Origin: Bacteroidota bacterium | GTDB lineage: Bacteria > Bacteroidota > Ignavibacteria > Kapaibacteriales > Kapaibacteriaceae | DNA length: 64,000 nt | Direction: 5' to 3' | Assembly: GCA_041170435.1 (NCBI GenBank) | Contig: JBEAYU010000056.1 | Span: 12,272 to 76,271 of the forward strand | In this document: positions 1 through 64,000 of the stretch, one piece after another | How the letters are laid out: each line of letters starts with the position of its first letter | How positions within the stretch are numbered: the stretch's first letter is position 1 | Made by a program: the position numbers and the translations under genes | Notes under the pieces: generated by a model | What the model was told of the DNA's origin: nothing | The model's database searches: none | What the model saw: the letters and a program-made list of their open reading frames with translations, nothing else

Positions 1-1186
1 CAATATGGAATGAATTGTTCGTGTTCGGAAGTTCGGTCACCCACCTGCTGGTGGTGACGCGATCTGCTGTGGAGGTGCTGACCTTCTTGCCGAGTGAAAG
101 GAGGGTCATCGACGCTGGGTAGCTGAAGGTCATGTCATAGAGAGCCTTGTGGAAGTATGAATGCGACGGGATCCAGTCCAGCGAGGTTCGGAGGATCGTG
201 TAGTCTTCCACGCGCTCGATCAGATCGCCATGATAGGCAACTCGCATCGTAAAGACCTGCCCCTTGGGCATCGGCTTGGGGAACTTCACAAAGAAGCTCG
301 ACTCATTCTTTGCTCGGAAGAACATGGTCTTCTGGCCGTCGATGAACACCGAATCAACTTTCACAATCGACGTCACCTCCATCTCCAACCAACGCAGGCC
401 ATCTTTGCGCGTCGTCATCTCGATGTCGTCCACCACATGAATATCCAGCGACCGGTCAATGTTGCACGTTGCGGTGTGCCGCTGGGTGCTGACGTCATCA
501 AGGGAGTTCGATCCGTCAGAGTCGACCTCCACTGCTCGTGAATCATCGGGACACATGTTCACTGAGGTCAGCTCTTTCGGGCCATTCTTGGAATCCTTGA
601 TCGTGAGCTTGAATGGCTCCATCTCGTAAGGATTATTGGTAATGTAGCAGTCGATATCACCACCGACGAGGCTCAGATCGTACGCGTTGATGCGCATGTA
701 CGGAACCGTGTCACGGTTGAGCAGGAATCGTGCTACCGCCGGATTGATCAGTTGCGGGTCTTTGTAGAGCATCAGATCCTTGACGGCATTCAGATGCTTG
801 TTCAAAACCAGATTCCCGATCGGTGAGGTTGGAAACTCCTCGATAAGCGAAACGAGTCTCTGATCGCCAAAGACAAACACTGCCGACGTACACTGCTTTG
901 CGTAGGCCGTAGCGCCGGTAAAGCGGCGCAGGTTGACCAATTCAGTTGGGTGATTCGGCGTAAATGACACATTGCAGGTGCCACGAAAGATGGCTGCAAT
1001 TCGACGTCCGTCAACGGGCTCAAGCATGACGATCGACCCACTGTCGAGCGAGATGGAATACAGCCCGTCTTCAAAGAACAGGCCCTCAACCTTTCGATGA
1101 CTCGCCGAGTCGATTCCTAGCGTATCGAGGCGCTTCATCAGAGATTCATATGTAAGATCGGTGCCCTGAGGACTAGGGGTGAGCAT
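1..1186 (-). CDS. hypothetical protein, N-terminal portion only; the gene runs off the left edge of the window
   Basis: Hand translation of the minus strand from an ATG at ~1184-1186 gives an open frame all the way to position 1 (MLTPSPQGTDLTYESLMKRLDTLGIDSASHRKVEGLFFEDGLYSISLDSGSIVMLEPVDGRRIAAIFRGTCNVSF...). There is no in-window stop, so it is missing from the ORF track. The listed ORFs 161..541(+), 711..893(-) and 802..1089(-) are in other frames and do not look like proteins. Confidence 0.45.
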   Translation of the reverse strand, partial: MLTPSPQGTDLTYESLMKRLDTLGIDSASHRKVEGLFFEDGLYSISLDSGSIVMLEPVDGRRIAAIFRGTCNVSFTPNHPTELVNLRRFTGATAYAKQCTSAVFVFGDQRLVSLIEEFPTSPIGNLVLNKHLNAVKDLMLYKDPQLINPAVARFLLNRDTVPYMRINAYDLSLVGGDIDCYITNNPYEMEPFKLTIKDSKNGPKELTSVNMCPDDSRAVEVDSDGSNSLDDVSTQRHTATCNIDRSLDIHVVDDIEMTTRKDGLRWLEMEVTSIVKVDSVFIDGQKTMFFRAKNESSFFVKFPKPMPKGQVFTMRVAYHGDLIERVEDYTILRTSLDWIPSHSYFHKALYDMTFSYPASMTLLSLGKKVSTSTADRVTTSRWVTELPNTNNSFHI

Positions 1187-1289
1187 TACTGCTCGAAGAA
1201 TGCTCGGGAGGGCAAGAAGCAGCCAAACTGTAGTGGAGATACGCATAAAAATCCTTGAAGTGATCGATTACGTATTGGGAGACACGTCG

Positions 1290-2177
1290 ATGGACCGGCC
1301 CGAATCTAATCGAATGGAAGCAACAGACCAAGTGTATCTTTGCCGCATGACAGAGCAGGTACAGGCCCTCGTGGGCAAAGAGTTTCGCTGTCTCGACAAA
1401 GGATTTGTTCGCCTCATCGACGTGATGGGCGATGATTCCGCGATCGTTCAGGCGGCGCGTGTTTCATATGGTTCAGGCACGAAGCAAGTGCACGAAGACA
1501 GGGGGCTCATCAGATATCTGATGCGTCACCTCCACACGACGCCGTTCGAGATGGTGGAGTTCAAGTTCCACGTCAAGCTGCCGATCTTCGTTGCCCGGCA
1601 ATGGATCCGACATCGCACGGCCAACGTCAATGAGTACTCGGGTCGATATTCCGAGATGAAGGACGAGTTCTACCTTCCGGATTCCGACCAAGTCCGCGCA
1701 CAGAGCTCCATGAATAAACAGGGTCGCGCTGATACGGCATTCGATCCAGCCGAAGCCGAGCGCATCCGCTCGGTGATGTCATCAACGCAGCAACACCTGT
1801 ACGACGAGTACCAGCAGCTTCTATCGACCGATCTGGCCCGGGAGATCGCCCGCATCAACCTACCGGTATCGAACTACACGGAGTGGTATTGGAAGATCGA
1901 TCTTCACAACCTCTTCCACTTTCTGAGACTTCGCATCGATCCGCATGCCCAGTATGAGATCCGCGTATACGGAGAGGCAATGGCCGAGATCGCCAAGGCC
2001 GCCGTGCCGCTTGCCTACGAGGCATTTGAGGACTACATCCTGCATGCTCGCAGATTTTCGCGCGCGGAACTCGAGATCATTCGTTCAACGTTGACGTCAT
2101 TGCCCACGGTCGATGAATTGCAGCTCAAGGGGCTGAGCGCTCGTGAAGCGAGGGAGTTTCTCGATAAACTTCAATAG
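1290..2177 (+). CDS. thyX: flavin-dependent thymidylate synthase ThyX
   Basis: ORF 1179..2177 (GTG start) carries the ThyX signature RHRTANVNEYSGRYS and the conserved VRLIDVMGDD..AARVSYG block. The likely real start is the internal ATG at 1290 (MDRPES...), which would leave ~100 bp of divergent promoter space from the upstream minus-strand gene. Confidence 0.85.
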   Translation: MDRPESNRMEATDQVYLCRMTEQVQALVGKEFRCLDKGFVRLIDVMGDDSAIVQAARVSYGSGTKQVHEDRGLIRYLMRHLHTTPFEMVEFKFHVKLPIFVARQWIRHRTANVNEYSGRYSEMKDEFYLPDSDQVRAQSSMNKQGRADTAFDPAEAERIRSVMSSTQQHLYDEYQQLLSTDLAREIARINLPVSNYTEWYWKIDLHNLFHFLRLRIDPHAQYEIRVYGEAMAEIAKAAVPLAYEAFEDYILHARRFSRAELEIIRSTLTSLPTVDELQLKGLSAREAREFLDKLQ

Positions 2178-2180
2178 TGG

Positions 2181-3239
2181 ATGTGCATGACACTTCGGAG
2201 CATCGGTAGGACTTTAGCTGCCATCATCGGCCTTGGTTCGATGGTGCTCTTGTTTATTGCCTGCACGACCGACCCCGTCGAACCAATACCGTCGGAGAGC
2301 CGCGTCCCAGCGCACCTTGCGCCCGTGCCCGTTCCGGGCGATAATCCGTTGACGCCGGCAAAGATCGAACTCGGCCGCCGTCTGTTCTATGATAAGCGCC
2401 TTTCGAGCCAAGGCACGGTGTCCTGCGCCTCATGTCATCGTCAGGAGCTGTCGTTCAGCGACGCTCCAAATCAGGTCAGTCGAGGTGTGTTCAATGCCCT
2501 CGGACAACGCAACGCCCCCTCCCTGCTCAACGTCGCCTACCGCCCGCATTACTTCTGGGACGGCCGTGCTGCAAGCCTTGAAGATCAGGCGATGACAGCC
2601 TTCCTTAGCTCTGTTGAAATGGACGCCGATACGATGGCGGTCTCGGCGCTGCTTCGCACTGAAGCGTATCGTCATTCGTGGAAGGCCGCATTCTCGGATA
2701 CGGCTGTGAGCATGCGCCGTGCGATGATGGCAATTGCGAGTTTTGAGCGGACGATCGTGAGCGCTGACAGTCGGTATGATCGGTATGTTCTTGGCGACCG
2801 GTCGGCTCTCTCCGAGCAGGAGCGACGTGGGATGAATCTTTTCTTCAGTTCGCGTTCGATGTGCGGATCGTGTCATGGGGGACAGGATCTGACGAATGAT
2901 CAGTTCCAGAACATCGGCCTGTTCAACCATTACTTTGATCGGGGCCGATTCAACGTCACGAAAGATCCTGCCGACGATGGTCTATTCAAGACTCCATCGC
3001 TGCGGAATGTTGCGTTGACACCGCCGTACATGGCCTCCGGTGATAGTGATAAGGGGCCCCTGACAACCCTGGAACAGGTTGTGGAGCACTACAACGAGGG
3101 CGGTACGCCATTCTCGAACAAGGACCGGCGTGTAAAGAAGCTTGGCCTCACAAAGTCTGAGGTTGCTGAGCTGGTTGCCTTCATGAAGGCGCTTACCGAC
3201 TCGTCATCTCTTACGCGGCCAGAGTGGTCAGCCCCGTAA
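2181..3239 (+). CDS. ccp: di-haem cytochrome c peroxidase (CCP/MauG family), lipoprotein
   Basis: Two CxxCH haem-binding motifs (CASCH, CGSCH), a lipoprotein-type signal (LLFIAC) and the FxDxRLS/GxVSCASCH architecture typical of bacterial CCP. It starts 4 nt after the thyX stop. Confidence 0.85.
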   Translation: MCMTLRSIGRTLAAIIGLGSMVLLFIACTTDPVEPIPSESRVPAHLAPVPVPGDNPLTPAKIELGRRLFYDKRLSSQGTVSCASCHRQELSFSDAPNQVSRGVFNALGQRNAPSLLNVAYRPHYFWDGRAASLEDQAMTAFLSSVEMDADTMAVSALLRTEAYRHSWKAAFSDTAVSMRRAMMAIASFERTIVSADSRYDRYVLGDRSALSEQERRGMNLFFSSRSMCGSCHGGQDLTNDQFQNIGLFNHYFDRGRFNVTKDPADDGLFKTPSLRNVALTPPYMASGDSDKGPLTTLEQVVEHYNEGGTPFSNKDRRVKKLGLTKSEVAELVAFMKALTDSSSLTRPEWSAP

Positions 3240-3317
3240 TGATTTGATCACGGCAATCGTCCCACTGTTACGTGAGATTGAACATGCCGTAACGTCTGCG
3301 TGACGTACGTCTGACAC

Positions 3318-3345
3318 TTTTGCATCGTTATGAATCGATGCAAAA
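3318..3345. promoter_or_regulatory. perfect 10-nt inverted repeat (TTTTGCATCG-N8-CGATGCAAAA) spanning the start codon of the first operon gene
   Basis: Read directly from the sequence at 3318-3327 and 3336-3345. The ATG at 3330 lies in the 8-nt spacer. Confidence 0.5.
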
Positions 3346-4340
3346 TTCTCTTCATCTGCGGCTCGGTGAACCAGACTACGATGATGGTGCAGATCGCACG
3401 ACATCTTGGTCATCACGATTGTTCCTTTACACCGCACTACGCCGATGGCCTCCTCGAGAAGGCGGCACGGGCAGGACTCCTTGAGTGGACGATCATTGGC
3501 AACCGTCATCGGCAGCGCGCGCTCGCCGTCCTTCAGTCACATGGTTGCAAGCTCGATGAGTATGGTCGCAACGGTGGGTATGACCTTGTGGTCACGTGCA
3601 GTGACCTTGTCGTACAGCGAAACGTCCGCAAACTGCCCGTGATCCTTGTTCAGGAGGGCATGACCGATCCAGAGAACCTGATGTACCGCGCAGTGGTAGC
3701 ACTTGGACTGCCACGGTATCTGGCTTCAACGTCGACATTTGGCCTGTCGCACATGTACCGACATCTCTGCGTGGCTTCAGAAGGATATCGAGAGCACTTC
3801 CGACGCAAGGGAGTCGATGACGCCAAGATTCGTGTCACAGGCATTCCCAACTTCGATGACTGCGCTCGATTCCTGGATGAACCGGTGGCACATCGCGACT
3901 ACGTCTTAGTGGCCACGAGCGATGCGCGCGAAACACTCAAGTATGAGGATCGTCAGCGCACCATTGAGTACGCCCTTTCCATTGCGGCCGGCCGGCAACT
4001 TGTCTTCAAACTTCATCCCAATGAACGGGTCGATAGGGCAAGGCGTGAGATCGAGCGATGGGCGCCCGGGTCGGCGATTTATCATGATTGCGACATCAAC
4101 CCGCTGATCGCTCATTGTGATGCACTGATAACAAAGTTCTCATCCTGTGTCTACGTAGGAATCGCCCTAGGAAAGGAAGTCTACAGTGACTTCTCGGTCG
4201 AGCAGCTCAGGCGTATGTGCCCGATTCAAAACGGGGGCACGTCGGCACAAGCCATTGCCGAGGTCTGCTCTGAGGTGTTGGAGCAAGGACTGAGCAATGA
4301 CGAGGGCCAACAGACATTTCAGTTCCGGAGGGCTATATGA
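3330..4340 (+). CDS. GT-B-like glycosyl/ulosonyl-transferase candidate with an HP motif (KpsS/KpsC-, TagF- or sialyltransferase-like family unresolved)
   Basis: N-terminal Rossmann-like ILFICGS...; conserved FKLHPNER 'HP' motif and a C-terminal ITKFSSCVYVGIALGKEVY block, both typical of HP-motif GT-B enzymes. The first gene of the operon; its stop overlaps the next start (ATGA). Confidence 0.45.
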   Translation: MNRCKILFICGSVNQTTMMVQIARHLGHHDCSFTPHYADGLLEKAARAGLLEWTIIGNRHRQRALAVLQSHGCKLDEYGRNGGYDLVVTCSDLVVQRNVRKLPVILVQEGMTDPENLMYRAVVALGLPRYLASTSTFGLSHMYRHLCVASEGYREHFRRKGVDDAKIRVTGIPNFDDCARFLDEPVAHRDYVLVATSDARETLKYEDRQRTIEYALSIAAGRQLVFKLHPNERVDRARREIERWAPGSAIYHDCDINPLIAHCDALITKFSSCVYVGIALGKEVYSDFSVEQLRRMCPIQNGGTSAQAIAEVCSEVLEQGLSNDEGQQTFQFRRAI

Positions 4341-5128
4341 TACTGAAGCCTCGGGTGGTGATCATCTGTCAGGCTCGCACAGGGTCGAGCCGCCTTCCAG
4401 GAAAGGTCCTTCTGCCAGTAGCAGGGGAGCCCCTTTTGATCCGATTTCTTGAGCGTGTTTCGATGTCGAAGCATGCAGGACACATGGTTGTGGCAACAAC
4501 GCACAGGCCGCAGGATGACGAGATCGTTCGCCTCTGCTCGGGACGAGGCTATTCGGTGTTCCGCGGAGATGAGAACGATTTGCTCGACCGGCATTTCCGT
4601 GCAGCGCAAATGATGGAGGCCGATGTTGTGGTCAAGATTCCCACTGACTGCCCCCTGATCGACCCACGGGTGATCGACATGGTCATCGACGCATTTCTCA
4701 GACGGTATCCGCACGTCGACTACGTCAGTAATCTGCATCCAGGTACCTGGCCCGACGGAAACGACGTCGAGGTCATGTCGTTCCTTGCTCTGCAACGTGC
4801 CTGGGTAAGTGCTACCAAGCCACATCAGCGTGAGCACACTACGCCGTGGCTGTGGGAAGACAACCTGAATACACGATGCATGAATGTTGAGCGGCCGGAT
4901 GGACGGAAACTTGACGACCGCCATCGGTGGACGATCGACCAGCCCGAGGACTACTTACTGATCCGAGCGGTGTTCGACGCACTGTATTGGAATGATCCGC
5001 GCTTTCGCTGTGAGGATGTGCTGTCGTTTCTGGAGAATCACCCGGAGATCGATCTGATCAACGAGCACCTGCGGGGTCAGAGCTGGTATGTGACGCATTT
5101 GCAAACACAGAAGAGGATCGCCTCATGA
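4337..5128 (+). CDS. acylneuraminate/CMP-ulosonate cytidylyltransferase family protein (NeuA/PseF/SpsF/KdsB-like)
   Basis: N-terminal VVIICQARTGSSRLPGKVLLPVAGEPLL matches the CTP_transf_3 nucleotide-binding motif (compare KdsB IIPARYASTRLPGKPL). Its length (263 aa) fits this family. Confidence 0.75.
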   Translation: MILKPRVVIICQARTGSSRLPGKVLLPVAGEPLLIRFLERVSMSKHAGHMVVATTHRPQDDEIVRLCSGRGYSVFRGDENDLLDRHFRAAQMMEADVVVKIPTDCPLIDPRVIDMVIDAFLRRYPHVDYVSNLHPGTWPDGNDVEVMSFLALQRAWVSATKPHQREHTTPWLWEDNLNTRCMNVERPDGRKLDDRHRWTIDQPEDYLLIRAVFDALYWNDPRFRCEDVLSFLENHPEIDLINEHLRGQSWYVTHLQTQKRIAS

Positions 5129-5982
5129 CGCATGAGCAACAGGAAGAATTGGAACAAGCTGCCCTGCGGGTGCGTCAGCACATTGTTCGGATGTCCACCA
5201 ATGGCGGCTGCTTCATCGGAGCGTCTTTGTCGTGCGCCGACATCTTGGTGTATCTCTACTGGCGCTACCTCAATATCAGTCCCATGACGGTGAACGCAGA
5301 GGACCGCGACGTACTGCTGCTGTCGAAGGGGCACGATGTACCGGCATTGTATGGAGTACTTGCAGAGAGGGGATTCATCAGCAAGACGCGGCTTGGGCAC
5401 CATCTCTCGGTTGAGGATAGCATCTACTGGCATCCGAACCGCTCCGTCAGCGGAGTGGAGTTCCACTCAGGCTCGCTCGGGCACCTGCTCAGCGTGGGCA
5501 TTGGGATGGCACTCGATGCGCGTATGAAGGGGCTGCCCACGCGAGTGGTCGTGATCCTTGGCGATGGCGAGCTCAACGAAGGAAGCATCTGGGAGGCATG
5601 CCTTGTTGCATCGGCTCTGAGCATCGACAATCTCGTGGCGATCGTCGACCGAAATCATTTTCAAGCGAACATTCGCACCGAAGATCTCATTCCGCTCGAG
5701 CCCCTTTCCGAAAAGTTCAGAGCCTTCGGTTGGGATGCCATGCACGTCAACGGCCACGACATGCGATCTCTCGACGAGTGCTTTGGCTCTCTGCAGCTCA
5801 ATACCGGACGTCCCACGGTTGTCATCGCCGACACACGAAGAGGTAAGGGGCTTCCCAGCATCGAGGAGCAGGCCGACCGTTGGTTCTGCAACTTCAGTGC
5901 CGATGAAGCCGATGCGCTCCTTGATGAGCTCAACGGAAATGCACGCGCCACCATCACCTCAGAAAGGCTTATCGTACGATGA
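5125..5982 (+). CDS. transketolase, N-terminal (ThDP-binding) subunit
   Basis: GDGELNEGSIWEA ThDP-binding motif; its length (285 aa) fits split transketolases; 4-nt overlap with both neighbouring genes. Confidence 0.85.
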   Translation: MTHEQQEELEQAALRVRQHIVRMSTNGGCFIGASLSCADILVYLYWRYLNISPMTVNAEDRDVLLLSKGHDVPALYGVLAERGFISKTRLGHHLSVEDSIYWHPNRSVSGVEFHSGSLGHLLSVGIGMALDARMKGLPTRVVVILGDGELNEGSIWEACLVASALSIDNLVAIVDRNHFQANIRTEDLIPLEPLSEKFRAFGWDAMHVNGHDMRSLDECFGSLQLNTGRPTVVIADTRRGKGLPSIEEQADRWFCNFSADEADALLDELNGNARATITSERLIVR

Positions 5983-6947
5983 ATGCCTACGAAACGCTCC
6001 TCCTCGATGCAGCCGCACGCGACGAGCGTCTGGTTGTGATCACGGCCGAGAACCGCGGCCACATGCGGACCGTTCCTCCGATGCTTGGAGATCGATTCAT
6101 AGACGTTGGGATCGCCGAACAGACGATGATCGGAATGGCTGCCGGCATGGCGGTGCGCGGTCGCGTTGTTGTGACGCATGCTCTGGCAGCATTTCTGACG
6201 ATGCGTGCCTTCGAGTTTATTCGTGACGACGTGGCGATCAGCAATGCCGCGGTGATCATGGTAGGCATGGTGCCCGGAGTACTCAGCGATGGGAATGGAC
6301 CAACGCATCAGGCCATCGAGGATGTGTCGATCATGCGCGGCCTGCCAAACGTCAACGTCTTCTGTCCATGCGACGAGCGTGACTTCATCGATGGCATGCG
6401 CGTACTGCTTGACTCACACGCACCATGGTACGTGCGCTACATCAGCACTCCGGATCTGCTGATCGATCGCGTAGCCTTTGAACCCGGCCGAGCAATGATC
6501 ATCCGTGGTGCTTCCCTGCATCGTCCGAACGTGACGATCCTTACCTACGGATTTCTCACCCGTCAGTGCATTGAAGCTGCGGATGAATTGGGTCGTGACG
6601 ACATTCATGTCCGCGTGGTACACATGCGGACCCTTAAACCGGTGGACGCTGCGACCATCCTCCATGCAGCCGCGACCAGCGAATTGGTCGTGACCGTGGA
6701 AGATCATCTCTTGACGGGTGGCTTGGCAACGATCGTTGCCGAGACTCTCATGGCACACGGGAAAGGGGCTCCCGTGCTCACGCTTGGCTTCCCAACGTGG
6801 TTTCGACCGGGGCGACTCAACGAGGTCCTTGAGTATGAACGCCTGAGCTCGCAGGCGATCGCACAGCGCATCCGCCAACGACTGGCCGATATCGTGCATC
6901 CGTCGACCGAGCCCCCTACACAACATCACGAGGTATCCCATGCATGA
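5979..6947 (+). CDS. transketolase, C-terminal (pyrimidine-binding/C-terminal domain) subunit
   Basis: DVGIAEQTMIGMAAGMA... and GPTHQAIEDVSIMRGLPN motifs of the transketolase Pyr and C-terminal domains. Forms a pair with the upstream N-terminal subunit. Confidence 0.85.
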   Translation: MNAYETLLLDAAARDERLVVITAENRGHMRTVPPMLGDRFIDVGIAEQTMIGMAAGMAVRGRVVVTHALAAFLTMRAFEFIRDDVAISNAAVIMVGMVPGVLSDGNGPTHQAIEDVSIMRGLPNVNVFCPCDERDFIDGMRVLLDSHAPWYVRYISTPDLLIDRVAFEPGRAMIIRGASLHRPNVTILTYGFLTRQCIEAADELGRDDIHVRVVHMRTLKPVDAATILHAAATSELVVTVEDHLLTGGLATIVAETLMAHGKGAPVLTLGFPTWFRPGRLNEVLEYERLSSQAIAQRIRQRLADIVHPSTEPPTQHHEVSHA

Positions 6948-8271
6948 ACCAACGTATCCGCCCATCCAGCGCTCCACGGAGTTACTCCAACGTGCCGAGC
7001 GCATCATTCCCGCGACCACGCAAACGCTCGCGAAAGGTCCCGGACAGCATGTGCGTGGCGTAGCGCCTGTCTATGCCCGTCGCGGTAAGGGGGCATACCT
7101 GTGGGACGTCGATGATAACAGATACCTTGACTACTCGATGGCCATTGGACCGCTGATCCTGGGCTACGCAGATCCGGGAGTGAACCGCGCCATCGAGGCT
7201 CAGCTGCATGATGGAATCACATTCTCGCTCATGCATCCTCTGGAAGTGGAGGTTGCGGAGCTGATCCATGGGATCATCCCAAACGCCGAGAACGTGCGCT
7301 ATTCGAAGACGGGGTGTGACGTCACGTCAGCCGCCGTGCGCTTGGCACGTGCCTATACCGGCCGCTCCACCGTGCTCTGCTGTGGATACCATGGCTGGCA
7401 CGACTGGTACATCGCCACGACAGATCGCGCCATGGGTATCCCTCATGCCGTGCGTGACCTGACATATACGTTCAGCTACAACAGCATTCAGAGTGTGTAC
7501 AATGCTATCGATGCCGATACGGCAGCGATCATTCTTGAGCCGATGACCTTCGATGAACCGAACGATGGATTCTTGCAAGAGTTGCGTGAACTGTGTGATC
7601 AGCGTGGCATCGTTCTAATCTTCGATGAGATGTGGACCGGCTTTCGGATCTCTCCCGGCGGTGCACAAATGCGATTCGGTGTCAAGGCAGACCTTGCATG
7701 CTTCTCAAAGGCCGTGGCCAATGGTATGCCGCTGTCTGTTCTGACGGGGCGTGCCGACATCATGCGCCTGCTTGAGCATGATGTATTCTTTTTTACGACC
7801 TTTGGCGGGGAAGCTCTATCACTTGCCGCTGCCAAGGCCACACTTCATCGCCTCGTTGACGGCGAAGTCCTACAGCGCATCGAGCTCATCGGCGATGAAC
7901 TCCGAGAAGGTATCCGGGGAATTCTTGCCGATAATTACATGTCGTATGTCAGCTGCAAGGGGCTTGGTGCACGTACGATGCTGGCGTTCTCGGACACGGC
8001 GGGTGACCCGTTGCTGATGAGGTCGTTCATCCAGCAAGAACTCCTCAAGAACGGGATTCTTTGGAACGGCTTCCATAACCTGAGCGCCTCGCACACGCCA
8101 AGCGATATCCAGTATACTCTCGATATCTACTCAGAGGTCCTTCCCATGCTTCACGAGCACATTCGCATGGGGACACTCGCGATGTCGCTTCGGGGCCGCC
8201 CCGTCGAGCCGGTGTTCCGCAAGACTGGGGGCTTTAATACCAAACCTCGCGTTGAGGTGCACGAGCAATGA
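6940..8271 (+). CDS. class III (glutamate-1-semialdehyde 2,1-aminomutase-like) PLP aminotransferase
   Basis: HemL-family signature: GxxFS...YxKTGCDV..., DEMWTGFRIS and SKAVANGMPLS (PLP-lysine region). 443 aa. Confidence 0.8.
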   Translation: MHEPTYPPIQRSTELLQRAERIIPATTQTLAKGPGQHVRGVAPVYARRGKGAYLWDVDDNRYLDYSMAIGPLILGYADPGVNRAIEAQLHDGITFSLMHPLEVEVAELIHGIIPNAENVRYSKTGCDVTSAAVRLARAYTGRSTVLCCGYHGWHDWYIATTDRAMGIPHAVRDLTYTFSYNSIQSVYNAIDADTAAIILEPMTFDEPNDGFLQELRELCDQRGIVLIFDEMWTGFRISPGGAQMRFGVKADLACFSKAVANGMPLSVLTGRADIMRLLEHDVFFFTTFGGEALSLAAAKATLHRLVDGEVLQRIELIGDELREGIRGILADNYMSYVSCKGLGARTMLAFSDTAGDPLLMRSFIQQELLKNGILWNGFHNLSASHTPSDIQYTLDIYSEVLPMLHEHIRMGTLAMSLRGRPVEPVFRKTGGFNTKPRVEVHEQ

Positions 8272-9074
8272 ATGATATGTTTTCACTCTCGGGTAGGGTG
8301 GCGATCGTCACCGGCGCTGGCGGGCTCCTTGGACGTGAGCATTGCGTGGCTTTGGCCGATGCAGGGGCAACCGTGTATGCGTGTGACATCAATGCGAATG
8401 CAGCATGGGCGGTTGCCTCCGAGATCGGTTCACATCACGTTGGCGTTGCCCTTGATGTCACCGATTCAGAGAGTATCGTCGAGCTTCGGCAGCGCATCCT
8501 ATCTGACACCGGACGCATTGACGTGCTCATCAACAACGCAGCAATGAACGACATGGTCGAAGCACCACTCTCCACCGGCGCTGTCTCGGCCTTCGAGAAC
8601 TATCCGCTAGACCTGTTTCGACGAGTTCTGGATGTGAACGTCACGGGTGTGTTTCTCACCAGCCAGATCATCGGTTCACACATGGCAAGCGTCGGACGCG
8701 GATCGATCATCAATGTCGCATCTACCTACGGAGTGGTCGCACCCGATCAGCGCCTCTACAGACGTTCCGACGGAACGCAGACATTCTTTAAGAGTGCCGC
8801 CTATCCTGCTTCGAAGGGGGCGGTCGTGATGCTCACGAAGTTCCTGGCAACCTATTGGGCCAGACAGGGTGTTCGGGCCAATGCATTGTCACCCGGAGGG
8901 GTGGCTAACGGACAGGACGAGCATTTTCAACATCTGTATGCCGAGCGTACTCCCATGGGTCGGATGGCAGCACCCTCAGACTACAGGTCGGCACTCGTTT
9001 TCCTGGCGTCTGACGCATCGGCATACATGACGGGACAGAACCTCATCGTCGATGGGGGCTGGACCGCATGGTAA
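8268..9074 (+). CDS. short-chain dehydrogenase/reductase (SDR) family oxidoreductase
   Basis: TGAGGLLG Rossmann motif, NNAA and the catalytic YPASK motif. Confidence 0.85.
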   Translation: MNDMFSLSGRVAIVTGAGGLLGREHCVALADAGATVYACDINANAAWAVASEIGSHHVGVALDVTDSESIVELRQRILSDTGRIDVLINNAAMNDMVEAPLSTGAVSAFENYPLDLFRRVLDVNVTGVFLTSQIIGSHMASVGRGSIINVASTYGVVAPDQRLYRRSDGTQTFFKSAAYPASKGAVVMLTKFLATYWARQGVRANALSPGGVANGQDEHFQHLYAERTPMGRMAAPSDYRSALVFLASDASAYMTGQNLIVDGGWTAW

Positions 9075-9141
9075 TTGTTTCAACGATCATTCACGCGCAT
9101 GCCGCAGCAGCACACCTTCTTCAATCTTCGCAGAGGTCAAC

Positions 9142-10038
9142 ATGAACAGCACGTCACAACCGGTACCGGCCATTGGAGCCGATGCGCCAGTGTACATCAT
9201 CGCCGAGGTCGGTATCAATCACAATGGCTCGCTTGACATTGCAACCGAAATGATCCAGGGGGCTGCCCGAGCCGGCGCTTCATGTGTGAAGTTCCAGAAG
9301 CGAACTCCCGAACTGTGCGTTCCGCGTGATCAGTGGCACATTGAGCGCGACACGCCATGGGGTCGAATGACCTACATCGACTATCGCCACAAGGTGGAAT
9401 TCACCGAGTCTGATTATCGCGTGATCGATGCATTGTGCCGTGAACTTGGAATTGATTGGACCGTTTCCTGCTGGGATGAAGAAGCGGTGGCCTTCATGGA
9501 GGCAAACTTCGACGTTTCCTTCTACAAGGCTGCGTCGGCATCACTGACCGATCTGAAGCTGCTTCGCGCCATGGCCTCAACCGGCAAGCCTCTGATGATA
9601 TCGACCGGCATGTCAACGATCGACGAGATTGAAGCTGCCGTGTCTGCCCTGAACGGACATCGGCTGATGATCGCCCATGCAACGTCGGCCTATCCGTGCT
9701 CGACGGATGAGCTCAATCTGCGCATGATCCACACGCTTGCACAGCGGTTCCCGGAGAGCACTATTGGCTACAGTGGTCACGAGGTTGGTTTGGCCACCAC
9801 GTACGCAGCCGTTGCTCTCGGCGCCCGATTTGTTGAACGCCACATCACGCTCGATCGGGCAATGTGGGGAACGGATCAGGCCGCAAGTGTTGAGATCGCG
9901 GGTCTTGAGCGCATGGTCCGCGACATCCGCGAGATCGAACGCTCACTCGGTGATGGCGTCAAGCGCTTGTATGATAGTGAGCTCGGTGTTCGCGCTAAGC
10001 TGCGCCGAGTTCCCTCGTCCATCGCAGGAGAAGCCTAA
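9142..10038 (+). CDS. N-acetylneuraminate synthase (NeuB/PseI/LegI) family protein, TIM-barrel only, with no C-terminal SAF domain
   Basis: ORF 9052..10038; likely start at the internal ATG 9142 (MNSTSQ...). IIAEVGINHNGSLD is the hallmark N-terminus of NeuB-family PEP-condensing synthases. The protein ends at ~298 aa, before where the SAF/antifreeze-like domain would sit. Confidence 0.75.
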   Translation: MNSTSQPVPAIGADAPVYIIAEVGINHNGSLDIATEMIQGAARAGASCVKFQKRTPELCVPRDQWHIERDTPWGRMTYIDYRHKVEFTESDYRVIDALCRELGIDWTVSCWDEEAVAFMEANFDVSFYKAASASLTDLKLLRAMASTGKPLMISTGMSTIDEIEAAVSALNGHRLMIAHATSAYPCSTDELNLRMIHTLAQRFPESTIGYSGHEVGLATTYAAVALGARFVERHITLDRAMWGTDQAASVEIAGLERMVRDIREIERSLGDGVKRLYDSELGVRAKLRRVPSSIAGEA

Positions 10039-10041
10039 GCG

Positions 10042-10806
10042 ATGGAGCTAACGCTTGCCACCGTCTGCGCGATCATTGTGATCCTCTCGGGGGCTCTGCT
10101 CATTCTGTTGGAGCGACTGTTCCCGTACAATCGCGGCCAACGTCTGTTTCGTCAAGGGTTCATCACGGATCTCGGTCTGTATGCCATCGTTCAGAGCTAC
10201 CTCCTTGGATTGGTAATCTTTGGCTTCATTGCATGGATCGACCAACAGACCGGAGTGAGCCGCTGGACGTTCTTTCGATCTCAGAACCTGTGGGTGCAAA
10301 TGCTGGTTGTGCTCGTTGTCCACGACTTCTACATCTACTGGTTCCACCGATGGCAGCACAAGAGCCCCCTACTGTGGAGGATCCATGAGGCCCATCACTC
10401 GACGAAAGATGTTGATTGGCTCAGTGGATCGCGGTCGCATAGCCTGGAGATCTTGGTCAACCAGACCGTGGAGTTTCTTCCGATCGTTCTGCTGGCATCA
10501 GCCGAGATCGCGGTCATGAAAGGAGCCGTTGATGCGATCTGGGGCATGTACATCCACTCAAACATCGATGTGCGCTCGGGTTGGATGCAGCGTCTGATCA
10601 ACGGACCGGAAATGCACCGGTGGCATCATGCTGATGACCACCGGTCACACAATCGCAACTTTTCTACGAAGCTCGCCGTCTGGGACTGGCTATTCGGAAC
10701 GGCCTATCTACCGGCTGACGAAAAGCCGGGAGCGTATGGCTTGGACGATGAGTTTCCGAAAGGGTACATTGGACAGCATCTCCATGCGTTCCGACGTCGA
10801 CGCTGA
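10042..10806 (+). CDS. fatty acid hydroxylase / sterol desaturase superfamily integral membrane protein
   Basis: Hydrophobic N-terminal half plus histidine boxes HDFYIYWFHRWQH, HEAHHS and HRWHHADDH (di-iron membrane hydroxylase family, like OlsE/ERG3/CrtZ). Confidence 0.75.
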   Translation: MELTLATVCAIIVILSGALLILLERLFPYNRGQRLFRQGFITDLGLYAIVQSYLLGLVIFGFIAWIDQQTGVSRWTFFRSQNLWVQMLVVLVVHDFYIYWFHRWQHKSPLLWRIHEAHHSTKDVDWLSGSRSHSLEILVNQTVEFLPIVLLASAEIAVMKGAVDAIWGMYIHSNIDVRSGWMQRLINGPEMHRWHHADDHRSHNRNFSTKLAVWDWLFGTAYLPADEKPGAYGLDDEFPKGYIGQHLHAFRRRR

Positions 10807-11575
10807 TCTCCGGATCGTCGAGCTCGACGATGTCGAACAAATCGTCGAAGCTTCCGAACGGGAGCGAATCGATGCCCATCTGGCAGTTGCGCTCGATGTT
10901 GATACCATTCTCGTATCCGACCTTCATCTCGGTTCGGACGTGGCAAGGTCACGGGCTCTAGTCATGATGCTCAAGACACACTCATACAAAAGGCTGGTCC
11001 TAAACGGAGACGTGTTTGACGATTTGAACTTCAAGCGTTTGACGAAGGACGACTGGAAGGTTCTGTCACTTCTTCGTCGTCTGTCGAATCCACGTCGAGG
11101 TATCGAAGTGGTCTGGATCGTTGGAAACCACGACGGGGGAGTGGCGGAGATCTTGACCCATTTACTGGGAGTACCCGTGCATGAGGAGATGGTCTTCACG
11201 GTTGCCGGCAAGAGGCATCTGGCCATCCACGGTCATCAGTTCGATCGCTGGATCACGAAGCATGTGACGATCACAGCGATTGCCTCGGCCTTGTATCTGC
11301 TCTTGCAGCGCCTCGATCCTAAGCATCGAGTGAGTCGGTGGGTGAAGAGAACAAGCAAGAAGTGGCTGAGACTCAGCGATAAGATCGCTCATGACGCGGT
11401 GTCACACGGACGTCGAAATCACAGTGTTCAGTTTGTCCACTGCGGACATACGCACATGCCTACGATCAAGCAGGTTGATGACATGGTATACGTCAATTCT
11501 GGTTGCTGGACTGATAAGCCATCAACATACGTCGTGGTCGATCATCAGGGAGATGTTCAGCTGCATTCCATGTAG
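10784..11575 (+). CDS. LpxH-like calcineurin-type metallophosphoesterase (UDP-2,3-diacylglucosamine hydrolase family)
   Basis: ORF 10628..11575 overlaps the upstream gene; likely start at 10784 (MRSDVD...). Motifs VSDLHLG, NGDVFDD, VGNHDG, HGHQFD and CGHTH match LpxH/MPE metal-binding blocks. Confidence 0.65.
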   Translation: MRSDVDADLRIVELDDVEQIVEASERERIDAHLAVALDVDTILVSDLHLGSDVARSRALVMMLKTHSYKRLVLNGDVFDDLNFKRLTKDDWKVLSLLRRLSNPRRGIEVVWIVGNHDGGVAEILTHLLGVPVHEEMVFTVAGKRHLAIHGHQFDRWITKHVTITAIASALYLLLQRLDPKHRVSRWVKRTSKKWLRLSDKIAHDAVSHGRRNHSVQFVHCGHTHMPTIKQVDDMVYVNSGCWTDKPSTYVVVDHQGDVQLHSM

Positions 11576-11605
11576 AACCGTTTCGTAGCTTCCGCATGGA
11601 ACTGC

Positions 11606-12331
11606 ATGCATCATGACCATTCAACTCGCCCCGTTCTTTTTGATGTCCGACACGTCACGAAATCCTATCGAATGGGTGAGCTCGATGTTGTTGCACTGAA
11701 CGACGTCTCGTTGATGGTCCGTCAAAGCGAGCTCCTTGTGATACTCGGGGCATCGGGCAGCGGTAAGTCGACGCTTCTGAACATCCTCGGAGGCTTGGAC
11801 GTCCCAACGACGGGCACCGTGACGTATCGTGATCAGGATCTTTCGCACGCCACAGACGCGAAGCTGACGGAGTTCCGACGCCGTTCCGTGGGTTTTGTGT
11901 TCCAGTTCTACAACATCATACCGAGTCTGACGGCTCTTGAGAACGTGCGACTCGTGACGGATCTTGTCGACGAGCCTATGGATCCGCGTCAGGCACTGGA
12001 GTTGGTGGGCCTGGCCGATCGAGCATCGCACTTTCCTTCGCAAATGTCAGGGGGCGAACAGCAGCGGGTTGCCATCGCACGTGCCATCGCGAAGCGCCCC
12101 GACGTGCTCTTGTGCGATGAACCCACCGGCGCTTTGGATTTCGAGACCGGAGTCAAGGTCCTCGAAGTGATCGACATGGTTCATCGTGAGCTGGATGCGA
12201 CCGTGGCACTGATCACGCACAACGCGAGCATTGCCGACATGGCCGATCGCGTCCTTCGCATGCGGAGTGGGTCGATCGTCGAGGAGTTCGCCCCGGCGGT
12301 TCGAAAGCAGCCGCGAGAGCTGTCGTGGTGA
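11606..12331 (+). CDS. ABC transporter ATP-binding protein (MacB/LolD/DevA-type)
   Basis: Walker [13 protein letters not shown] signature [14 protein letters not shown], Walker [12 protein letters not shown]. Confidence 0.9.
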
Positions 12332-14694
12332 TTCCGACGCTCACCATCAAGTTGTTCCGAGAGGTCCGCCACATGCGCGGACAAATGATTGCGATTATCC
12401 TTGTGATCGCCGCTGGAATTGCCAACTACGTTGCCTTTCAGAGCACGCACTCATCTCTTGTAATGTCGCAGCAAGCCTACTACGCCGCTTCAAACTTCGG
12501 CGACGTGTGGGTGCAGGTCAGGCGCGCACCCGAGGCACTGCGTCAGCGGATCTCTGCCATTGACGGCGTAACAAGTGTTGACCTGCGGGTTGTGGCCAGT
12601 GTGGTTGTGGACATTCCCGGTCTCATCGAGCCGGCAAGCGGCGTCATTACCAGTGTGCCGGGCCGTGATCAGCCCCCTATCAATCGACTCAGCCTGCGGT
12701 CCGGACGCTGGATAGAGCAGGGTGCGACGGACGAGGTGATCGTTTCCTATGCCTTTGCATCCGCCAATGGGTTTCATGAGGGCGACACCATCAATGCTGT
12801 CATTAACGGACGATGGAAGTCGCTGCGCATCGTGGCCACTGCGTTGTCACCCGAATGGATTTTGGAGCTGGTGCCGGGCTCCATGTTGATCGACAACAAG
12901 CGTTTTGCCGTCATGTGGATGGAGCATGATGCGCTTTCCTCGCTGTATGACATGTCCGGTGCGTGGAACAGCGCGTGTATTGATCTTGCTCCCGGAGCGA
13001 GCGTTTCTTCGACCATCGACCGTCTTGACGCGATGCTGCGTCCACATGGCACCACGGGAGCCATTGCACGTGAAGATCAATTGTCACACAAGTTTCTATC
13101 TGACGAGATACGGCAGCTGTCGCTCACGGCGCTTGTGGTTCCCTTGATCTTTCTCGGTGTTGCGATCTTCCTGTTGAATGTGTCGCTGCTCCGCTTCGTG
13201 ACCACGCAGAGGGCCTACATCGCCATTCTCAAGGCATTTGGATACAGCAATGCTCGAATCTCGCTACACTACGTTGGCTTTGCCGTCGTGGCGGTTGCCG
13301 GCGGTACGGTCCTTGGTCTGGCAGGGGGCCTGTACATCGGTGTCAAGCTCGTACAGATGTATCTCGACTTCTACCGGCTGCCAGTGTTGGAGTTTGACAT
13401 GCCCGTGCTGGTGGTGATCGGGGCGATCATCATGAGTCTTGTTGCGGCATCTCTCGGAGCTATGGCTGCCGTTCGGGCGATCGTGCGACTGCCACCGGCC
13501 GAGGCGATGCGTCCGGAGTCGCCTCGCTCGTATCGCGGAGGGATCCTCGAACGCAGCGGCGTAACGCGGTTCTTTGGTCCGATAACATCGATGATCGTAC
13601 GCAACGTCATGCGTCGTCCGGTCAGAGCCGCCGTGAGCCTGATGACCATTGCCCTTGCCTTGTCGCTCCTGGTGCTCGGACGCTTCTTCATGGAGATGTT
13701 TGGAACCATCATCGACGTTCAGTTCAACTCCGTTGCTCGAGAAGATGCGGCTGTGACGTTTATGACACCGCTTTCGCATGGCGTGGTGCACGATCTAGCC
13801 GCATTGCCGGGAGTGATGGCCGTCGAACCCTTCCGAGCGATCTCTGTCGATTTGATCGCCGGCTCGACGGTCAAGCGAACCGCCGTGACGGCGGGTGTTG
13901 ACATGCCTGACCTGCACCGTGTCACATCCATGAGTGGGCAACCACAACGCGTGCCCTCGCACGGAGTGGCGTGTTCTCAGTACATGGCCGAGTCCATGGG
14001 CATCGGAGTTGGCGATACGATACAGCTGCGGCAGATCGACGATCAACGGCGGACCTTTACAGTCGCGGTCACGGCCGTGATCGATGACATGATGGGTGTC
14101 CAAGTGTATGCATCACACGGTGTGCTCAGAAGTTTACTGCGAGAGCAGGGAAGTATCAGTGGGGCCTTTCTGCAGATCGATCCGGCCAAGCTGCAGGACT
14201 TTTACCGCGCCATCAAGAAGCTCCCATCCATGTCGAGCGTGGTCATGCGTGAGCGAGCAATGCGTAGCTTCGATGAGAGTTACATGCAGTTCATGGACAT
14301 TTCGAATTTCTATATCGTGTTCTTCGCTTCCCTTATTGCCTTTGGCGTGGTGTTCAACAACGCTCGCATTGCACTGAGCGAGCGAGGCAATGAACTTGCG
14401 AGCCTGCGTGTCCTCGGCTTCTCTGTCCGGGAAGTGTCGATGATCCTTCTCGGCGAACAGCTCGTGCTCACACTGGCAGCGCTACCGGTAGGGTTGATAT
14501 GGGGCGTGCTGTGGTCGATGTGGATGCCTTCACTCATCGCCACGGATCTGTTTCGATTTCCGTTTGCCATCAGCATGCGGAATCTCGGTCTCAGTAGCGC
14601 GATGATCCTGACTGTGGCTGCCGTCACGGGGGTGTTCATTCGACGTCGTATTGGGCGATTGGACATGATCGCCGTCTTGAAATCACATGAATGA
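12325..14694 (+). CDS. ABC transporter permease with two FtsX-type domains (MacB/DevC-like, fused double permease)
   Basis: 789 aa. Two hydrophobic FtsX-like blocks (~aa 260-400 and the C-terminal ~140 aa), each preceded by a large soluble domain. The start overlaps the ATPase gene. Confidence 0.75.
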
Positions 14695-15851
14695 CCATGA
14701 AGCTTCCTCATCTTCGATACATCGGATGGATCGTCACGGCACTCGTCGTGGTGTCCGTCATCATCTATGCGCTACTACCAACTCCTCTGGACGTGGAGCA
14801 GGTTCGCGTCGTACGACAGCATGTGCAGACGACCATCGAGGCAGATGGAGCGATGCGCGTACGAGATAAGTACATCGTTGCCATGCCTGCCACTGGTGTT
14901 CTTGAGAGGCTCTCGATCGAAGCCGGTGATAGTGTCGTGGCTGGTCAGATCATCGGCACGATGATCCCTCCGGAGATCGATGCGCGCCAGCGGGCCGAGG
15001 CCGAGAACCGTGTTCGCTCAGCTGAGGCCGGTAGCGTCGAGATACGCCAGAGACGTGCTTCGCTGAGCCCCTTGGTAGAACAGGCTCGCAGGCGAGCTGA
15101 GAGGCTAGCGCGTCTTGATCAGGCTGGAGCGGTTTCGAAGGAGCAGGTTGAGAACGCCCGGGATGCTTTTGAGCAGCTTCAGCGTGAGGTAGATGCTCTG
15201 CGCGCACGTGAGCAAGCCATTGGGTATGAGACGCAGGCAGTGCGAAGCATGCTTGCGGCCCGACCCGGGCAGCGTGTTGCCGTGCGTGCCCCAACCACCG
15301 GTATTGTGCTTCGCCGCTACGAGTACTCTGAACGGACCATCCCGGCCGGAACTCCGATCGTAGAGATCGGTGACACATCGAACATGGAGGTTGTGATCGA
15401 TGTATTGAGCGCTGACGCGGTGCGCGTTCGTCCCGGCATGAGGGTTAACCTCGATGGGTGGGGAGGGGGCACACGGATCTTCGGAACGGTTCGACGCATC
15501 GAGCCGTCCGCGCGCACAAAGGTCTCCTCTCTCGGCATCGAGGAGCAGCGCGTGTCTGTCATCGCCGACGTGACCGATCGCCCCTCATCGCTTGGAGATG
15601 GCTACCGCGTCGAGGCGGCGATCGTCCTCTCCGAGGCACGAAATGCTCTCTGTATCCCACTCGGAGCGTTGCTTCGAGACGGCAACCAGTGGTATGTGTT
15701 CGTGGTCTACGCCGGAATTGTCCAACGAAAGGATGTGACCCTTGGCGAACGGAATGCCCTGTTGACCGCCATCACATCGGGCCTCAGTGAGGGTGATCAC
15801 GTCATCATGCACCCGTCGGAGAAGATCCGTCCGGGCGACAACGTTCGCTGA
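14691..15851 (+). CDS. HlyD-family membrane fusion (periplasmic adaptor) protein
   Basis: N-terminal TM helix, long coiled-coil region (EAENRVRSAEAGSVEIRQRR...LQREVDALRAREQ) and a C-terminal beta-barrel region, typical of MacA/DevB. 4-nt overlap with the permease gene. Confidence 0.8.
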   Translation: MTMKLPHLRYIGWIVTALVVVSVIIYALLPTPLDVEQVRVVRQHVQTTIEADGAMRVRDKYIVAMPATGVLERLSIEAGDSVVAGQIIGTMIPPEIDARQRAEAENRVRSAEAGSVEIRQRRASLSPLVEQARRRAERLARLDQAGAVSKEQVENARDAFEQLQREVDALRAREQAIGYETQAVRSMLAARPGQRVAVRAPTTGIVLRRYEYSERTIPAGTPIVEIGDTSNMEVVIDVLSADAVRVRPGMRVNLDGWGGGTRIFGTVRRIEPSARTKVSSLGIEEQRVSVIADVTDRPSSLGDGYRVEAAIVLSEARNALCIPLGALLRDGNQWYVFVVYAGIVQRKDVTLGERNALLTAITSGLSEGDHVIMHPSEKIRPGDNVR

Positions 15852-15859
15852 TCAGCCCC

Positions 15860-18800
15860 TTAGGCTGGGTACGTCGTCGCTCCGCCGGCTCCGTGACAGG
15901 CCTTGAACTTCATGCCGGAACCGCATGGGCACGGTTCGTTACGTCCAACCTTGCGGCCGACATTTCGAACAGTGGCCGTCTGCTGAGCCTCCTGCTGCGC
16001 ATTCGGATCCGATCCAAAGGTTGGCGTCGCACTCGGATGCGAGAACCGCAGTTGACGCGTTGGCGTTGAGGTGGTGACCGAAGGCACAGGAGCAGGGCGG
16101 GGAGCTGCCTGAGCCGCCGGACGTTCCACGACCTGTGGGAAGTACTTAAAGGCGAACGACACCGTAGCCTCATTGATCTGTGTGATCAGCTCGAGGAAGA
16201 TGCGATACGCCTCTTGTTTGTATTCAAGGATAGGGTCTTTCTGTCCGTAAGCTCGGAGGTAGATACCTTCCTTAAGATCATCCATCACCCGAAGGTGTTC
16301 TCTCCATTCGTCGTCCACGGCACGTAAGGCGGCAACGCGCTCGAGCTGCGCCATGAACTCCGGTCCGAGCATGGATTCTTTGCGGTCGTAGAATTCGATA
16401 ACGGATTCCCTGACCCGCTCCAGCACCTCACTCTTCGGTTCCGACGCAAATGCCTCTGCCGAGACGTTGGGTTCGCAGAGCATCTTAGCGCGGATGGTGT
16501 TCATGAATGCGGTGTGATCGCCCGACGGGTGATGTTCATCGTACCAGAGCTCGCACAGCTCCGATGCGTATTCGATCATCTCGCTACGCAGACGCTCTCC
16601 CATAAGCGCGTGGCGACGTCGATCATAGATCACCTCGCGCTGTTGATTCATCACGTTGTCGTATTCCAGCAGGCGTTTACGAATGCCGAAGTTGTTTCCT
16701 TCGACTTTTTTCTGTGCATTCTCAACGGCCTTGGTCACGATGCCGCTCTCGATCGGTTCGCCCTCCGGAACCTTCATGCGCTGCATTGCTGATGACAACC
16801 GCTCGCCACCGAACAGACGCATCAGATCGTCCTCGAGCGAGATGAAGAACTGCGACGAGCCCGGGTCTCCCTGACGTCCCGCACGGCCGCGCAGCTGACG
16901 GTCGATGCGCCGCGCCTCGTGGCGCTCCGTACCGATGATGGCAAGGCCCCCTGCCGCTTTCACGTCTGGATCCAGCTTGATGTCTGTACCGCGGCCTGCC
17001 ATGTTCGTTGCGATCATGACGGCACCCTTCTTCCCGGCATTGGCCACGATCTCAGCCTCGCGCTGATGCTGCTTGGCATTCAGGACATTGTGGTTGACGT
17101 TGGCGCGCTTGAGCATCTTCGACAGAAGTTCGGAGACTTCGACGCTGGTCGTGCCGACAAGTACGGCGCGGCCGGCTTTGAGCTCCCGTTGGACAGCCTC
17201 AACGACGGCGTTGTACTTCTCGCGCTTGGTGCGGAAGATCAGATCATTCATGTCCTTGCGCTGTACCGGACGATTCGTCGGGATCGCTACCACGTCGAGA
17301 CTGTAGATCTGCCAGAACTCGGCAGCCTCGGTCTCGGCCGTACCGGTCATTCCGGCGAGCTTGTGGTACAGTCGAAAGTAGTTCTGAAGCGTGACCGTGG
17401 CGAACGTCTGCGTGTCCTGTTCAACGAACACGCCTTCCTTTGCTTCAATGGCCTGATGAAGTCCGTCAGAGTAGCGTCGCCCTTCGAGGATGCGGCCCGT
17501 GAACTCATCGACGATCTTGATCTTCCCATCCTGGACGACGTATTCGTCGTCGCGGACATACAGCGTGTATGCCCGCAGAAGTTGATTGACGATGTGGATG
17601 CGGTCCGAACGATCCGAGAACACGCGCATGAGCTCGTCACGCTTCGTCGTCTTTTCTTCCGGACTTATGCTTGCGTCTCCTTCGAGGGCGCTCATCTGAG
17701 CGGCAATGTCCGGAATCACAAACATCTCCGGGTCTTCCTGTGCCGATGTCAGCAGGTCGCGCCCCTTTTCCGAGATGTCGATCGAGTGGTTCTTCTCGTC
17801 AACGGTAAAGAAGAGCTCCTTGTCGATGATGTGCATGCGCTGACCTTGATCGCGCAGGTGATCAAGTTCCGCATCACGCAGCAGCTTCATCGCATCAGGC
17901 TCCTGCAGCAGCTTCATGAGTTTGCTCTGCTTTGGCATGCCTCGATGAGCCCGCAGAAGAAGAACGCCGGCATTGGTCCTATCCTCCTTGTAGCCTGTTG
18001 CGAGGAGCTTTTCAGCCTCTGCAACGATGCCGTTGACGTATCTGGCCTGTGCATCAACCAGACGCTGAATACGGGGCTTCATCTCGACGAAGGCCGTTTC
18101 TGTGCTACCGGCCGTGACCGGGCCAGAGATGATAAGGGGCGTTCGGGCTTCGTCGATCAGAACCGAGTCGACTTCATCGACCATGGCAAACCAGTGTCCC
18201 CGCTGCACCATGTCCGCTGGCTCGGTCACCATGTTATCACGCAGATAATCGAAGCCAAACTCGTTGTTCGTGCCCCACGTGATATCGGCAGCGTATTGCG
18301 CCTTACGTTCGTCCGGCCGCATATCTGACTGGATGCACCCGGTTGTCACTCCCAAGAGATCGAAGATGGGTCGCATCCACTCGCGGTCACGTCGGGCCAG
18401 ATAATCGTTCACCGTCACCAGATGCACACCGCGTCCTGCGATGGCATTGAGATACATCGGCAACGTGGAGACGAGTGTTTTACCCTCACCCGTGCCCATC
18501 TCGGCGATCTTTCCTTGGTGGAGGACGATGCCGCCGATGAGCTGGACGTCATAGGGTACCATATCCCAGGTCTGCTCATTGCCCACGACGAGATACTTGT
18601 GTCCGACGAGTCGACGTCCGGCCTCTTTGACAACGGCAAACGCCTCCGGGAGAATCTCATTGAGTGCCTCTTGCGTGGCCTCAAACTGCTCTCGCTCGTT
18701 GGCATTGAGTCGTGCGTAGAGGTCGGAACGCTCTGTGTGATCCATCTCCAGATCCGTGCGAAGCCGCTCGCGGATCTCTTCTGCCTCGGCTCGAAGGTCT

Positions 18801-19009
18801 GCCACGGCCTCGATGACTCTCTCGCGGAACTGGCGAGTCTTGTCACGCAGTTCGTCGTTGCTGAGCGCGGCAAGCCCAGAAAAATGTTCGTTGATCTGAG
18901 CCACAAGGGGCTGGAGCTGCTTGACGTCCTTCTCGTGCTTTGAACCGCCGACAAGTGACTGCAGAAACTTTAGCATGACATGGTTGCGTTTGTTGACAGA
19001 TTGGCCCAA
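15860..19009 (-). CDS. secA: preprotein translocase ATPase SecA
   Basis: 1049 aa. DEAD-like motor motifs (MGTGEGKTLV, IDEVDSVLIDEARTPLIISG), the SecA scaffold/wing and a C-terminal zinc-binding tail CPCGSGMKFKACHG. Confidence 0.95.
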   Translation of the reverse strand: MGQSVNKRNHVMLKFLQSLVGGSKHEKDVKQLQPLVAQINEHFSGLAALSNDELRDKTRQFRERVIEAVADLRAEAEEIRERLRTDLEMDHTERSDLYARLNANEREQFEATQEALNEILPEAFAVVKEAGRRLVGHKYLVVGNEQTWDMVPYDVQLIGGIVLHQGKIAEMGTGEGKTLVSTLPMYLNAIAGRGVHLVTVNDYLARRDREWMRPIFDLLGVTTGCIQSDMRPDERKAQYAADITWGTNNEFGFDYLRDNMVTEPADMVQRGHWFAMVDEVDSVLIDEARTPLIISGPVTAGSTETAFVEMKPRIQRLVDAQARYVNGIVAEAEKLLATGYKEDRTNAGVLLLRAHRGMPKQSKLMKLLQEPDAMKLLRDAELDHLRDQGQRMHIIDKELFFTVDEKNHSIDISEKGRDLLTSAQEDPEMFVIPDIAAQMSALEGDASISPEEKTTKRDELMRVFSDRSDRIHIVNQLLRAYTLYVRDDEYVVQDGKIKIVDEFTGRILEGRRYSDGLHQAIEAKEGVFVEQDTQTFATVTLQNYFRLYHKLAGMTGTAETEAAEFWQIYSLDVVAIPTNRPVQRKDMNDLIFRTKREKYNAVVEAVQRELKAGRAVLVGTTSVEVSELLSKMLKRANVNHNVLNAKQHQREAEIVANAGKKGAVMIATNMAGRGTDIKLDPDVKAAGGLAIIGTERHEARRIDRQLRGRAGRQGDPGSSQFFISLEDDLMRLFGGERLSSAMQRMKVPEGEPIESGIVTKAVENAQKKVEGNNFGIRKRLLEYDNVMNQQREVIYDRRRHALMGERLRSEMIEYASELCELWYDEHHPSGDHTAFMNTIRAKMLCEPNVSAEAFASEPKSEVLERVRESVIEFYDRKESMLGPEFMAQLERVAALRAVDDEWREHLRVMDDLKEGIYLRAYGQKDPILEYKQEAYRIFLELITQINEATVSFAFKYFPQVVERPAAQAAPRPAPVPSVTTSTPTRQLRFSHPSATPTFGSDPNAQQEAQQTATVRNVGRKVGRNEPCPCGSGMKFKACHGAGGATTYPA

Positions 19010-19120
19010 GACGTCTCACGAGCGATCATCGTGCGCTTGCGTCCGGCCCGAACGGCAAAATTACTCGTTATTTTCACGGCTCGGACCAGAGAACTTGTTG
19101 TGAACGCCACCCACTGGACA

Positions 19121-19369
19121 ATGGAACACGATCTGCACGTATTTACCCCAGAAAATCTGCTTGCGCAGGCCGCCACGGCAGACGAGCACCTCGGATACAA
19201 GATCCTGAGCTTCTACGTCGACGATGCGGGCATTCTCTCCAAGGTGGTCACAGCGCATCGGGCGACGTTCTACTTGTCGCCCTCGGGAGGGACGTTACGG
19301 GACGAGCATCTGAATATCGTTCTCTACAGCGCCAAGTTCGATCTGTACAAAGGCTTCGGTCGGGCCTAA
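19121..19369 (+). CDS. small hypothetical protein (ORF 18980..19369 trimmed to its internal ATG)
   Basis: An 83-aa frame ending 8 nt before the cysteine desulfurase start. No recognisable motif. It lies in the secA/iscS divergent intergenic region. Confidence 0.25.
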   Translation: MEHDLHVFTPENLLAQAATADEHLGYKILSFYVDDAGILSKVVTAHRATFYLSPSGGTLRDEHLNIVLYSAKFDLYKGFGRA

Positions 19370-19376
19370 TGATGCC

Positions 19377-20531
19377 GTGCCATCAACGATGATCTATCTC
19401 GACAATAGCGCAACGACGCGACTCGATGAGGACGTTCTTGAGTCGATGCTCCCTTGGCTTCGTGACGGTTACGGCAATGCCTCGAGCATCTACGACATAG
19501 GGCGACGTGCTCGTGTTGCCGTGGAATCCGCTCGCTCAACCATTGCCCGTGCGCTCAATGCCCACCCGGCTGAGATCATCTTCACGAGTGGCGGCACCGA
19601 GTCCAACAACTCCATTCTCAAGAGCGTCCTGCACGAGTCCGCTCTTGCTCGGCGCTTGGTGGTCGGTGCTACCGAGCACCATGCCGTGCTCCATCCAGCA
19701 GAGGCCGAGCGCAGCGCCGGCACGCCGGTAGAGGTCGTGCCAGTCCATGACGACGGTTGCTTGGATGTAGCGGCACTTGAGCGGTTCAATACCACTGACA
19801 CGCTGGTCAGCATCATGCACGCGAACAATGAAACAGGGATCATTCAGCCCCTTGAAGAGGTTCGCCGTCGAATCCCGAATGCTCTGCTTCACAGTGATGC
19901 CGTCCAGTCTTTTGGGAAGATCCCCATTGATATCGAGCAACTCGGCGTCGACTTCCTGTCTGTCTCGGCACACAAGATCCATGGTCCCAAAGGCGTTGGC
20001 GCGATGTTCATCCGAAAGGGGCTCGACTTCAAGGCTCATCAGCAAGGGGGCGGCCAGGAGCGCAACCGTCGCGCTGGTACCGAGCCGGTGGCTCTGATCG
20101 TTGGTTTTGCCACGGCTGTTCAGAAGGCCATCGACGATGTTGATGCACGGTCACGTCACATGCTTGAATTGATGCAACGTGCACGACAACTTATACAGGC
20201 CGATATCCCCGATGTACGTGTGAACACGCCGGAAGTCGGGTCGCTACCCAACATCCTGAATGTATCGTTTCTCGATGCAGAACGTCTCGACGGAGAGGCC
20301 ATCATCCAATCGATGGACATTGCCGGTGTTGCAGTTTCAAACGGAAGCGCCTGTGTCTCCGGAAGTCAGCAACCGTCACATGTGCTCTTGGCAATGGGTA
20401 GGCCTGCTGCTGAAGCTCGCGCAGCGGTGCGTTTCTCCGTGAGCGTGCACACCACGCACGACGAAATCACACAAGCGTGTGCAATACTTCGTGATGTCAT
20501 TCGTAATTTGCGTGGTCAAACACACAATTAG
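19377..20531 (+). CDS. iscS: cysteine desulfurase (IscS/NifS family, class V aminotransferase)
   Basis: SAHKIHGPKGVGAMFIR (PLP-lysine region), the conserved SGSACxS active-site cysteine loop (SNGSACVSGS); 384 aa. Confidence 0.85.
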   Translation: MPSTMIYLDNSATTRLDEDVLESMLPWLRDGYGNASSIYDIGRRARVAVESARSTIARALNAHPAEIIFTSGGTESNNSILKSVLHESALARRLVVGATEHHAVLHPAEAERSAGTPVEVVPVHDDGCLDVAALERFNTTDTLVSIMHANNETGIIQPLEEVRRRIPNALLHSDAVQSFGKIPIDIEQLGVDFLSVSAHKIHGPKGVGAMFIRKGLDFKAHQQGGGQERNRRAGTEPVALIVGFATAVQKAIDDVDARSRHMLELMQRARQLIQADIPDVRVNTPEVGSLPNILNVSFLDAERLDGEAIIQSMDIAGVAVSNGSACVSGSQQPSHVLLAMGRPAAEARAAVRFSVSVHTTHDEITQACAILRDVIRNLRGQTHN

Positions 20532-20574
20532 TCGCCGTTTGTCACCTTTTCACTGTTTCTGCAGGAGTATCATC

Positions 20575-21219
20575 ATGCGAAAGACCTTCATCAGCGTCGT
20601 TGCTGCACTCGCGATGTCATCGCTGGCCATGGCAACATCAATTCCCGGAGCAACCCCCGGTGTCAAGAAGTACACGCTGAACAACGCTGTCGGCAAGAAT
20701 GCCATCGAGTTTGTCTCGGACGCTCCTATGGAGAAGATCAATGGTAATGCTGATGGGCTCGATGGATCTTTCAATCTTGATGCATCGAATCTTGAGGCCA
20801 CCACGGGAACGATCAGCGTCAAGGTCATGACGATGAAGACTGCCAACAGCAAGCGTGATGAACACATGTATGATGCTATGTGGCTTGATGCCGCGAAGTA
20901 TCCGACAATCAGTTTCGATGTCAAGTCGCTCAAGGACGTCAAGGTGACAACAAAGGATGGGCGCAGTGTTGTCACGGCAACCGCTGTTGGAAGTTTCACG
21001 TGTCATGGCGTGACCAAGCAGAGCAGTGCAAGCATCACGATTACGTACCTGCCAGAGTCAGCCGAGACGAAGAAGCGTGCATCGGGCAATCTGGCCATGA
21101 TTGAAGCCTCGTTCAAGGTCGCACTGGCCGATCACAACATCACAGGTAAGGCAGGCGTCGTTGGCAAGAGCGTCGGAGAGACCATTGCTGTCGCCGCGAA
21201 GCTCTTCTCGAACTCCTGA
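20575..21219 (+). CDS. YceI-family periplasmic polyisoprenoid-binding protein
   Basis: ORF 20479..21219; real start is the ATG at 20575 (MRKTFISVVAALAMSSLA signal peptide). The protein shows the YceI-like beta-barrel pattern and its length (~214 aa) fits the family. Confidence 0.7.
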   Translation: MRKTFISVVAALAMSSLAMATSIPGATPGVKKYTLNNAVGKNAIEFVSDAPMEKINGNADGLDGSFNLDASNLEATTGTISVKVMTMKTANSKRDEHMYDAMWLDAAKYPTISFDVKSLKDVKVTTKDGRSVVTATAVGSFTCHGVTKQSSASITITYLPESAETKKRASGNLAMIEASFKVALADHNITGKAGVVGKSVGETIAVAAKLFSNS

Positions 21220-21253
21220 TTTTACCCAAACCTTTTCGACATGGAACCTTCGG

Positions 21254-21285
21254 GCCAACGCAAAACGTTGGCTCGTCGTATTTTC
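21254..21285 (+). terminator. rho-independent terminator candidate downstream of the yceI-like gene
   Basis: GCCAACG-caaaa-CGTTGGC stem-loop followed by a tcgtcgTATTTTcag T-tract. Confidence 0.5.
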
Positions 21286-21317
21286 AGCGGCCTCTGCATT
21301 CCAATTCCGGAGTCAAC

Positions 21318-23780
21318 ATGCCCATGCGTCTTACAAAAGTCCTCGGATGCTTCGCCATTAGGATGGCGTTTATCCTCCTGATGTCATCCATTGTATCGGT
21401 GTCTGCTGTCGCAAGCAGCGGGGGTATCTCCGGACGGTCCGTCGTTGGCTGTGGTGGATGCCATGGTGGTGCTGCTGCCAACACAACAGTGAACCTAGAG
21501 GGTCCGCGCACGGTAAAGGCAGGTGCGACGAACACCTTTACATTCATTGTGGGGCATCCGCAGCATCGCAATGCGGGGTTCAATCTGAGTTTCCGAGATA
21601 ATGCCGGAACGGTTGGTACGCTGACCCCGGGACCCAATACACAGATCTTTGCCAATGAGCTGACGCAGACCGGGGTGACGGCTTTCGCTGGCGCCACTGC
21701 GCGCTTCGCCTTTCAATGGACGGCCCCGGCCGCTCATGGCACATACAGTTTTGCAGGTGTTGGTAATGCCGTCAATGACGATGGCAACGATACCGATGCA
21801 GATGATTGGGCAGCCAGCGGAAACATCACCATCACGGTGTCGGGTGCAAACTTTACGAAGCCGGCTGCCGGCACGACCATCTGTGCAGGTTCTGAGATCA
21901 CCATTGAATGGAATCAGACTGGCCTAGGAACTGTCCGGATTGAGATGTCGAAGGACAACTTCGCTACCACTCAAGAGATCAGCACAATGGCCGCCAGTGG
22001 CTTGTCGACGCGCTACACAGTACCGGCGGCAACCGAGGCGGGCACATATATCATCCGCATGGTTGATGCTGCCACTGGCGAGGAGATCGCCCGGACAGGC
22101 GCCGTCACCGTGCAGGCCGGCCCCAACATCACATTACAGCCTGTGCCGACATTTGTTTGCGAAGGAAAGACGCTCACGCTTACCGTTTCTGCAACCGGCT
22201 CGAATGCTCAGTATCGATGGCGTAAGAACGGCGTTGACATTGCCGGCGGCACAAGCTCTGTCTTGACAATCCGGCAGGTTGACTCTACTCATGCCGGACT
22301 CTACCAATGCGTGGTGTTTGCCTGCAATACTAACGCATCATCAACCGAAGTTCAGGTCACCGTTGGGAGGAGTCCCGTCATCGTCACGCAGCCTCTGCCA
22401 CGGCAGCGCTGTGAGGGCGACACTGCTACATTCAGGGTCCGCGCTACCGGCTCCGATCTTCGATATCAGTGGCTGAAGAATGGAGCTCCTTTGCCGGATG
22501 ATACGACGACCGTCTTGTCATTTGATCGCGTTGCACTTCTTGACGAGGCAACCTATACGTGTCGCATTGAGGGGCCATGTTCGCCAACTGTCACGACGAA
22601 TCCGGTGACGCTGACGGTCGTGGAGCTTCCAACGATTCGGACGCAGCCAGTAGATCGCTCATTGCGTGAAGGAGATACGCTCACGCTTTCGGTGGAGGCT
22701 GGAGGAGAGGACCTTGTCTTCCAATGGTTCCGTGATGGGAAGGTCCTGGCTTCTACCAACAACCGCGTGCTTCGCATCGCCGGTGTCACCCGCGCCGACA
22801 GCGGCATCTACACATGTGCGGTCTCGAACAGATGCGACACCGTCACCTCAAAGCAGGCTCTTGTGAAGATCGCTCCGTTGGCAGGCCCCGGCCGCCTGAC
22901 GCTGACATCCTCGTCCATCTCGCTTGGCACGGCTGTTGCCTGCCTTACGGTTGACACCACGCTCACCGGACTGCTTGTCAACGATGGCGGAGCACCTGTT
23001 ACCGTCACTTCGATCTCTGCCGAACCAGTTGCCAAGGTCGAAGTTGTGGGCCTGCGAGCCCCATTCACGATGGAGCCAAACGAACGTCGCAACCTCCAGA
23101 TTCGGGTCAGCCCGAACGTCCCTGGACCCTACGAGGCGGCAGTGACGTTCTTTGCCAGCTCCGGACAGCAAACCGTTACGATCAACGGGGATGGTGCTCC
23201 TGCGCTGCGTTTTCCGAAGGACACGTTGCTGTTCCCGAAAGGGCAAGCCGGCGTGACGATCTGCAACCAATCGCTACCCATGCCCTGCGCGGTAACCAAG
23301 ATCACGGGCGTACGAATTTCTGGATCGGGTGCCAGTACATGGGGGTTCAGTCCGTTCCCGGATACGCCGATCGATCTGAAGAACGGTGATCAGCTCAGTC
23401 TTTGTGTAACGTCTGTTCTCGGCGAGGGTGAGGGGGCGCTAGTAAGTGTTAGTACCGACATTGGACTGGTCACGTTCCAGGTGGAGCGCAGCGACGTCAC
23501 CAGCGTTGACGAGGACGATCGTTCTGTGACCGCGGGGTCGGTGCGCGTATTCCCGAATCCAGCGGTCTCGGATGTGAGTATCGTCGGTTCCGCTGATGAG
23601 ACACTCAAGGTCTCGATCTACACCATCACCGGCCAGCTCATGCAGACCCTTCAGGGAAGGGGCGAACTGCGGTGGGATCGCCGTGACATGTCCGGTGCTG
23701 TTGTCAACGGTGGACTCTATGTGATGTCAATCGAAGGTTCATCAAGTGGCAGATCGTTGCGGAAAGTACTTCTGTACTAA
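21318..23780 (+). CDS. secreted protein with repeated immunoglobulin I-set-like domains and a T9SS C-terminal sorting domain
   Basis: Signal peptide. At least 4 Ig-like repeats with the pattern YxWxKNG...L.I..V...D.G.Y.C (YRWRKNGVDIAGG...AGLYQCVV; YQWLKNGAPL...ATYTCRI; FQWFRDGKVL...SGIYTCAV). The C-terminus ...VRVFPNPAVSDVSIV...LYVMSIEG...KVLLY matches the Por_Secre_tail type. Confidence 0.8.
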   Translation: MPMRLTKVLGCFAIRMAFILLMSSIVSVSAVASSGGISGRSVVGCGGCHGGAAANTTVNLEGPRTVKAGATNTFTFIVGHPQHRNAGFNLSFRDNAGTVGTLTPGPNTQIFANELTQTGVTAFAGATARFAFQWTAPAAHGTYSFAGVGNAVNDDGNDTDADDWAASGNITITVSGANFTKPAAGTTICAGSEITIEWNQTGLGTVRIEMSKDNFATTQEISTMAASGLSTRYTVPAATEAGTYIIRMVDAATGEEIARTGAVTVQAGPNITLQPVPTFVCEGKTLTLTVSATGSNAQYRWRKNGVDIAGGTSSVLTIRQVDSTHAGLYQCVVFACNTNASSTEVQVTVGRSPVIVTQPLPRQRCEGDTATFRVRATGSDLRYQWLKNGAPLPDDTTTVLSFDRVALLDEATYTCRIEGPCSPTVTTNPVTLTVVELPTIRTQPVDRSLREGDTLTLSVEAGGEDLVFQWFRDGKVLASTNNRVLRIAGVTRADSGIYTCAVSNRCDTVTSKQALVKIAPLAGPGRLTLTSSSISLGTAVACLTVDTTLTGLLVNDGGAPVTVTSISAEPVAKVEVVGLRAPFTMEPNERRNLQIRVSPNVPGPYEAAVTFFASSGQQTVTINGDGAPALRFPKDTLLFPKGQAGVTICNQSLPMPCAVTKITGVRISGSGASTWGFSPFPDTPIDLKNGDQLSLCVTSVLGEGEGALVSVSTDIGLVTFQVERSDVTSVDEDDRSVTAGSVRVFPNPAVSDVSIVGSADETLKVSIYTITGQLMQTLQGRGELRWDRRDMSGAVVNGGLYVMSIEGSSSGRSLRKVLLY

Positions 23781-23805
23781 GCAGCCACGCCAGTTGAAAA
23801 AGGAA

Positions 23806-23839
23806 ACGCCGCATCGGGTCGAGATCCGATGCGGCGTTG
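23806..23839. terminator. bidirectional stem-loop terminator between the convergent Ig-like gene and gdh
   Basis: AACGCCGCATCGG-gtcgagatc-CCGATGCGGCGTT, a perfect 13-bp stem. It has a T-rich flank on the minus-strand side (gdh) and GTCGTTTCG on the plus side. Confidence 0.6.
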
Positions 23840-23861
23840 TCGTTTCGACGTGATCCAGTGT

Positions 23862-25316
23862 TTACGGGAAGATTCCGAGAGACATGTAGGACGTCGCGAT
23901 CTTGTCGATCGAGCTGACGAAGGCAGCCGTCCGCATATCCTTGACCTTCGGGTTGCCGAAGTAGATCTCACCAATGGTGTGATACGAATCGATCATCGTG
24001 TCTTCCAGACCTGAGTTTACCAGGTCCTCTTCATCGGCACCACGGGCGATGACCTGACGCTCGGCGAGAGTGAGGCTCTTGCCCGTGAGGCGTTCAACGG
24101 TATCGACAATGCGCAGATTCGAGCCTTCTTCGAAGCGCTTGTCCATACGGCCGAAGCGCACGTGCGAAAGGTTCTTTAGCCATTCGAAGTACGACACCAC
24201 CACGCCGCCGGCATTGACGAACATGTCGGGCATCACGAGGATGCCCTTCTTCAGGAGGATAGGCTCGGCCTCCGACGTGATCGGTCCGTTTGCTCCTTCG
24301 GCAATAATCTTTGCCTTGATCTTGGCAGCGTTGCCCTTGTGGATCTGTGATTCAAGAGCTGCCGGCACGAGGATGTCGCACTCGTGTTCGAGGACGCTGT
24401 TGCCATCCTTGATCGTCTTACAACCGGCAAATCCTGTAATGGAGCCTGTTGCTTGGCGATGAGTTTGGAGGGCATTGATGTCGATACCCTTTGGGTTGAC
24501 GATCGCCCCGTCCCATTCGATAACGCCAACGACCGTTGCACCGGCTTCATACAGGAACTTGGCTGCGTAGTAACCAACATTTCCAAAGCCCTGAACGATC
24601 ACGCGCTTGTCGGCAAGCCCCGTGCTCATCTTCAGCTTCTTCATGAGCTTTGGATCGTTGACGGCCTCCCGGACGGCGAAGAACAAACCGCGCCCGGTCG
24701 CTGCGGTGCGTCCGCGCACGCCACCTTGACCAACGGGCTTGCCCGTGACGCAGCCCAAGGCATTGATGTCGTCCTGGACCATGGCCTGATACGTGTCGGC
24801 GATCCAGGCCATTTCCCGTGGACCTGTACCATAATCAGGCGCAGGCACGTCCACTGAGGCGCCGATGAAATTCTTCTTGATCAACTCCACCGTGTAGCGG
24901 CGTGTGATGCGCTCAAGCTCTTCTTCCGTGTATTGCTTCGGGTCGATCCGAATTCCACCCTTGCCACCACCGAATGGCACGTCAACGACGGCGCACTTGT
25001 AGGTCATCAGGGCAGCCAGAGCCTGAACTTCTTCCTGATCCACCGTCATGGCATAGCGGATGCCGCCCTTGGTAGGAAGCTTGTGGTGACTGTGTTCGGC
25101 GCGCCATGCCTGGATCACCTGAATCCCGCCCTTGATGCGCACGGGAAACTGCATGTAGTACACCGAGTTACAGGCACGGATCTGATCAAGGAGTCCTTGG
25201 GGGATATCCATGATCGACGCTGCCTTGTCAAAGTAGGCGTTAACGGATTCCAGGAACGGATTGTGCCCTGGGAAGTGGGAGGACTGAGATGCTCCCTTTT
25301 TTGCTGATGCAGCCAT
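23862..25316 (-). CDS. gdhA: Glu/Leu/Phe/Val-family glutamate dehydrogenase
   Basis: GGIRYAM...[13 protein letters not shown] catalytic-lysine glycine-rich motif and a [16 protein letters not shown](P) Rossmann motif. 484 aa. Confidence 0.9.
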
Positions 25317-25351
25317 ACGTCAGCTTTGTAGGTGAAACAAGAGATGGTGAA

Positions 25352-26452
25352 TTACAGATTGCCTCTGAGTGCCTGTTCGCGTTCGATGGATTCGAACAGT
25401 GCCTTGAAGTTGCCCTTGCCAAATGACCGCGCACCGCGCCGCTGAATGATCTCAAAAAATACCGTAGGACGATCTTCCACCGGCTTTGTAAAGATCTGAA
25501 GCAGGTAACCTTCTTCGTCCCGGTCGACCAGGATGTTGAGATCACGCAGATCATTGATGTTCTCGTCGATCGATCCGACGCGCTCGAATAGATCCTCGTA
25601 GTAGGTGTTCGGTACGTGTAGGAACTGCACACCGCGGCTGCGCAGTTCCCCCACGGTATGAATGATATCATCGGTTGCCACGGCAATATGCTGAACCCCT
25701 GCGCCGCGGTAGAATTCAATGTACTCCTCGATCTGACTCTTCTTCTTTCCCTCGGCTGGCTCATTGATCGGGAACTTCACGTATCCCGATCCGTTGGAGA
25801 CAACCTTTGACATCAGGGCAGAATACTCGGTGGAGATATCCTTGTCGTCAAATGTGATCAGAAGCTTAAAGCCGAGAACGTCTTCATAAAACTTCACCCA
25901 CGTGTTCATTTGACCCAGCTCGACGTTGCCAACGCAATGGTCGACATACATCAGCCCGATCGGCTCGGTCTTGTATCCATCGTCCAGTGCCTTATAGCCC
26001 GGCATGAATGGACCGGTATAGTTCTTACGCTCGACGAAGGTGTGCACCGTGTCGCCATAGGTCCTGATTGTGGCCGTGACGACCTCGCCGAACTCGTCCG
26101 TGAGGACCGTCGGCTCTTGCACGCCCACAGCTCCGCGCGAGGTTGTCGCGTGCCATGCTGCCGTGGCATCATCAACCCATAATGCGAGCACCTTGACACC
26201 GTCACCATGCTTGGCGATATGTTCAGTGATGGGGCCGTCAGGGTGCATCGGAGACGTCAGCACGAGACGGATCTTGCCTTGCTGCAGCACATACGATGCT
26301 CGATCGCGCACACCCGTTTCGGGGCCGGCATACGCCACGAGTTGGAAGCCGAAGGCCGTTCGATAGAAATACGATGATTGCTTGGCATTACCACAGTAGA
26401 TCTCAAGGTAATCCGTGCCATTGAGCGGCAGAAAATCTTCAGTCGTGCTCAT
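25352..26452 (-). CDS. hppD: 4-hydroxyphenylpyruvate dioxygenase
   Basis: Two VOC-fold halves and the C-terminal FFEIIQRRGARSFGKGNFKALFESIEREQ...RGNL characteristic of HPPD. 366 aa. Confidence 0.85.
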   Translation of the reverse strand: MSTTEDFLPLNGTDYLEIYCGNAKQSSYFYRTAFGFQLVAYAGPETGVRDRASYVLQQGKIRLVLTSPMHPDGPITEHIAKHGDGVKVLALWVDDATAAWHATTSRGAVGVQEPTVLTDEFGEVVTATIRTYGDTVHTFVERKNYTGPFMPGYKALDDGYKTEPIGLMYVDHCVGNVELGQMNTWVKFYEDVLGFKLLITFDDKDISTEYSALMSKVVSNGSGYVKFPINEPAEGKKKSQIEEYIEFYRGAGVQHIAVATDDIIHTVGELRSRGVQFLHVPNTYYEDLFERVGSIDENINDLRDLNILVDRDEEGYLLQIFTKPVEDRPTVFFEIIQRRGARSFGKGNFKALFESIEREQALRGNL

Positions 26453-26455
26453 CTC

Positions 26456-27598
26456 TTACACCTCGCTAGCGAGAATTGGTGACGGTACAATCGTTGAAGC
26501 AAGGCCTCTGGCAGAGGCTAGGATCACATCGGCAAGGCGCGTGACCTGCTCGACAGTGCCTGTACTGATGCGTACGCACGTCGGGAGGCCAAAGCCGGTG
26601 AGCGGACGAGAAATGAAGCCCCCAAGCAGAAGATCGCGATGAAAACCGGTGGCATTCTGATCAGAGCCCAGGTCGAACATCAGAAAGTTGGCGCTCGGTT
26701 CGGCCGTTGATAGGCCTGCCTGAGCGGCAGCGCTCTTCATGATCGTGAGGCACTCTGCATTCAGGACAACGGTGCGCTGAACGAACTCCTGATCATCAAG
26801 TGCCGCAATAGCCGCACTGCATCCGATACCGTTGGGATCGAAGGGCAGTTTCGTGCGTCGCAGCCACTGGATGACGTCCGGGTGTCCTATGGCATAGCCG
26901 ATCCGCAGAGCGGCAAGGCCATACGCCTTTGAGAATGTCCGCAAGCGGATCACGTTGGGTCTGGCAAGCATTGCTTCGCTGGCACAGCGCTCGGGGTGGA
27001 GATATCGGGCGTACTCGATGTACGCCTCATCGATCACCACAAGCACTGTTTGTGGCACGCGCTCAAGCAGGCCTTCCAAGTCAGACGCGTCAACGTGCGT
27101 ACCCGTCGGATTGTTCGGGTTGGCAATGTAGATCACCTTTGTCGTCGAGTCGATCGCATTGGCAATCGCCTCGACGTCATAGTGGTGCCCGGCGCGTTGC
27201 CGCACCAGTCTGTACTGACGCTCGGCGCCGGCAACGGCAAGCCGAAAGCTCACGAACGTCCCCTCGCTGCTGAGGGCCGTTTCGCCTGGCAGCAGGAAGG
27301 TGCGCATGATCTGGTGGATGATCGCATCGCTACCGTTGTGAACACTGATCGACTCTGCCGAGACTCCATGAAACTGAGCAAGACGCTCGCGGAGAGCCTC
27401 TCCGCCGTCATTGTAGAGACTCACATGGCGCAGGGCCTGCATCGCTGCGTCAATGGCAAGGGGCGAGCAACCCAAGGGATTTTCGTTCGATGCCAGTTTC
27501 TGCACATCGGCCAAACCGAATTGCGCCATGATCTGCTCGGGAGATGCTCCCGGAGTATATGCCGACGTGGAGTGCAGATGAGGGTTGACGCTAATCAT
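26456..27598 (-). CDS. histidinol-phosphate/aromatic amino acid aminotransferase (class II PLP)
   Basis: NENPLGCSP, IVIDEAYIEYA and RLRTFSKAYGLAALRIGY (PLP-lysine SKAYGLA) HisC-family motifs. Sitting in an operon with hppD suggests a tyrosine aminotransferase role. Confidence 0.75.
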   Translation of the reverse strand: MISVNPHLHSTSAYTPGASPEQIMAQFGLADVQKLASNENPLGCSPLAIDAAMQALRHVSLYNDGGEALRERLAQFHGVSAESISVHNGSDAIIHQIMRTFLLPGETALSSEGTFVSFRLAVAGAERQYRLVRQRAGHHYDVEAIANAIDSTTKVIYIANPNNPTGTHVDASDLEGLLERVPQTVLVVIDEAYIEYARYLHPERCASEAMLARPNVIRLRTFSKAYGLAALRIGYAIGHPDVIQWLRRTKLPFDPNGIGCSAAIAALDDQEFVQRTVVLNAECLTIMKSAAAQAGLSTAEPSANFLMFDLGSDQNATGFHRDLLLGGFISRPLTGFGLPTCVRISTGTVEQVTRLADVILASARGLASTIVPSPILASEV

Positions 27599-27661
27599 GG
27601 GCTACAAAACTACGAAGCATGCCCCTATCTTCGCGGTTCATCACGACCACTCGGAAATCCT

Positions 27662-28681
27662 GTGCCAGCACCTCCAAAGTCACGTATCGTCATCATCTTC
27701 ACCGGTGGTACGATCGCATCGAAGCTCGACTCCGAATGGGGAGGTGTCGTTCCCAGCATGTCAGGCGGCGAGATCCTTGCGCGCATTCCGGGGATCCGTA
27801 CTGTGGCCGACATTTTGGTGCATGAGTATGGGACGTTCCCGGGTCCGCACATCTCCATCGAGCGTATGTGGGAGATCTCCCAGATCGTGTCACAGTACGT
27901 CAATGACCCAACGGTTGACGGAGTGGTTGTGACCCACGGAACCGATACCTTGGAAGAAACGGCGTATTTCTTGGACTGCTGCGTTGATACCGCCAAGCCG
28001 ATCGTCGTGATCGGAGCCATGCGTAACAGCAGCGAGCCAGACTGGGATGGGCCGCGAAATCTCCGTGATGCCGTGACGGTCGCAGCACATCCGGCCTCTC
28101 AGGGACTCGGCGTGCTGGTCTGCCTGGGAGGCATCATCACGGCGGCCTCCGAGACCTCCAAGACGGATACGCAGGATCTGTCGACATTCGTCAGCTTTGA
28201 CTTCGGCCCCATTGGACGGATTTCCAACGGAGTTGTCTTCTTTCATCGCCGCCCGCTTCACCGAGAGAGCTATCAGGTGAGCACGGTACCGTCCTTTGTT
28301 CCGTTGTTGAAATCCTACGCCGGAATGGACGCCACGCTGATCGATGCATGTCTCGCTGCAGGATGCTCTGGACTGGTGATCGAGGCATTCGGAGTAGGTA
28401 ACGTCACGCCCCCTGTCTTCAATGCGCTCCGAGCAGCCTCCAGTGATGGTCTGCCCGTGGTCCTTGTATCCCGATGCCCAGTGGGCCGCGTCGAGCACAT
28501 CTATGCGTACGAGGGGGCCGGCACGCACCTGCATGCTGCGGGGATCATCTTTGCCGACTACCTCAACGGACAGAAGGCCCGCATCAAGCTGATATGTGCG
28601 CTCGGGGCCGGGCTGGATGTCGATCATATCCGCTCGAGCTTCGAATGGGCTGATGCCTCAGGTTCGGGAGCATTGGCATGA
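27662..28681 (+). CDS. ansA: L-asparaginase (type I/II family)
   Basis: IVIIFTGGTIAS threonine active-site motif, VVTHGTDTLEETA and GAMRNSSE. ORF 26996..28681 is a spurious 5' extension running antisense through the aminotransferase gene. The first plausible start is the in-frame GTG at 27662, 3 residues before the conserved block. Confidence 0.8.
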   Translation: MPAPPKSRIVIIFTGGTIASKLDSEWGGVVPSMSGGEILARIPGIRTVADILVHEYGTFPGPHISIERMWEISQIVSQYVNDPTVDGVVVTHGTDTLEETAYFLDCCVDTAKPIVVIGAMRNSSEPDWDGPRNLRDAVTVAAHPASQGLGVLVCLGGIITAASETSKTDTQDLSTFVSFDFGPIGRISNGVVFFHRRPLHRESYQVSTVPSFVPLLKSYAGMDATLIDACLAAGCSGLVIEAFGVGNVTPPVFNALRAASSDGLPVVLVSRCPVGRVEHIYAYEGAGTHLHAAGIIFADYLNGQKARIKLICALGAGLDVDHIRSSFEWADASGSGALA

Positions 28682-29835
28682 GATCGACCGTCGCCATGAT
28701 CGATCTCGACGCACTGGAGTGGAATGTCGGTCGGGTTCGTGCACGCGCCGCCGGACGTGCTGTGCTTGGCATGGTAAAGGCCAATGCGTACGGGCATGGG
28801 ATGATCGAGATTGCCCGTGTTCTCGACGAGCTCGGACTCGAAGTGCTCGGAACGGCCTTCGTGGATGAGGCCGTTGCCCTGCGTAGCGCGGGTATCACCC
28901 GTCCCATCCTTGTGTTGACGCCGGTTGAGTCTCACGAGATCGAGTCCGTGGTCGAGCACGGCCTGACAATCGTTGCCTGTGATCTCGATCAGATCCGTGC
29001 GCTCTCGGCGCTCGCACAGGAGCGAGGATCGCCTGCGGCAGTGCATTTATACATCGACACCGGCATGCTGCGCGAGGGATTTCGTCCGCATGAAGCACTT
29101 GAGGCATCCCGCGTTCTGCGTCAGCTCCCGGGAATCGTTCTCGAGGGGCTCTGCACGCATTTTGCCACAGCCGACGAGGCCGACAGTGCGTTTCTGCGCG
29201 AGCAGTTATCCACCTTTGAACAAACTCATCGGCAACTCGTCGATGACGGATGTAGCTTTGTCTGGGTTCACGCGGCGAACACCGGCGCTCTCTGGCAGTC
29301 GACCGATACGCACTACACGTTAGTGCGTCCGGGCATTTCGATCTATGGTTACGATCATGCTCTCGGTGGCGAGATGACGCTGCGTCCGGTGATGTCAGTG
29401 CGGTCACGAGTTGTTTCACGGCGGCAAGCCTGGCCCGGTGACACGGTCAGTTACGGACGTCGTCACATGGTCAGCAAAGAGACAACGATCGTTACCGTGC
29501 CGATCGGCTATGGTGATGGATATCTCAGGGGGCTTTCCGGTCATGCCGAATGCTTGATCGGTGGCCGTCGATGTCCGGTGGTTGGCAGTGTCTGTATGGA
29601 TGAGTTGATGGTCGACGTTGGCGACCAGCCGGTGGTGATAGGCCAAGAGGTGGTGCTTCTCGGCATGCAGACGAGTCACGACGAGCACGTCGAAAGCATC
29701 GATGCGGTCGAGCTTGCCAACTGGGCAGGTACGATCCCATACGAGATCACCACAGCCATCTCACAGCGTGTCCCGCGCATTTATGTCGGCCGTCTTGCGC
29801 ATCGAGCGCAGGGGGCCACTCAGGAGTTCGTGTAG
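28678..29835 (+). CDS. alr: alanine racemase
   Basis: PLP-binding MVKANAYGHG motif near the N-terminus; 385 aa; 4-nt overlap with the asparaginase gene. Confidence 0.9.
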   Translation: MRSTVAMIDLDALEWNVGRVRARAAGRAVLGMVKANAYGHGMIEIARVLDELGLEVLGTAFVDEAVALRSAGITRPILVLTPVESHEIESVVEHGLTIVACDLDQIRALSALAQERGSPAAVHLYIDTGMLREGFRPHEALEASRVLRQLPGIVLEGLCTHFATADEADSAFLREQLSTFEQTHRQLVDDGCSFVWVHAANTGALWQSTDTHYTLVRPGISIYGYDHALGGEMTLRPVMSVRSRVVSRRQAWPGDTVSYGRRHMVSKETTIVTVPIGYGDGYLRGLSGHAECLIGGRRCPVVGSVCMDELMVDVGDQPVVIGQEVVLLGMQTSHDEHVESIDAVELANWAGTIPYEITTAISQRVPRIYVGRLAHRAQGATQEFV

Positions 29836-29839
29836 ATCC

Positions 29840-30631
29840 ATGTACAACGTTCGTCTCCAAAACTTCGAGGGTCCGCTCGACCTGTTGCTGTTCTTCATCA
29901 AGCGCGATGAGCTGGACATTTACGACATTCCGATCGCATCGATCACACAGGAGTTCCTTGACTACGTCAAGGTGCTTGAGATCCTTGATTTGGAATTGGC
30001 TGGTGACTTCGTCGTGATGGCGTCGATGCTTGTGCAGATCAAGGCTCAAATGCTGCTTCCACGTCAGGAATCGGCAGCCACCGCCTTGGGTGAGATCGAT
30101 GATTCGGACCCGAGAGCCGAACTCGTTCGCCGACTTCTCGAGTACAAGCGCTATCGCGAGGCATCCGAGTCGCTGATGATCTCGGCCGAAAATCAGCGCT
30201 ATGTTCTGTACAGGCAGATCTTCGAGGCCGAAGAGATCCATGCATCTGAGTCGGGTGCCTACCGCAACGCGACGTTGTTCGACTTGTTGAAGGCCCTGAA
30301 GAGGGCCATAGACAAGGCACCGGATCAGGACGATCCACACGTGGTGACCCGGTTCCCGGTCACCGTGGAGGAGAAGTCAAGCGAGATCATGCACGTACTA
30401 CGGTCGTCAACTTCGACGACGCTGTTTCGACTTGTGCAGGGTCTGACGAAGTTGCACATCGTTGTCACGTTTCTTGCCCTGTTAGAGCTTGCAAAGAACC
30501 AGTTGATTCTGATTCGACAGGACGAGAGGCATGACGACATTGTCATTGTTGAACGCAAGAACGATGAACCCGTTGCGAGTGACGCCGATGGATCGGATGT
30601 CCACAACGGGGAAGAGGAAAAAGGATCATGA
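29840..30631 (+). CDS. scpA: segregation and condensation protein A
   Basis: The internal ATG at 29840 of ORF 29702..30631 begins MYNVRLQNFEGPLDLLLFFIKRDELDIYDIPIASIT, the canonical ScpA N-terminus. Confidence 0.85.
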   Translation: MYNVRLQNFEGPLDLLLFFIKRDELDIYDIPIASITQEFLDYVKVLEILDLELAGDFVVMASMLVQIKAQMLLPRQESAATALGEIDDSDPRAELVRRLLEYKRYREASESLMISAENQRYVLYRQIFEAEEIHASESGAYRNATLFDLLKALKRAIDKAPDQDDPHVVTRFPVTVEEKSSEIMHVLRSSTSTTLFRLVQGLTKLHIVVTFLALLELAKNQLILIRQDERHDDIVIVERKNDEPVASDADGSDVHNGEEEKGS

Positions 30632-31605
30632 CCGATATCGAACAAGAAGCATTTGAGCGTGACATATCGACGCGCGAGTTGCCGTACTTCTTTACGCTCG
30701 ATCGCACTGAACAGTGCGGTGCTCTGGAGGCGTTGATCTTTGCTAGCGAGGAGCCCCTTACCACTCGTGCGCTGCATCGGATATTGGTCCAGGAAGACCC
30801 ATCACAGCAGTCCCCAGGGCAGCAGTCCCTCCCGCTTGAGGGAGAATCCGAACCCGAACGGCCGTCGGTGCCCGTGCCATCGTTTGATGTGCCGAAGGGT
30901 TTCTTCGATGAGCTGGTTGAGGAGATCAACGACGATCTGGTGCGTGGTAATCGCCCGTATCGCATTGTGAAGATCGCCGGAGGATTTCAGTTTGCAACGA
31001 CTCCTCAGCACGGTGTGCTTGTTCAGCGACTGCTCAAGGCCAAGAACAGGCGCAGGCTCACACAGGCCGCACTTGAAACGGTAGCCATCATCGCCTATCG
31101 TCAGCCAATCACAAAGGGGGAGATCGACGCGATCCGCGGAGTGAATTCCGGCGAAGTGGTGAACTCACTTGTTGAGAAGCAACTCGTTGCGATGGTGGGT
31201 CGATCAGAGGTGCCCGGCAAGCCCCTTCTCTACGGAACGACAGAGGAGTTTCTGCGGGTCTTCGGCTTGAATTCTCTGGCCGACCTCCCCAAGCTCCGTG
31301 AGATCGACGATCTGCTGAAGACCACGACGACGATGATCGATATGGAAGACAGCGTTTCGATCCAGACCGATCATCGGACGCTGCGAAAGCAACTGGCGAT
31401 GCTGCTGGAAACGAATCAGGCTGCCAGCGAAACCGAGAGCGCAGCAAGCTCAGAGGCAACCTCAGGAGCATACTGGCAGTCAAGCTCCGAGGAGCTCGAG
31501 GTGGATTCCGAGGAACGTCACGAAGGGGTGGAGCAAGAGCCGGACGTGAGTCTGCCCGGCGACGAGCCCGTGTCAGACGCTCCGGATGACGAGCCTACGT
31601 CGTGA
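30628..31605 (+). CDS. scpB: segregation and condensation protein B with an extended acidic C-terminal tail
   Basis: LEALIFASEEPL winged-helix N-terminus and IAYRQPITKGEIDAIRGVNSGEVVNSLVEKQLV second winged helix. Long low-complexity insert and a D/E-rich C-terminus. Confidence 0.8.
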   Translation: MTDIEQEAFERDISTRELPYFFTLDRTEQCGALEALIFASEEPLTTRALHRILVQEDPSQQSPGQQSLPLEGESEPERPSVPVPSFDVPKGFFDELVEEINDDLVRGNRPYRIVKIAGGFQFATTPQHGVLVQRLLKAKNRRRLTQAALETVAIIAYRQPITKGEIDAIRGVNSGEVVNSLVEKQLVAMVGRSEVPGKPLLYGTTEEFLRVFGLNSLADLPKLREIDDLLKTTTTMIDMEDSVSIQTDHRTLRKQLAMLLETNQAASETESAASSEATSGAYWQSSSEELEVDSEERHEGVEQEPDVSLPGDEPVSDAPDDEPTS

Positions 31606-32362
31606 TCACTAACCCGTCGTAGCAGAATTCGACGCCGCGAGGCAACTTCTCCGAATCGACACTGTGACGGATCTGATGTGCGATATGCGTCAGATATGCC
31701 CGCTTCGGGGACAGGCGATCAATGATGGCCAGAGACTCTTCGATGGTGAAGTGGGTTGGATGTGGTTCCCACCGCAGGCCATCGATGATCAACACATCCA
31801 GCCCCATAAGCAGATCAAGTGATTCACGCGAAATGTGATTGGTATCGGTGCAGTAGGCCATTGCACCGAAGCGGTAGCCGTTGACGCGCAGGTTCTGACC
31901 ATGAGTCATGGGGATCGGCGTGATGTCGATGTCGCCCACACGAAACGTGTCGCGATCGATCTCGTGAAGCTCAACATTCGGGATCGAAGCACCGGTCGAT
32001 TCGACCAGACCGAAGGCATATGGGAACGTTGACCGAAGCACGCTGATGGTTTCGCGCATGGCGTAGATCGGCACGGCGCTGCGGCGTCGGAATGCATACG
32101 GACGCAGATCATCGAATCCACCGATGTGGTCGAAATGATGATGGGTGTAAACGACGGCATCAAGGTCCAAGACGCCATGGGATAGCATCTGGTAGCGAAA
32201 GTCAGAAGAGGTGTCGATCACCAGACGAGTGGTCTGGCTTTCCACCAACAACGATGTCCTGAGGCGCTTGTCTCTCGGGTCGTCACTCGTGCACGTCTCA
32301 CATTCGCAGGCCACCGTCGGCACGCCCGTCGAGGTGCCGCTTCCGAGCACGGTGAAGCGCAT
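31595..32362 (-). CDS. MBL-fold metallo-hydrolase
   Basis: YTHHHFDHIGG zinc-binding motif. 255 aa. Confidence 0.75.
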   Translation of the reverse strand: MRFTVLGSGTSTGVPTVACECETCTSDDPRDKRLRTSLLVESQTTRLVIDTSSDFRYQMLSHGVLDLDAVVYTHHHFDHIGGFDDLRPYAFRRRSAVPIYAMRETISVLRSTFPYAFGLVESTGASIPNVELHEIDRDTFRVGDIDITPIPMTHGQNLRVNGYRFGAMAYCTDTNHISRESLDLLMGLDVLIIDGLRWEPHPTHFTIEESLAIIDRLSPKRAYLTHIAHQIRHSVDSEKLPRGVEFCYDGLVITT

Positions 32363-33240
32363 CAGACGTGGCGTTCGGCGTGGTAGGAGCTCCGCACGAG
32401 GGGGCCGGATTCCACGATGTTGAATCCCATCTTGAGTCCCTCAACCTCGTAGTGTTTGAACTCGTCCGGGTGAACAAATCTGTCCACCGGAAGATGATTC
32501 TTCGTTGGCTGCAGGTATTGTCCGAGCGTGAGAACATCGACATTCACCTTCGCCAGTTCTACCATGGTTTCAAGGATCTCCGTGGGAGTCTCTCCAAGTC
32601 CAAGCATGATGCCGGTCTTCGTGCGCATGCCACGTTGCTTTGACTCCCTCAGCACGTCCAGCGTCCAGCTGAACCGACCCTGTGGACGCACGTGACGGTA
32701 CAGGCGGGGAACGGTCTCGGTGTTGTGGTTGAGAACATCCGGACGTGCGTCGATCACGCGCTGCAGGTTGTCGAGATTCCCCTTGAAGTCCGGAATGAGA
32801 ACCTCAATGGTGGTCTGTGGTGCTGCCTCGCGAACGGCCAGAATGGTCTCAGCCCAGATCATCGAACCGCCATCCTTGAGTTCGTCGCGATTTACCGACG
32901 TGATGACTGCGTGCTTGAGGTTCATTGACGCGACGGCTTCCGCAACGCGCCGTGGCTCATCATGATCGACTGGTAGGGGGCGTCCTGTCTTTACGGCGCA
33001 GAAGCCGCATGACCGCGTGCAGGTATCGCCATGTATCATGAACGTGGCCGTTCCGGCATTCCAACATTCGGTGATGTTCGGACAACGTGCTTCCTCACAG
33101 ACGGTGTGTAGGGCCTTGGAGCGCATCATGGATTTGACGCGGGCGTAGTCCTCACCGCCGGGCGCACGCACTTTCAGCCACTCGGGACGTCGGCCAGTGG
33201 AAGATTCGGGGATCGTGATGACGGGTAGTTCGAAGTTCAT
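32362..33240 (-). CDS. lipA: lipoyl synthase
   Basis: CEEARCPNITECW auxiliary cluster and CTRSCGFCAV radical-SAM CxxxCxxC motif. Confidence 0.95.
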   Translation of the reverse strand: MNFELPVITIPESSTGRRPEWLKVRAPGGEDYARVKSMMRSKALHTVCEEARCPNITECWNAGTATFMIHGDTCTRSCGFCAVKTGRPLPVDHDEPRRVAEAVASMNLKHAVITSVNRDELKDGGSMIWAETILAVREAAPQTTIEVLIPDFKGNLDNLQRVIDARPDVLNHNTETVPRLYRHVRPQGRFSWTLDVLRESKQRGMRTKTGIMLGLGETPTEILETMVELAKVNVDVLTLGQYLQPTKNHLPVDRFVHPDEFKHYEVEGLKMGFNIVESGPLVRSSYHAERHV

Positions 33241-33264
33241 GACGGAAGTAAAGTACGATGGCTG

Positions 33265-33771
33265 TCAGGGGGCGGAAAGTCCGGGTCGGATTCGCTTGAC
33301 GATCGGACGGATTGCTTCGAGAAACGTTGTCGGAGACTTGTAGATGTCCTTGGCTTGGTTTGTTGCGTCGGCCATCATCGATTCCATGTCGTACACGTAA
33401 CAGTTGATCAGCACGCGTTCTCCTCGGAGCTGGAAGTTGCCTTGAACAGCTTTCCGGGCTCCAAGATTCCGCACAGCCTTCCACATATCTGATTCGTACT
33501 GGGGATTGTTTGGGTCCAGGTTCAGGTCTGCCAGGGCAAGCTCGACGCTGTCGGACGGCACGATGACGTATTCGCGTGCCTCTGGGTCAGCTTCGACCAG
33601 GGCCGACCGAAGCGAATCGGCGAACTGATAGTTCCACGCATTGTACTTGATGTCATGCGACATATTCCGAAACGGCAGAACGACCACGCGCACCTGCGCA
33701 GAGAGGTCGGAGCCGACCAAGAGAAGAACCGCAAGCAGAATGTGACGAATGCGCATCGGGAGGGTCCTCAC
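33265..33771 (-). CDS. hypothetical secreted protein
   Basis: N-terminal signal peptide (ILLAVLLLVGSDLSAQ). No recognisable motif. Confidence 0.45.
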   Translation of the reverse strand: MRTLPMRIRHILLAVLLLVGSDLSAQVRVVVLPFRNMSHDIKYNAWNYQFADSLRSALVEADPEAREYVIVPSDSVELALADLNLDPNNPQYESDMWKAVRNLGARKAVQGNFQLRGERVLINCYVYDMESMMADATNQAKDIYKSPTTFLEAIRPIVKRIRPGLSAP

Positions 33772-33826
33772 AACGGTTGTGTGTTGGCAGTCGGCAAAAC
33801 TATGGATGATCGATCAATCGTAGTAC

Positions 33827-34268
33827 GGAGATCCCTGTAAGCCGAATTCTGTCTTCCTCGCGACGCGAGGGAGGCAACCATTTATCTGGGATCGATGTCG
33901 CCACCGACCTCAAGCAACCTACCCGAGCGCTGTTCGCCCCCTTACGAGGACGATGAACGACGAACAGCCGATCGCCGCCCGAAGGCAGCCGGCGCTCTGC
34001 TTGGTCTTGCTCCGTGCGGGGTTTGCCGAGCCAGACGGTCACCCGTCTGCCGGTGGGCTCTTACCCCACCATTTCACCCTTACCTGTGCCTGTGCGTGCA
34101 CGGGCCATCGGCGGTATCTTTCTGTTGCACTTTCCGTTGCCTTGGACGGCACCCCAAGGGGCATCGCACTTGACACCTTCCCGTTAGGAAGCGCACTGTT
34201 CTGTGGAGTTCGGACTTTCCTCCGCAACAGCCTGTGAGGGCGGAAGCGGTGGTTGCCCGGGATCCCCG
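33827..34268 (-). ncRNA. rnpB: RNase P RNA (bacterial type A)
   Basis: The minus-strand transcript contains GGAGGAAAGUCCGAACUCCACAG (P4 5' strand), GGGUAAGAGCCCACC (the GGUAAGAGCGCACC universal block) and a 3' ...ACAGAAUUCGGCUUACAGG (P4 3' strand). A GGGAUCCC/GGGAUCUCC P1 pairing defines the ends. End coordinates are approximate (±5 nt). Confidence 0.85.
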
Positions 34269-34289
34269 ACTACGATTCAGTTGTGATGG

Positions 34290-35033
34290 TTACTCAGCAG
34301 CTTCGAGAAGCTGCTCGATGTCAACGGCGACGTCTTCCATGAAGAGAATGCGTCCGCAGTTCTCGCAGGTATAGAGCTTGTCGCGTTGATACTTCATTTC
34401 CATGATCCGCTGCGATGGAATCGCCGAGTAGCAGCCGCTGCATGAGTTGCGCCGAAGAGCCACGGCAGCTTCGCTGTGAAACGTTCTGATCCGCTCGTAT
34501 TCGGCCTCGAGAGCATCGTCGAGCTTGGCAATGATCTTCAGGCGCAGAGCAATGAACTTTCTCAGGTCGTCATTTTGATCACCGGAGAGCACTTCCAGGG
34601 CTTTCTCTTTGTCCACCAACTTGGCATGCACTTCATCGAGCTCGGCTTGCTGCTGCTGGAGCGTTGCATTGAGGTTCTCCTCGGTCACTCCTGAGGTACG
34701 GAGCCTCTCATCAAGATCGATGCGTTCCTGCTTGAGGTGCTCGATCTCCTTCGTGATGGCATCAAACTCACGGTTGTTTTTCACCTGAAACTGCTGCTGC
34801 GCAAGGCGCTGCTCCTTATCGTGATTCTCCTGGATCGTCACGTGAGCGGTACTGCGCAGATGATGGATGTCTGCGATGGCCTGCTTGGTGACCTCGACGG
34901 CCTCCTGCTTGGCACGAACCACTTTCTCGATCTTCTTGACCTCGTTCGGGAGATCACCGAGTTCATCATGGAGCTCGTCGAGTTCAGCATCGACAGCTGC
35001 CAGTTGGGCCAGAAGTTGGAGTTGTTCTTCCAT
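34290..35033 (-). CDS. COG1579-type zinc-ribbon/coiled-coil protein
   Basis: Long coiled-coil and a C-terminal C4 zinc ribbon CSGCY...CENCGRIL. It is the conserved partner of the Nif3 gene immediately upstream. Confidence 0.75.
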   Translation of the reverse strand: MEEQLQLLAQLAAVDAELDELHDELGDLPNEVKKIEKVVRAKQEAVEVTKQAIADIHHLRSTAHVTIQENHDKEQRLAQQQFQVKNNREFDAITKEIEHLKQERIDLDERLRTSGVTEENLNATLQQQQAELDEVHAKLVDKEKALEVLSGDQNDDLRKFIALRLKIIAKLDDALEAEYERIRTFHSEAAVALRRNSCSGCYSAIPSQRIMEMKYQRDKLYTCENCGRILFMEDVAVDIEQLLEAAE

Positions 35034-35055
35034 GCATGCTCCGCAGTAAAAGATG

Positions 35056-35883
35056 TTACAAAACTGAAACGAATGTGTTGTCGATCGGTGAAGCGGTCGA
35101 GCGATGCTCGACCGGGTTTGTCACAACGCTGCTGGATCTGATGTCGCAATCGGACAGCTGCGTCCGAAGAACGTCGGCAATGCCTTGTGCCACGAACTGC
35201 TCCATCTCGTAATGTCCCGGATCGACCAGACCGATGACGTTCCGGGCGGCGTGGAAGGCGTGATACTTGACGTCGGCCGTAATGAAGACGTCGGCCCTGC
35301 CAACAACGGCATCGAAAAAGGACATCCCGCTTCCGGCAACAAGTGCGACCCTACGCACGCGGCTGCTGGCAGGGGGCGAGTATCGCACGGGCGATCCGCA
35401 GACCGACGAGATCCTTTCGAGAAGCTCATCAAACCCCAGGTCACACGAAGCAAAAAGCCCCATACCGACCTCGCCGCCACCAGGTACGGTCACCCCTTGG
35501 CATGGAACTATGGTGCCCTCCGGCGCGAGCTTCAAGCGTTCGGCAAGCAGTCGATTCGTTCCTCGTGGGTGGGCATCAAAGGCGGTATGAACGCAGTAGA
35601 CGCTGATGTTGGTGCGAATGCATCGGGAGACCAGACGCGTGACGCGGTCGCTCTCATCGAGCCTCAGCAGTGGAGTGTAAATCAGCGGATGGAATGTTAC
35701 GATGACGTTGGCTTCGAGCGCCGTTGCCTCGTCGATCACCTCGTCGGTGATCTCCATACAGGTCAGCACAGGACCGACCATTGGGGATGTACTCCGGACC
35801 TGTAGACCGACATTATCGCCGGACATTGCACTTTCCAGGGGGAATGTGCGTTTGAGTGCCTTCTGGAAGTCATCAAGAGTCAT
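35056..35883 (-). CDS. Nif3-family dinuclear metal centre protein (YqfO/YbgI)
   Basis: N-terminal SGDNVGLQV and the conserved His/Glu metal ligands spread over 275 aa, typical of Nif3. Confidence 0.8.
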   Translation of the reverse strand: MTLDDFQKALKRTFPLESAMSGDNVGLQVRSTSPMVGPVLTCMEITDEVIDEATALEANVIVTFHPLIYTPLLRLDESDRVTRLVSRCIRTNISVYCVHTAFDAHPRGTNRLLAERLKLAPEGTIVPCQGVTVPGGGEVGMGLFASCDLGFDELLERISSVCGSPVRYSPPASSRVRRVALVAGSGMSFFDAVVGRADVFITADVKYHAFHAARNVIGLVDPGHYEMEQFVAQGIADVLRTQLSDCDIRSSSVVTNPVEHRSTASPIDNTFVSVL

Positions 35884-35949
35884 CAGCGGCTAAACTACGG
35901 AAAATGAAAGGATTAGCAATGTTATCCACACTGACCGCATCGTAGATTA

Positions 35950-36726
35950 GTGGCCATCCGCTCACACATACATCATGAAATGATAGCCTTCTGGCACAAA
36001 ATGTTGCTCATTCTAGCTGTCCTTCTAATCGGGCTTGGCAGCGCCCGTGCGCAGGTCACAGGCGATGATCTTCCGGCAACGGACACGACGATCGTGTTCC
36101 GTCCTGTGCGCCCCCTGATGGAGGATGTTACCAACCAGGCTGTGGCATACAACAGCGCCGGGGCGAATCTGCTCTTGTCAGGGAGTGGTTGGGCGTTTGG
36201 TGGTTTTTACGGAATTGAACTTGGCAGTGGGATCACCCTCGGTATCGATGCATTCATCACCGGCCGCCGTAACACGGACGAGTTCGACAATGCGCTTCTC
36301 AATGGTGTTATCCCCGTCGTAGCGGAAAAGGTCAACCGTCTCTTCATGATCCCTGTCACGGTCTCTTTGCACTATCGACTGTTTCGCGAGTCGCTGCAGG
36401 AAACGTTTCGTCCATTCGTTGCCTTTGGTGCCACGGCGGGCAACATCATTCGAACGCCGTACATCGACGAAGGGGACTTTTACAATCCTCCGAGATTCTT
36501 TGAGTTCTTCGAGTCGTTCGGCTACGCCGAAACATATCTGCGTCCCGGGATCATGATCGGCATGGGCGCCGTCTTCGGTCCGGTTGGCAAGGGTAATCAG
36601 GTTGGCGTGAACATCAGATACTACACGATTCCCTTCGGTGGGGAAGGCCTTGAGAGCATTCGGGGTAAGCCGATCACCGATTTTGGTGGACTGATCATCT
36701 CGCTGTCCATTGGTGCGGCATGGTAG
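35950..36726 (+). CDS. hypothetical outer-membrane beta-barrel-like protein
   Basis: Signal peptide (LLILAVLLIGLGSARAQ), alternating aromatic/glycine-rich strands and a C-terminal ...LSIGAAW. No catalytic motif. Confidence 0.5.
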   Translation: MAIRSHIHHEMIAFWHKMLLILAVLLIGLGSARAQVTGDDLPATDTTIVFRPVRPLMEDVTNQAVAYNSAGANLLLSGSGWAFGGFYGIELGSGITLGIDAFITGRRNTDEFDNALLNGVIPVVAEKVNRLFMIPVTVSLHYRLFRESLQETFRPFVAFGATAGNIIRTPYIDEGDFYNPPRFFEFFESFGYAETYLRPGIMIGMGAVFGPVGKGNQVGVNIRYYTIPFGGEGLESIRGKPITDFGGLIISLSIGAAW

Positions 36727-37414
36727 AGGATCCTTCGCAGGACATTCATGCCTTCCGTGCCATCGGATACGTCCGCACTTCACACGCCAAGCCATATGAA
36801 GCTCCGAGGCAAGCCAACTGGGACGGGCACCATGTGGAAGCGGTGATTGAGCTCAATCCACATGAGAATTTCGAACAGGCAGTAGGTGATCTCGATGGAT
36901 GCGAGCGCATATGGTTGTTGACGGTGTTCGATCGGGTTGAAAACTGGAAGCCACGCGTGCTGCCTCCGCGCGGACGCGTAAAGAGAGGGGTGTTTGCTAC
37001 CCGTTCGCCGCATCGCCCGAACCCGATCGGACTCACGTGTGTGCGCCTTCTGAGGGTTGAAGGGCGGCGCCTCGTGGTTGAAGATACCGACCTGCTTGAT
37101 GGTACTCCGGTCCTCGACATCAAGCCATATCTGGCCTATGCTGATGCATTCCCGGAAAGCCGGTTGCCGTGGGTTGATGAAGAGAGCTCACGGGGCTATC
37201 TCGTGGAATGGGCGTGTCCGATCGAATCCATTCCCGATGAAGAGCGTCGGTATGCTGAGCGCGTGCTCTCAGCCGATCCGTTGCCGCACCCGTATCGTCG
37301 CATCAGGAAAGCGGACGCTGTCGACTACGTGCTATCGATCCGACGCGCGCGGTTCCGCTACCGCATCAATGATGACACCGTTTCCATCCTTGATTACACC
37401 GTAGATTTGCCGGA

Positions 37415-37418
<4 letters not shown>
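36720..37418 (+). CDS. tsaA: tRNA (adenine37-N6)-methyltransferase TsaA/YaeB family
   Basis: [37 protein letters not shown] motif of the TsaA beta-barrel SAM-binding domain, plus a C-terminal extension. Confidence 0.8.
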
Positions 37419-41083
<3,665 letters not shown>

Positions 41084-41086
41084 CTG

Positions 41087-41680
41087 ATGGACCTCGCAGA
41101 GCGTCCGTGCGTTGCCATTTTGGGCAGCGGCACAGGGTCGAATGCCCGTGCACTCGTGGAGTATTCTCTCGGCGCGAGCGCCTGTTATCGTGTTGATCTC
41201 GTCATTGCTAGCCGATCGGATGCAGGCATCATCAACGTGGCACGCGACTTTGGTATTTCTTACGCAGTTTTACCGAAAGAGGCGTGGCAATCTCGACTTG
41301 AGCACGTTGTAGAGGAAGGAAACGTAGACATTCTCGCCTTGGCGGGATTCCTTCGCAAACTGCCTACCTCCATTATCCAGAGGCTTTCGGGGAGGGTTGT
41401 GAATATCCATCCGTCGCTGCTCCCGAAGTTTGGTGGGGCAGGTATGTACGGTCTGCACGTACACCGCGCCGTGCTCGCGGCCCATGAGAAGGCCACAGGT
41501 GCGACCGTTCACCTCGTCACCGACGAATACGATCAGGGGGCGATTCTCGGGCAGGATACCACTGACGTACTCCCGGATGAAGCCCCTGAGAGCCTGCAGG
41601 AGAGGGTCAAGCGTCTTGAACATCGTCTCTACCCAAGGGTTCTCGACGAGTTTGCACGAGTATTCGTATCCCGGCAATAG
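41087..41680 (+). CDS. purN: phosphoribosylglycinamide formyltransferase
   Basis: AILGSGTGSNARAL, VVNIHPSLLPKFGG and the catalytic HxxD region (VHLVTDEYDQGAIL). Confidence 0.9.
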   Translation: MDLAERPCVAILGSGTGSNARALVEYSLGASACYRVDLVIASRSDAGIINVARDFGISYAVLPKEAWQSRLEHVVEEGNVDILALAGFLRKLPTSIIQRLSGRVVNIHPSLLPKFGGAGMYGLHVHRAVLAAHEKATGATVHLVTDEYDQGAILGQDTTDVLPDEAPESLQERVKRLEHRLYPRVLDEFARVFVSRQ

Positions 41681-41741
41681 CGGGGATGTCCGTAGCCCGA
41701 TGCTATTTCTGCCCCCCTGCCGCAGTGTGCAGAAAAAATGT

Positions 41742-41770
41742 TTGACTAATTCACCCGAATTCAGAATATT
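41742..41770 (+). promoter_or_regulatory. candidate promoter (TTGACT-N16/17-GAATATT) upstream of the giant T9SS cargo gene
   Basis: Read from the sequence. It is a sigma-70-like match only, and FCB-group promoter rules may differ. Confidence 0.3.
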
Positions 41771-41799
41771 GGTAGACGCTGGTTCCGGCGGAGTGCATT

Positions 41800-41813
41800 G
41801 TTACACGTGTAAC
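41800..41813. promoter_or_regulatory. perfect 14-bp palindrome GTTACACGTGTAAC in the 5' leader of the 41928 gene
   Basis: Read from the sequence. It lies ~30 nt downstream of the candidate promoter and ~115 nt upstream of the ATG. Confidence 0.45.
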
Positions 41814-41927
41814 TATGCGTCGAGTGCGTTGTTCATATGGCGAACTCGGTGATCCGAAAACCGCAGACGGCATCGATAAAGTGAAAACCAAACACACATA
41901 CTTCATCACAGTTTCATTGAGGTTTGC

Positions 41928-44900
41928 ATGAGCCGCAGACTGCTATTCCTTGTTCTCATGACGGGGCTGGTGAGCATTTCGCTCGCAAAGGCCGCCGGCG
42001 AAAAGGATGGCGATGAGTTGTTGCGCAAGAGCGGTCAACGTACGCCGGTAGCGTCGTACCCACAACCGTTCACGGCCACTGGCCCGAATGCGCGCACGAA
42101 TCCTGCCATCTCCACGGGGTATTACTTCGTGGACTCGGACGACGAAGCCCCAGATTTCTGGCGTCCGGATCCTTCGCAGTTTGTTGACACGCTGACCGAG
42201 CCAGGAACCTGGCGCCGCATCCTCTCAGGTGCGCGACAGCTGCCGACTGCTTACTGGACGGACCCGACACAGAACATCTACGGTGGGTGGGCGTTCTTCC
42301 GCAATCCGGGGGACTCGCGTGACTCAACCGACAATGCATTTGCCGGTCCGATTTCCATCGGCTTCCCGTTCTTCTTCAACGGAGTTCGTCAGGACTCGTT
42401 CTACGTTTCGACGAACGGTCTGATCGCTCTCTCAAACAGGCGGTATTTCTACACGATCGACCAATTCGGTTATCCTGTGGCCCGTCAGACGCTCGAAGTT
42501 CGTCCGGGTGTCTTCTCGGCGTACGACCCGATGTCTGACGATACGCGTTCGCGCTCTGGCGATGGAATGACCGACGCAACTGCCGATAACTGGGGATACA
42601 ACAACGTGGCCTGTGGCGGTAGCCCCACGAACGCTACCGCTGGTATCCGTTCGACCACCAACCGTATGCTTGATGCGAGTAACATCTCCTCCATTTGGGG
42701 ATCTACCCAGCCACAGTTGATCGCCCCATCGTGGGACGACTTGCAGGTCTCGGTGTATAACACGAATGACAATGCAGTCGATGATTTCTCACGCGTGTAT
42801 TACAAGCGTTCTCCCTCGAACGACAAGCTCATCATTTACTACGTGAACCTGACCCCGATCGGAGCGAAGACCGCTCGTTCAGGCGGTGGTCCACAGTACA
42901 ATGTGACCTTTGCCGCTAACAACCGCCCGGGAAGCGGAGAGCACCTGCGTTGGTCACTCCAAGTCACCCTCAACCGCAATGACAGCTCGGTTACGATTCA
43001 GTACGAGCGCTTTGCTGGTCTTGCTCCCCGGACGGCCATCTCTCCGTACTCTGCAACCGTGTGGATGCGTTGTAACTCTACGGTTGGTGTGACGGGTCCA
43101 GCTCGTCGCCTGAGCTGGAACGGTTTCCCGAATGCAATGCCTGCGATTACGACGTTGGACTTCAACGCTCCGAAGTACACGCAGAGCACGGAGTACCTGT
43201 TCAACGTTGACGTCGACCCTTCTGGTGGTGTTCGTGCCATCAGCACACGCAACGATGACAACACGGTTCCAAAGGACTTCTTGGCCATCAGGTTCAAGCA
43301 GTTCCGCAACACGCTCCGCGTTATCAATGTGTCGTACCGCGTGCGACAGCAGAACGCCAACGCCAACCTTGCGTTCTCGGTGGTGGTTCCTCCGGCACAG
43401 GCCAACAACTACGAGCTTCTTGCTGGTGAGGATCGTCTCGGTGCCATTCAGCCGGTTGCAATCGTGCAAAGCTTGACGAACGACATTCAAGGTCCTCAGG
43501 GCGTCAACTACGTTCCACAGGGAACGAACTTCCGTGTGCGTTTCCGCATCGTCAACGAGGCGACTGGAAAGATTGTTTACAACACGTCACGCGCTGTTAC
43601 TGATGCCGCCCTCCGTGACACGAATATCTCTCAGGTGTTCCGTTGCGACATCAATGGCAACAATCAGCCGTACCAGCCTGCTGGCACATTCGTGCTTCCG
43701 TACGAATTCATCAAGGTGATCTTCCCTCCATTTGAGCCGAATCCGTTCATCGATGACCAGATCGGCCGACTCCTGACGACGGTGATTGCCGAGCCGAAGG
43801 ACTCGCTGAATCAGCCTATCGGTGATCAGTGGCCGTTTGACGATACGACCAGCATCCGCATCTTCTCGATGCGCCGTCTGACGTCGTTCTCTGACGATGT
43901 GAATGAGTATCACCTGATTGGTGGCGCCGCAATGCCATCTGTTCTCAAGTGGGTGAACATTGAATCGGAAGTCGTCGACGGAGATGAGGTAACAAACAAC
44001 CCACCGCCTCCGCGTGGTGAGTATGGCGCAGCCAACACCGATATCTACCGCTTGAAGTCACCGGTCATTCGTATGAACCGCGTGAATCTTGCGAACGTTG
44101 ACATTCCGCTGATTGGTCAATACGGTGGCGACGAACTCCGTTCGTTCCCTGTGAACCTGGTTCGCCGCAAACGCGCCGTTCTCTCGATCTCCTATCAGCG
44201 CACAGGTAGGCTTACGAACATTGGTCGTGGCTTCTCTGATAACCGCCTGATCGGGCCTGAGCACCGTGTGAACATGCTCGCGGTCAATGGATTTACGCCT
44301 GGCTTTCGTAACCCTGACCGTCTGATGGTCGAGTTTGCTCGTCCTTCGAATGACGGTATCACCGGCATCACGAACATTCAGAACTGGATTCTCGACTATC
44401 AGGGACGCACGACGCAGTACCTCCAGCCATTCCAAGTGTGGGGTGGTGGTGGATTTGCTCGCGGTTTTGATCTGGCTGACTACAACCTCCAGCTGACGAA
44501 CACGCAGACACCACCGCTTGGTGGTCTCCGTGAAGACCTTTTCGACGACGGTAAGGATGCTGAGTACTACAAGGTCACTATCCCGATCCCTGACACGGTT
44601 CTGCGCTGGGTGAATGAAGGAGCTCGTAACTTCCGCTTCCGTCTGCGTGCGAGTTGCGTGATGAACTCGATCCCACCACTTCCATCCGATGACGAAGACA
44701 ACTTCTACATCGACAATGTGAAGCTCCTCTTCCCAGACGAAGTCACGGACATCGAGTTCAGCAACATCCAGTTGATCTGGCCATATTCGATGGCTCCTGC
44801 TTCGCAGGCTACGCGCGTTCCAATACGTGTGAAGCTTTCGAACAACACGAACATTGCCGCTCCTGCTTTCTCCGTGAAGCTCTGGATCAAGCCAGATGGC

Positions 44901-46652
44901 AACGAATCGCAACAGATCTATTGCCGTCAGATCACCGTTCCAACGTTGGCCGGTAATCGTGAAGTGATCCTACCTTTCCCGGATGCAAACTTCCGGACGA
45001 CGACACCTGGAAACTACAAGATCACAGGACGCATCTACTTCCCGGGTAACGACCTTGATACGCTGAATGACTCAACATTCACGATGTTCCGCATGACGTT
45101 TGGACCTTCGTTCGCGTACGAAAACAATCCAGCGAATCCTGCCAACGATGTTCCGAAAATCCAGTTCTCGGGCATCACAGGCAAGGGTCTGAACCACTCC
45201 GCTTATTCAGCTGGTGCAAATGGTTCATCATGGCAGTCATTGCTTGCTGGCCCAGCGCAGCAGTACACGGCAGGTTCAACCTGGGGGACATTCCCAGCAC
45301 CGCTTTCAGCAGCGCAGATGTATGGAGCCGACGCCGGTAATGCTTCGGGTCAGCTCGCGATGCGCTTTACGCTCTTCTCGCAGGATACACTCGCCGGTTA
45401 CCAAGCCTTTTGGGCGAGCCTGAACCAGGACATCCTTAACATCTCATTCTCGCTGTACCGCGATCAGGGTGGCGTTCCTGACGCCGAGCGTATCGCTAAC
45501 TCGACGATTCTGCGTCGTCGTGGTGAAGACGAAACCGGTGCATTCACCGAGCCGCAGTTCGACAAGTTCGTGACGTATCTGCTGGCTACACCCGTTGTCA
45601 TTCCTCCTGGTGAATACTGGGCGTCTGTTGCTCAGATGGGTACGGAAGGATATGAGCTTGGTGCTTCGGAGACACGTATGGGTATGGTCACGACGCTCTA
45701 CTCTGACGTGCCGGTGTTCGGTATTGGTAACCGTTCGTTGTTGATCGACAAGAACTTCCGTATCCGTAACCGCGCTGGCCAGCTTCTTAATGATAATCGT
45801 TTCGCGTATGAAATGACACGATTCAGCGGTGACTGGGTGCCATTCACGCCAACGATCGGTAACCCTGGATACGCTCACCTCGACGCTATGGGTGGTAGCC
45901 TTGGTTACGCTACGTTTACACGTGGTTCTTGGATTCCGCTTCTGCGTCCGTTCTTCGGTAACCGTTCGTTCTCGAACCCACCGCTATTCATCCCTTGCGA
46001 AAACATCCCAGTTGAGCTGTCGTTCTTTGATGCAAAGGGCCGCTCGGCAGGTGTTGATCTGTTTTGGGAGACAGCATCCGAGAAGGATAATGTTGGATTC
46101 CACGTTGAGCGTCGTGCTGTGAAGGAAGTGACCAACCTCACCACAGGTAAGTCCTCGTTCACGTGTGTTGACAACACATCGGATGCTGAAAATCCATGGA
46201 AGAACATTGGATTTGTCGCCGGTGCAGGTAACTCGAACACAACGCTGAACTACAAGTACTTCGATGCTGATGTCACGTCGGGAGTAACCTATCAGTATCG
46301 CCTGCGTCAAGTTGACGTCAGCGGTGCGATGAACTACTCGAATGTCGTCAACGTCGAGACCGGTTCTGCAGGTGTTGCACTCGACAACAGCTTCCCGAAC
46401 CCATCGAATGGCAAGACCACCTTCACGTTCACGGTTCCACAAAGCTCACGTGTGAAGCTGCAAGTGTTTGACCTCATGGGCAACGTCGTCAAGAACGTTT
46501 ACGACAACGTTGTTGCCGGTCAAACCACAGCATATGCGATTGAGTGGGATGGACGTAGTGAAGACGGTACGGATGTTGCGAGCGGATCGTACATGTACAA
46601 GCTCACCGTCGGTGAGACTGTACTTTCGAAGACGCTCACAATCGTTCGTTAA
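41928..46652 (+). CDS. very large (1574 aa) secreted protein with a T9SS C-terminal sorting domain; function unknown
   Basis: Signal peptide MSRRLLFLVLMTGLVSISLAKA. The last ~90 aa (FPNPSNGKTTFTFTV...YMYKLTVGETVLSKTLTIVR) is a typical Por_Secre_tail. The body is N/T/G-rich with no catalytic motif I can recognise. Confidence 0.8.
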   Translation: MSRRLLFLVLMTGLVSISLAKAAGEKDGDELLRKSGQRTPVASYPQPFTATGPNARTNPAISTGYYFVDSDDEAPDFWRPDPSQFVDTLTEPGTWRRILSGARQLPTAYWTDPTQNIYGGWAFFRNPGDSRDSTDNAFAGPISIGFPFFFNGVRQDSFYVSTNGLIALSNRRYFYTIDQFGYPVARQTLEVRPGVFSAYDPMSDDTRSRSGDGMTDATADNWGYNNVACGGSPTNATAGIRSTTNRMLDASNISSIWGSTQPQLIAPSWDDLQVSVYNTNDNAVDDFSRVYYKRSPSNDKLIIYYVNLTPIGAKTARSGGGPQYNVTFAANNRPGSGEHLRWSLQVTLNRNDSSVTIQYERFAGLAPRTAISPYSATVWMRCNSTVGVTGPARRLSWNGFPNAMPAITTLDFNAPKYTQSTEYLFNVDVDPSGGVRAISTRNDDNTVPKDFLAIRFKQFRNTLRVINVSYRVRQQNANANLAFSVVVPPAQANNYELLAGEDRLGAIQPVAIVQSLTNDIQGPQGVNYVPQGTNFRVRFRIVNEATGKIVYNTSRAVTDAALRDTNISQVFRCDINGNNQPYQPAGTFVLPYEFIKVIFPPFEPNPFIDDQIGRLLTTVIAEPKDSLNQPIGDQWPFDDTTSIRIFSMRRLTSFSDDVNEYHLIGGAAMPSVLKWVNIESEVVDGDEVTNNPPPPRGEYGAANTDIYRLKSPVIRMNRVNLANVDIPLIGQYGGDELRSFPVNLVRRKRAVLSISYQRTGRLTNIGRGFSDNRLIGPEHRVNMLAVNGFTPGFRNPDRLMVEFARPSNDGITGITNIQNWILDYQGRTTQYLQPFQVWGGGGFARGFDLADYNLQLTNTQTPPLGGLREDLFDDGKDAEYYKVTIPIPDTVLRWVNEGARNFRFRLRASCVMNSIPPLPSDDEDNFYIDNVKLLFPDEVTDIEFSNIQLIWPYSMAPASQATRVPIRVKLSNNTNIAAPAFSVKLWIKPDGNESQQIYCRQITVPTLAGNREVILPFPDANFRTTTPGNYKITGRIYFPGNDLDTLNDSTFTMFRMTFGPSFAYENNPANPANDVPKIQFSGITGKGLNHSAYSAGANGSSWQSLLAGPAQQYTAGSTWGTFPAPLSAAQMYGADAGNASGQLAMRFTLFSQDTLAGYQAFWASLNQDILNISFSLYRDQGGVPDAERIANSTILRRRGEDETGAFTEPQFDKFVTYLLATPVVIPPGEYWASVAQMGTEGYELGASETRMGMVTTLYSDVPVFGIGNRSLLIDKNFRIRNRAGQLLNDNRFAYEMTRFSGDWVPFTPTIGNPGYAHLDAMGGSLGYATFTRGSWIPLLRPFFGNRSFSNPPLFIPCENIPVELSFFDAKGRSAGVDLFWETASEKDNVGFHVERRAVKEVTNLTTGKSSFTCVDNTSDAENPWKNIGFVAGAGNSNTTLNYKYFDADVTSGVTYQYRLRQVDVSGAMNYSNVVNVETGSAGVALDNSFPNPSNGKTTFTFTVPQSSRVKLQVFDLMGNVVKNVYDNVVAGQTTAYAIEWDGRSEDGTDVASGSYMYKLTVGETVLSKTLTIVR

Positions 46653-46677
46653 GCTTCTCAAGCACGCAGTCAAGAAA

Positions 46678-46714
46678 GCCCCTGTCGCCGTTGCGACAGG
46701 GGCTTTTCATTTTT
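46678..46714 (+). terminator. rho-independent terminator after the giant T9SS gene
   Basis: GCCCCTGTCGC-cgtt-GCGACAGGGGC perfect 11-bp stem followed by TTTTCATTTTTG. Confidence 0.8.
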
Positions 46715-46732
46715 GACCGATATTCGCGGTAT

Positions 46733-47722
46733 ATGAAAGCAAGTCCAGTATCTGATGACGTCAAGGAAGCGCTACGAAGTCAACGACGAGCACTTGATCT
46801 TCTTGAGGAGCATCTTGACGGCAGTTACCACGTTGCAGTAGAAGCGTTGCTGTCAGCTCAGATGATCATCGCCACAGGTGTGGGGAAGTCCGGCTTCGTG
46901 GCGCAGAAGTTTGCGGCTTCATTGACGAGTCTCGGTGTACCTGCACGGTTCATGCACAGTACAGATGCTCTTCATGGGGACCTCGGTGCAGTCAGTTCTG
47001 GTTCGCTGGTTGTGCTCTTCTCAAAGAGTGGTGAAACGCGCGAACTCGTGCACCTTCTCGATGTTCTGCGTCGCGATCGTGCCAAGATCGTCAGCATCAC
47101 TGCACAACGGGACTGTACGATCGCAAGTCGTGCCGATATCAGTCTTGTGGCTCCGATCGAGCGCGAATACGACCGGATGAATCTCCTGCCCTCGGCCAGC
47201 ACTACGACGGCCTTGGTTTTGGCAGATCTCTTGGTCATGTCCGTTGCTCATCAGATTCCCGATTCGATCGACATCCTTACATCGACCCATCCTCACGGTG
47301 CGATTGGATCGCTTCTGACGCAAACTGTTGCACAGCATATGCATTCCGGTTCGACAGTTCCGGTGGTTGAGCTTGACGCGAGTATAGAAGGGGCGATCCA
47401 CGAACTTGATGCTCAAGCTCTGGGAATCGTCTGCGTGGTAGATCAGCACCGTACGCTCGTTGGAATACTGACCGACGGCGACGTGCGCCGGCTTGTCGAA
47501 CGCGGTGTTGACCTCTCCACCGGCACCATCACATCCGTCATGACAACGCAGCCCACAGTGATTCCGCCAACTGCCTCACTTCATGATGCTCTTCTGGTTA
47601 TGGAATCTCGTCAACGACAGATCGGTGTCCTTCCGGTCGTTGACGGTGACACACTTGTCGGTGTTATCCGGCTTCATGATGTTGTTCGGGCGCAGATTAC
47701 TGCAACGCAGTTACGCAGGTGA
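46733..47722 (+). CDS. kpsF: KpsF/GutQ-family arabinose-5-phosphate isomerase (SIS + tandem CBS)
   Basis: SIS motif IIATGVGKSGFVAQKFAASL and the two-CBS C-terminus. ORF 46691.. starts inside the upstream terminator, so the ATG at 46733 (MKASP...) is preferred. Confidence 0.85.
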   Translation: MKASPVSDDVKEALRSQRRALDLLEEHLDGSYHVAVEALLSAQMIIATGVGKSGFVAQKFAASLTSLGVPARFMHSTDALHGDLGAVSSGSLVVLFSKSGETRELVHLLDVLRRDRAKIVSITAQRDCTIASRADISLVAPIEREYDRMNLLPSASTTTALVLADLLVMSVAHQIPDSIDILTSTHPHGAIGSLLTQTVAQHMHSGSTVPVVELDASIEGAIHELDAQALGIVCVVDQHRTLVGILTDGDVRRLVERGVDLSTGTITSVMTTQPTVIPPTASLHDALLVMESRQRQIGVLPVVDGDTLVGVIRLHDVVRAQITATQLRR

Positions 47723-47755
47723 TCGTGGCACGTCGTTCTGCAGAAGTGATGTGAA

Positions 47756-48778
47756 CTACCTCACTCCTCTTGGGGGCGTCTTCAGGATCGGTGCTTCTTC
47801 GGCAGGCACGCGGCGCTGACGAGGCTTCTGAGGCTTTGCGGCGGGTTTCTTTTTCTTTGCCACTTCACGGCTCTGCAGGCGCTCCTTGCGACGTACGGCA
47901 CGTATTGAATCCCTACGTTGCTGCTCGATGATCGAATCACGTCGGGCGCGCTCCGGATCGGCCGGAGCGGTGACCATTTTCGTGCTCGTGTTCGATGCAA
48001 CGACTTCGGTGCGTGTGATCACCAGTTCGCGCAACACTTCACCGATCTTCCCGTATCGAGGAAGGGGCTTGCCATCTCGAAAAAACTCGATCGCTCCGGC
48101 ATTGAAGATGTTGCTCACGGTGAACTTCTTCATGGCACTCCAGCGGTACTCCGTTTCTGGCATCACGATGAACTTCTGGTACCGCGTCCCATCCATCGTC
48201 ATGGTCAACTCTGCCGTGTCAGTTGCCATGGCCGTCAGGATGAGGCTGTCTTCTTCAACAGTGCTGGATATGTCAACGATCTCAGAAGGCACGCGCGGAT
48301 CGGAGTTGCCATCAGATCGACCAAAGATGAGCCACAGAGCGATCACGACGAGCAGAAAAGATCCTACAAGAACCACGATCCTGCGTCTGTCGGTTGTCAG
48401 GTTTCCCATTGTTATACCCGAGCGCAGAGAGCGCACGGCATCGATGATCGGAGTAAGCGGATCCGCCGGGTCTTGCTTGGCACTGCCGCGTGCCGAGGAA
48501 GTCGATGTTGACGCAGGTTGAGTTGCTGCTGATGCCGGACCATCATCTGAATCCAAGCAGAGGCGTATCAGCCGGTTGATCTCGTTCGGTGGAACAGCGA
48601 GTTCACCGCCAATGGTGCGAATGAACGAGCGAACGTAAATCGCCGGCAAAATGTTGTACTGGCCCTGCTCGATCGCTTGGATGTACGGCTCGCGTATCTT
48701 CGTTCTCTGTGCGAGATCGAAGGTAGAGAGTCCGCAACGGATGCGTTCCTGAGTAAGTCGTTGAGCGAGCTGATCCAT
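47756..48778 (-). CDS. RodZ-like helix-turn-helix membrane protein (HTH_XRE + TM + DUF4115-like C-terminal domain)
   Basis: N-terminal XRE-type HTH (LTQERIRCGLSTFDLAQRTKI), a low-complexity linker, one TM segment (IVVLVGSFLLVVIALWLIF), a beta-rich C-terminal domain and a K/R-rich tail. Confidence 0.6.
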   Translation of the reverse strand: MDQLAQRLTQERIRCGLSTFDLAQRTKIREPYIQAIEQGQYNILPAIYVRSFIRTIGGELAVPPNEINRLIRLCLDSDDGPASAATQPASTSTSSARGSAKQDPADPLTPIIDAVRSLRSGITMGNLTTDRRRIVVLVGSFLLVVIALWLIFGRSDGNSDPRVPSEIVDISSTVEEDSLILTAMATDTAELTMTMDGTRYQKFIVMPETEYRWSAMKKFTVSNIFNAGAIEFFRDGKPLPRYGKIGEVLRELVITRTEVVASNTSTKMVTAPADPERARRDSIIEQQRRDSIRAVRRKERLQSREVAKKKKPAAKPQKPRQRRVPAEEAPILKTPPRGVR

Positions 48779-48865
48779 GGCAGGTGAATGGATCGATGAT
48801 CAAGTGTTCTGCGACACAAATATGATGGAAAACATCGCACACCAATAGCATAAAATTGTGGACAA

Positions 48866-49441
48866 ATGACAATGCCGTACCCCGACCCATGGATCATCCT
48901 GCAGCACGGCGCTTATGTGGCGTTCGCGTTCTCCGTTCTGCTCTTTGGAGCTCTGGCCTTTCGTCAGGTTCTGGACAATCTTGAATTGCGCCGGCGTCGC
49001 TCCGGCGAAGACCTCCTGCTGCTCTACAGTGCTCCGGGCATCCTTCTGTCTGCCCTGGGAGTCATGGCCACCGTGGGCGTGGGAATGATCTGCTACAGCA
49101 TCCAACCACCAACCGTTTTCCGGTACGCTCTGCCTCTGGTAGGGGGCGTGCAGATGACGCAGATCCTGCTTCGTCTTCACTTTCAGCGTACTCGAGTTCG
49201 CACACTCGCCCTTGTGGTGTGTCCGATCGTCCGATCAAGCCCCGTGGTCATCCCCTATGTGGACATGACCGGGGTCGAGCTATCTCGAGAGCTCCTTTGG
49301 ACAACCGTGAGGGTTCTCCATACGCAGGGGGAGCCGGTCGCCTTTCGTATTTTCACGTTCCAGCGCGCACGTCTCGAACAACGACTGCGACTCTCGAGTA
49401 CGGCCACAATCTTGTCGAAAACGTCCGATCACAGCCGATAA
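48866..49441 (+). CDS. hypothetical membrane protein
   Basis: Two to three predicted TM segments. No motif. Weak call. Confidence 0.3.
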   Translation: MTMPYPDPWIILQHGAYVAFAFSVLLFGALAFRQVLDNLELRRRRSGEDLLLLYSAPGILLSALGVMATVGVGMICYSIQPPTVFRYALPLVGGVQMTQILLRLHFQRTRVRTLALVVCPIVRSSPVVIPYVDMTGVELSRELLWTTVRVLHTQGEPVAFRIFTFQRARLEQRLRLSSTATILSKTSDHSR

Positions 49442-49455
49442 TCACCACGCCTACA

Positions 49456-50814
49456 ATGAAGTCATCCATCCGCATTGCTTCCGGACAAGGTTTCTGGGGA
49501 GATCTCCAGAAAGCCCCCTACGAACAGGTAACCAGAGGTCCTATCGACTACCTCGTCATGGATTACCTCGCTGAGGTCACCATGTCGATTCTGCAGAAGC
49601 AGCGAATGAGAAATCCCGAGCTTGGATATGCGAAGGATCTGATCGACGTCTGCGAGCAGATCCTGCCGACGATCGTCGACAAGGGCATCACCTTGATCAC
49701 CAACGGTGGCGGCGTCAATCCGCTGGCTGCCCGCGACAAGATCTTTGAGGTTGCCCGCAAGCTTGGCATCACAGGTCTGAAGGTTGGCGTTGTTCTAGGC
49801 GATGATATCCTTCCCGAGATCACAGCGCTGGTGGATGCCGGTCATGAGCTCAGGCACATGGAGACTGGCGAACCCATCGCCAACGTTAAGGACAAGCTCC
49901 TGAGCGCCAATGTCTACACGGGCGCTTGGCCCGTTGTTGAGGCGCTGCGGCAAGGTGCACAGATCATCATTACAGGTCGTACAACTGATACGGGGCTCAC
50001 CCTCGCCCCGATGATCCACGAGTTTGGATGGGGTGAGACCGACTGGGATCTGCTGGCATCAGGAACCGTTGCCGGACATATCAACGAGTGCGGCGCGCAA
50101 GCCACCGGTGGCAACTTCCTGGGCGACTGGCGGTCGTTGCCAAACATGGCAGACGTTGGGTTCCCCATCATTGAAGCGTATCCGGATGGTTCGTTCGTCG
50201 TGACCAAGCATGACGGAACAGGCGGCAGGGTCAGCCGTGAGACGGTGAGCGAGCAATTGCTGTATGAGATCGGCGACCCGACCGCATACATCACGCCTGA
50301 CTGTATTGCCGACTTCTCGTCGATCCAGCTCGAAGACCTCGGCAACGACCGAGTTCGCGTCTTCGGTATCAAGGGGCGGCCGTATACGCCCACCTACAAG
50401 GTCAGCGCGTCATACCTCGACGGTTATGTGGCATTTGGATCGCTCACGTATTCCGCACCTGATGCCTATGAGAAGGCCACGGTGGCGGACCGCATTTTGA
50501 GGGAGCGTCTTGAGATGCTTGGTGTGACTTTCGACGAGATCCGCACCGAGTACGTTGGCATGAACGCCTGCCACGGCGCCATCGCTCCGCAGATCGAGCC
50601 CAACGAGGTGATGATGCGAATCGGAGTACGTGGGCGGGATCGCAAGGCCGTCGAAGCGTTCTCCAAAGAGATCGCCCCTTTGATCCTTACCGGCCCACCC
50701 AGTGTGACGGGATTCTCCGGCGGCCGGCCCAAGCCGAGTGATGTGGTGGCATATTTCCCGGCCCTGCTCGACAAGAGTGTGGTGAAGATGCACGTCCAGG
50801 TCGATGCGCTGTAG
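49456..50814 (+). CDS. AtuA-family protein (DUF1446, acyclic terpene utilisation-like)
   Basis: ORF 49219..50814 trimmed to its internal Met (MKSSIRIASGQGFWGDL...). IASGQGFWGD is the characteristic AtuA N-terminus. The length (~452 aa) fits the family. Confidence 0.65.
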   Translation: MKSSIRIASGQGFWGDLQKAPYEQVTRGPIDYLVMDYLAEVTMSILQKQRMRNPELGYAKDLIDVCEQILPTIVDKGITLITNGGGVNPLAARDKIFEVARKLGITGLKVGVVLGDDILPEITALVDAGHELRHMETGEPIANVKDKLLSANVYTGAWPVVEALRQGAQIIITGRTTDTGLTLAPMIHEFGWGETDWDLLASGTVAGHINECGAQATGGNFLGDWRSLPNMADVGFPIIEAYPDGSFVVTKHDGTGGRVSRETVSEQLLYEIGDPTAYITPDCIADFSSIQLEDLGNDRVRVFGIKGRPYTPTYKVSASYLDGYVAFGSLTYSAPDAYEKATVADRILRERLEMLGVTFDEIRTEYVGMNACHGAIAPQIEPNEVMMRIGVRGRDRKAVEAFSKEIAPLILTGPPSVTGFSGGRPKPSDVVAYFPALLDKSVVKMHVQVDAL

Positions 50815-51784
50815 AGTCGCGATCGCGATCCTCTTCTTTGCATCGGCTCATGTGGCACATGCGACGTCGGATGACTCGGTGTACCTCTTTCGAGATGAGT
50901 TTACCGACGCCGGGCGTCCGCGATACACATTCACGGGAAGTACCCCACGACGGTACACCGAGATCCAGACAGCTCCGACGCTCGCCATTGGTGCGGCCTA
51001 TACCGGTCTGTTCATTGCGCTACAGGCGCAAATGTCAAACTCATGGTGGCAACGCACCGGATCGTTCAAGATCCAGGAGGACGGAGATTACGCCAAGTAT
51101 GCTGACAAGGCCGGGCATTTCTTCACCGGCTTCACCATGAGCACAATCATGGGGGATGCACTGATGGAATGCGGGTTCAGTTATGAGGCCTCGACGTGGC
51201 TTGGCTCGTTCATGGGGCTTGCCTATATGAGCGTCATCGAGATTCAGGACGGCTACGCTGCTACGTGGGGATTTTCACCGTCGGACCAGATCGCCAATAC
51301 CACCGGAGCGGCATTCTACGCTGCCCGCAATCTTGTACCGGCTCTTCAGAACGTCACCCCACGCTGGAGTTACATGCCGGCGCACCTGACCGGAGAACGG
51401 TCGACCACGGAGCGCCCCCTGACCATCTTTGATGACTACAATAGCACCGTGTTCTGGTTGAACTTCAACGTCGAGAACATGCTGCCAGTGAACTGGGCTG
51501 AGTACTGGCCCGACTGGATGACCATCAGCGTTGGGTACGGTTGCCGCGACTACGAGGTGCGCAGTTCGCTCCCGGACGGACCGATGCTGCCGGTGCGCTC
51601 GCGCGCCATGATCGGTATTGACTACGACTGGCTGAAGATCATTCCTGAGTCACGCATCGGCGTCCTGAACTACATGCGCCAGGCTCTGAACTACATTCGG
51701 CTTCCCGGGCCGACACTCGAGTTCTCTGACTCGGGCGTGCGGTTCGCCGTCTTATTCCCATTCGCCGTCGTGGTGCCTCTGTGA
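50804..51784 (+). CDS. hypothetical secreted aromatic-rich protein
   Basis: Signal peptide MRCRVAIAILFFASAHVAHA. W/Y/F-rich. No recognisable catalytic motif. Confidence 0.45.
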   Translation: MRCRVAIAILFFASAHVAHATSDDSVYLFRDEFTDAGRPRYTFTGSTPRRYTEIQTAPTLAIGAAYTGLFIALQAQMSNSWWQRTGSFKIQEDGDYAKYADKAGHFFTGFTMSTIMGDALMECGFSYEASTWLGSFMGLAYMSVIEIQDGYAATWGFSPSDQIANTTGAAFYAARNLVPALQNVTPRWSYMPAHLTGERSTTERPLTIFDDYNSTVFWLNFNVENMLPVNWAEYWPDWMTISVGYGCRDYEVRSSLPDGPMLPVRSRAMIGIDYDWLKIIPESRIGVLNYMRQALNYIRLPGPTLEFSDSGVRFAVLFPFAVVVPL

Positions 51785-52536
51785 GTGCCTCGGAGCCGAT
51801 TCTCATCAGCGTGATCGTACCCACGTTGCAGGAGGAAAAGCTCCTGGACAGTACACTGCGCACGTTCACTCGTCAGTGGCGATCTGATCACAATGCCGAA
51901 CTCATCGTCAGCGATGGAGGTAGTACGGATCGGACGATTGAGATCGCCAATGCTCATGCCGACGTGGTTGTGCTCCACACGGAAAGCCGACGTCAGACAA
52001 TCGCCGAGGGACGAAATCAGGGGGCTCTGCAGGCGCGAGGCGAGGTTCTTGTTTTCATCAATGGCGACACCATTCCGGCTGATCTGACGCTGTTTACCTC
52101 GACGCTCGAAGACTTTGCCCATCGACGCGGACCCTATGCACGAGCATCGGCGCTGGCATGCCCTGTTCGCTTTGTTCCGTCCGATGAACGGTTAGCCGAT
52201 CGGCTCTTTCACGGTTACTACAATACCTACGTCCGGCTCCTTTCAATGTTTCGAATTGGGGCAGGACGTGGCGAATGTCAGGTGGTACGGAAGAAGATGT
52301 TTGTCACAGTCGGCGGATACAAGAACCATCTTGTTGCTGGGGAAGACTTTGATCTTCTCGCTCGAGTCGGCATGAAGGGTCGTGTCTTGTTTGCCAGGGA
52401 ACTGCTCGTTTTCGAGTCACCAAGGCGGTTCCGCAAGTTTGGGTATTTTCGGGTCATCTGGTCGTGGACCATCAATGGCCTTAGCGTGCTTCTTCGGGGC
52501 CGTTCAACGTCCGACGAATGGGAACCGGTCCGCTGA
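51781..52536 (+). CDS. family 2 glycosyltransferase
   Basis: ISVIVPTLQEE...SDGGSTDRT and DxD-type FINGDT motifs of GT2. Confidence 0.75.
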   Translation: MSASEPILISVIVPTLQEEKLLDSTLRTFTRQWRSDHNAELIVSDGGSTDRTIEIANAHADVVVLHTESRRQTIAEGRNQGALQARGEVLVFINGDTIPADLTLFTSTLEDFAHRRGPYARASALACPVRFVPSDERLADRLFHGYYNTYVRLLSMFRIGAGRGECQVVRKKMFVTVGGYKNHLVAGEDFDLLARVGMKGRVLFARELLVFESPRRFRKFGYFRVIWSWTINGLSVLLRGRSTSDEWEPVR

Positions 52537-52566
52537 TCATCACCATTTCTCTCTGATTCCCGAACC

Positions 52567-53556
52567 ATGGACTACAAAGCAGCCGGTGTTGACATTGAGG
52601 CCGGAGAAGCCCTTGTTGACGACATCAAACCCTATGTGAAGGCCACGCGTACCCCGGGCGTGCTGAGTGAGATCGGACTTTTTGGTGGTCTCTTCGATGC
52701 CCGTTTTCCGGGTATGGAGCATCCGGTGCTTGTTGCCAGCACGGACGGTGTTGGTACCAAGCTCAATGTTGCCATCATGGCCGGCAAGCATGACACAGTA
52801 GGACAGTGCTTGGTCAACCATTGCGTCAACGACATCCTTGCGTGTGGTGCTCGCCCCTTGTTCTTCCTTGACTACTTTGCCACCGGCCGACTTGAGCGTG
52901 GGGTTGCTCGCGATGTGATCAAGGGCATTGCCCTTGCCTGCCAACAGAACGGCGCTGCACTGCTCGGTGGCGAGACGGCTGAAATGCCATCATTGTACAA
53001 GGATGGAGACTACGACATGGCCGGCACGATCGTCGGCGTCGTCGAAAAGTCTCGCATTCTCAACGGCACCCGTGTAAACGTCGGTGACGTACTGATTGGC
53101 CTACCATCGACAGGACTTCACACCAATGGATTCTCGCTTGCCCGTGCGGCGCTCTTCCCAACGTACCGAACGGATCAGTACGTCGATGCCCTCGGTTGTA
53201 CAGTTGGTGAAGCCCTCCTTGCCGTGCATGCATCCTACCTGGACATCATCTGGCCTGTGCTCGAAGCCGGCCTCATCTCCGCCCTGTCACACATCACAGG
53301 TGGCGGGATCGTAGGCAACACATCGCGAGTTCTGCAGCCCGGTCAGGCACTTGATGTGTCATGGGGCTCGTGGTCCGTACCTGAGATCTTCCGTCTGATC
53401 CAGCAGGCTGGCACGATCGCGGACGATGAGATGCGCCACGTCTTCAACCTCGGCGTCGGGATGATCATGATCGTCCATCCGGACAAGGTCGATCAGGTCA
53501 TGCAGATGACCACGTCGGCAGCCCCCTTCATTATCGGACGCGTCACCCCGGCCTGA
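52567..53556 (+). CDS. purM: phosphoribosylformylglycinamidine cyclo-ligase (AIR synthetase)
   Basis: MDYKAAGVDIEAGEALV N-terminus and the DGVGTKL and HITGGG motifs. Confidence 0.95.
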   Translation: MDYKAAGVDIEAGEALVDDIKPYVKATRTPGVLSEIGLFGGLFDARFPGMEHPVLVASTDGVGTKLNVAIMAGKHDTVGQCLVNHCVNDILACGARPLFFLDYFATGRLERGVARDVIKGIALACQQNGAALLGGETAEMPSLYKDGDYDMAGTIVGVVEKSRILNGTRVNVGDVLIGLPSTGLHTNGFSLARAALFPTYRTDQYVDALGCTVGEALLAVHASYLDIIWPVLEAGLISALSHITGGGIVGNTSRVLQPGQALDVSWGSWSVPEIFRLIQQAGTIADDEMRHVFNLGVGMIMIVHPDKVDQVMQMTTSAAPFIIGRVTPA

Positions 53557-53582
53557 GCGCCTGGTATCGCAAGGAGAGTAGC

Positions 53583-56222
53583 ATGTTCGAGCGTGCACGG
53601 ACCATCCTGCGTGACGTGTTCGGACATCCGGATTTCAGGGGCGGACAGGACGATATTGTCCGAGCGGTCCTCTCTGGACGTGACGTACTTGGCGTGCTCC
53701 CGACAGGCGGCGGGAAGTCACTGTGCTATCAGATTCCGGCGATGCTGTTCCCGCACGTCACATTGGTGATATCTCCTCTTGTGGCACTCATGCAGGACCA
53801 AACACAGAGGCTCGCAGAGCGGGGTGTTGCCGCTGCATGCATCCATTCGGGGATCCACGACGATCAGATTGATGCGATCCTACGTCAGGCAACGTCGGGG
53901 AAACTGCGCCTACTCTATGTTGCTCCCGAGCGCCTTGAGTCCGCCTCCTTTCGGGCTCGGCTCCAGCCTGTGGCGCTGAGCCTGGTGGCCGTTGACGAGG
54001 CCCATTGCGTAAGTGAGTGGGGACATGATTTCCGTCCGAGCTATCGTCGGATCTCAACACTGTTTGAGTCGAGATCTCGCGTTCCGATCGTTGCCCTTAC
54101 GGCGACGGCCACACCGGAAGTGCGGCGCGACATTGCCAAAGCGCTTGGACTGCGTGATCACATCGAGATCGTGCGTGGATTTCACCGTCCAAACCTGACC
54201 TTCCGTGTTGAGCACACGGGCTCAAAGATCGAGTTCATCACGCGTACTCTGCGTAAGCAGAACACAGGAAGCACCATCATCTATGCGGGTTCTCGACGAC
54301 GCGTCGAGACGATCGCCGATGAGCTTCGAAAGCGTGGTATCGAGGCCATGGCATATCATGCCGGACTTGATCCATTGCAGCGAGCCGACGTTCAGGATCG
54401 TTTCATCGGCGGTTCCGGAAGCGTCCTGGTGGCGACCAACGCCTTCGGAATGGGCATCGACAAGGCCGACGTACGACGGGTGTTTCATACGGATCTGACA
54501 CTGACTCTCGAGGCGTACTATCAGGAGGCGGGGCGCGCCGGCCGCGACGGGGAACCGGCCGATTGCATCCTGCTGTATCAGCGTCAGGACCGTCAGTTGA
54601 TGGACTTTTTCATCTCCGGCACGCATCCCGAACCGGAGCAGATACGAAGCGTCTATCAGGCGTTGGCCCAGCGCATGAGTGTATCAGTGGGCATGTCCAG
54701 CAGCGAGCCGATCCTGGCCGACGCCGAAAGTCTGGCAGCCGAGCTGCACTATTCGGTAGCCGTCGTGAACGGTGCACTGACGCTTCTTGAACGCCATGGT
54801 CTAGTGATTCGCACCAGTGCCCATGGTCAGGCACGCGTGCAGCTGCGAACGACCGTGGCGCGGCTTCAGCAGTATGCCAGCCGTGCTCCGGTTGAGAGGC
54901 GCTTGGCAGCCGATTTCATTGTTCGAAGCTTGAGTCATCTCGAGCAAGGGGCAGAGATAGAGCTCCCACTCAGTGAAATGCTCCGGCGCACCGACATTGC
55001 CCCTGCCGAACTGGCAGCGACGTTGTCGGCGATGCACATGGCCCAACTCATCCGCTATCGACCGCCGCAATCAGGGGGCGGCATCATGGTCCTTGGAGTG
55101 CGCATGTTACCGGGCGATCTACCGCTTGACGTGGCGGCGCTTCACGAGCGACGTGCCCACGCAGTTCGTAAGCTTGAGATCATGGTCGGATATGCCGAAA
55201 CACGTCAGTGCAAGCAGAACTTCATCCTTTCATACTTCGGTGATGCCTCGGGCACCCTGCGATGCGGTCGGTGCAGTTCGTGCATGCAGCAGACATCCGC
55301 GACGGCACCGTCGGAACGTCAGCGTCCGGTGATCGACGCCGTCATCAATGCTGCGTGGCAACTACGCGGTCGATTCGGTCGACACGTTCTGGCCGATGTC
55401 GTGCGAGGTGTGATGTCAGAGAAGGTCCAGCAGTATCGTCTCGACAGAGCAACCTCGTGGTCAACATGTTCCGAGCGCAGTCGGGCCGAGGTCCTCGAAG
55501 CCATCGACGAAGCACTGAGCCGCGGCTGGCTTGTGCGCAGCGCTGATCTGTACCCGACGATCGGTGCCACAGATGAGGGCATTCGTCGTCTTGATGACCC
55601 TGCACGGCCGCTGGACCTGCGTATGCGTGTCTCTGCGACAGTTAGCGAGCAGCAACCGAAGGATGTGCAACGGCGCATCGATGCGCTCATGGCGATGCGC
55701 GATCGCCTTGCTGCGCGGAAGGAAACGAATGCTCAGTCGCTGGCAACAGATGAAGAACTTCAGCGTATTGCCATGGATGCCCCCTCATCGATGGCGGCCA
55801 TGGTGCCGGGACGGCACGGTAGCGGTCTGTTCATCGCTCGCTTTGGTACAGATGTCCTCGAGACGCTTCGTCAGGTCGATTCCGCGCATTCCGAGAAGGA
55901 TGAAGACAATGACCTGCCCGACGGCCTGGTCACACTTCTGCGGAGACCAAGAAGGACATTCTCGGACGTTGTGCATGAGCTTCGCATGACGCCCCCTGCC
56001 GCCTCGCATGCAATTGAGAAGGCCATCGAACGATTTGCATGGGTGGAACGTTTGGAACTTGTCGATGATGATCTGTACGCTGAGGTTCTCGACTACGTTC
56101 GGTATCATCGCTACGCGAAGATCCGCCACGTGCGTGAGCACCTACAACGCGAGGTCGATCTGCCGATACTCAGGATCGCCCTCGCATTTGCCCGACGTGA
56201 TCTATCACTAAATGGCCTTTGA
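53583..56222 (+). CDS. recQ: ATP-dependent DNA helicase RecQ (extended, 879 aa)
   Basis: FGHPDFRGGQ, LPTGGGKSLCYQIP, DEAHCVSEWGHDFRP and a zinc-binding CxxC...CxxC region (CGRCSSC). Carries ~270 extra C-terminal residues beyond a canonical RecQ/HRDC. Confidence 0.9.
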   Translation: MFERARTILRDVFGHPDFRGGQDDIVRAVLSGRDVLGVLPTGGGKSLCYQIPAMLFPHVTLVISPLVALMQDQTQRLAERGVAAACIHSGIHDDQIDAILRQATSGKLRLLYVAPERLESASFRARLQPVALSLVAVDEAHCVSEWGHDFRPSYRRISTLFESRSRVPIVALTATATPEVRRDIAKALGLRDHIEIVRGFHRPNLTFRVEHTGSKIEFITRTLRKQNTGSTIIYAGSRRRVETIADELRKRGIEAMAYHAGLDPLQRADVQDRFIGGSGSVLVATNAFGMGIDKADVRRVFHTDLTLTLEAYYQEAGRAGRDGEPADCILLYQRQDRQLMDFFISGTHPEPEQIRSVYQALAQRMSVSVGMSSSEPILADAESLAAELHYSVAVVNGALTLLERHGLVIRTSAHGQARVQLRTTVARLQQYASRAPVERRLAADFIVRSLSHLEQGAEIELPLSEMLRRTDIAPAELAATLSAMHMAQLIRYRPPQSGGGIMVLGVRMLPGDLPLDVAALHERRAHAVRKLEIMVGYAETRQCKQNFILSYFGDASGTLRCGRCSSCMQQTSATAPSERQRPVIDAVINAAWQLRGRFGRHVLADVVRGVMSEKVQQYRLDRATSWSTCSERSRAEVLEAIDEALSRGWLVRSADLYPTIGATDEGIRRLDDPARPLDLRMRVSATVSEQQPKDVQRRIDALMAMRDRLAARKETNAQSLATDEELQRIAMDAPSSMAAMVPGRHGSGLFIARFGTDVLETLRQVDSAHSEKDEDNDLPDGLVTLLRRPRRTFSDVVHELRMTPPAASHAIEKAIERFAWVERLELVDDDLYAEVLDYVRYHRYAKIRHVREHLQREVDLPILRIALAFARRDLSLNGL

Positions 56223-56231
56223 TGTGAATAC

Positions 56232-59200
56232 ATGAACAACCTTTCAGCGATCATATTGACCTGTGCCGTGGTGCTGGGGCTGACGTCCACCAATGCGCAG
56301 CAACGAGTTGTGGTGACGTTGTCATCATCGAAAATGCCGCCTGCGCTCGCGCGGTGGGGTGCGCGTGCGGCAGTTGCCGACGCCGTCGTGCAGAGTAAGT
56401 CCGCGGATGCCCCGCAGACTGCGTCACAGCGTGCTTTGCTGCAACGACTTTCGCGGTACGTTGTGATCGATCTTCCACTGGGTGCCGGCTTGGACGACAT
56501 TGCAGCGCTCGACGGTGTTGAAGATGTTCGCCCCCTATCTCGTATACGGTTGCATGAGGAGGCGCTGACGCAGGACTCGCTCGCAGAGCGGCAGTTTGCG
56601 TTGCATCGTATCGGTGCGCGCAAGGCATGGTCTCGTGCAACGGGCAAGGGCACGGTGGTGGGCATCATTGACACGGGAATTGATTGGACACACGAGGATC
56701 TGGTGGATGCGCTCGATATCCTCGTCAAGGAGGATCGCAATGGCAATCGTCGATTTGATGCATGGCCCAGTTCCGATACCATCAACGGCGTCATTGGCGA
56801 TCTCAACGGCGTCGATGATGATGGCAACGGCATCATTGACGACGTCATCGGCATCGATCTTGTCGATCAGACCTTTCGGAACCTTGGCGATGATCGCACG
56901 TATGATCCCATCCCCTTTGATGAGCAGGGTCATGGCACGCTGGTAGGGGGCGTCATCGCCGCCACACCGAACAATCGCAAGGGTATCGCCGGCTTGGCTT
57001 ACGATGCGCGTCTGCGCGTGGTGCGCGCGTTCGATGCTACGGGCAACGCCGAGGAGGATGACATTGCCTCGGCAATCGTGTACCTGGCTCTGCAGGGGGT
57101 TGACGTCATCAACATGAGCTTCGGAGACGGGGTTGACTCGCCGCTCATGCGCGATGCCATTGCATTTGCCGCAGATCGCGGCTGCATCCTGATCGCTTCG
57201 GTGGGTAACACGGGCACAACATCGCGTCAGTTCCCGGCGGGGTACGACGAGGTCATCGCCGTTGCCTCGACGGATGACGAGAATCGCCGCTCGCCGTTTT
57301 CCTCCACAGGTGCGCTGGTGGCGCTATGCGCGCCCGGTCAGGGAATCGTCACCACCTCTGTCGGCTCTCGATACCGTACGGTCAACGGCACATCATTCTC
57401 CGCCCCCTATGTAGCTGCAACGGTGGCCATGATGCTCGAGCGATTTCCGAACATGAAACCGGCAGATGTGCGTGCCACGCTCCAGCAGCGAAGTCTCGAC
57501 CTCGGGCCGCGCGGCTGGGATGAGCTCTTCGGAGCAGGACTCGTGCAGGCCGATCAGGCTCTTGCCGACGGTCCGACAAGTCGCGTGGAGATCACGTCTC
57601 CACGCAACGAGACCGAGATCGATCCGGCCATCACGCCCGAAATCGAGGTGCGCGGAAGCAGCATGCTGGCCAGTTTCGACGGATACGAGATCGCCTGGGG
57701 TGAGGGCCTGATGCCCGAGGTGTGGACGACCGTCTCGAGCTCGGCAACGGCCGTGCGCGATGGTCTGTTGGCTCGAGTGCGCTTGCCCAAGACCGATAGT
57801 CAGCTGGTGACACTGCGAATGCGCGTTCGCGGCAGTGATGGACGCTTCGTTGATGTGTTTCGGCGTCTACGACGTGTTGACTCGGCGGACTTTCAGCGAT
57901 TGTTCCTCGATTGGGAGCGAGCCTGGGTGACCGATCGAAGAAACATCGTCATTACCATCAGAGCCGCCAGACCTTGCCAGTGTGAAGTGTTTGATGAAGA
58001 TCGCCCTCTGGGGCCGGCACTTACTCAGTCATTGCGGCGCGCTCGCGTGCACTTTGTGGTTCTGCCCGACACGATCGCGATGCCGACCACGCAAGGGGAC
58101 GCACGTAGATTCCGCATTCGATGTCGGCCCGAGGTTGGTGCGGCTGTTGATTCGACCATCAGGCTCTGGGTACCCACGATCGCCGCCAGCGCCGATGCTC
58201 TGTGGAGGTCGGCCGGCACGGCTCCATGGAGTGGCTATGTGCTGAATGATGTGCGCGATCTCTATCGGGATGGACGTCCGACCGTTGTGATGAACGACCT
58301 GTCACGCGGAACATTCGGTGGCGTGGTCACGCGACAGCTCGTTGACGGACAATGGATCACACGTGATTCCATTCCCGACGTGTATATCCCGCGTGCGCTC
58401 GGTGATGCCAACGGCAACGGCCGTCTAGAACTACTTCTGCATTCGGTCGGCAAGGTCATCCTTGTCGAACAGAACGAGGTCGGTGCAAGCCCCTTCGGTT
58501 CAGTGATCTATGCCGATACGCTCAGCGGACTCAATGCTGCGGGCATGGCCGATATCGACGGTGACGGACGCGAAGAGATCCTTGCACTGGCAGATGATTC
58601 CTGTGTTGTGCTGACCTACAAGCAGTCGGCCTTCCGTACCCTTGGTTCGATCCGTAACGAAACTCCTCCGGAGCCCGGGAATGCGCGCAATAGGGTGGAT
58701 GAGATCAGTATCGCCAGTGGCGACTTCGATGGCGATGGACGTATGGAGGTGGTCTTTGGTGACACTGACGGTGATTTGGTGGTCGGCGAGTGGCGTGACG
58801 GAAAGTTCGCTACCCTGTACACCGTCACGCGACCAGGGGCAGGGGGCTCGGGCTACATCGCGTCGGCAGATGTCGATGGGGATGGACTTCCGGACATCAT
58901 TCACGGCATTCCCGACAGCATTGAGGCCGATGCCAACGGCGACTATGGTAGTTCTTTGTGGACGTACTGGATGTATACAGCCAGAGGTGGCAGTCTGTCC
59001 AACAGCTGGTGGCAAAGGATCGCCGGAGTGCGCTACGGTATGGGTTTCCGCAACGGGCTGGGGGCTGCTGAACTAGATAGTATCCCTGGTGCTGAGATCA
59101 TCGTGTGCGCTTTCCCACGACTGTATGTGTTTGGCGCTACAACGCTGAGAGAACAAGAAGATCTTGCGTGCAAGAGATACATCCCCGACGTTGCGTCGCC

Positions 59201-60509
59201 ACGGTTTCTTACATACGATTTTGACGGCAACGGCCGCAATGAGCTGGGATATGGTGTGACGATTGCTGAGATCGGCGCTATGACCTCATTTGCATTCACG
59301 GAGGCGCTATCGGTTGAGAACGTGGCCCCGAGAGCACTCCGCTCGATATGGGTTGGAGACAGTGTACGCCTCGACTGGATTCGCTGGAGTGAATGGTTTG
59401 CGATCCCGCAGATCGCGATCATTGAACAGGCGGAGTCATCAGCCCCATTCCAGCCGATCGATACGGTGAGAGGTCGTTTCTATACGTTCGATGCAGCTGC
59501 GCTAAGTGCTCCCGTCATGCGCTACCGCGTGCGCGACCTCGATACCGCAACCGGTGCGATCTCTGTGCCGTCGAATGTCGTGACCGTGTTTCGTCGCGAT
59601 GGCAACACGCACTTGGCATTGGACCGCGACAGTGTCACACTCTCGGAGGTACGTGCCGGCGCTCATGTTCGCCTGATATCGTCGTCTGACCTCGACATGC
59701 GCGGCATGATGCGTTCGAGCGTCAGACACGTCGATGCCGCCGGAGGACTGATCAGCAATGCCTCCTCGGTCGTTGTACGGTCACTGCGCGACGTTCTCAT
59801 TACACTCCCGTCATCGTCGGTGACTGACACGCTTCGCCTCGGCCTCTACGGTCTACGTGATGACCGTGGTAGGGGGCTTGCCGATACCATCTTCCGCGTG
59901 CCGATCGTGCCGGATGCATCGGTTCCGCGCGAGATCACACTCGCGTCCGTGCGCGTTGAATCGATGCGTCAGCTCCTGGTCACCTTCAGTGAGCCCGTGG
60001 ATGAGAGCGGCACAAACGCTGCCAACTATCGACTCGGTCCGACTGGCCGCATTCGCACGGCCACGAGGGTTGATGATCGGTCGGTGCGTCTGCAACTGGA
60101 CGAGGATGCTCCGTTGGAGCCGCGCGGTGTTTCGTATTCGATCACAGCCACGAGTATCTCCTCGCCGGATGGTGCTCGTATGACCCAGGGTCCAGGATCG
60201 ACCTTGCTCTTTGCGGTTGTGGCGTCAGACCTCGAATCGATCTATGCCTATCCGCAGCCTCTTCGTCTTGGTCAGCACTCCACATTGACCATTGGAGGAC
60301 TGCCAAGCTCTGCCGTCGTGGAAGTGCTCGACGCGTCGTTCTCATCACTTGCCCGGCTCGAGACAACATCAGGCGTGGGCGGGATTGAGTGGGACTTGCG
60401 GCTACCTGACGGTCGCAGCCTTGTTCCGGGACTCTACTATGTGCGCGTCGCCAGCACCGTAGATGAAGGATCGGGGCCGGTCCTGCGAAAGCTGTGGATC
60501 GAGCGGTAG
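56232..60509 (+). CDS. subtilisin-like S8 serine peptidase fused to FG-GAP/VCBS beta-propeller repeats and a T9SS C-terminal sorting domain
   Basis: Catalytic triad blocks GIIDTGID (Asp), HGTLVGGVIAA (His) and GTSFSAPYVAATVAMM (Ser). A Ca-binding-like insert DLNGVDDDGNGIIDD. Repeated DIDGDGREEI / GDFDGDGRMEVVFG / ADVDGDGLPDII FG-GAP motifs. The C-terminus ...LYYVRVAS...KLWIER is a Por tail. 1425 aa. Confidence 0.8.
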   Translation: MNNLSAIILTCAVVLGLTSTNAQQRVVVTLSSSKMPPALARWGARAAVADAVVQSKSADAPQTASQRALLQRLSRYVVIDLPLGAGLDDIAALDGVEDVRPLSRIRLHEEALTQDSLAERQFALHRIGARKAWSRATGKGTVVGIIDTGIDWTHEDLVDALDILVKEDRNGNRRFDAWPSSDTINGVIGDLNGVDDDGNGIIDDVIGIDLVDQTFRNLGDDRTYDPIPFDEQGHGTLVGGVIAATPNNRKGIAGLAYDARLRVVRAFDATGNAEEDDIASAIVYLALQGVDVINMSFGDGVDSPLMRDAIAFAADRGCILIASVGNTGTTSRQFPAGYDEVIAVASTDDENRRSPFSSTGALVALCAPGQGIVTTSVGSRYRTVNGTSFSAPYVAATVAMMLERFPNMKPADVRATLQQRSLDLGPRGWDELFGAGLVQADQALADGPTSRVEITSPRNETEIDPAITPEIEVRGSSMLASFDGYEIAWGEGLMPEVWTTVSSSATAVRDGLLARVRLPKTDSQLVTLRMRVRGSDGRFVDVFRRLRRVDSADFQRLFLDWERAWVTDRRNIVITIRAARPCQCEVFDEDRPLGPALTQSLRRARVHFVVLPDTIAMPTTQGDARRFRIRCRPEVGAAVDSTIRLWVPTIAASADALWRSAGTAPWSGYVLNDVRDLYRDGRPTVVMNDLSRGTFGGVVTRQLVDGQWITRDSIPDVYIPRALGDANGNGRLELLLHSVGKVILVEQNEVGASPFGSVIYADTLSGLNAAGMADIDGDGREEILALADDSCVVLTYKQSAFRTLGSIRNETPPEPGNARNRVDEISIASGDFDGDGRMEVVFGDTDGDLVVGEWRDGKFATLYTVTRPGAGGSGYIASADVDGDGLPDIIHGIPDSIEADANGDYGSSLWTYWMYTARGGSLSNSWWQRIAGVRYGMGFRNGLGAAELDSIPGAEIIVCAFPRLYVFGATTLREQEDLACKRYIPDVASPRFLTYDFDGNGRNELGYGVTIAEIGAMTSFAFTEALSVENVAPRALRSIWVGDSVRLDWIRWSEWFAIPQIAIIEQAESSAPFQPIDTVRGRFYTFDAAALSAPVMRYRVRDLDTATGAISVPSNVVTVFRRDGNTHLALDRDSVTLSEVRAGAHVRLISSSDLDMRGMMRSSVRHVDAAGGLISNASSVVVRSLRDVLITLPSSSVTDTLRLGLYGLRDDRGRGLADTIFRVPIVPDASVPREITLASVRVESMRQLLVTFSEPVDESGTNAANYRLGPTGRIRTATRVDDRSVRLQLDEDAPLEPRGVSYSITATSISSPDGARMTQGPGSTLLFAVVASDLESIYAYPQPLRLGQHSTLTIGGLPSSAVVEVLDASFSSLARLETTSGVGGIEWDLRLPDGRSLVPGLYYVRVASTVDEGSGPVLRKLWIER

Positions 60510-60514
60510 GGGGC

Positions 60515-61948
60515 TCAGTCGGCACTGACCAGCATCCGCCGCAGGCCGCCAACATTACCGTTGCTGAGAATCGCCACAACGTCACCAGCTGTGACGTGCT
60601 CGACAAGGAACTGCACCACGTCTGCGCCCCATGCCGGATCTGATGATCGTTCGGAGGGGATAGACATTGCCAACGACCCCAAGCGCTGCACATCCCGCAC
60701 CAGAAGCGACGTGTCGAGACGTTCACTTTCGGCATACCGCTCGGGTCGATTGACAGGTCCGAAGCACACCGAGTAGGCCCCTTCAAAGCATGTCCCTAGT
60801 TCTGCCTGAAAGAAGTTTCGCGTTGTTGTATTCGAGCGGGGCTCAAAGACCACATGGATTCTGGCCGACGGATACTTCTGTCGCAGCGCGCCGATGGTGG
60901 CGGCAATGGCTGTCGGATGATGGGCAAAGTCGTCGATCACATCAGCCCCCTGCCATGAGCCGAGGACTTCCAGGCGTCTCTTCGGAGGAATGAAGCCTGG
61001 CATGGCCAGCTGCTGCTCATAGGCATTCAAACCGGCGTGAAAGGTTGATGCCACAGCCATTGTTGCGTTGCGAACATTGTGCAGACCCGGCATGGCCATT
61101 GTGAATTGACCATATGGCGCTTCGTTGTAGGAGAGGCTCCACGATGTATGATCACCGTGCTCGATCACGTCGTGGATGTGCCACGTGGCGATGGGATCGG
61201 TGCCGACCGTTTCGACGCGTGTAGGGCTACCCTGTACTGCGCGCATTGCGTTGGCATCATCGGCATTGACGAGCACGACACCGGAGGATGGGACGATGCG
61301 GATGAGTTGTCGGAAGCTCCGAACGATCGCTTCCAGGTCATCGAAGATATCAGCATGATCGAACTCGAGATTGTTGATCACGGCGATCGTAGGACGATAA
61401 TGCACAAACTTGCTGCGCTTGTCGAAGAAGGCTGTATCGTACTCATCACCTTCGCTGACGAAGACGCCCGCATGTGTGTCGTGGATACCCTCCGGAACCG
61501 GACGACATCCTACATCAAAGTTCCCGGGCACGCCCCCTATGAGAAAGCCGGGAGCGCGGCCCGCATGCTCCAATAGCCACGCGGTGATGCTTGACGTTGT
61601 GGTCTTGCCATGCGTGCCACAACAGACGATGGAGGTGTTTCGAGAGATGAATAGCCGGCCGACCAGTTCGGCCATCGAGGTCATGTTCAGCCGGTGGTCA
61701 AGGACAGCTTCCAATTCCGGATTTCCGCGGCTGATTGCATTGCCGATCACCACAAGGTCAGGCTGTGTATCGATGAGTTTTTCAGCATCGTAGGACTCAC
61801 GACGTTCGATGCCGGCAGAATCGAGGACTGAGCGCATTGGCTCATAGACCGGACCGTCGCTACCCGTCACGGTGTGCCCCTGCATGCGGCAGGCAACGGC
61901 GACAGAGCCCATGGCCGTTCCGCCGATGCCGGTGAAGTGAATGTGCAT
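60515..61948 (-). CDS. mpl: Mur ligase family protein, Mpl-like (UDP-MurNAc:L-Ala-gamma-D-Glu-meso-DAP ligase)
   Basis: ORF 60515..62026 trimmed to MHIHFTGIGGTAMGSVAVACRMQGHTVTGSDGPVYEPM, which resembles the Mpl N-terminus (MRIHILGICGTFMGG...GSDANVYPPM). Central Mur-ligase GTHGKTTTS P-loop. Confidence 0.7.
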   Translation of the reverse strand: MHIHFTGIGGTAMGSVAVACRMQGHTVTGSDGPVYEPMRSVLDSAGIERRESYDAEKLIDTQPDLVVIGNAISRGNPELEAVLDHRLNMTSMAELVGRLFISRNTSIVCCGTHGKTTTSSITAWLLEHAGRAPGFLIGGVPGNFDVGCRPVPEGIHDTHAGVFVSEGDEYDTAFFDKRSKFVHYRPTIAVINNLEFDHADIFDDLEAIVRSFRQLIRIVPSSGVVLVNADDANAMRAVQGSPTRVETVGTDPIATWHIHDVIEHGDHTSWSLSYNEAPYGQFTMAMPGLHNVRNATMAVASTFHAGLNAYEQQLAMPGFIPPKRRLEVLGSWQGADVIDDFAHHPTAIAATIGALRQKYPSARIHVVFEPRSNTTTRNFFQAELGTCFEGAYSVCFGPVNRPERYAESERLDTSLLVRDVQRLGSLAMSIPSERSSDPAWGADVVQFLVEHVTAGDVVAILSNGNVGGLRRMLVSAD

Positions 61949-62036
61949 GTGTCGCTGACTCTCCGAAATGTGGTAACTTTCACCCGCACAAACATACGCG
62001 GCCGCACGTGGCGGCGCGTAGAACAACTGCTAAGGG

Positions 62037-63380
62037 ATGACCATGACTTTGTTTCGACTTGTTGTATCCGTTCTCGTCTGTTCCGTGGTTGCCCAAGCGC
62101 AATACTGGGTTCAGACCACAGGGCCCTCTGCCCCGACCGTGTGCTTGGCTACCAACTCAAAGGGGCATGTCTTTGCAGGAACCGCATTCAGCAAGGTCTA
62201 TCGCACAACTGACGGTGGAGCGAACTGGGAAGCTTTTGAGAATGGCATCTTTGATGGCATGAACTTCACAACGATCGCCCAGATCCGTGTGGCCCCCAAT
62301 GATGTTCTGTATGCCGCTGTGTATGGCAGAGGGATCATGCGCTCAGATGACAATGGAGAGTCATGGAAGCCGCTGAACTTGAACATCAGCAACATTTCAC
62401 CGACGGGCAGATTTTTTGTCGACCTCAAGCCGCAACCATCCGGAAAGCTGATCGTGTTTGCCGCGTATGACGGTGGCCCGACGGCGATGTTCATGCGCAT
62501 CTCTGAGGATGGTGGAGAGACGTTCACAGAAGTATCTCGTTCGAACATCCCCACGCAGGCGTCGTCGATCTTTGGCGTGTTCACAACACCGAACTCTGAC
62601 AAGCTCTTTGTCCTGGTCAATTACAACAAGGGTTTGTATCGCACGACCGATCGTGGCGGAAGCTGGCGGCGGATCGATACCGATGCCTCCTCGGGAGAGA
62701 GCGACGATACATTCAAATCCGCTGCTTTCGACGACAAGGGTCATCTGTACGTTGGCCGCAATGCGCTCCCGGGATCGACGCGTACACCCAATGCTGTGGT
62801 CTTAAAGTCCACCAACGACGGAGAGTCGTGGTCATATCTCACCAATGGATGGGATAACCGAGACATCACGAACAATCGCATCAGCTCGATCTTCGTTGGC
62901 AAGGGTGGTCGCATCTGGGCCACACTTGAAAAGGCCTCAGGTCCATTCCTCAGCACGAATTACGGTGAGTCGTGGACGTTGGTAAAGGACGGCTTTGAAG
63001 GTGATGACGGCGCAGCATCGGCAGTGACGATCACACCCGGTGGCACAGAGTATGTTGCTCCGATCTCGGGCTTCGTGCTTCGTCACGGTGAGGTGACGTC
63101 GGTGGACGAGATCCCAATGACGTTGCAGGCATCAGCGTCTCCGAACCCTGCATCGGATCGTTTCCGTATCGACCTCGGGGTCAATCTCGCCGGTCGGGTG
63201 GATGTGGACCTCGTTGATGCCGCCGGACGTCAGGTGCTTCCAACGCACACTGCCCAGACCGATCCGGCGACGGTCACCACGCTGTGGCTCTCCACCAGTG
63301 ACCTGCCATCAGGCATGTATTCTGCTGTTGTGCGCTCGCGCAGCGGCATTCGGTCCATTCCGATCGCCGTCGTTCGCTGA
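62037..63380 (+). CDS. BNR/Asp-box repeat (sialidase/sortilin/Ycf48-like beta-propeller) protein with a T9SS C-terminal sorting domain
   Basis: Signal peptide. At least 6 SxDxGxxW Asp-box motifs (TDGGANW, SDDNGESW, SEDGGETF, TDRGGSW, TNDGESW, TNYGESW). The C-terminal ~85 aa is a Por_Secre_tail. Confidence 0.75.
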   Translation: MTMTLFRLVVSVLVCSVVAQAQYWVQTTGPSAPTVCLATNSKGHVFAGTAFSKVYRTTDGGANWEAFENGIFDGMNFTTIAQIRVAPNDVLYAAVYGRGIMRSDDNGESWKPLNLNISNISPTGRFFVDLKPQPSGKLIVFAAYDGGPTAMFMRISEDGGETFTEVSRSNIPTQASSIFGVFTTPNSDKLFVLVNYNKGLYRTTDRGGSWRRIDTDASSGESDDTFKSAAFDDKGHLYVGRNALPGSTRTPNAVVLKSTNDGESWSYLTNGWDNRDITNNRISSIFVGKGGRIWATLEKASGPFLSTNYGESWTLVKDGFEGDDGAASAVTITPGGTEYVAPISGFVLRHGEVTSVDEIPMTLQASASPNPASDRFRIDLGVNLAGRVDVDLVDAAGRQVLPTHTAQTDPATVTTLWLSTSDLPSGMYSAVVRSRSGIRSIPIAVVR

Positions 63381-63431
63381 TACATGTCCTTGATGGAGGG
63401 GGCATTGCGATACCGCGCTTGATTCAGCCGG

Positions 63432-63863
63432 TCACTGTCTGCGCAGATCCGTGATCTTCGTGATCCACCATTGCCCATCTTTTCTGAGCGTGCCGAACTG
63501 CATCTTTCGGATGTAGTCCAAAGTGATCGTCACCTCGTGGACGGATTCCGACACGGTGTCAATGCGCGTTTCCGAGATCGGGATGCTTGCCATGACTGAT
63601 CTCCATCGGACGAGGTCGTCTGCCAGCTCATACTTCTCGACGGCCAAAAGGGGGCGTCCAGAGCTGCTCACCATCAGTTCCGTGGCTGCCGTGGTATTGC
63701 CGCTGTCGATCTCTGCTTTGAATACATGCACCACACCCGCTGAGGAGCGCTGACTGCGCTCGATCACCGTCGTTCGACGAGGGGTCGTGCCAATCACGAA
63801 AAGCTCGCAGCCGGTGAGTGCAAGAGCAAGGACAGACATGACGAAGGTTCGGCGCAGAAGCAT
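63432..63863 (-). CDS. hypothetical lipoprotein
   Basis: Lipobox LALTGC near the N-terminus. 143 aa. No motif. Confidence 0.5.
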   Translation of the reverse strand: MLLRRTFVMSVLALALTGCELFVIGTTPRRTTVIERSQRSSAGVVHVFKAEIDSGNTTAATELMVSSSGRPLLAVEKYELADDLVRWRSVMASIPISETRIDTVSESVHEVTITLDYIRKMQFGTLRKDGQWWITKITDLRRQ

Positions 63864-63868
63864 GGTGT

Positions 63869-64000
63869 TTACTGGCGGAGTCTATCGATGATGTGCGAAA
63901 AGGCATCCATGAATCCGGGTGTGATCCGTTCCACGGGGTGGGTCATCCCAAACGTGTGTGTGGTGTTCTCGACGATCACCAGGTTCGCACCGCTCGGTGC
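63869..64000 (-). CDS. hypothetical protein, C-terminal 43 codons only; the gene starts beyond the right edge of the window
   Basis: Hand translation of the minus strand gives ...APSGANLVIVENTTHTFGMTHPVERITPGFMDAFSHIIDRLRQ* with the stop at ~63869-63871, 5 nt upstream of the lipoprotein start. Confidence 0.35.
   Translation of the reverse strand, partial: APSGANLVIVENTTHTFGMTHPVERITPGFMDAFSHIIDRLRQ

Follow-up and report, generated by a model that had tools for sequence, protein, structure and literature searches.

Organisation of the locus

Twelve genes lie on one strand between positions 3330 and 15851 of the window, the whole stretch of 64,000 nucleotides that was analysed (Table 1). The stop and start codons of neighbouring genes overlap by 4 nt at 4337/4340, 5125/5128, 5979/5982 and 8268/8271, and genes 4 and 5 overlap by 8 nt at 6940/6947; all five positions given in an earlier note on this DNA are exact in the list of open reading frames (ORFs). 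Genes 10 and 11 overlap by 7 nt (12325/12331) and genes 11 and 12 by 4 nt (14691/14694), with 30 nt between the end of gene 9 and gene 10. Two of the reading frames are longer than the likely genes. The ORF of gene 7 opens at 9052, and the gene almost certainly starts at 9142 (298 amino acids) because its homologues are 294–300 amino acids long and cover 85–91% of the long ORF. Gene 9, whose ORF opens at 10628, most likely starts at the ATG at 10784 (263 amino acids, with a 23-nt overlap with gene 8), since homologues at loci lacking gene 8 align only from residue 63–73 of the long ORF.

Table 1. Genes of the 3330–15851 interval, with predicted assignments and profile matches
Gene	ORF	Gene coordinates	Strand	Assignment	Domain (score)
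1	3330-4340	3330..4340	+	GT-B-fold enzyme, isolated family; 'hypothetical protein' in all sources	
2	4337-5128	4337..5128	+	KdsB/NeuA/SpsF-type cytidylyltransferase; predicted CMP-ulosonate synthetase	CTP_transf_3, PF02348 (80.7 bits)
3	5125-5982	5125..5982	+	Split transketolase, ThDP-binding N-terminal subunit	Transketolase_N, PF00456 (95.6 bits)
4	5979-6947	5979..6947	+	Split transketolase, pyrimidine-binding and C-terminal subunit	Transket_pyr, PF02779 (97.7 bits); Transketolase_C, PF02780 (84.7 bits)
5	6940-8271	6940..8271	+	Class III (GSA-aminomutase-like) PLP aminotransferase	Aminotran_3, PF00202 (168 bits)
6	8268-9074	8268..9074	+	Classical SDR, polyol/sugar-acid dehydrogenase type	PF13561 (155.8 bits)
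7	9052-10038 (long form)	9142..10038 (probable start)	+	NeuB-family PEP-condensing synthase without C-terminal SAF domain	NeuB, PF03102 (247.9 bits)
8	10042-10806	10042..10806	+	Membrane di-iron hydroxylase	FA_hydroxylase, PF04116 (106.7 bits)
9	10628-11575 (long form)	10784..11575 (likely start)	+	Calcineurin-like metallophosphoesterase; predicted pathway phosphatase	Metallophos_2, PF12850 (42.7 bits)
10	11606-12331	11606..12331	+	ABC ATPase, LolD/DevA/MacB/YbbA clade	ABC_tran, PF00005 (121.5 bits)
11	12325-14694	12325..14694	+	789-aa permease with two FtsX domains, MacB/YbbP type	PF02687 (83.2 bits, two stretches)
12	14691-15851	14691..15851	+	Periplasmic adaptor (membrane fusion protein)	HlyD_3 (54.6 bits)

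Profile search found every domain that the earlier note had claimed for the interval, and the domain search of 3330–15851 found no DegT-type aminotransferase, 4,6-dehydratase or acetyltransferase domain, as the note had also stated. Its view that this is not a Neu, Leg, Pse or Kdo cluster agrees with the NCBIfam equivalog cut-offs, none of which is reached by the cassette proteins, and with RefSeq, where the same cassette in Methylomagnum ishizawai bears generic product names only. A published pathway with this gene set, which would have contradicted that view, was not found in the open-access literature, nor was any other publication on the set. The gene set is thus without assignment in the literature, the NCBIfam equivalogs or the RefSeq product names.

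Conservation of the cassette and its neighbours

Of the related loci, 59 extend 6.9 kb or more to the 5' side of the NeuB homologue (gene 7), and 44 of these retain the whole set of six genes that precede it, which bears out the earlier proposal that the genes form one unit. Complete cassettes are colinear on one strand in 44 of 46 cases, and gene 8 lies directly 3' of NeuB in 46 loci. The loci are hosted by Kapabacteria, Ignavibacteria, Myxococcota (Sorangium/Polyangiaceae), Nitrospirota, Bdellovibrionota and Methylococcaceae; the cassette is common to at least five bacterial phyla, and one copy is carried on a plasmid of the cultured M. ishizawai. Genes 1–9 (3330–11575) are a conserved, horizontally mobile cassette. 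What is kept as a core is genes 1–8 or 1–9, not all twelve. Some lineages have the SDR and NeuB alone, or a HAD phosphatase, NeuB and the hydroxylase, without genes 1 and 2, so the NeuB product may also serve without CMP activation.

Genes 10–12 occur together in 14–15 loci, and the trio adjoins the cassette in Kapabacteria only; elsewhere LplT, MMPL, SMR or RND genes are the neighbours. The earlier note had proposed this pump as the exporter of the product; it does not belong to the conserved cassette, given that the adjacency is restricted to Kapabacteria and missing in some of those. We regard it as possible rather than probable that the trio (11606–15851: ABC ATPase, permease with two FtsX domains, HlyD adaptor) belongs integrally to the cassette as a dedicated exporter of its product. 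The trio is on the same strand, follows gene 9 closely and has internal overlaps, with no convincing terminator or promoter pattern between genes 9 and 10. Three arrangements near the cassette are seen in Kapabacteria: the trio follows gene 9 directly, lies at a distance of four genes (L017) or stands immediately 5' of gene 1 (L022). Other translocators occupy equivalent positions elsewhere, and the search of the window found no flippase-domain homologue; both fit non-orthologous replacement. However, the trio is missing from all non-Kapabacteria loci and from the Kapabacteria-type loci L010, L018, L024 and L026, where secA is directly 3' of the cassette. Synteny with the unrelated upstream genes for thyX and cytochrome c peroxidase is no weaker, and inherited gene order therefore accounts for much of the pump adjacency. 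The pump itself is a generic system of the MacB/YbbP type and could be assigned to no specific family. Gene 10 scores 205 bits with LolD, 196 with DevA and 192 with YbbA models, each under its cut-off, and gene 12 passes an RND_mfp subfamily model (130.3 bits, cut-off 94.9). At most, the trio is one among several translocators that are each specific to a lineage; gene 10 is possibly tied to the cassette, outside the conserved core.

Predicted route to the activated sugar acid

Our preferred reading, held with moderate confidence, is that the cassette makes a new amino-substituted 3-deoxy-2-ulosonic acid (Kdo/KDN/sialic-acid-like), converts it to the CMP-activated form and joins it to a membrane lipid. 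A CMP-activated ulosonic-acid-type product, as the earlier note had suggested, is the most economical reading because the NeuB homologue keeps both metal-binding histidines (H179 and H213, invariant) and the CTP_transf_3 enzyme is always found with gene 1. The gene 7 family shows 65–90% identity across phyla; among solved structures, SpsE, PseI and the 290-aa 6ncs are nearest to gene 7, which scores below the NCBIfam equivalog cut-offs for NeuB and PseI. The nearest solved relative of gene 2 is the cytidylyltransferase 6oew (142 bits), with KdsB structures next; KdsB models score at most 68 bits against cut-offs of at least 155. Gene 3 scores 227.6 bits with NF004559 and its translation retains the ThDP motif GDG...N, and the closest match of gene 4 among solved structures is 6yaj (140 bits), the C-terminal chain of the split transketolase from Carboxydothermus. 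Polyangiaceae keep the transketolase as a fused 677-aa gene at another position, which supports the place in the pathway already suggested for it. Gene 5 scores 361.7 bits with PRK06209, under the cut-off of 486, and GSA aminomutases, aminopentol aminotransferase and aminoglycoside C-6' aminotransferases are among its relatives in the PDB. Gluconate 5-dehydrogenase is nearest to gene 6 both among NCBIfam models, together with PRK09186, and among solved structures, together with galactitol dehydrogenase.

The phosphatase alternates between lineages. A 176-aa HAD protein (146–157 bits with the KDN-9-P phosphatase model, and above the KdsC subfamily cut-off) adjoins NeuB in 25 of 67 loci, a gene 9-type enzyme is near NeuB in 21 and a PAP2 protein in 4, with none nearby in 17; the HAD and gene 9 are together in none of the 67. 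As gene 9 never occurs with the KdsC/KDN-9-P-type HAD, it is probably the sugar-phosphate phosphatase of the pathway, a better description than the 'LpxH-like phosphoesterase' of the earlier note (28–31 bits with LpxH models, cut-offs 134–190). The alternation suggests that the synthase product is probably a phospho-ulosonate, formed along a phosphorylated route like that to KDN or that of animals, a possibility that the earlier note had not considered. The HAD and gene 9 are each dominant in different clades, so the mutual exclusion is partly phylogenetic.

We infer the following route. The split transketolase would supply a sugar phosphate, and the class III aminotransferase and SDR would introduce the amino group as an oxidation/transamination pair; chemistry would allow no fewer than three orders of these steps, amination and reduction after two-carbon transfer among them. 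The SAF-less NeuB homologue would condense the phosphorylated aldose with PEP to an ulosonate phosphate, to be dephosphorylated by the metallophosphoesterase here and by the KdsC/KDN-9-P-type HAD in most other lineages. The cytidylyltransferase would form the CMP-sugar, from which gene 1 would transfer the sugar to a lipid acceptor at the cytoplasmic face of the membrane. The di-iron hydroxylase would hydroxylate that lipid or its head group, and the product would be flipped or exported by a lineage-dependent translocator, here possibly the MacB-type ABC pump and adaptor.

The acceptor and the role of gene 1

The LPG_synthase_TM domain (the MprF flippase domain) is fused N-terminal to the gene 1 domain in three representative clusters (56–76 bits, cut-off 33.4). 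One such fusion heads the same cassette at locus L091, and at seven Myxococcota loci the module lies directly 5' of gene 1. The earlier note had left the acceptor as a glycan or a lipid; the MprF-type lipid-flippase domain, joined to gene 1 or lying beside it in other lineages, favours the membrane lipid. The search of the window found no KdsC-type HAD, and the flippase module is likewise absent, so both the phosphatase and the flippase arguments rest on relatives. The membrane lipid-hydroxylase family of gene 8 (nearest named relative OlsE, 118.5 bits, cut-off 475) also points to a lipid target. The lplT and HAD genes overlap by 4 nt in Methylococcaceae, and an MMPL gene is 3' of gene 8 in Bdellovibrionota and Byssovorax.

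It is unlikely that the same CMP-activated sugar acid is placed on a glycan or protein (LPS core/O-antigen, capsule, S-layer or flagellin glycosylation) instead of a membrane lipid. Known NeuB/CMP-synthetase clusters do mostly serve glycans, GT2 and GT39 genes are just 5' of the cassette in M. ishizawai, and TagF-like enzymes, distant relatives of gene 1, make polymers. SpsE and the SpsF-like 6oew, which are the nearest homologues of solved structure, derive from a spore-crust legionaminic acid pathway (PMC7439481) or are structural-genomics targets. However, conservation with the cassette among the related loci extends to no polysaccharide polymerase, Wzx/Wzy, KpsMT or other glycosyltransferase, and the recurrent partners are the MprF-type flippase domain at gene 1, LplT, MMPL and the membrane lipid-type hydroxylase.

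Gene 1 belongs to a family of only 452 representative clusters (exhaustive phmmer). The earlier note's call of an 'HP-motif GT-B transferase' is not secure: the fold (AF2 model, pLDDT 87.7) is closer by a slight margin to NDP-sugar 2-epimerases than to TagF. Its only Pfam match is Epimerase_2 (20.3 bits, below the cut-off of 30.6). This is also the most frequent sub-threshold match in the family (28 of 30 members; Glyphos_transf, 21 of 30), and hhalign aligns the VTG, RE, H(x)NP and LGK motifs with those of a presumed E. coli WecB sequence (E 0.008). Gene 1 could thus be a NeuC/LegG/PseG-like nucleotide-sugar hydrolase/2-epimerase freeing the aldose for the NeuB homologue, with the CMP-sugar transferase encoded elsewhere; we consider this rather improbable. 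Gene 1 is always accompanied by the activating gene 2 and does not track NeuB, both being absent from the lineages with only SDR and NeuB or HAD and NeuB. A route through phospho-sugars with a phosphatase of KdsC type has no need of NDP-sugar hydrolysis. The nucleotide motif near the C terminus of gene 1 resembles that of TagF ('LITxYSS', at which the polymerase Cps3D is the sole PDB profile match) and not the 'DSGGxQEE' of the epimerases, and a soluble hydrolase is hard to square with fusion to a lipid-flippase domain. Gene 1 is most likely the transferase by which a membrane lipid receives the activated sugar acid, and an NDP/CMP-sugar hydrolase/2-epimerase is less likely.

Some natural-product pathways combine an aminotransferase, a dehydrogenase and a phosphatase, and the AHBA route adds a transketolase and a PEP-aldolase; the logic of kanosamine/aminoDAHP and 1-deoxynojirimycin synthesis parallels the transketolase, aminotransferase, dehydrogenase, phosphatase and PEP-condensing synthase seen here. 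A soluble small molecule (amino sugar acid, azasugar or aminoDAHP-like precursor) exported by adjacent pumps is nevertheless very improbable, even with SugE-type SMR and RND/ABC efflux genes repeatedly adjoining the cassette, as no cyclase, dehydratase or tailoring gene is conserved with it among the related loci, the pairing of a CMP-activating enzyme with a GT-B enzyme is a sign of transfer to an acceptor, and the flippase-domain fusions and membrane hydroxylase suggest lipids.

Conservation of the cassette and its putative sugar-core enzymes

The cassette (genes 1–9) encodes a GT-B protein (gene 1), a cytidylyltransferase (gene 2), a split transketolase (genes 3 and 4), a class III aminotransferase (gene 5), an SDR (gene 6), a NeuB homologue (gene 7), a membrane hydroxylase (gene 8) and a metallophosphoesterase (gene 9). 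It is followed by an ABC ATPase, an FtsX permease and an HlyD adaptor (genes 10–12, the trio). Pfam confirmed in genes 2–12 each domain that the earlier note had proposed (CTP_transf_3, Transketolase_N, Transket_pyr with Transketolase_C, Aminotran_3, SDR, NeuB, FA_hydroxylase, Metallophos, ABC_tran, two FtsX and HlyD). It also agreed with the note that a DegT-type aminotransferase, a 4,6-dehydratase and an acetyltransferase are absent from all 12 genes. NCBIfam release 20 (June 2026) holds no equivalog for any cassette protein.

The gene combination, which had been put forward for a neighbourhood search across genomes, recurs. A scan of one genome per species gave 545 relatives of the NeuB homologue; the best 80 loci of these were searched with the proteins of the window by tblastn, and gene content was then counted. 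Among these best 80, 59 loci have at least 6.9 kb upstream of NeuB and, by simple co-occurrence counts, 44 of the 59 carry all six upstream genes, five lack only the transketolase pair and eight lack genes 1–5. Complete cassettes are colinear on one strand (44 of 46). Genes 1 and 2 are both present or both absent at every locus allowing the comparison. The conserved unit is genes 1–8 plus a phosphatase. Carriers are found in Kapabacteria, Ignavibacteria, Sorangium, Byssovorax, other Polyangiaceae, Nitrospirota, Bdellovibrionota and Methylococcaceae, with proteins 45–70% identical to those of the window. The NeuB homologue is 65–90% identical across these phyla, which suggests strong constraint and horizontal spread. 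In the cultured methanotroph Methylomagnum ishizawai, the entire cassette is borne on the plasmid pRS11DPr1 (locus L084), where the RefSeq names are generic only.

Two reduced versions were seen. In gammaproteobacterial MAGs including ‘USCg_Taylor’ (L003, L034, L042, L044 and L070), only the SDR and NeuB are present; the opposite strand encodes a PAP2 phosphatase and a soluble protein of 299 aa that has EExxH...DExxH di-iron motifs and matches AurF weakly, and the proteins of the module are 90–93% identical between MAGs. In Chloroherpetonaceae / Chlorobiales MAGs (L028, L031, L032, L033 and L041), only a KdsC-type HAD, NeuB and FA_hydroxylase are present, with no cytidylyltransferase, gene 1, aminotransferase or SDR nearby. 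The oxygenase alternates much as the phosphatase described below does: most loci have the membrane FA_hydroxylase, which the soluble EExxH...DExxH protein replaces in a gammaproteobacterial group including the USC-gamma MAG.

The NeuB domain of gene 7 scores 247.9 bits (Pfam cut-off 22.1). H179 (AHATSAYP) and H213 (YSGHE) are invariant in 12 diverse members and correspond to the metal-binding histidines of the motifs ‘HxTSxYP’ and ‘SxH’. In the NeuB family, a C-terminal SAF (antifreeze-like) domain closes over the N-acyl sugar. Gene 7 gives no SAF hit, its NeuB domain ending about 24 residues before the C-terminus. The best solved match is SpsE, and the scores lie below the equivalog cut-offs of NeuB_NnaB (237.6 versus 399.65) and PseI (190.6 versus 340.25). 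The cytidylyltransferase scores 38–68 bits with KdsB models (cut-offs 155–281), and a KdsA-type (DAHP_synth_1) domain is absent from the cassette.

Genes 3 and 4 together contain all three transketolase domains, the ThDP motif and the glutamate of the catalytic ‘IAEQ’; their closest structure is a characterised split transketolase, and their summed equivalog scores (227.6 + 180.4) fall under the cut-off of 488. In two loci from Polyangiaceae / Myxococcota MAGs (L054 and L058), a fused 677-aa transketolase downstream of the hydroxylase replaces the split pair. Its retention at another position indicates that the transketolase is selected as a part of the system and is not a mere neighbour. The nearest structures to the SDR are gluconate 5-dehydrogenase and galactitol dehydrogenase, and relatives of the aminotransferase act on sugar or polyol carbonyls; neither set of relatives decides the order of the steps. 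Lineages that lack the cassette transketolase keep the aminotransferase, so that its substrate is probably an ordinary sugar phosphate, of a kind that a housekeeping transketolase could supply. Formation of a sphingoid base from a fatty aldehyde by the transketolase and aminotransferase was dropped for the same reason.

Gene 9 had been described as an LpxH-like phosphoesterase. The Metallophos domain stands, with the motifs DxH, GD, GNHD and GHxH in place, but the scores lie far under the LpxH equivalog cut-offs (30.6 versus 134 and 28.3 versus 190). A KdsC-family HAD next to the synthase is not present in the window. In relatives, a 176-aa HAD gene adjoins NeuB, mostly between the SDR and NeuB; its best model is KDN-9-phosphate phosphatase (146–157 bits, not reaching the cut-off of 180), and it passes the KdsC/YrbI subfamily TIGR01670 (133–140 bits, cut-off 107). 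Among the best 80 of the 545 relatives, 67 loci have enough flank for the phosphatase to be counted. A KdsC-type HAD lies near NeuB in 25, a metallophosphoesterase of the gene 9 type in 21 and a PAP2 phosphatase in four; 17 have none nearby, and in 0/67 do the HAD and the metallophosphoesterase occur together. The original scheme had no phosphatase step and has to be amended, given the KdsC-type HAD or gene 9-type enzyme near NeuB in relatives. The simplest reading of these neighbourhoods would be one phosphatase step filled by non-homologous enzymes, gene 9 among them, from which the NeuB homologue is predicted to make a phosphorylated ulosonate. The HAD and the metallophosphoesterase dominate different clades, so their mutual exclusion is partly inherited.

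A plasmid of Azospirillum thermophilum (L087, NZ_CP029359.1) encodes a SAF-less NeuB of 41% identity, then a 361-aa HAD, an O-methyltransferase and a PhyH dioxygenase, all beside a canonical legionaminic-acid set (LegB/LegC/NeuC). This arrangement suggests that SAF-less NeuB with a HAD may be a wider module. The cassette as a standard Leg cluster was rejected, since the plasmid locus beside LegB/LegC/NeuC has nothing else in common with it.

Gene 1, lipid context and possible export

Gene 1 is a ‘hypothetical protein’ in every source. An exhaustive phmmer search of 1.84 billion representative proteins returned only 452 clusters at E ≤ 0.001; the family is thus small and stands apart from the large families of the epimerases and TagF. 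The AlphaFold model is confident (pLDDT 87.7) and has a GT-B fold. Foldseek with this model gave the same families in the same order as the other fold comparison, with NDP-sugar 2-epimerases slightly before TagF. The residues K227-L-H229-P230 and the ‘KLHPNE’ motif are invariant, and ‘LITkYSS’ aligns to ‘LITDYSS’ of the TagF-like polymerase Cps3D, the sole PDB profile match (E 3.7e-4). The match to KpsC is not significant (E 0.8), and hhalign of the family with an approximate E. coli WecB sequence covers only the C-terminal half (E 0.008), too weak a match to choose between an epimerase and a transferase. The proposal of an HP-motif GT-B transferase therefore stands for the fold and the motif; PF04464 and PF05159 do not rise above threshold, the Pfam hits among 30 members all being sub-threshold (Epimerase_2 in 28, Glyphos_transf (PF04464) in 21 and PF05159 in one).

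As modelled, the structure alone does not separate a hydrolase or epimerase from a transferase, whereas the genomic context can. In three representative clusters of the gene 1 family (P0245, P0246 and P0251), the MprF flippase domain LPG_synthase_TM (56–76 bits, cut-off 33.4) forms the N-terminal part of a fusion with the gene 1 domain. At L091, such a fusion occupies the position of gene 1, with CTP_transf_3 and Transketolase_N after it. An LPG_synthase_TM module lies immediately upstream of gene 1 in seven Myxococcota loci, among them three Sorangium genomes. These fusions, and the fact that gene 1 never parts from the cytidylyltransferase, lead us to read gene 1 as an enzyme that would transfer a sugar from CMP to a membrane lipid; on this neighbourhood evidence it is likely to be a transferase rather than a hydrolase. 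A homologue of the flippase domain is absent from the window. A single fusion of gene 1 with FA_desaturase (P0247), on a 3.3-kb contig and with a score just under the Pfam cut-off, is anecdotal.

Gene 8 belongs to the FA_hydroxylase family of membrane lipid hydroxylases (106.7 bits, cut-off 31). Its nearest named model is OlsE, but the score (118.5 versus a cut-off of 475) excludes it as an orthologue of OlsE. The HAD gene of Methylococcaceae shares 4 nt with a gene called lplT (lysophospholipid transporter) in RefSeq. The M. ishizawai cassette has GT39 and GT2 genes upstream and is followed by the HAD, lplT, a GNAT N-acyltransferase and a lysophospholipid acyltransferase, the last two forming an OlsB/OlsA-like pair that is near the cassette in this organism only. 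In Bdellovibrionota, a SugE-type SMR gene and an MMPL gene come after the hydroxylase, with gaps of 15–18 nt, and in Byssovorax an MMPL gene likewise follows the hydroxylase. An SMR gene also adjoins the cassette at two Nitrospirota loci and at one locus of Ignavibacteria type. These SugE/Gdx-type genes occur at four loci in three phyla; at L077 the SMR gene overlaps NeuB by 4 nt, and at L038 the MMPL transporter follows it. TetR, OMF and RND-adaptor genes adjoin the cassette in L001, L084 and L091; L001 also has an RND (ACR_tran) pump gene, and the L091 contig ends in a 402-aa gene.

In the window, the ATPase, the FtsX permease and the membrane fusion protein form one operon with overlapping genes. 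The ATPase is of the LolD/DevA/MacB clade, and the permease carries both of its FtsX domains on one chain of 789 aa. The scores for the specific exporter models are under the cut-offs (DevA 196 versus 295.8, DevB 50 versus 129, MacA 79.5 versus 342 and MacB 185 versus 966), and no outer-membrane factor gene is adjacent. The trio is near the cassette in about 15 loci, all Kapabacteria-type, where it stands directly after gene 9, four genes away (L017) or directly upstream of gene 1 (L022). It is missing from four loci (L010, L018, L024 and L026), in which secA directly follows the cassette, and from the neighbourhood of the cassette in all loci examined from other phyla. The components of the exporter named in the earlier note are thus correct, while its membership of the conserved system is not borne out. 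By its sequence the trio classifies as a generic MacB/YbbP-type pump with an adaptor; it lies outside the core system. Synteny is at least as strong for the unrelated thyX and peroxidase genes, and inherited order therefore explains much of the adjacency of the trio. Conversely, a flippase-domain homologue is missing from the window and other lineages have some other translocator, which makes a functional link with the cassette plausible; we regard such a link as possible, if somewhat doubtful.

Known systems and the proposed pathway

To our knowledge, the characterised routes all begin with nucleotide sugars (Neu, Leg, Pse) or, for Kdo, with arabinose-5-P via KdsA. The cassette combines a SAF-less NeuB, a phosphatase, a class III aminotransferase, an SDR and a dedicated transketolase, paired with an unstudied GT-B family. 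The KDN pathway of Bacteroides thetaiotaomicron, the animal Neu5Ac-9-P route and the Leptospira NeuB–phosphatase fusion (PMC3438082) use a NeuB-family synthase with a KdsC-family HAD and then CMP activation, as relatives of the cassette are predicted to do. Compared with the KDN-9-P route, the window has a metallophosphoesterase for the HAD and a SAF-less synthase; the cassette adds the transketolase, class III aminotransferase, SDR, membrane hydroxylase and gene 1 family, and the phosphatase equivalog cut-off (180) and those of NeuB and PseI are all missed. The Kdo pathway (KdsD-KdsA-KdsC-KdsB-WaaA) follows the same logic, in which a sugar phosphate and PEP give an ulosonate phosphate that is dephosphorylated, activated as a CMP-sugar and passed to lipid by a GT-B enzyme, but the cassette synthase is NeuB-type and not KdsA-type, an isomerase is absent and an amination step is added. 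The Neu5Ac, legionaminic and pseudaminic pathways, including Bacillus subtilis SpsC-G/M (PMC7439481), likewise have a NeuB-family synthase and an SpsF/NeuA-type cytidylyltransferase, and include a GT-B protein of NeuC/PseG-like fold. In place of their NDP-sugar 4,6-dehydratase, DegT-type aminotransferase and N-acetyltransferase, the cassette uses a class III aminotransferase, a transketolase and a phosphatase.

In Shewanella, the KdnB oxidase and KdnA aminotransferase make Kdo8N (Gattis et al. 2013, cited in PMC5125639). This system is alike in that a dehydrogenase and an aminotransferase aminate an ulosonic acid ending on lipid. KdnB is, however, an Fe-dependent alcohol dehydrogenase whereas the cassette has an SDR, and the Shewanella enzymes modify ordinary KdsA-made Kdo without a dedicated synthase, transketolase or transferase. 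MprF (lysyl-phosphatidylglycerol synthase/flippase) resembles the relatives in the fusion of an N-terminal LPG_synthase_TM to a cytoplasmic domain that transfers the head group. It differs in that the catalytic domain of the relatives is of the gene 1 GT-B family and not an aminoacyl-transferase, the predicted donor is a CMP-sugar and not aminoacyl-tRNA, and gene 1 stands alone in the window. KpsS/KpsC and TagF-type enzymes carry an ‘HP’ motif. The KpsS/KpsC β-Kdo transferases with KpsMT-KpsE-KpsD export (PMC11041684) and the TagF-type CDP-donor polymerases share a GT-B fold with gene 1 and, as predicted for it, use cytidine-nucleotide donors at the membrane on lipid-linked acceptors; the KpsS/KpsC systems also have an ABC exporter and periplasmic adaptor nearby. 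The TagF similarity of gene 1 is, however, limited to the C-terminal motif, and the pump is MacB/YbbP-type and not KpsMT. DevBCA and MacAB match the trio in ATPase clade, FtsX-type permease and membrane fusion protein, but the permease of the trio is one double-FtsX chain, the cut-offs are missed and the link to the cassette is limited to one class. The ornithine-lipid head-group hydroxylase OlsE (PMC12971839) is, like gene 8, of the membrane di-iron FA_hydroxylase family. The Chlorobium ‘aminoglycosphingolipid’ (Jensen 1991, cited in PMC11762602) was considered as a related product and set aside as a possible lead at most, no Chlorobium locus being among the relatives.

Judged by the defining features in sequence, the cassette falls outside the Neu, Leg, Pse, Kdo and KDN families. 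The earlier note had reckoned with the gene set being already assigned to a characterised pathway; open-access full-text literature on the genes, nonulosonic acids, taxa and lipids yielded no such assignment. The cassette would work like a hybrid of the KDN/Kdo routes with an oxidation/transamination module and an MprF-like arrangement of synthase plus flippase.

The observations are a conserved gene content, catalytic motifs that are intact, phosphatases that alternate and fusions to a flippase domain; from these the chemistry may be inferred as follows. The transketolase would supply a sugar phosphate, to which the SDR/aminotransferase pair would add an amino group; the NeuB homologue would condense the product with PEP, and the phosphate would then be removed. 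The resulting ulosonate would be CMP-activated and transferred to lipid; gene 8 would hydroxylate the lipid or its head group, and the lipid would then be flipped or exported. Three orders for the amination appear chemically reasonable. Direct amination of the ketose phosphate may be followed by oxidation to an amino-aldose phosphate; this amination has a precedent in the GabT1 step of 1-deoxynojirimycin synthesis in Bacillus. Alternatively, a secondary alcohol of the sugar phosphate may be oxidised and then transaminated, as by NtdC/NtdA or RifL/RifK for kanosamine; the aminoDAHP branch of that pathway likewise has a transketolase and a PEP-condensing enzyme. Finally, the finished ulosonate may be oxidised and then aminated, as by KdnB/KdnA for Kdo8N.

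The most far-reaching reading, which we put forward tentatively and consider rather unlikely to be right as it stands, is that the cassette specifies a bacterial membrane lipid of an undescribed class. An amino-ulosonic (sialic-acid/Kdo-like) acid, made de novo from a transketolase-derived sugar phosphate, would form the head group and be attached by a new GT-B family in an MprF-like ‘synthase plus flippase’ arrangement. If so, the lipid would make the outer-membrane surface anionic or zwitterionic in phyla as far apart as those of Kapabacteria, methanotrophs, Nitrospirota and Sorangium. Sorangium cellulosum So ce56 reportedly lacks LPS, which the lipid might therefore replace or supplement in Sorangium. 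Sialic-acid-like and Kdo-like sugars shape surface ion binding, antimicrobial resistance and recognition by hosts and phages. If the model holds, it would add a new sugar with a new biosynthetic logic, a new transferase family and probably a new envelope lipid, found in lineages that are environmentally important and poorly cultured (Kapabacteria, Ignavibacteria, methanotrophs of the USC-gamma and other types, and Nitrospirota). The system is widespread and includes one enzyme family (gene 1) without an assigned function. The cultured carriers make the model directly testable; they are Methylomagnum ishizawai RS11D-Pr (pRS11DPr1, about 164.5–173.3 kb), Methylotetracoccus oryzae C50C1 and Sorangium, for example Sorangium cellulosum So ce26 (CP012673, about 7.153–7.174 Mb).

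Gene starts, flanks and coordinates

The 12 open reading frames all lie on the forward strand, and reading them confirms the five overlaps previously reported and adds two within the trio (table). The start given for the NeuB homologue is chosen because homologues are 294–300 aa. Base composition over the locus shows nothing anomalous. The flanks are housekeeping genes, with thyX and a di-haem peroxidase upstream and secA downstream on the opposite strand, and the host is of Candidatus Kapaibacterium type. A promoter/terminator scan between genes 9 and 10 gave nothing useful, and Rfam found no riboswitch or other RNA near the locus, its sole match in the 64-kb window being RNase P RNA. A hairpin enclosing the gene 1 ATG might regulate how this first gene of the operon is translated.

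Coordinates of features in the window and at related loci
Feature	Location	Position	Strand	Detail
Cassette, genes 1–9	window	3330–11575	+	
Trio, genes 10–12	window	11606–15851	+	
Hairpin	window	3318–3345		10-bp stem TTTTGCATCG / CGATGCAAAA, 8-nt loop; encloses gene 1 ATG at 3330
Gene overlap	window	4337/4340	+	4 nt
Gene overlap	window	5125/5128	+	4 nt
Gene overlap	window	5979/5982	+	4 nt
Gene overlap	window	6940/6947	+	8 nt
Gene overlap	window	8268/8271	+	4 nt
NeuB homologue, probable start	window	9142	+	298 aa
Gene 9, probable start	window	10784	+	
Gap, gene 9 to ABC ATPase	window		+	30 nt
Gene overlap, trio	window	12325/12331	+	7 nt
Gene overlap, trio	window	14691/14694	+	4 nt
secA	window	15860–19009	−	1049 aa
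Open reading frame within secA	window	16919–18328	+	469 aa
Protein with several Ig domains	window	21318–23780		820 aa
RNase P RNA, bacterial class A	window	33822–34268	−	254 bits
Protein with FlgD_ig-like domain	window	41928–46652		1574 aa
Subtilase with FG-GAP repeats	window	56232–60509		1425 aa
Plasmid-borne cassette	L084, NZ_AP019784.1	156407–177261		
Fused transketolase	L054	11597–13630		
Fused transketolase	L058	11469–13649		
SMR gene abutting cassette	L038	11726–14631 (SMR gene and following MMPL gene)		~108 aa
SMR gene abutting cassette	L077	10870–11199		~108 aa
SMR gene abutting cassette	L049	3189–3512		~108 aa
SMR gene abutting cassette	L040	from 10141		~108 aa

The SecA_DEAD match in secA is spread over residues 22–566 against a 290-position profile, which suggests a large insertion in the SecA motor domain. 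The antisense open reading frame within secA has no Pfam hit and is probably a shadow ORF. Further downstream, the Ig-domain protein, the protein whose sole hit is a C-terminal FlgD_ig-like domain and the subtilase are probably secreted or surface proteins.

Follow-up and report, generated by a model that had tools for sequence, protein, structure and literature searches.

A widely conserved gene cassette that most likely builds and CMP-activates a sialic-acid-related amino sugar acid by way of a degenerate transketolase-like enzyme

In the Kdo8N pathway of Shewanella, the dehydrogenase KdnB and the aminotransferase KdnA act on Kdo, replacing a hydroxyl of this 2-keto-3-deoxy sugar acid by an amine ahead of its activation with CMP. 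The pathway further comprises a KdsC-type phosphatase and a KdsB-like cytidylyltransferase. We know of no ThDP enzyme in it, nor of its occurrence outside this one genus. The KDN pathway of Bacteroides thetaiotaomicron joins a NeuB-family KDN-9-P synthase to a KdsC-family KDN-9-P phosphatase (NCBIfam model NF058599), and in the canonical NeuC/NeuB/NeuA, Leg and Pse pathways a NeuB-family enzyme carries out the condensation with PEP and a CTP_transf_3 enzyme then activates the product with CMP. A module of a transketolase-like enzyme, an aminotransferase and a short-chain dehydrogenase (SDR) has been proven experimentally for anisomycin in Streptomyces (AniP/AniQ/AniN), where the aminotransferase supplies the 2-oxoacid donor and later puts an amino group back onto the acyloin that the transketolase-like enzyme forms, after which the SDR oxidises an alcohol (PMC11387542). 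In siAniP, loss of R358, H461 and R520 goes with the use of a non-phosphorylated aldehyde (PMC11387542). With hydroxypyruvate as ketol donor, the split-gene transketolase of Carboxydothermus hydrogenoformans (6YAK/6YAJ) accepts non-phosphorylated aldehydes in vitro (PMC7661550).

We analysed a 64,000-nucleotide stretch of DNA from a Bacteroidota bacterium (the window), in which an earlier note had singled out four genes at 5125-9074: a TktN-like protein, a TktC-like protein, a class III aminotransferase and an SDR, flanked by a CTP_transf_3 cytidylyltransferase and a NeuB-family synthase. All four are real, with open reading frames at exactly these positions on the + strand, but the conserved unit is larger, running from ~3330 to ~11575 of the window (about 8 kb), and consists of the following.

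3330..4340, +, 336-aa GT-B-fold protein ("unk336"), the first gene of the cassette
4337..5128, +, CTP_transf_3 cytidylyltransferase (Pfam PF02348, E 1.8e-22)
5125..5982, +, TktN-like ThDP (PP-domain) subunit of a non-canonical transketolase family (Pfam Transketolase_N, E 3.7e-27)
5979..6947, +, TktC-like (Pyr + C-terminal domain) subunit (Pfam Transket_pyr 8e-28, Transketolase_C 6e-24)
6940..8271, +, class III (GSAM-like) PLP aminotransferase (Pfam Aminotran_3, E 3.6e-49)
8268..9074, +, classical short-chain dehydrogenase with TGxxxGxG and YxxxK (Pfam adh_short_C2, E 1.8e-45)
9052..10038, +, NeuB-family PEP-condensing synthase (Pfam NeuB, E 1.3e-73)
10042..10806, +, membrane di-iron FA_hydroxylase family protein, OlsE-like (Pfam FA_hydroxylase, 1.5e-30)
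10628..11575, probable start near 10784, +, calcineurin-like metallophosphoesterase (Pfam Metallophos_2)

Among the four flagged genes and their two flanks, successive genes overlap by 4-8 nt at ATGA-type junctions of overlapping stop and start codons (the cytidylyltransferase stop overlaps the TktN start, for example), so that they look like one translationally coupled operon. We fetched 82 loci via the aminotransferase and 80 further metagenome loci via the TktN-like protein, and the same set recurred, in a fixed order, in over 140 of these loci, spread over eight phyla or more: GT-B protein, cytidylyltransferase, (TktN-TktC), aminotransferase, SDR, (KdsC-type phosphatase), NeuB, (OlsE-like hydroxylase). 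With identical genes in identical order in both sets, the arrangement is far beyond chance, and the flagged genes are part of a widely conserved cassette, a description of which our literature search did not find in any paper. Its most likely function is to build and CMP-activate a sialic-acid-related amino sugar acid, via a degenerate transketolase-like enzyme. The unit as first drawn had missed the GT-B protein, the hydroxylase and the KdsC-type phosphatase or metallophosphoesterase, and its description as a glycan locus was an assumption, since ordinary glycosyltransferases are absent; we also found no literature behind its starting point, according to which branched ketoses are thought to be products of split transketolases from glycan loci.

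The best solved relative of the Tkt pair is the C. hydrogenoformans enzyme, which has the same two polypeptides (PP, then Pyr + C): its N chain, 6YAK, is the top PDB match of the TktN-like subunit (1.3e-52), and 6YAJ, followed by DXS structures, that of the TktC-like subunit. Identity of the TktN-like protein to E. coli TktA is 26%. The ThDP/Mg motif GDG..N and E411 are kept in 39/39 members of the pair, as are the ketol-donor residues H66, H100, G114 and H473 (D155 and N185 are likewise kept in all 39 TktN-like members). In contrast, the residues that hold the sugar phosphate in transketolase, contacting both the hydroxyls and the phosphate of the acceptor (H26, H261, D469, R358, H461 and R520; PMC7661550, PMC11387542), are lost in all 39. 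H26 and H261 are both Phe in every one of the 39 (an invariant GGCF replaces the GH(P) motif that holds H26, and WF stands for WH), D469 is Asn in all 39, H461 is V, F or I, R520 is not conserved, and R358 is absent from the TktC-like polypeptide because the C subunit starts at that position. The C. hydrogenoformans enzyme, by comparison, keeps H26, H261, H461, D469 and R520, all five of which are replaced here. The TktC-like protein carries a family-specific motif, TAENRxxxR, the conserved ENRxxxR portion of which might replace the canonical phosphate site. The pair scores under every NCBIfam transketolase cut-off and is found almost only within the cassette (65 of the 80 metagenome TktN copies lie directly 3' of its cytidylyltransferase). 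Thus, as the earlier note had proposed, it is not an ordinary split pentose-phosphate transketolase.

The aminotransferase, the most conserved gene of the cassette, has HemL (glutamate-1-semialdehyde 2,1-aminomutase) as its closest structural family, with which it shares the class III fold and the PLP lysine, but identity to E. coli HemL is 32%, and the scores fall below the cut-offs (TIGR00713 hemL, 235 bits vs 527; NF004856, 362 vs 486). Invariant TQTLAKGPGQ and CCGYHGWHDWY sequences stand in place of the GSAM "GGVNSPVR" motif and gating loop; the N-terminal substrate motif differs, the gating-loop region is shorter, and the genes around it are sugar-acid genes rather than haem genes. The profile matches after GSAM include D-phenylglycine aminotransferase, aminopentol aminotransferase, the mycosubtilin aminotransferase domain and GenB C-6' aminotransferases. 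The claim that this enzyme is not HemL is therefore upheld. We considered that a housekeeping split transketolase and a HemL paralogue might adjoin sialic-acid genes by chance, as the top PDB matches, which are genuine split transketolase and GSAM structures, would allow. This is highly improbable and was rejected, being contradicted by the replacement of six canonical transketolase residues in 39/39 members, the failure to reach any transketolase or HemL equivalog cut-off at 32% HemL identity, synteny that is fixed across at least eight phyla, and the existence of a natural TktC-aminotransferase fusion (P0075/L001). Together with a stand-alone TktN-TktC-aminotransferase locus (L157), this fusion indicates consecutive steps, which backs the proposed coupling of transketolase and aminotransferase.

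The same three-enzyme logic that we propose for the cassette is that of AniP/AniQ/AniN, a proven precedent for the keto-acid/aldehyde chemistry, distinct from DegT-type NDP-sugar chemistry, that had been suggested for these genes (PMC11387542). AniP is likewise a transketolase-family ThDP enzyme that has lost sugar-phosphate residues (R358/S385/H461/R520) and D469 and is found beside an aminotransferase and a short-chain dehydrogenase. However, AniP has its ~580 aa in one polypeptide, packs its domains as DXS does and uses aromatic keto acids, whereas the cassette enzyme is split, and it lacks the whole histidine motif, whereas the cassette enzyme keeps H66, H100 and H473 and has Phe at 26 and 261. 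The end products differ as well: a pyrrolidine antibiotic for Ani and, by prediction, a PEP-condensed, CMP-activated sugar acid for the cassette. The likeness lies in residue loss and module logic; against TktN, the 581-aa "putative transketolase" 8K03 reaches no better than E 7e-7.

Of the 52 classifiable cassettes, 15 lack the pair, and zero alignment columns of the five core enzymes discriminate cassettes with the pair from those without it. We concluded that the pair is an accessory, or is provided in trans, and is not what defines the product, contrary to the role that it had been given. In three loci, a second, fused transketolase-like lineage (c37) fills the same slot.

The flanking genes point to a PEP-condensed, CMP-activated product. 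The NeuB-family protein aligns with SpsE, PseI and NeuB structures and keeps the E..H metal and catalytic motifs. It consists of the TIM barrel only, without the C-terminal SAF/antifreeze-like domain, and misses the NeuB_NnaB (238 vs 400) and PseI (191 vs 340) cut-offs, in both respects differing from the canonical nonulosonic acid enzymes. Its true start is probably ATG 9139, as homologues are ~296 aa long and similarity begins at residue 40 of the open reading frame. The cytidylyltransferase, which is predicted to make the CMP-activated sugar acid, is closest among solved structures to 6OEW, a "cytidylyltransferase" (142 bits, vs at most 48 for KdsB structures), and has weak N-terminal KdsB matches only, all below cut-off. 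The cassette phosphatase of other loci is of the KdsC family (TIGR01670, 154 bits vs a cut-off of 107) and scores just below the cut-off of the KDN-9-P phosphatase model (171 vs 180). Its occurrence with a NeuB-family synthase repeats the pairing seen in the KDN pathway, and a C0-type HAD phosphatase in this place implies that the aldose substrate is phosphorylated, but the KDN pathway has neither the amination nor the ThDP step proposed here. NeuB, a KdsC-family phosphatase and a CTP_transf_3 enzyme form the standard trio for ulosonic acid synthesis and activation. No KdsC-like gene was found anywhere in the window, where the metallophosphoesterase, which has weak LpxH and YfcE matches, is a candidate replacement; homologous or analogous metallophosphoesterases lie beside the cassette in L002, L003, L008, L012, L027, L032, L036, L045, L046, L057, L065 and L073.

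The GT-B protein is a candidate for either a CMP-sugar-dependent transferase or a very divergent NDP-sugar 2-epimerase/hydrolase like NeuC/LegG, which it resembles in fold. If the latter, the cassette could be a canonical nonulosonic acid pathway in disguise, with the aldose coming from an NDP-hexosamine, NeuB and the cytidylyltransferase working as in sialic, legionaminic and pseudaminic acid synthesis, the SDR and aminotransferase replacing the 4,6-dehydratase and DegT enzyme, and the transferase encoded elsewhere. Weak Epimerase_2 matches in 30 of 32 GT-B family members, and an alignment with WecB of segments similar to the "HRRE" and "HxNP" nucleotide-binding motifs of epimerases, are in keeping with this. 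We nevertheless regard it as unlikely, because Epimerase_2 scores 20.3 against a gathering score of 30.6, the hhalign probability is 5.9%, and the GT-B sequences, as read by eye, lack the "G(T/S)R..(D/E)" motif at the N terminus. Furthermore, the SDR is classical rather than an extended NDP-sugar dehydratase, the aminotransferase is class III rather than DegT, and the KdsC-type phosphatase would have no role. The cassette further differs from the canonical pathways in that most lineages have no N-acetyltransferase and that its precursor enzymes come from families whose substrates are carbonyl compounds, free or phosphorylated, rather than NDP-sugars. In several phyla, the gene immediately upstream of the GT-B gene encodes an HpnL/LPG_synthase_TM membrane protein or a GT2, which also counts against an epimerase and suggests a membrane acceptor.

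Our best explanation, to which we give a probability of roughly 0.4 and every step of which we infer, is that the cassette synthesises and CMP-activates an amino-deoxy 2-ulosonic (sialic-acid-like) sugar for the cell envelope by a transketolase/transaminase/dehydrogenase route; the route and the chemical structure of its product are predicted from the genes. The TktN/TktC-like ThDP enzyme would take a C2 ketol unit, probably from hydroxypyruvate decarboxylation, and join it to a non-canonical aldehyde, bound otherwise than a standard sugar-phosphate, to give a 1,3-dihydroxy-2-ketone. The GSAM-like aminotransferase would aminate C2 (and may, like AniQ, also make the keto-acid donor from an amino acid), and the SDR would oxidise the C1 alcohol to yield a 2-amino-aldose, which the SAF-less NeuB would condense with PEP to a 5-amino-3,5-dideoxy-2-ulosonate. 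Phosphate removal by the KdsC-type phosphatase (here probably the metallophosphoesterase) and formation of the CMP-sugar by the CTP_transf_3 enzyme would follow, whereupon the GT-B protein would move the sugar onto a membrane acceptor and the OlsE-like hydroxylase would modify acceptor or product. In cassettes without the Tkt pair, the ketose would presumably come from central metabolism or from a Tkt copy encoded elsewhere. The genes, in the order Tkt-aminotransferase-SDR-(phosphatase)-NeuB, follow the steps of this route, and the absence of columns separating the two kinds of cassette is expected if the pair only supplies a precursor. Against this early amination, the pair is lacking in those 15 of 52 cassettes, and H26 and H261 are the acid/base pair with which true transketolases cleave and ligate ketoses, so that with both lost, carboligation may be impaired or work differently. 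In addition, the phosphorylated NeuB substrate implied by a KdsC-type phosphatase is at odds with the lost phosphate site of the transketolase-like enzyme.

The SDR, which directly follows the aminotransferase in 75 of the 82 loci, is predicted from its relatives to oxidise a sugar or polyol alcohol. The families and structures closest to it are gluconate 5-dehydrogenase, galactitol, sorbitol and glucose-1 dehydrogenases, KduD-like enzymes and HpsO (all below equivalog cut-offs). Such relatives oxidise secondary alcohols of polyols and sugar acids, which tells against early amination and makes a late-stage amination like that of Kdo8N, although on balance doubtful, a serious rival that fits this evidence at least equally well. 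NeuB would condense PEP with a common aldose phosphate, the KdsC-type phosphatase would free the ulosonate, the SDR would oxidise a terminal or penultimate hydroxyl, and amination and CMP activation would follow. The transketolase-like enzyme would be accessory, acting on the oxidised, non-phosphorylated tail or taking away the keto acid that transamination leaves behind (hydroxypyruvate in the case of serine, for instance) and so pulling the equilibrium. The dehydrogenase-aminotransferase logic is established for Shewanella (KdnB/KdnA), although there KdnB is a metal-dependent alcohol dehydrogenase and the synthase is KdsA, whereas the cassette, which spans many phyla, has an SDR and NeuB. 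A phosphorylated NeuB substrate from central metabolism accounts for the KdsC homologue with no extra assumptions, loss of the phosphate-binding residues fits action after dephosphorylation, and the pair would be dispensable, as it is in 15 of the 52 cassettes. However, the gene order is opposite to this route, and the TktC-aminotransferase fusion calls for the two steps to be directly linked in metabolism, as they are only if the pair scavenges the keto acid. Moreover, if the pair lengthened or shortened the sugar, products with and without it would differ, yet no alignment column of the aminotransferase, cytidylyltransferase, NeuB or GT-B protein tells the two kinds of cassette apart. Both early and late amination require the SDR as an oxidase, where the earlier note had ketoreduction.

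The hydroxylase, which scores 118 against a cut-off of 475 on the NCBIfam OlsE model, follows NeuB in 50 of the 82 loci and is a cassette member in Bacteroidota/Ignavibacteriota/Chlorobiota lineages. An OlsF equivalog (731 bits vs a cut-off of 620) comes after it in five loci, and in a Chloroflexota cassette its slot is taken by a GNAT-domain protein, a metallophosphoesterase and a PhyH-family dioxygenase.

The four ORFs singled out in the earlier note, a split transketolase followed by a class III aminotransferase and an SDR, were confirmed with precise coordinates on the forward strand. They are listed here with the genes that flank them.

4337-5128, CTP_transf_3 cytidylyltransferase, the upstream flank
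5125-5982, + strand, Transketolase_N protein, 285 aa (Pfam)
5979-6947, + strand, Transket_pyr plus Transketolase_C protein, 322 aa (Pfam)
6940-8271, + strand, class III aminotransferase, 443 aa
8268-9074, + strand, classical SDR, 268 aa
9052-10038, NeuB-family synthase, the downstream flank

Adjacent genes in this list overlap by a few bases and are therefore probably translated as one unit; the conserved cassette to which they belong runs from about 3330 to about 11575. As called mechanically, the NeuB and metallophosphoesterase ORFs begin with N-terminal extensions (9052-9138 and 10628-10783, respectively) that run into the preceding genes and match nothing in the homologues; the true starts are likely to be the ATG at 9139 for NeuB and an ATG at about 10784 for the metallophosphoesterase. 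The note had placed these genes in a glycan locus; the genes themselves stand, but that setting was an assumption, since standard glycosyltransferases are absent. The first gene of the cassette encodes a 336-aa GT-B protein, here called unk336 (3330-4340). Its ATG at 3330 is surrounded by a perfect 10-bp inverted repeat at 3318-3345 (TTTTGCATCG ttatgaat CGATGCAAAA), which lies within the sole sizeable intergenic gap (3240-3329) upstream of the operon and could be an operator or a translational hairpin. A promoter and terminator scan found fewer sigma-70-like sites than in shuffled sequences.

The cassette is widespread. A scan of one genome per species returned at least 598 matching stretches, and the best 80 of these came from Ignavibacteriota, Bacteroidota, Chlorobiota, Acidobacteriota, Myxococcota, Nitrospirota, Chloroflexota, and a few Proteobacteria, with cultured Hymenobacter, Mucilaginibacter, and Melioribacter among them. 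The closest homologues of the aminotransferase are in Candidatus Kapabacteria and Bacteroidota MAGs, and two of the homologous loci that we fetched (given here as L numbers) are Chlorobiota-lineage MAGs with the cassette (L029 and L069). By tblastn and ORF clustering, a single gene order recurs: unk336, cytidylyltransferase, (TktN-TktC), aminotransferase, SDR, (176-aa HAD protein), NeuB, (FA_hydroxylase), (121-aa SMR/EamA-like membrane protein). Presence and absence were counted from tblastn; the ORF caller is crude for high-GC loci, and many of the sampled loci are truncated contigs. We found no description of the cassette in the literature on transketolases, NeuB/nonulosonic acids, GSA aminotransferases, or O-antigen, and existing annotations of its genes read only “hypothetical,” “transketolase subunit,” or “GSA aminomutase.”

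The surroundings of the cassette vary. An HpnL/LPG_synthase_TM membrane protein or a GT2 lies directly upstream of unk336 in some loci, a GDSL lipase is an occasional neighbour, and in a Chloroflexota cassette NeuB is followed by genes for a GNAT-domain protein, a metallophosphoesterase, and a PhyH-family dioxygenase. In the window, the same-strand genes immediately upstream of the cassette (1179-3239) encode the thymidylate synthase ThyX, which is ~75 aa longer at its N terminus than the model, and a di-haem peroxidase of the MauG/MbnH type; in the 82 loci fetched via the aminotransferase, no linkage of ThyX or MauG-like genes to the cassette was found, bar ThyX in L073. A MacB/LolCDE-like exporter (ABC ATPase, 789-aa FtsX-type permease, and HlyD-type membrane-fusion protein; 11606-15851) follows the cassette co-directionally. 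We rejected it as a cassette member because it is unconserved, with only weak ABC matches in 6 of the 82 loci.

To place the transketolase-like (TK-like) pair, whose best solved relatives are both chains of the Carboxydothermus hydrogenoformans split transketolase, we built an alignment of 39 cassette pairs that also included TktA and Dxs of E. coli and the enzyme of C. hydrogenoformans (E. coli numbering is used throughout). All 39 pairs keep the ThDP/Mg2+ motif GDG..N (D155, G156, and N185) and the cofactor-activating E411, and all 39 also keep the ketol-donor residues H66, H100, G114, and H473, which bind the donor in transketolase (PMC7661550). As the H100 position is reported to be Phe in DXS (PMC7661550), the retention of this histidine makes the donor site transketolase-like, not DXS-like, on this criterion. 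H26, inside an invariant GGCF motif, is replaced by Phe and D469 by Asn in 39 of 39 pairs, and H261 is also Phe, where HMMER pairs WF with the WH found in the human and C. hydrogenoformans enzymes. In transketolase, H26, H100, H261, D469, and H473 hydrogen-bond sugar hydroxyls, and the H26/H261 pair and D469 act in sugar-hydroxyl binding, in acid/base chemistry, and as a stereo-selector (PMC11387542). The substrate phosphate is bound by R358, S385, H461, and R520 (PMC11387542). In the 39-pair alignment H461 has become V, F, or I, the R520 position is unconserved, and R358 has no counterpart, as the C subunit starts there; loss of the phosphate site was scored on these three residues, the alignment at S385 being unreliable. 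With the cofactor and donor residues kept and the phosphate and hydroxyl residues lost, the enzyme is very probably still able to form a ThDP-bound ketol and is predicted, from the same residues, to hold no sugar phosphate in the manner of transketolase.

Equivalog scores are a weaker test than the residues because each subunit was scanned alone against full-length models. The N and C subunits scored 228 and 180 bits, respectively, against NF004559 (627 positions; cut-off, 488), each matching about half of the model, 113 and 57 bits against the transketolase model TIGR00232 (cut-off, 682), and 36 and 148 bits against the DXS model TIGR00204 (cut-off, 466). The N part is 26% identical to TktA and the C part 31% identical to Dxs, and the arginine with which DXS binds the phosphate of GAP (R478, equivalent to the R520 position of transketolase) is unconserved in the family. 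A scan of metagenomes for the family's motifs yielded 80 loci, and in 65 of these the gene lies directly after the cassette's cytidylyltransferase; most of the remaining 15 are contigs too short to judge, and a few are real exceptions. The pair stands by itself in L102, and L144 and L156 lack a cytidylyltransferase upstream of it. L157 (10311-13563) has TktN-TktC and the aminotransferase but no other cassette gene nearby, and between TktC and the aminotransferase lie a dienelactone-hydrolase gene, a tandem of three Uma2-family genes (putative restriction endonuclease-like), and a fifth ORF. The earlier note had named an ordinary pentose-phosphate transketolase, split by chance, as the reading that would refute its own; the residue losses in 39 of 39 pairs and the position of 65 of the 80 metagenome copies after the cytidylyltransferase refute that reading.

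Three loci of Bacteroidota/Polyangiales have, in place of the split pair, a TK-like protein of ~650-680 aa that is fused and full length (L023, 7993-9981; L033, 7960-10014; L075, 175-2118, minus strand). It lies between the cytidylyltransferase and the aminotransferase in L023 and L033 and upstream on the opposite strand in L075. This protein is 27-38% identical to the split pair, retains H26 and H261, and has lost D469 and R520; it looks like a second transketolase lineage independently recruited to the same job. We also considered a DXS-like reading of H26F/H261F, with pyruvate as a hydroxyethyl donor, and rejected it because H66, H100, G114, and H473 are all kept and the fused lineage in the same slot retains H26/H261.

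Within class III, the aminotransferase falls in the GSAM-like branch. Its identity to E. coli HemL is 32%, and it stays below the cut-off of every GSAM model (TIGR00713 hemL, 235 bits versus 527; NF000818, 246 versus 398; NF004856, 362 versus 486). The GGVNSPVR segment of GSAM, which we take to be a substrate motif, is replaced by an invariant TQTLAKGPGQ, and the region of the long loop, presumably the active-site gating loop of HemL, is shorter by a 9-residue gap than in the E. coli enzyme and carries an invariant CCGYHGWHDWY. No second HemL-like gene was found within the 64-kb window, and the gene sits among sugar-acid genes in all loci. We concluded from the low identity, the missed hemL cut-offs, and the altered motifs and gating loop that the enzyme is not a genuine HemL, in agreement with the note. 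After GSAM, its profile matches are an aminopentol aminotransferase, the mycosubtilin aminotransferase domain, GenB C-6′ aminotransferases, and D-phenylglycine aminotransferase, enzymes whose substrates are secondary metabolites and sugars with a ketone or aldehyde group; the second-best NCBIfam match is the guanitoxin GntE transaminase model. L001 (10001-12250) encodes a natural 749-aa TktC-aminotransferase fusion, P0075, an indication that the two enzymes act in consecutive or coupled reactions. Upstream of the cytidylyltransferase, this contig also carries an LPG_synthase_TM gene, of which no homologue was found in the window.

The barrel of the NeuB protein (PF03102, 248 bits) can be aligned to the structures of SpsE, PseI, and NeuB, and the ExH and GxSxH segments are part of the match. 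The protein lacks the C-terminal SAF (antifreeze-like) domain, which contacts N-acetylhexosamine, its homologues are only ~296 aa long, and its scores are 238 versus a cut-off of 400 for TIGR03569 and 191 versus 340 for TIGR03586. The 176-aa HAD protein, present in 46 related loci, is a KdsC-family phosphatase with a DxDGVLTD motif (TIGR01670, 154 bits versus 107; KDN-9-P phosphatase model, 171 versus a cut-off of 180). No KdsC homologue was found within the window; there, and in several other loci, a metallophosphoesterase is attached in its place and may substitute for it. The cytidylyltransferase matches PF02348 (80.7 bits versus 22.6), falls far below the cut-offs of all KdsB models, which match residues 6-123 only, and is closest to the uncharacterised solved structure 6OEW and distant from KdsB. 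The nearest relatives of the SDR are gluconate 5-dehydrogenase, galactitol and sorbitol dehydrogenases, KduD-like enzymes, and HpsO; oxidoreduction of sugar or polyol alcohols is its most likely role. The cassette consists of the usual trio for production and activation of a 2-keto-3-deoxy sugar acid (NeuB, KdsC-type phosphatase, and CMP-transferase), an amine-installing pair of aminotransferase and SDR, and an optional, dedicated, re-specified ThDP enzyme. Some defining features of the transketolase, DXS, HemL, NeuB/PseI, and KdsB equivalog families, for KdsB the equivalog score, were tested and do not hold for these proteins, which we therefore do not count as members. That the cassette is simply a set of ordinary genes is scarcely credible, given the re-specified residues and the missed equivalog cut-offs.

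The assignment of unk336 rested on fold comparison, the sole informative route. Every named homologue is “hypothetical,” sub-threshold sequence evidence exists for both Epimerase_2 and Glyphos_transf, a profile search against PDB sequences gave a marginal TagF-like match, and hhalign against WecB was weak, whereas the AF2 model (pLDDT, 87.7) has a GT-B fold. The protein could be a transferase for the CMP-sugar or a very divergent NeuC-like enzyme. Its membrane-protein neighbours and the KdsC phosphatase, which has no role in a NeuC-type scheme, incline us toward a transferase, and a NeuC-type reading of the cassette appears improbable.

Not every cassette carries the TktN-TktC pair. Among 52 classifiable cassettes, 37 have it and 15, all from Ignavibacteria-type lineages, do not, the cytidylyltransferase abutting the aminotransferase in the latter. 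No alignment column separates the two groups in the aminotransferase, SDR, NeuB, unk336, or cytidylyltransferase, and the aminotransferases of cassettes lacking the pair are 68% similar to those of pair-containing Ignavibacteria cassettes, which are 64% similar among themselves. The cassette thus probably yields one product whether or not it includes the pair. The pair is accessory: it supplies something that is otherwise obtainable or is encoded elsewhere, the latter being possible as shown by L102 and L157.

The closest proven analogue of the ThDP enzyme-aminotransferase-SDR triad is the AniP/AniQ/AniN module of anisomycin biosynthesis (PMC11387542). There, AniQ deaminates an amino acid to a 2-oxoacid donor; AniP, a TK-like enzyme that also lacks the phosphate site and D469, joins this donor to non-phosphorylated glyceraldehyde; and AniQ re-aminates the resulting acyloin before the SDR AniN carries out a multistep pyrrolidine-forming reaction (PMC11387542). 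As in that module, a transketolase-family enzyme without a phosphate site is adjacent to an aminotransferase and an SDR in the window and in the other loci with the pair. The end of the cassette resembles a sialic/Kdo-type pathway, and its start resembles either the Ani module or Kdo8N tailoring; we read the whole as CMP-ulosonic acid biosynthesis with a new precursor or tailoring module. We infer the substrates, the order of steps, and the product from sequence, structure prediction, and synteny.

In the route that we prefer, the TK-like enzyme would join a C2 ketol, probably from hydroxypyruvate, to an unusual aldehyde to give a 1,3-dihydroxy-2-ketone, which the aminotransferase would convert to a 2-amino-1,3-diol. 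Oxidation at C1 by the SDR would yield a 2-amino-aldose, and NeuB would condense this with PEP to a 5-amino-3,5-dideoxy-2-ulosonate, a neuraminic-acid-type skeleton, to be dephosphorylated, CMP-activated, and transferred. In cassettes lacking the pair, central metabolism or a copy of the pair at another site would provide the ketose. Our preference follows from the Ani analogy and from the retained donor residues for a hydroxylated C2 unit, and we put the probability of this route at roughly 0.4. The TktC-aminotransferase fusion, the gene order (which is colinear with the steps), and the Ani precedent are better explained by it than by a Kdo8N-like sequence, in which NeuB starts from an ordinary aldose phosphate, the acid is released by the phosphatase, and oxidation of one of its hydroxyls by the SDR prepares it for amination by the aminotransferase, leaving the TK-like enzyme an accessory task such as removing hydroxypyruvate formed from a serine amino donor. 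The relatives of the SDR and the presence of the phosphatase are better accounted for by the Kdo8N-like sequence, which we nonetheless regard as somewhat unlikely. The probability left over falls to other routes. As a main model we rejected decarboxylation of the NeuB product, a 2-oxoacid, by the TK-like enzyme to an aldehyde for amination, because it would destroy the ulosonate needed by the cytidylyltransferase and is unworkable in cassettes without the pair.

The cassette's OlsE-like hydroxylase, the FA_hydroxylase-family protein, has the bifunctional ornithine-lipid synthase OlsF beside it in five loci (L012, 10868-12637; L027; L046; L052; L063; NCBIfam equivalog, 731 bits versus a 620 cut-off), which hints that the hydroxylase, and perhaps the sugar too, is related to ornithine lipids. 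The aminoglycosphingolipid of Chlorobium limicola reportedly contains neuraminic acid. A more speculative extension, which we consider rather unlikely, is a natural transketolase-transaminase cascade in which a small aldehyde, a C2 ketol from a serine or hydroxypyruvate donor, and PEP would give a new sialic-acid-like amino sugar, entirely bypassing hexosamine and NDP-sugar metabolism, with the CMP-sugar placed on a membrane lipid, not a polysaccharide. Candidate acceptors would be a hydroxylated ornithine lipid, to which the neighbouring OlsE-like and OlsF genes point, or one resembling the aminoglycosphingolipid of Chlorobium (Jensen et al. 1991, cited in PMC11762602). Phosphonate (AEP-type), sphingoid-base, capnine, and hopanoid pathways were rejected because none of their signature genes, including PEP mutase and serine palmitoyltransferase, was found in any locus.

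Sialic-acid-like sugars (Neu, Leg, Pse, Kdo, and KDN) shape bacterial surfaces, phage and immune recognition, and biofilm matrices, and to our knowledge all routes to them start from hexosamine, NDP-sugars, or ordinary aldose phosphates. Should our preferred route be correct, the cassette would make a new sugar by a new precursor logic, ThDP carboligation and transamination feeding NeuB, and would be a natural counterpart of the engineered transketolase/transaminase cascades that make chiral amino-diols. Its naturally re-specified transketolase active site (H26F, H261F, D469N, and loss of the phosphate site) would then be of interest for biocatalysis. It would also follow that thousands of genes have been systematically mis-annotated as pentose-phosphate transketolase and HemL, an error that distorts metabolic reconstructions of metagenome-assembled genomes and could be corrected. 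The lipid-linked cascade, if true, would add a component of the cell envelope that is widespread in Bacteroidota, Ignavibacteriota, Chlorobiota, and several other phyla. The cassette occurs in hundreds of species-level genomes from at least eight phyla, and Hymenobacter, Mucilaginibacter, and Melioribacter are culturable.

Elsewhere in the window, four genes encode large, probably secreted proteins, which fit an origin in the Bacteroidota group (Kapabacteria).

21318-23780, Ig-repeat protein, 820 aa, probably secreted
41928-46652, 1574-aa protein with only a C-terminal FlgD_ig-like domain, otherwise unannotated
56232-60509, 1425-aa subtilase with FG-GAP repeats
62037-63380, BNR/sortilin-like protein with a T9SS Por_Secre_tail

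The sole Rfam match in the window is a class A bacterial RNase P RNA on the minus strand at 33822-34268, a full-length match of 254 bits.

Follow-up and report, generated by a model that had tools for sequence, protein, structure and literature searches.

The two genes that close a tightly packed string of sugar genes, one for a membrane di-iron hydroxylase and the other for an LpxH-like phosphoesterase, raise the question of whether they serve the pathway encoded upstream or only lie next to it. The window, that is, the whole stretch of 64,000 nucleotides analysed here, which comes from an uncultured, Kapabacteria-like bacterium, carries this string on the + strand from position 3330, with adjoining gene ends mostly overlapping or a few bases apart and with a sole sizeable intergenic gap at 3240–3329. 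A sequence-only reading of the locus had argued from position, between a NeuB-like gene and an ABC exporter, that either a hydroxylated glycolipid is made or the phosphoesterase liberates, from an NDP-sugar, the sugar used in the NeuB-like condensation. Both genes are indeed present on the + strand, the start of the phosphoesterase being corrected to the ATG at 10784 from that of the mechanically listed open reading frame (10628–11575), and the NeuB-type sugar operon upstream was confirmed by the Pfam matches of its genes (3330–10038) and their tight packing. No terminator-like site was found between the NeuB, hydroxylase, phosphoesterase and ABC genes, and a search with Rfam returned no riboswitch near the operon. 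The features are the following.

1179–3239, + strand: ThyX and a di-haem cytochrome c peroxidase (CCP), backbone genes (Pfam Thy1, CCP_MauG).
3318–3345, + strand: perfect 10-bp hairpin around the ATG of the first cluster gene, in the region of the 3240–3329 gap.
3330–4340, + strand: GT-B fold protein, first gene of the core (Epimerase_2, E=2.9e-4, 20 bits, under the cut-off).
4337–5128, + strand: CMP-sugar-type cytidylyltransferase, KdsB/NeuA family (CTP_transf_3, E=1.8e-22).
5125–5982, + strand: N-terminal subunit of a split transketolase (Transketolase_N, 3.7e-27).
5979–6947, + strand: C-terminal subunit of the split transketolase (Transket_pyr, 8e-28; Transketolase_C, 6.2e-24).
6940–8271, + strand: class-III (glutamate-1-semialdehyde aminomutase-like) aminotransferase (Aminotran_3, 3.6e-49).
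8268–9074, + strand: short-chain dehydrogenase/reductase, SDR (adh_short_C2, 1.8e-45).
9052–10038, + strand: NeuB-family PEP-condensing ulosonic acid synthase, SAF-less (NeuB PF03102, 1.3e-73, 247.9 bits).
10042–10806, + strand: membrane di-iron oxygenase of the FA_hydroxylase/sterol desaturase superfamily, 254 aa (PF04116, E=1.5e-30).
10784–11575, + strand: LpxH-like metallophosphoesterase (MPE) with helical cap, His-type (GNHD), 263 aa (Pfam Metallophos_2, Metallophos).
11606–15851, + strand: MacB-type ABC ATPase, FtsX permease and HlyD-family adaptor (Pfam).

Synteny identifies the seven genes at 3330–10038 as the conserved functional unit of the locus, since they follow one another in identical order in Kapabacteria, Ignavibacteria, an unclassified 3.2-Mb contig, a 'Bacteroidetes' MAG and two Nitrospirota-type loci. 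Some versions hold an additional gene, namely a 166-aa KdsC-like HAD (Hydrolase_3) between the SDR and NeuB in the Nitrospirota-type clusters (L086/L090) and an Exo_endo_phos gene inside the cluster of L089. The GT-B protein has 5761 homologues, annotated as 'hypothetical' everywhere, and its AF2 model (pLDDT 88.6) gave nearly tied Foldseek matches to 2-epimerases (3.6e-10) and TagF (1.4e-9). It is a distant relative of both UDP-GlcNAc 2-epimerases (NeuC-like) and TagF-like transferases, and might act as a hydrolysing epimerase or as a transferase. The cytidylyltransferase is closest in the PDB to 6oew, a 'Cytidylyltransferase' (1.5e-40), followed by KdsB entries, and the KdsB models lie far under their cut-off. 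The aminotransferase, with 361.7 bits for PRK06209 against a cut-off of 486, counts sugar C-6' aminotransferases and an aminopentol aminotransferase among its PDB relatives, while the SDR reached no NCBIfam equivalog cut-off. As for the NeuB-like synthase, no SAF domain was matched in the Pfam search, and its PDB relatives include SpsE, PseI and a 290-aa sialic acid synthetase. The core product would be a CMP-activated, probably aminated, 3-deoxy-ulosonic acid, probably an acidic amino sugar of the cell envelope. A literature search for the gene combination (NeuB/nonulosonic, transketolase and cytidylyltransferase) found no description of it.

The functional link read from position is weaker than it first seemed, to begin with on the downstream side. 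The ABC, FtsX and HlyD genes are not fixed neighbours of the cluster: four unrelated genes separate them from it in L001/L016, they are missing from L085/L039 and they do not lie beside it in L086–L090. A fixed exporter of the cluster was therefore rejected.

With regard to the hydroxylase, its assignment to the di-iron membrane family holds, with a PF04116 score of 106.7 bits against a cut-off of 31, all eight motif histidines in place (H102xxxH106, H115xxH118H119 and H192xxH195H196) and hydrophobic segments at 5–23, 41–66 and 145–166. The sole NCBIfam match was the OlsE model (E=3.3e-34), at 118.5 bits against an equivalog cut-off of 475 and over model positions 92–285 only, and a PDB sequence search returned no relative. 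A carotenoid beta-ring hydroxylase (CrtZ) was also considered, and size and gene context speak against it. CrtZ enzymes measure about 160–175 aa, while the protein of the window has 254 aa, an extra N-terminal membrane region and a NeuB cluster as its partner; no carotenoid genes occur among its neighbours.

The gene lies directly after NeuB and co-directional with it in 32 related loci, namely 29 that also have the phosphoesterase and L087–L089, and likewise in the truncated L045. This position is kept in relocated clusters (L017, L022, L087–L089) and where the cluster is inverted with respect to the phosphoesterase (L069, L071). The interpretation built on position holds only in part: the hydroxylase follows NeuB in most Kapabacteria/Ignavibacteria-type clusters, whereas the phosphoesterase is conserved without the cluster. 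Moreover, the hydroxylase must be regarded as an accessory gene, because six clusters lack it (L025, L028, L055, L065, L086 and L090), and it is not strictly bound to the cluster, since a 60%-identical hydroxylase is solitary in L092, near the SecA backbone and with no cluster within 9 kb. It looks like an optional, lineage-specific add-on at the 3' end of the core. The protein would be an O2-dependent, membrane-embedded di-iron enzyme acting at the membrane, its target being presumably a lipid-anchored acceptor or product of the sugar pathway, as OlsE acts on the ornithine lipid head group. The glycolipid idea is possible for this gene, which may represent a lineage-specific tailoring step of the core pathway or of its lipid acceptor.

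The alternative which survives best is that the hydroxylase acts on a bulk membrane lipid (a lipid A acyl chain, an ornithine lipid, a glycine lipid or a sphingolipid) and is unrelated to the sugar pathway, with which it only has an operon in common in this lineage. The solitary copy of L092 and the six clusters devoid of the gene speak for it, as does OlsE being the nearest curated model. Nevertheless, the exact position after NeuB despite relocation and inversion is poorly explained by inherited gene order alone, and we hold this alternative to be doubtful, though with a real share of the probability. The literature on aminoglycosphingolipid and on Bacteroides lpxH provided no usable data.

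The phosphoesterase gene, of which the first 23 nt lie within the hydroxylase gene, encodes a 263-aa protein present identically in public data (P0001). The LpxH-like call was upheld on several counts: Pfam recognized Metallophos_2 (3.9e-11) and Metallophos (7.6e-07), the nearest PDB relative by sequence was LpxH (E=0.007), and the top 25 Foldseek matches were all LpxH (E 5e-12 to 8e-9), four orders of magnitude ahead of generic phosphoesterases. The invariant motifs are D46xH48, G75D76, G114N115H116D117, H149 and G221H222xH224, which reproduce the metal-ligand pattern of LpxH (DxH, GD, GN, H, GHxH); the ligands D46, H48, D76, N115, H149, H222 and H224 show no variation among 63 homologues and are kept in at least 135 of 143 family representatives. 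In the AF2 model (pLDDT 84), helices 150–213 are inserted between blocks 4 and 5 as a predicted LpxH-type cap, for which lipid binding is putative. Basic cap residues lie near the R157/K167 positions of LpxH, in an approximate alignment with an E. coli LpxH sequence which agrees with the PDB alignment over residues 3–204, barring a few positions at which the PDB chains are themselves variants. In block 3, LpxH has an arginine (GNR) that binds the lipid X 1-phosphate and has been described as LpxH-specific (PMC5016852, PMC3087551). The residue is His116 in the window and histidine in 63/63 homologues and in 143/143 family representatives, a difference that also counts against a role in lipid A synthesis. 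The curated LpxH models scored 31.3 bits (PRK05340, cut-off 134) and 29.1 bits (TIGR01854, cut-off 190.35). Judged by its sequence, the protein is not a canonical LpxH, because of the GNH of block 3 and of curated scores so far under the cut-offs.

Gene context separates the phosphoesterase from the sugar cluster in most loci. Of 92 loci, 52, among them Terriglobia, have the phosphoesterase but no cluster; copies 45–55% identical occur in numerous genomes that show no cluster in the surrounding 10 kb, and none of the five clusters retrieved by way of the GT-B core gene contains it. In six close relatives (L085, L039, L037, L027, L035 and L042) the order is ThyX-CCP-MPE-SecA with no sugar genes; in two of them (L085 and L039), which continue with Aminotran_5, YceI and an Ig protein, the arrangement equals the window minus eight genes. 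The cluster would accordingly sit between ancestral neighbours of the phosphoesterase, ThyX-CCP upstream and SecA downstream, so that the latter would be co-transcribed with the sugar genes and not dedicated to them. A separate clade of cluster-linked phosphoesterases was sought but does not show in a quick neighbour-joining distance tree, which interleaves them with stand-alone copies.

Other observations tell against independence, since the phosphoesterase stays beside the cluster through three Ignavibacteria arrangements, co-directional, divergent (L055, L065) and convergent (L069, L071); a locus of the L069 type bears the label Ignavibacterium album. In addition, two MAGs hold a backbone phosphoesterase plus a second copy on a relocated cluster (L017 with L037, L022 with L039), which could mean a real functional tie. 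Genuine paralogy, a block acquired by horizontal transfer and mixed bins are all conceivable causes of such two-copy MAGs.

A second alternative is that the phosphoesterase dephosphorylates the ulosonate phosphate, formed by the NeuB-like enzyme from PEP and a sugar phosphate, before CMP activation, the LpxH-like enzyme replacing in Kapabacteria/Ignavibacteria the KdsC-like HAD phosphatase seen elsewhere. The Hydrolase_3 gene of the Nitrospirota-type clusters and the Exo_endo_phos gene of L089, neither of which is found in the cluster of the window, fit a pathway step which the phosphoesterase might fill here, and its adjacency through several rearrangements, as well as the second copy accompanying the relocated cluster, points the same way. 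The overlap of its start with the hydroxylase gene, 23–38 nt in many relatives, could be added, but CCP is overlapped likewise where the cluster is absent. Furthermore, two loci (L087 and L088) have the cluster and the hydroxylase and no adjacent phosphatase of any kind, the family is common at loci devoid of the cluster, and an LpxH-type lipid-binding cap would be unexpected in a soluble sugar-phosphate phosphatase. On balance, we regard such a phosphatase as unlikely.

Less probable still is a joint role for all eight or nine genes at 3330–11575 in making a membrane glycolipid or LPS substituent of a new kind. After CMP activation and transfer to a lipid, a transketolase-derived, aminated 3-deoxy-ulosonic acid would become the substrate of the di-iron hydroxylase, and a lipid-linked pyrophosphate or phosphate intermediate of the pathway would be handled by the His-type LpxH-like enzyme. 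If so improbable a scheme were true, it would provide the first function for 'LpxH2'-type enzymes. Finally, the release of a sugar from an NDP-sugar by the phosphoesterase, in the role of NeuC or PseG, can practically be set aside: LpxH chemistry is indeed the cleavage of a UDP-sugar pyrophosphate, and the GT-B protein, only weakly epimerase-like (20 bits), could be a TagF-like transferase, but by fold it matches UDP-GlcNAc 2-epimerases best and it stands where NeuC would, the five GT-B-fetched clusters function without the phosphoesterase, which is itself cluster-less in most loci, its cap is of the LpxH type, and the Nitrospirota versions have a HAD instead.

The explanation we prefer, tentatively and with a little less than even confidence, is therefore that of a core with an accessory hydroxylase and an independently conserved LpxH-type lipid enzyme which adjoins the cluster. 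The phosphoesterase is most likely the general LpxH-type lipid pyrophosphatase of the lineage, rather than an NDP-sugar hydrolase. It would be a dimetal enzyme of LpxH fold with a basic/hydrophobic helical cap, drawn from a large His-type (GNH) family kept independently of the cluster, and it would cleave a nucleotide pyrophosphate linked to a lipid; the foremost candidate reaction is the conversion of UDP-2,3-diacylglucosamine into lipid X, which is step four in the synthesis of lipid A. A KdsD-like SIS+CBS gene at 46691–47722 of the window shows that Kdo-type LPS precursors are made by the organism. No second LpxH-like gene was found within the 64-kb window, nor any LpxI-like Pfam match among the roughly 40 window proteins scanned.

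For Chlorobi, Bacteroidetes and Acidobacteria, only a His-type LpxH homologue has been reported, with no LpxH and no LpxI (PMC3087551 supplement; Opiyo et al. 2010), and the LpxG paper contains no statement on the phyla concerned. The literature favours the phosphoesterase being the sole lpxH-like gene of its genome, a circumstance that the sequence-only reading had named as contrary to its own proposal. For the UDP-diacylglucosamine hydrolase step in the Bacteroidota-related phyla and Acidobacteria, which lack the Arg-type LpxH and LpxI, the His-type LpxH-fold family (359 clusters at E<=1e-30, histidine invariant) offers a concrete candidate. Moreover, the His/Arg difference is relevant to the inhibitor spectrum, since LpxH is an antibiotic target. 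Two further observations weigh against the lipid A reading. Complementation of E. coli lpxH fails with the His-type LpxH2 of P. aeruginosa, for which a different substrate has been assumed (PMC3087551, PMC5016852, PMC6286764). Besides, no lpx genes lie beside the stand-alone phosphoesterases, whose neighbours are unrelated and not conserved; taken for itself, this absence is no evidence either way on a lipid A role.

When compared with known systems, the phosphoesterase shares with the LpxH of beta/gamma-proteobacteria (PDB 5k8k, 5b49, 8qjz) the calcineurin-like dimetal core, the metal ligands and the cap, whereas its block 3 reads GNH instead of GNR, identity is about 20% and the TM-score 0.55–0.64. 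The block-3 histidine is common to it and to 'LpxH2', the His-type LpxH paralogues. Proteobacterial LpxH2 has been modelled on Aquifex aq_1956 (PDB 2YVT) with E ~1e-26 (PMC3087551). For the protein of the window, LpxH alone was found in the PDB by sequence and among the top 50 fold matches, so that it may form a branch separate from LpxH2. As regards OlsE, the superfamily, the histidine boxes and the membrane topology are common to the hydroxylase, which differs in being partnered with a NeuB cluster, with no ornithine-lipid gene among the operon genes scanned. Lastly, the core resembles the nonulosonic/ulosonic operons (NeuC-NeuB-NeuA, PseG-PseI-PseF, KdsA-C/KdsB) in joining a NeuB-family synthase, a CTP_transf_3 protein and an Epimerase_2-like GT-B protein in one operon, and some cluster versions also share the KdsC-like HAD of the KdsA-C/KdsB systems. 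Nevertheless, its NeuB is SAF-less and scores under the cut-offs of both NeuB_NnaB (237.6 against 399.65) and PseI (190.6 against 340.25), and its obligatory split transketolase, class-III aminotransferase and SDR are without counterpart in the known nonulosonic pathways. Uncharacterised, spread across phyla and annotated mostly as 'hypothetical', this seven-gene core is a more novel item than the two genes that had drawn attention to the locus.

The two genes flagged in the sequence-only reading, a hydroxylase and an LpxH-like phosphoesterase, are real, as is the sugar operon in which they had been placed, since they are assigned by Pfam and lie in one plus-strand gene string. From NeuB through the hydroxylase and phosphoesterase to the ABC gene no terminator-like site was found, and the sole sizeable gap within the string lies at 3240-3329. 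By the names of its homologues, the window belongs to a Kapabacteria-like bacterium of the Bacteroidota/Ignavibacteria/Chlorobi group. The run spans 1179-15851, and its genes and the following SecA, as assigned by Pfam, are:

1179-2177, plus strand, ThyX
2181-3239, plus strand, di-haem cytochrome c peroxidase (CCP)
3330-4340, plus strand, weak Epimerase_2-like protein (the GT-B protein)
4337-5128, plus strand, CTP_transf_3 cytidylyltransferase
5125-5982 and 5979-6947, plus strand, the two halves of a transketolase
6940-8271, plus strand, class-III aminotransferase
8268-9074, plus strand, SDR
9052-10038, plus strand, NeuB
10042-10806, plus strand, FA_hydroxylase
10784-11575, plus strand, metallophosphoesterase
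11606-15851, plus strand, ABC ATPase, FtsX permease and HlyD adaptor
15860-19009, minus strand, SecA

The start codon (ATG) of the first cluster gene falls in the 8-nt loop of a perfect 10-bp inverted repeat at 3318-3345 (TTTTGCATCG ... CGATGCAAAA; a T-rich stretch follows), which could be either a ThyX-CCP terminator or a translation-masking hairpin. The ThyX ORF gives 332 residues from a GTG, with the Thy1 domain beginning at residue 78 and relatives having 281-283 residues; judging from the sequence, the true start is probably further downstream. Elsewhere in the window, an 820-residue protein with several Ig-like domains and a Por_Secre_tail, a type IX secretion sorting domain (21318-23780, plus strand), keeps the same backbone position in a relative (L085), the sole Rfam match is a class A bacterial RNase P RNA (33822-34268, minus strand, 254 bits), and very long plus-strand ORFs occur at 37415-41083 (1222 aa), 41928-46652 (1574 aa) and 56232-60509 (1425 aa).

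Loci of relatives were all scored for the presence of the window's genes: 80 had been fetched via the phosphoesterase, and a further 12 via single homologues of it, of the hydroxylase or of the cluster's first gene. The conserved unit is a seven-gene core (3330-10038 in the window; also L086-L090) composed of a GT-B/epimerase-like protein, labelled "hypothetical" in all sources, CTP_transf_3, a split transketolase, a class-III aminotransferase, an SDR and a SAF-less NeuB. Its order is constant in Kapabacteria, Ignavibacteria, other FCB-type contigs and two Nitrospirota-type loci. Descriptions of such a core with obligatory transketolase, aminotransferase and SDR were sought in the literature and not found, nor was any description of the hydroxylase as its accessory; both flagged proteins are members of already known superfamilies. 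The NCBI organism labels of thirteen loci (Chitinophaga pinensis, Hyphomicrobiales, Patescibacteria, Paceibacterota, Didemnitutus, Saccharibacteria) clash with the rest of the set and are probably wrong: the operons in L006, L010-L012, L015, L020 and L023 are 54-94% identical to the window's, and L038, L059, L062, L072, L078 and L083 are labelled as groups in which lipid A synthesis is not expected.

The hydroxylase goes with this core as an accessory gene. In 32 loci (29 of which contain the phosphoesterase, the others being L087-L089), and in the truncated L045, it comes directly 3' of NeuB in the same orientation; this order is kept where the cluster lies elsewhere in the genome (L017, L022, L087-L089) and, in L069 and L071, where it is inverted relative to the phosphoesterase and a CHAD gene separates the two. 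Six clusters are without it, and one copy (L092, 60% identity) stands alone. By family (PF04116, 106.7 bits) and motifs, with all the His boxes present (H102xxxH106, H115xxH118H119, H192xxH195H196) and hydrophobic stretches at 5-23, 41-66 and 145-166, the product is a bona fide membrane di-iron oxygenase; OlsE is the sole curated NCBIfam model matched (118.5 against a cut-off of 475), and a PDB sequence search found no solved relative. That such an enzyme should close a CMP-sugar operon in so fixed a way points to a membrane-bound acceptor or product. The glycolipid proposed earlier may still hold for the hydroxylase; in L089 an LPG_synthase_TM (flippase-like) gene lies directly 5' of the cluster. 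The argument drawn from the ABC exporter fails, because the ABC/FtsX/HlyD transporter is a variable neighbour of the cluster.

The phosphoesterase, by comparison, depends little on the cluster for its conservation: 52 loci, Terriglobia (47-50% identity) among them, carry it without any cluster inside 10 kb, and none of the five clusters reached via the GT-B gene has it. The order ThyX-CCP-phosphoesterase is found in L085, L039, L037, L027, L035 and L042, followed by SecA-Aminotran_5 in the two of these whose downstream DNA was read, L085 and L039, so that the backbone of close relatives is the window's own minus the core, the hydroxylase and the ABC/FtsX/HlyD genes. In these cluster-less relatives the phosphoesterase gene begins inside CCP, just as in the window it begins inside the hydroxylase gene. 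A quick NJ tree mixes cluster-linked with stand-alone copies, and those linked to ThyX-CCP nest among the cluster-linked. The cluster in the window is located between CCP and the phosphoesterase gene, which is resident there; either the cluster arrived at this site or some lineages lost it, the phosphoesterase being retained where the cluster is absent. Nevertheless, in Ignavibacteria the phosphoesterase stays beside the cluster, divergent (L055, L065) or convergent (L069, L071), and two MAGs carry two copies each (L017 and L037 in CAYXKK01; L022 and L039 in CAMCXP01), that on the ThyX-CCP-SecA backbone being 54-55% identical to the window's and that at the end of the relocated cluster 63-64%; these may be real paralogues, or the whole block may have been transferred horizontally, or the bins may be mixed.

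The main rival explanation, that different lineages fill a phosphatase step of the cluster pathway differently, draws on these arrangements and on the core variants: a KdsC-like HAD is added in L086 and L090, being a 166-residue protein between SDR and NeuB in Nitrospirota-type loci, and the L089 cluster has a different phosphoesterase, an Exo_endo_phos gene, together with the flippase-like gene immediately upstream; L087 and L088, however, have no phosphatase near the cluster, and we consider this explanation unlikely. The least supported of the earlier proposals is the phosphoesterase as an NDP-sugar hydrolase, since the GT-B protein already occupies the NeuC position (in its model, pLDDT 88.6, UDP-GlcNAc 2-epimerases match best and TagF-type transferases a close second) and the cluster occurs elsewhere without the phosphoesterase.

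A role in lipid A synthesis would fit the phosphoesterase better. Opiyo et al. (PMC3087551) reported that Chlorobi, Bacteroidetes and Acidobacteria have the other lipid A steps but lack LpxI, their one LpxH homologue being of the His type. The His-type LpxH-fold family would be the conserved candidate for this lipid A step in these phyla, of which the literature searched held no clear statement. With a SIS + CBS protein of the KdsD/KpsF type (arabinose-5-phosphate isomerase; 46691-47722, plus strand) encoded in the window, the organism is an LPS producer, and an ordinary source of Kdo is implied in addition to the NeuB-like cluster.

The ORF finder placed the phosphoesterase start at 10628, but the start is taken as the ATG at 10784, since no further in-frame start codon occurs from there to the catalytic core and the identical public protein P0001 has 263 residues; the gene thus overlaps that of the hydroxylase by 23 nt. 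All five metallophosphoesterase blocks are invariant across 63 homologues, and the AlphaFold model (pLDDT 84) has a three-helix insertion (150-213) between blocks 4 and 5. Databases already auto-annotate the protein as LpxH. The name LpxH-like is accurate as a description of the fold, since LpxH structures take all of the first 25 places among the Foldseek matches in the PDB (E 5e-12 to 8e-9, TM 0.55-0.64), generic phosphoesterases appearing from 1e-7. Two defining LpxH features are nevertheless missing: scores with the curated LpxH models reach 29-31 bits where the cut-offs are 134-190, and block 3 reads GNH, whereas a His-to-Arg change at this position is described as unique to LpxH and universal in it, the Arg clamping the lipid X phosphate (PMC5016852, PMC3087551). 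In a profile search of 1.84 billion representatives the family comprised 359 clusters at E<=1e-30, with His in 143/143 members, so the phosphoesterase belongs to a large His-type family. It corresponds in this one respect, the His in block 3, to "LpxH2", whose P. aeruginosa member fails to complement lpxH (PMC3087551); the proteobacterial LpxH2 was modelled on PDB 2YVT, whereas the window phosphoesterase matches only LpxH in the PDB by sequence.
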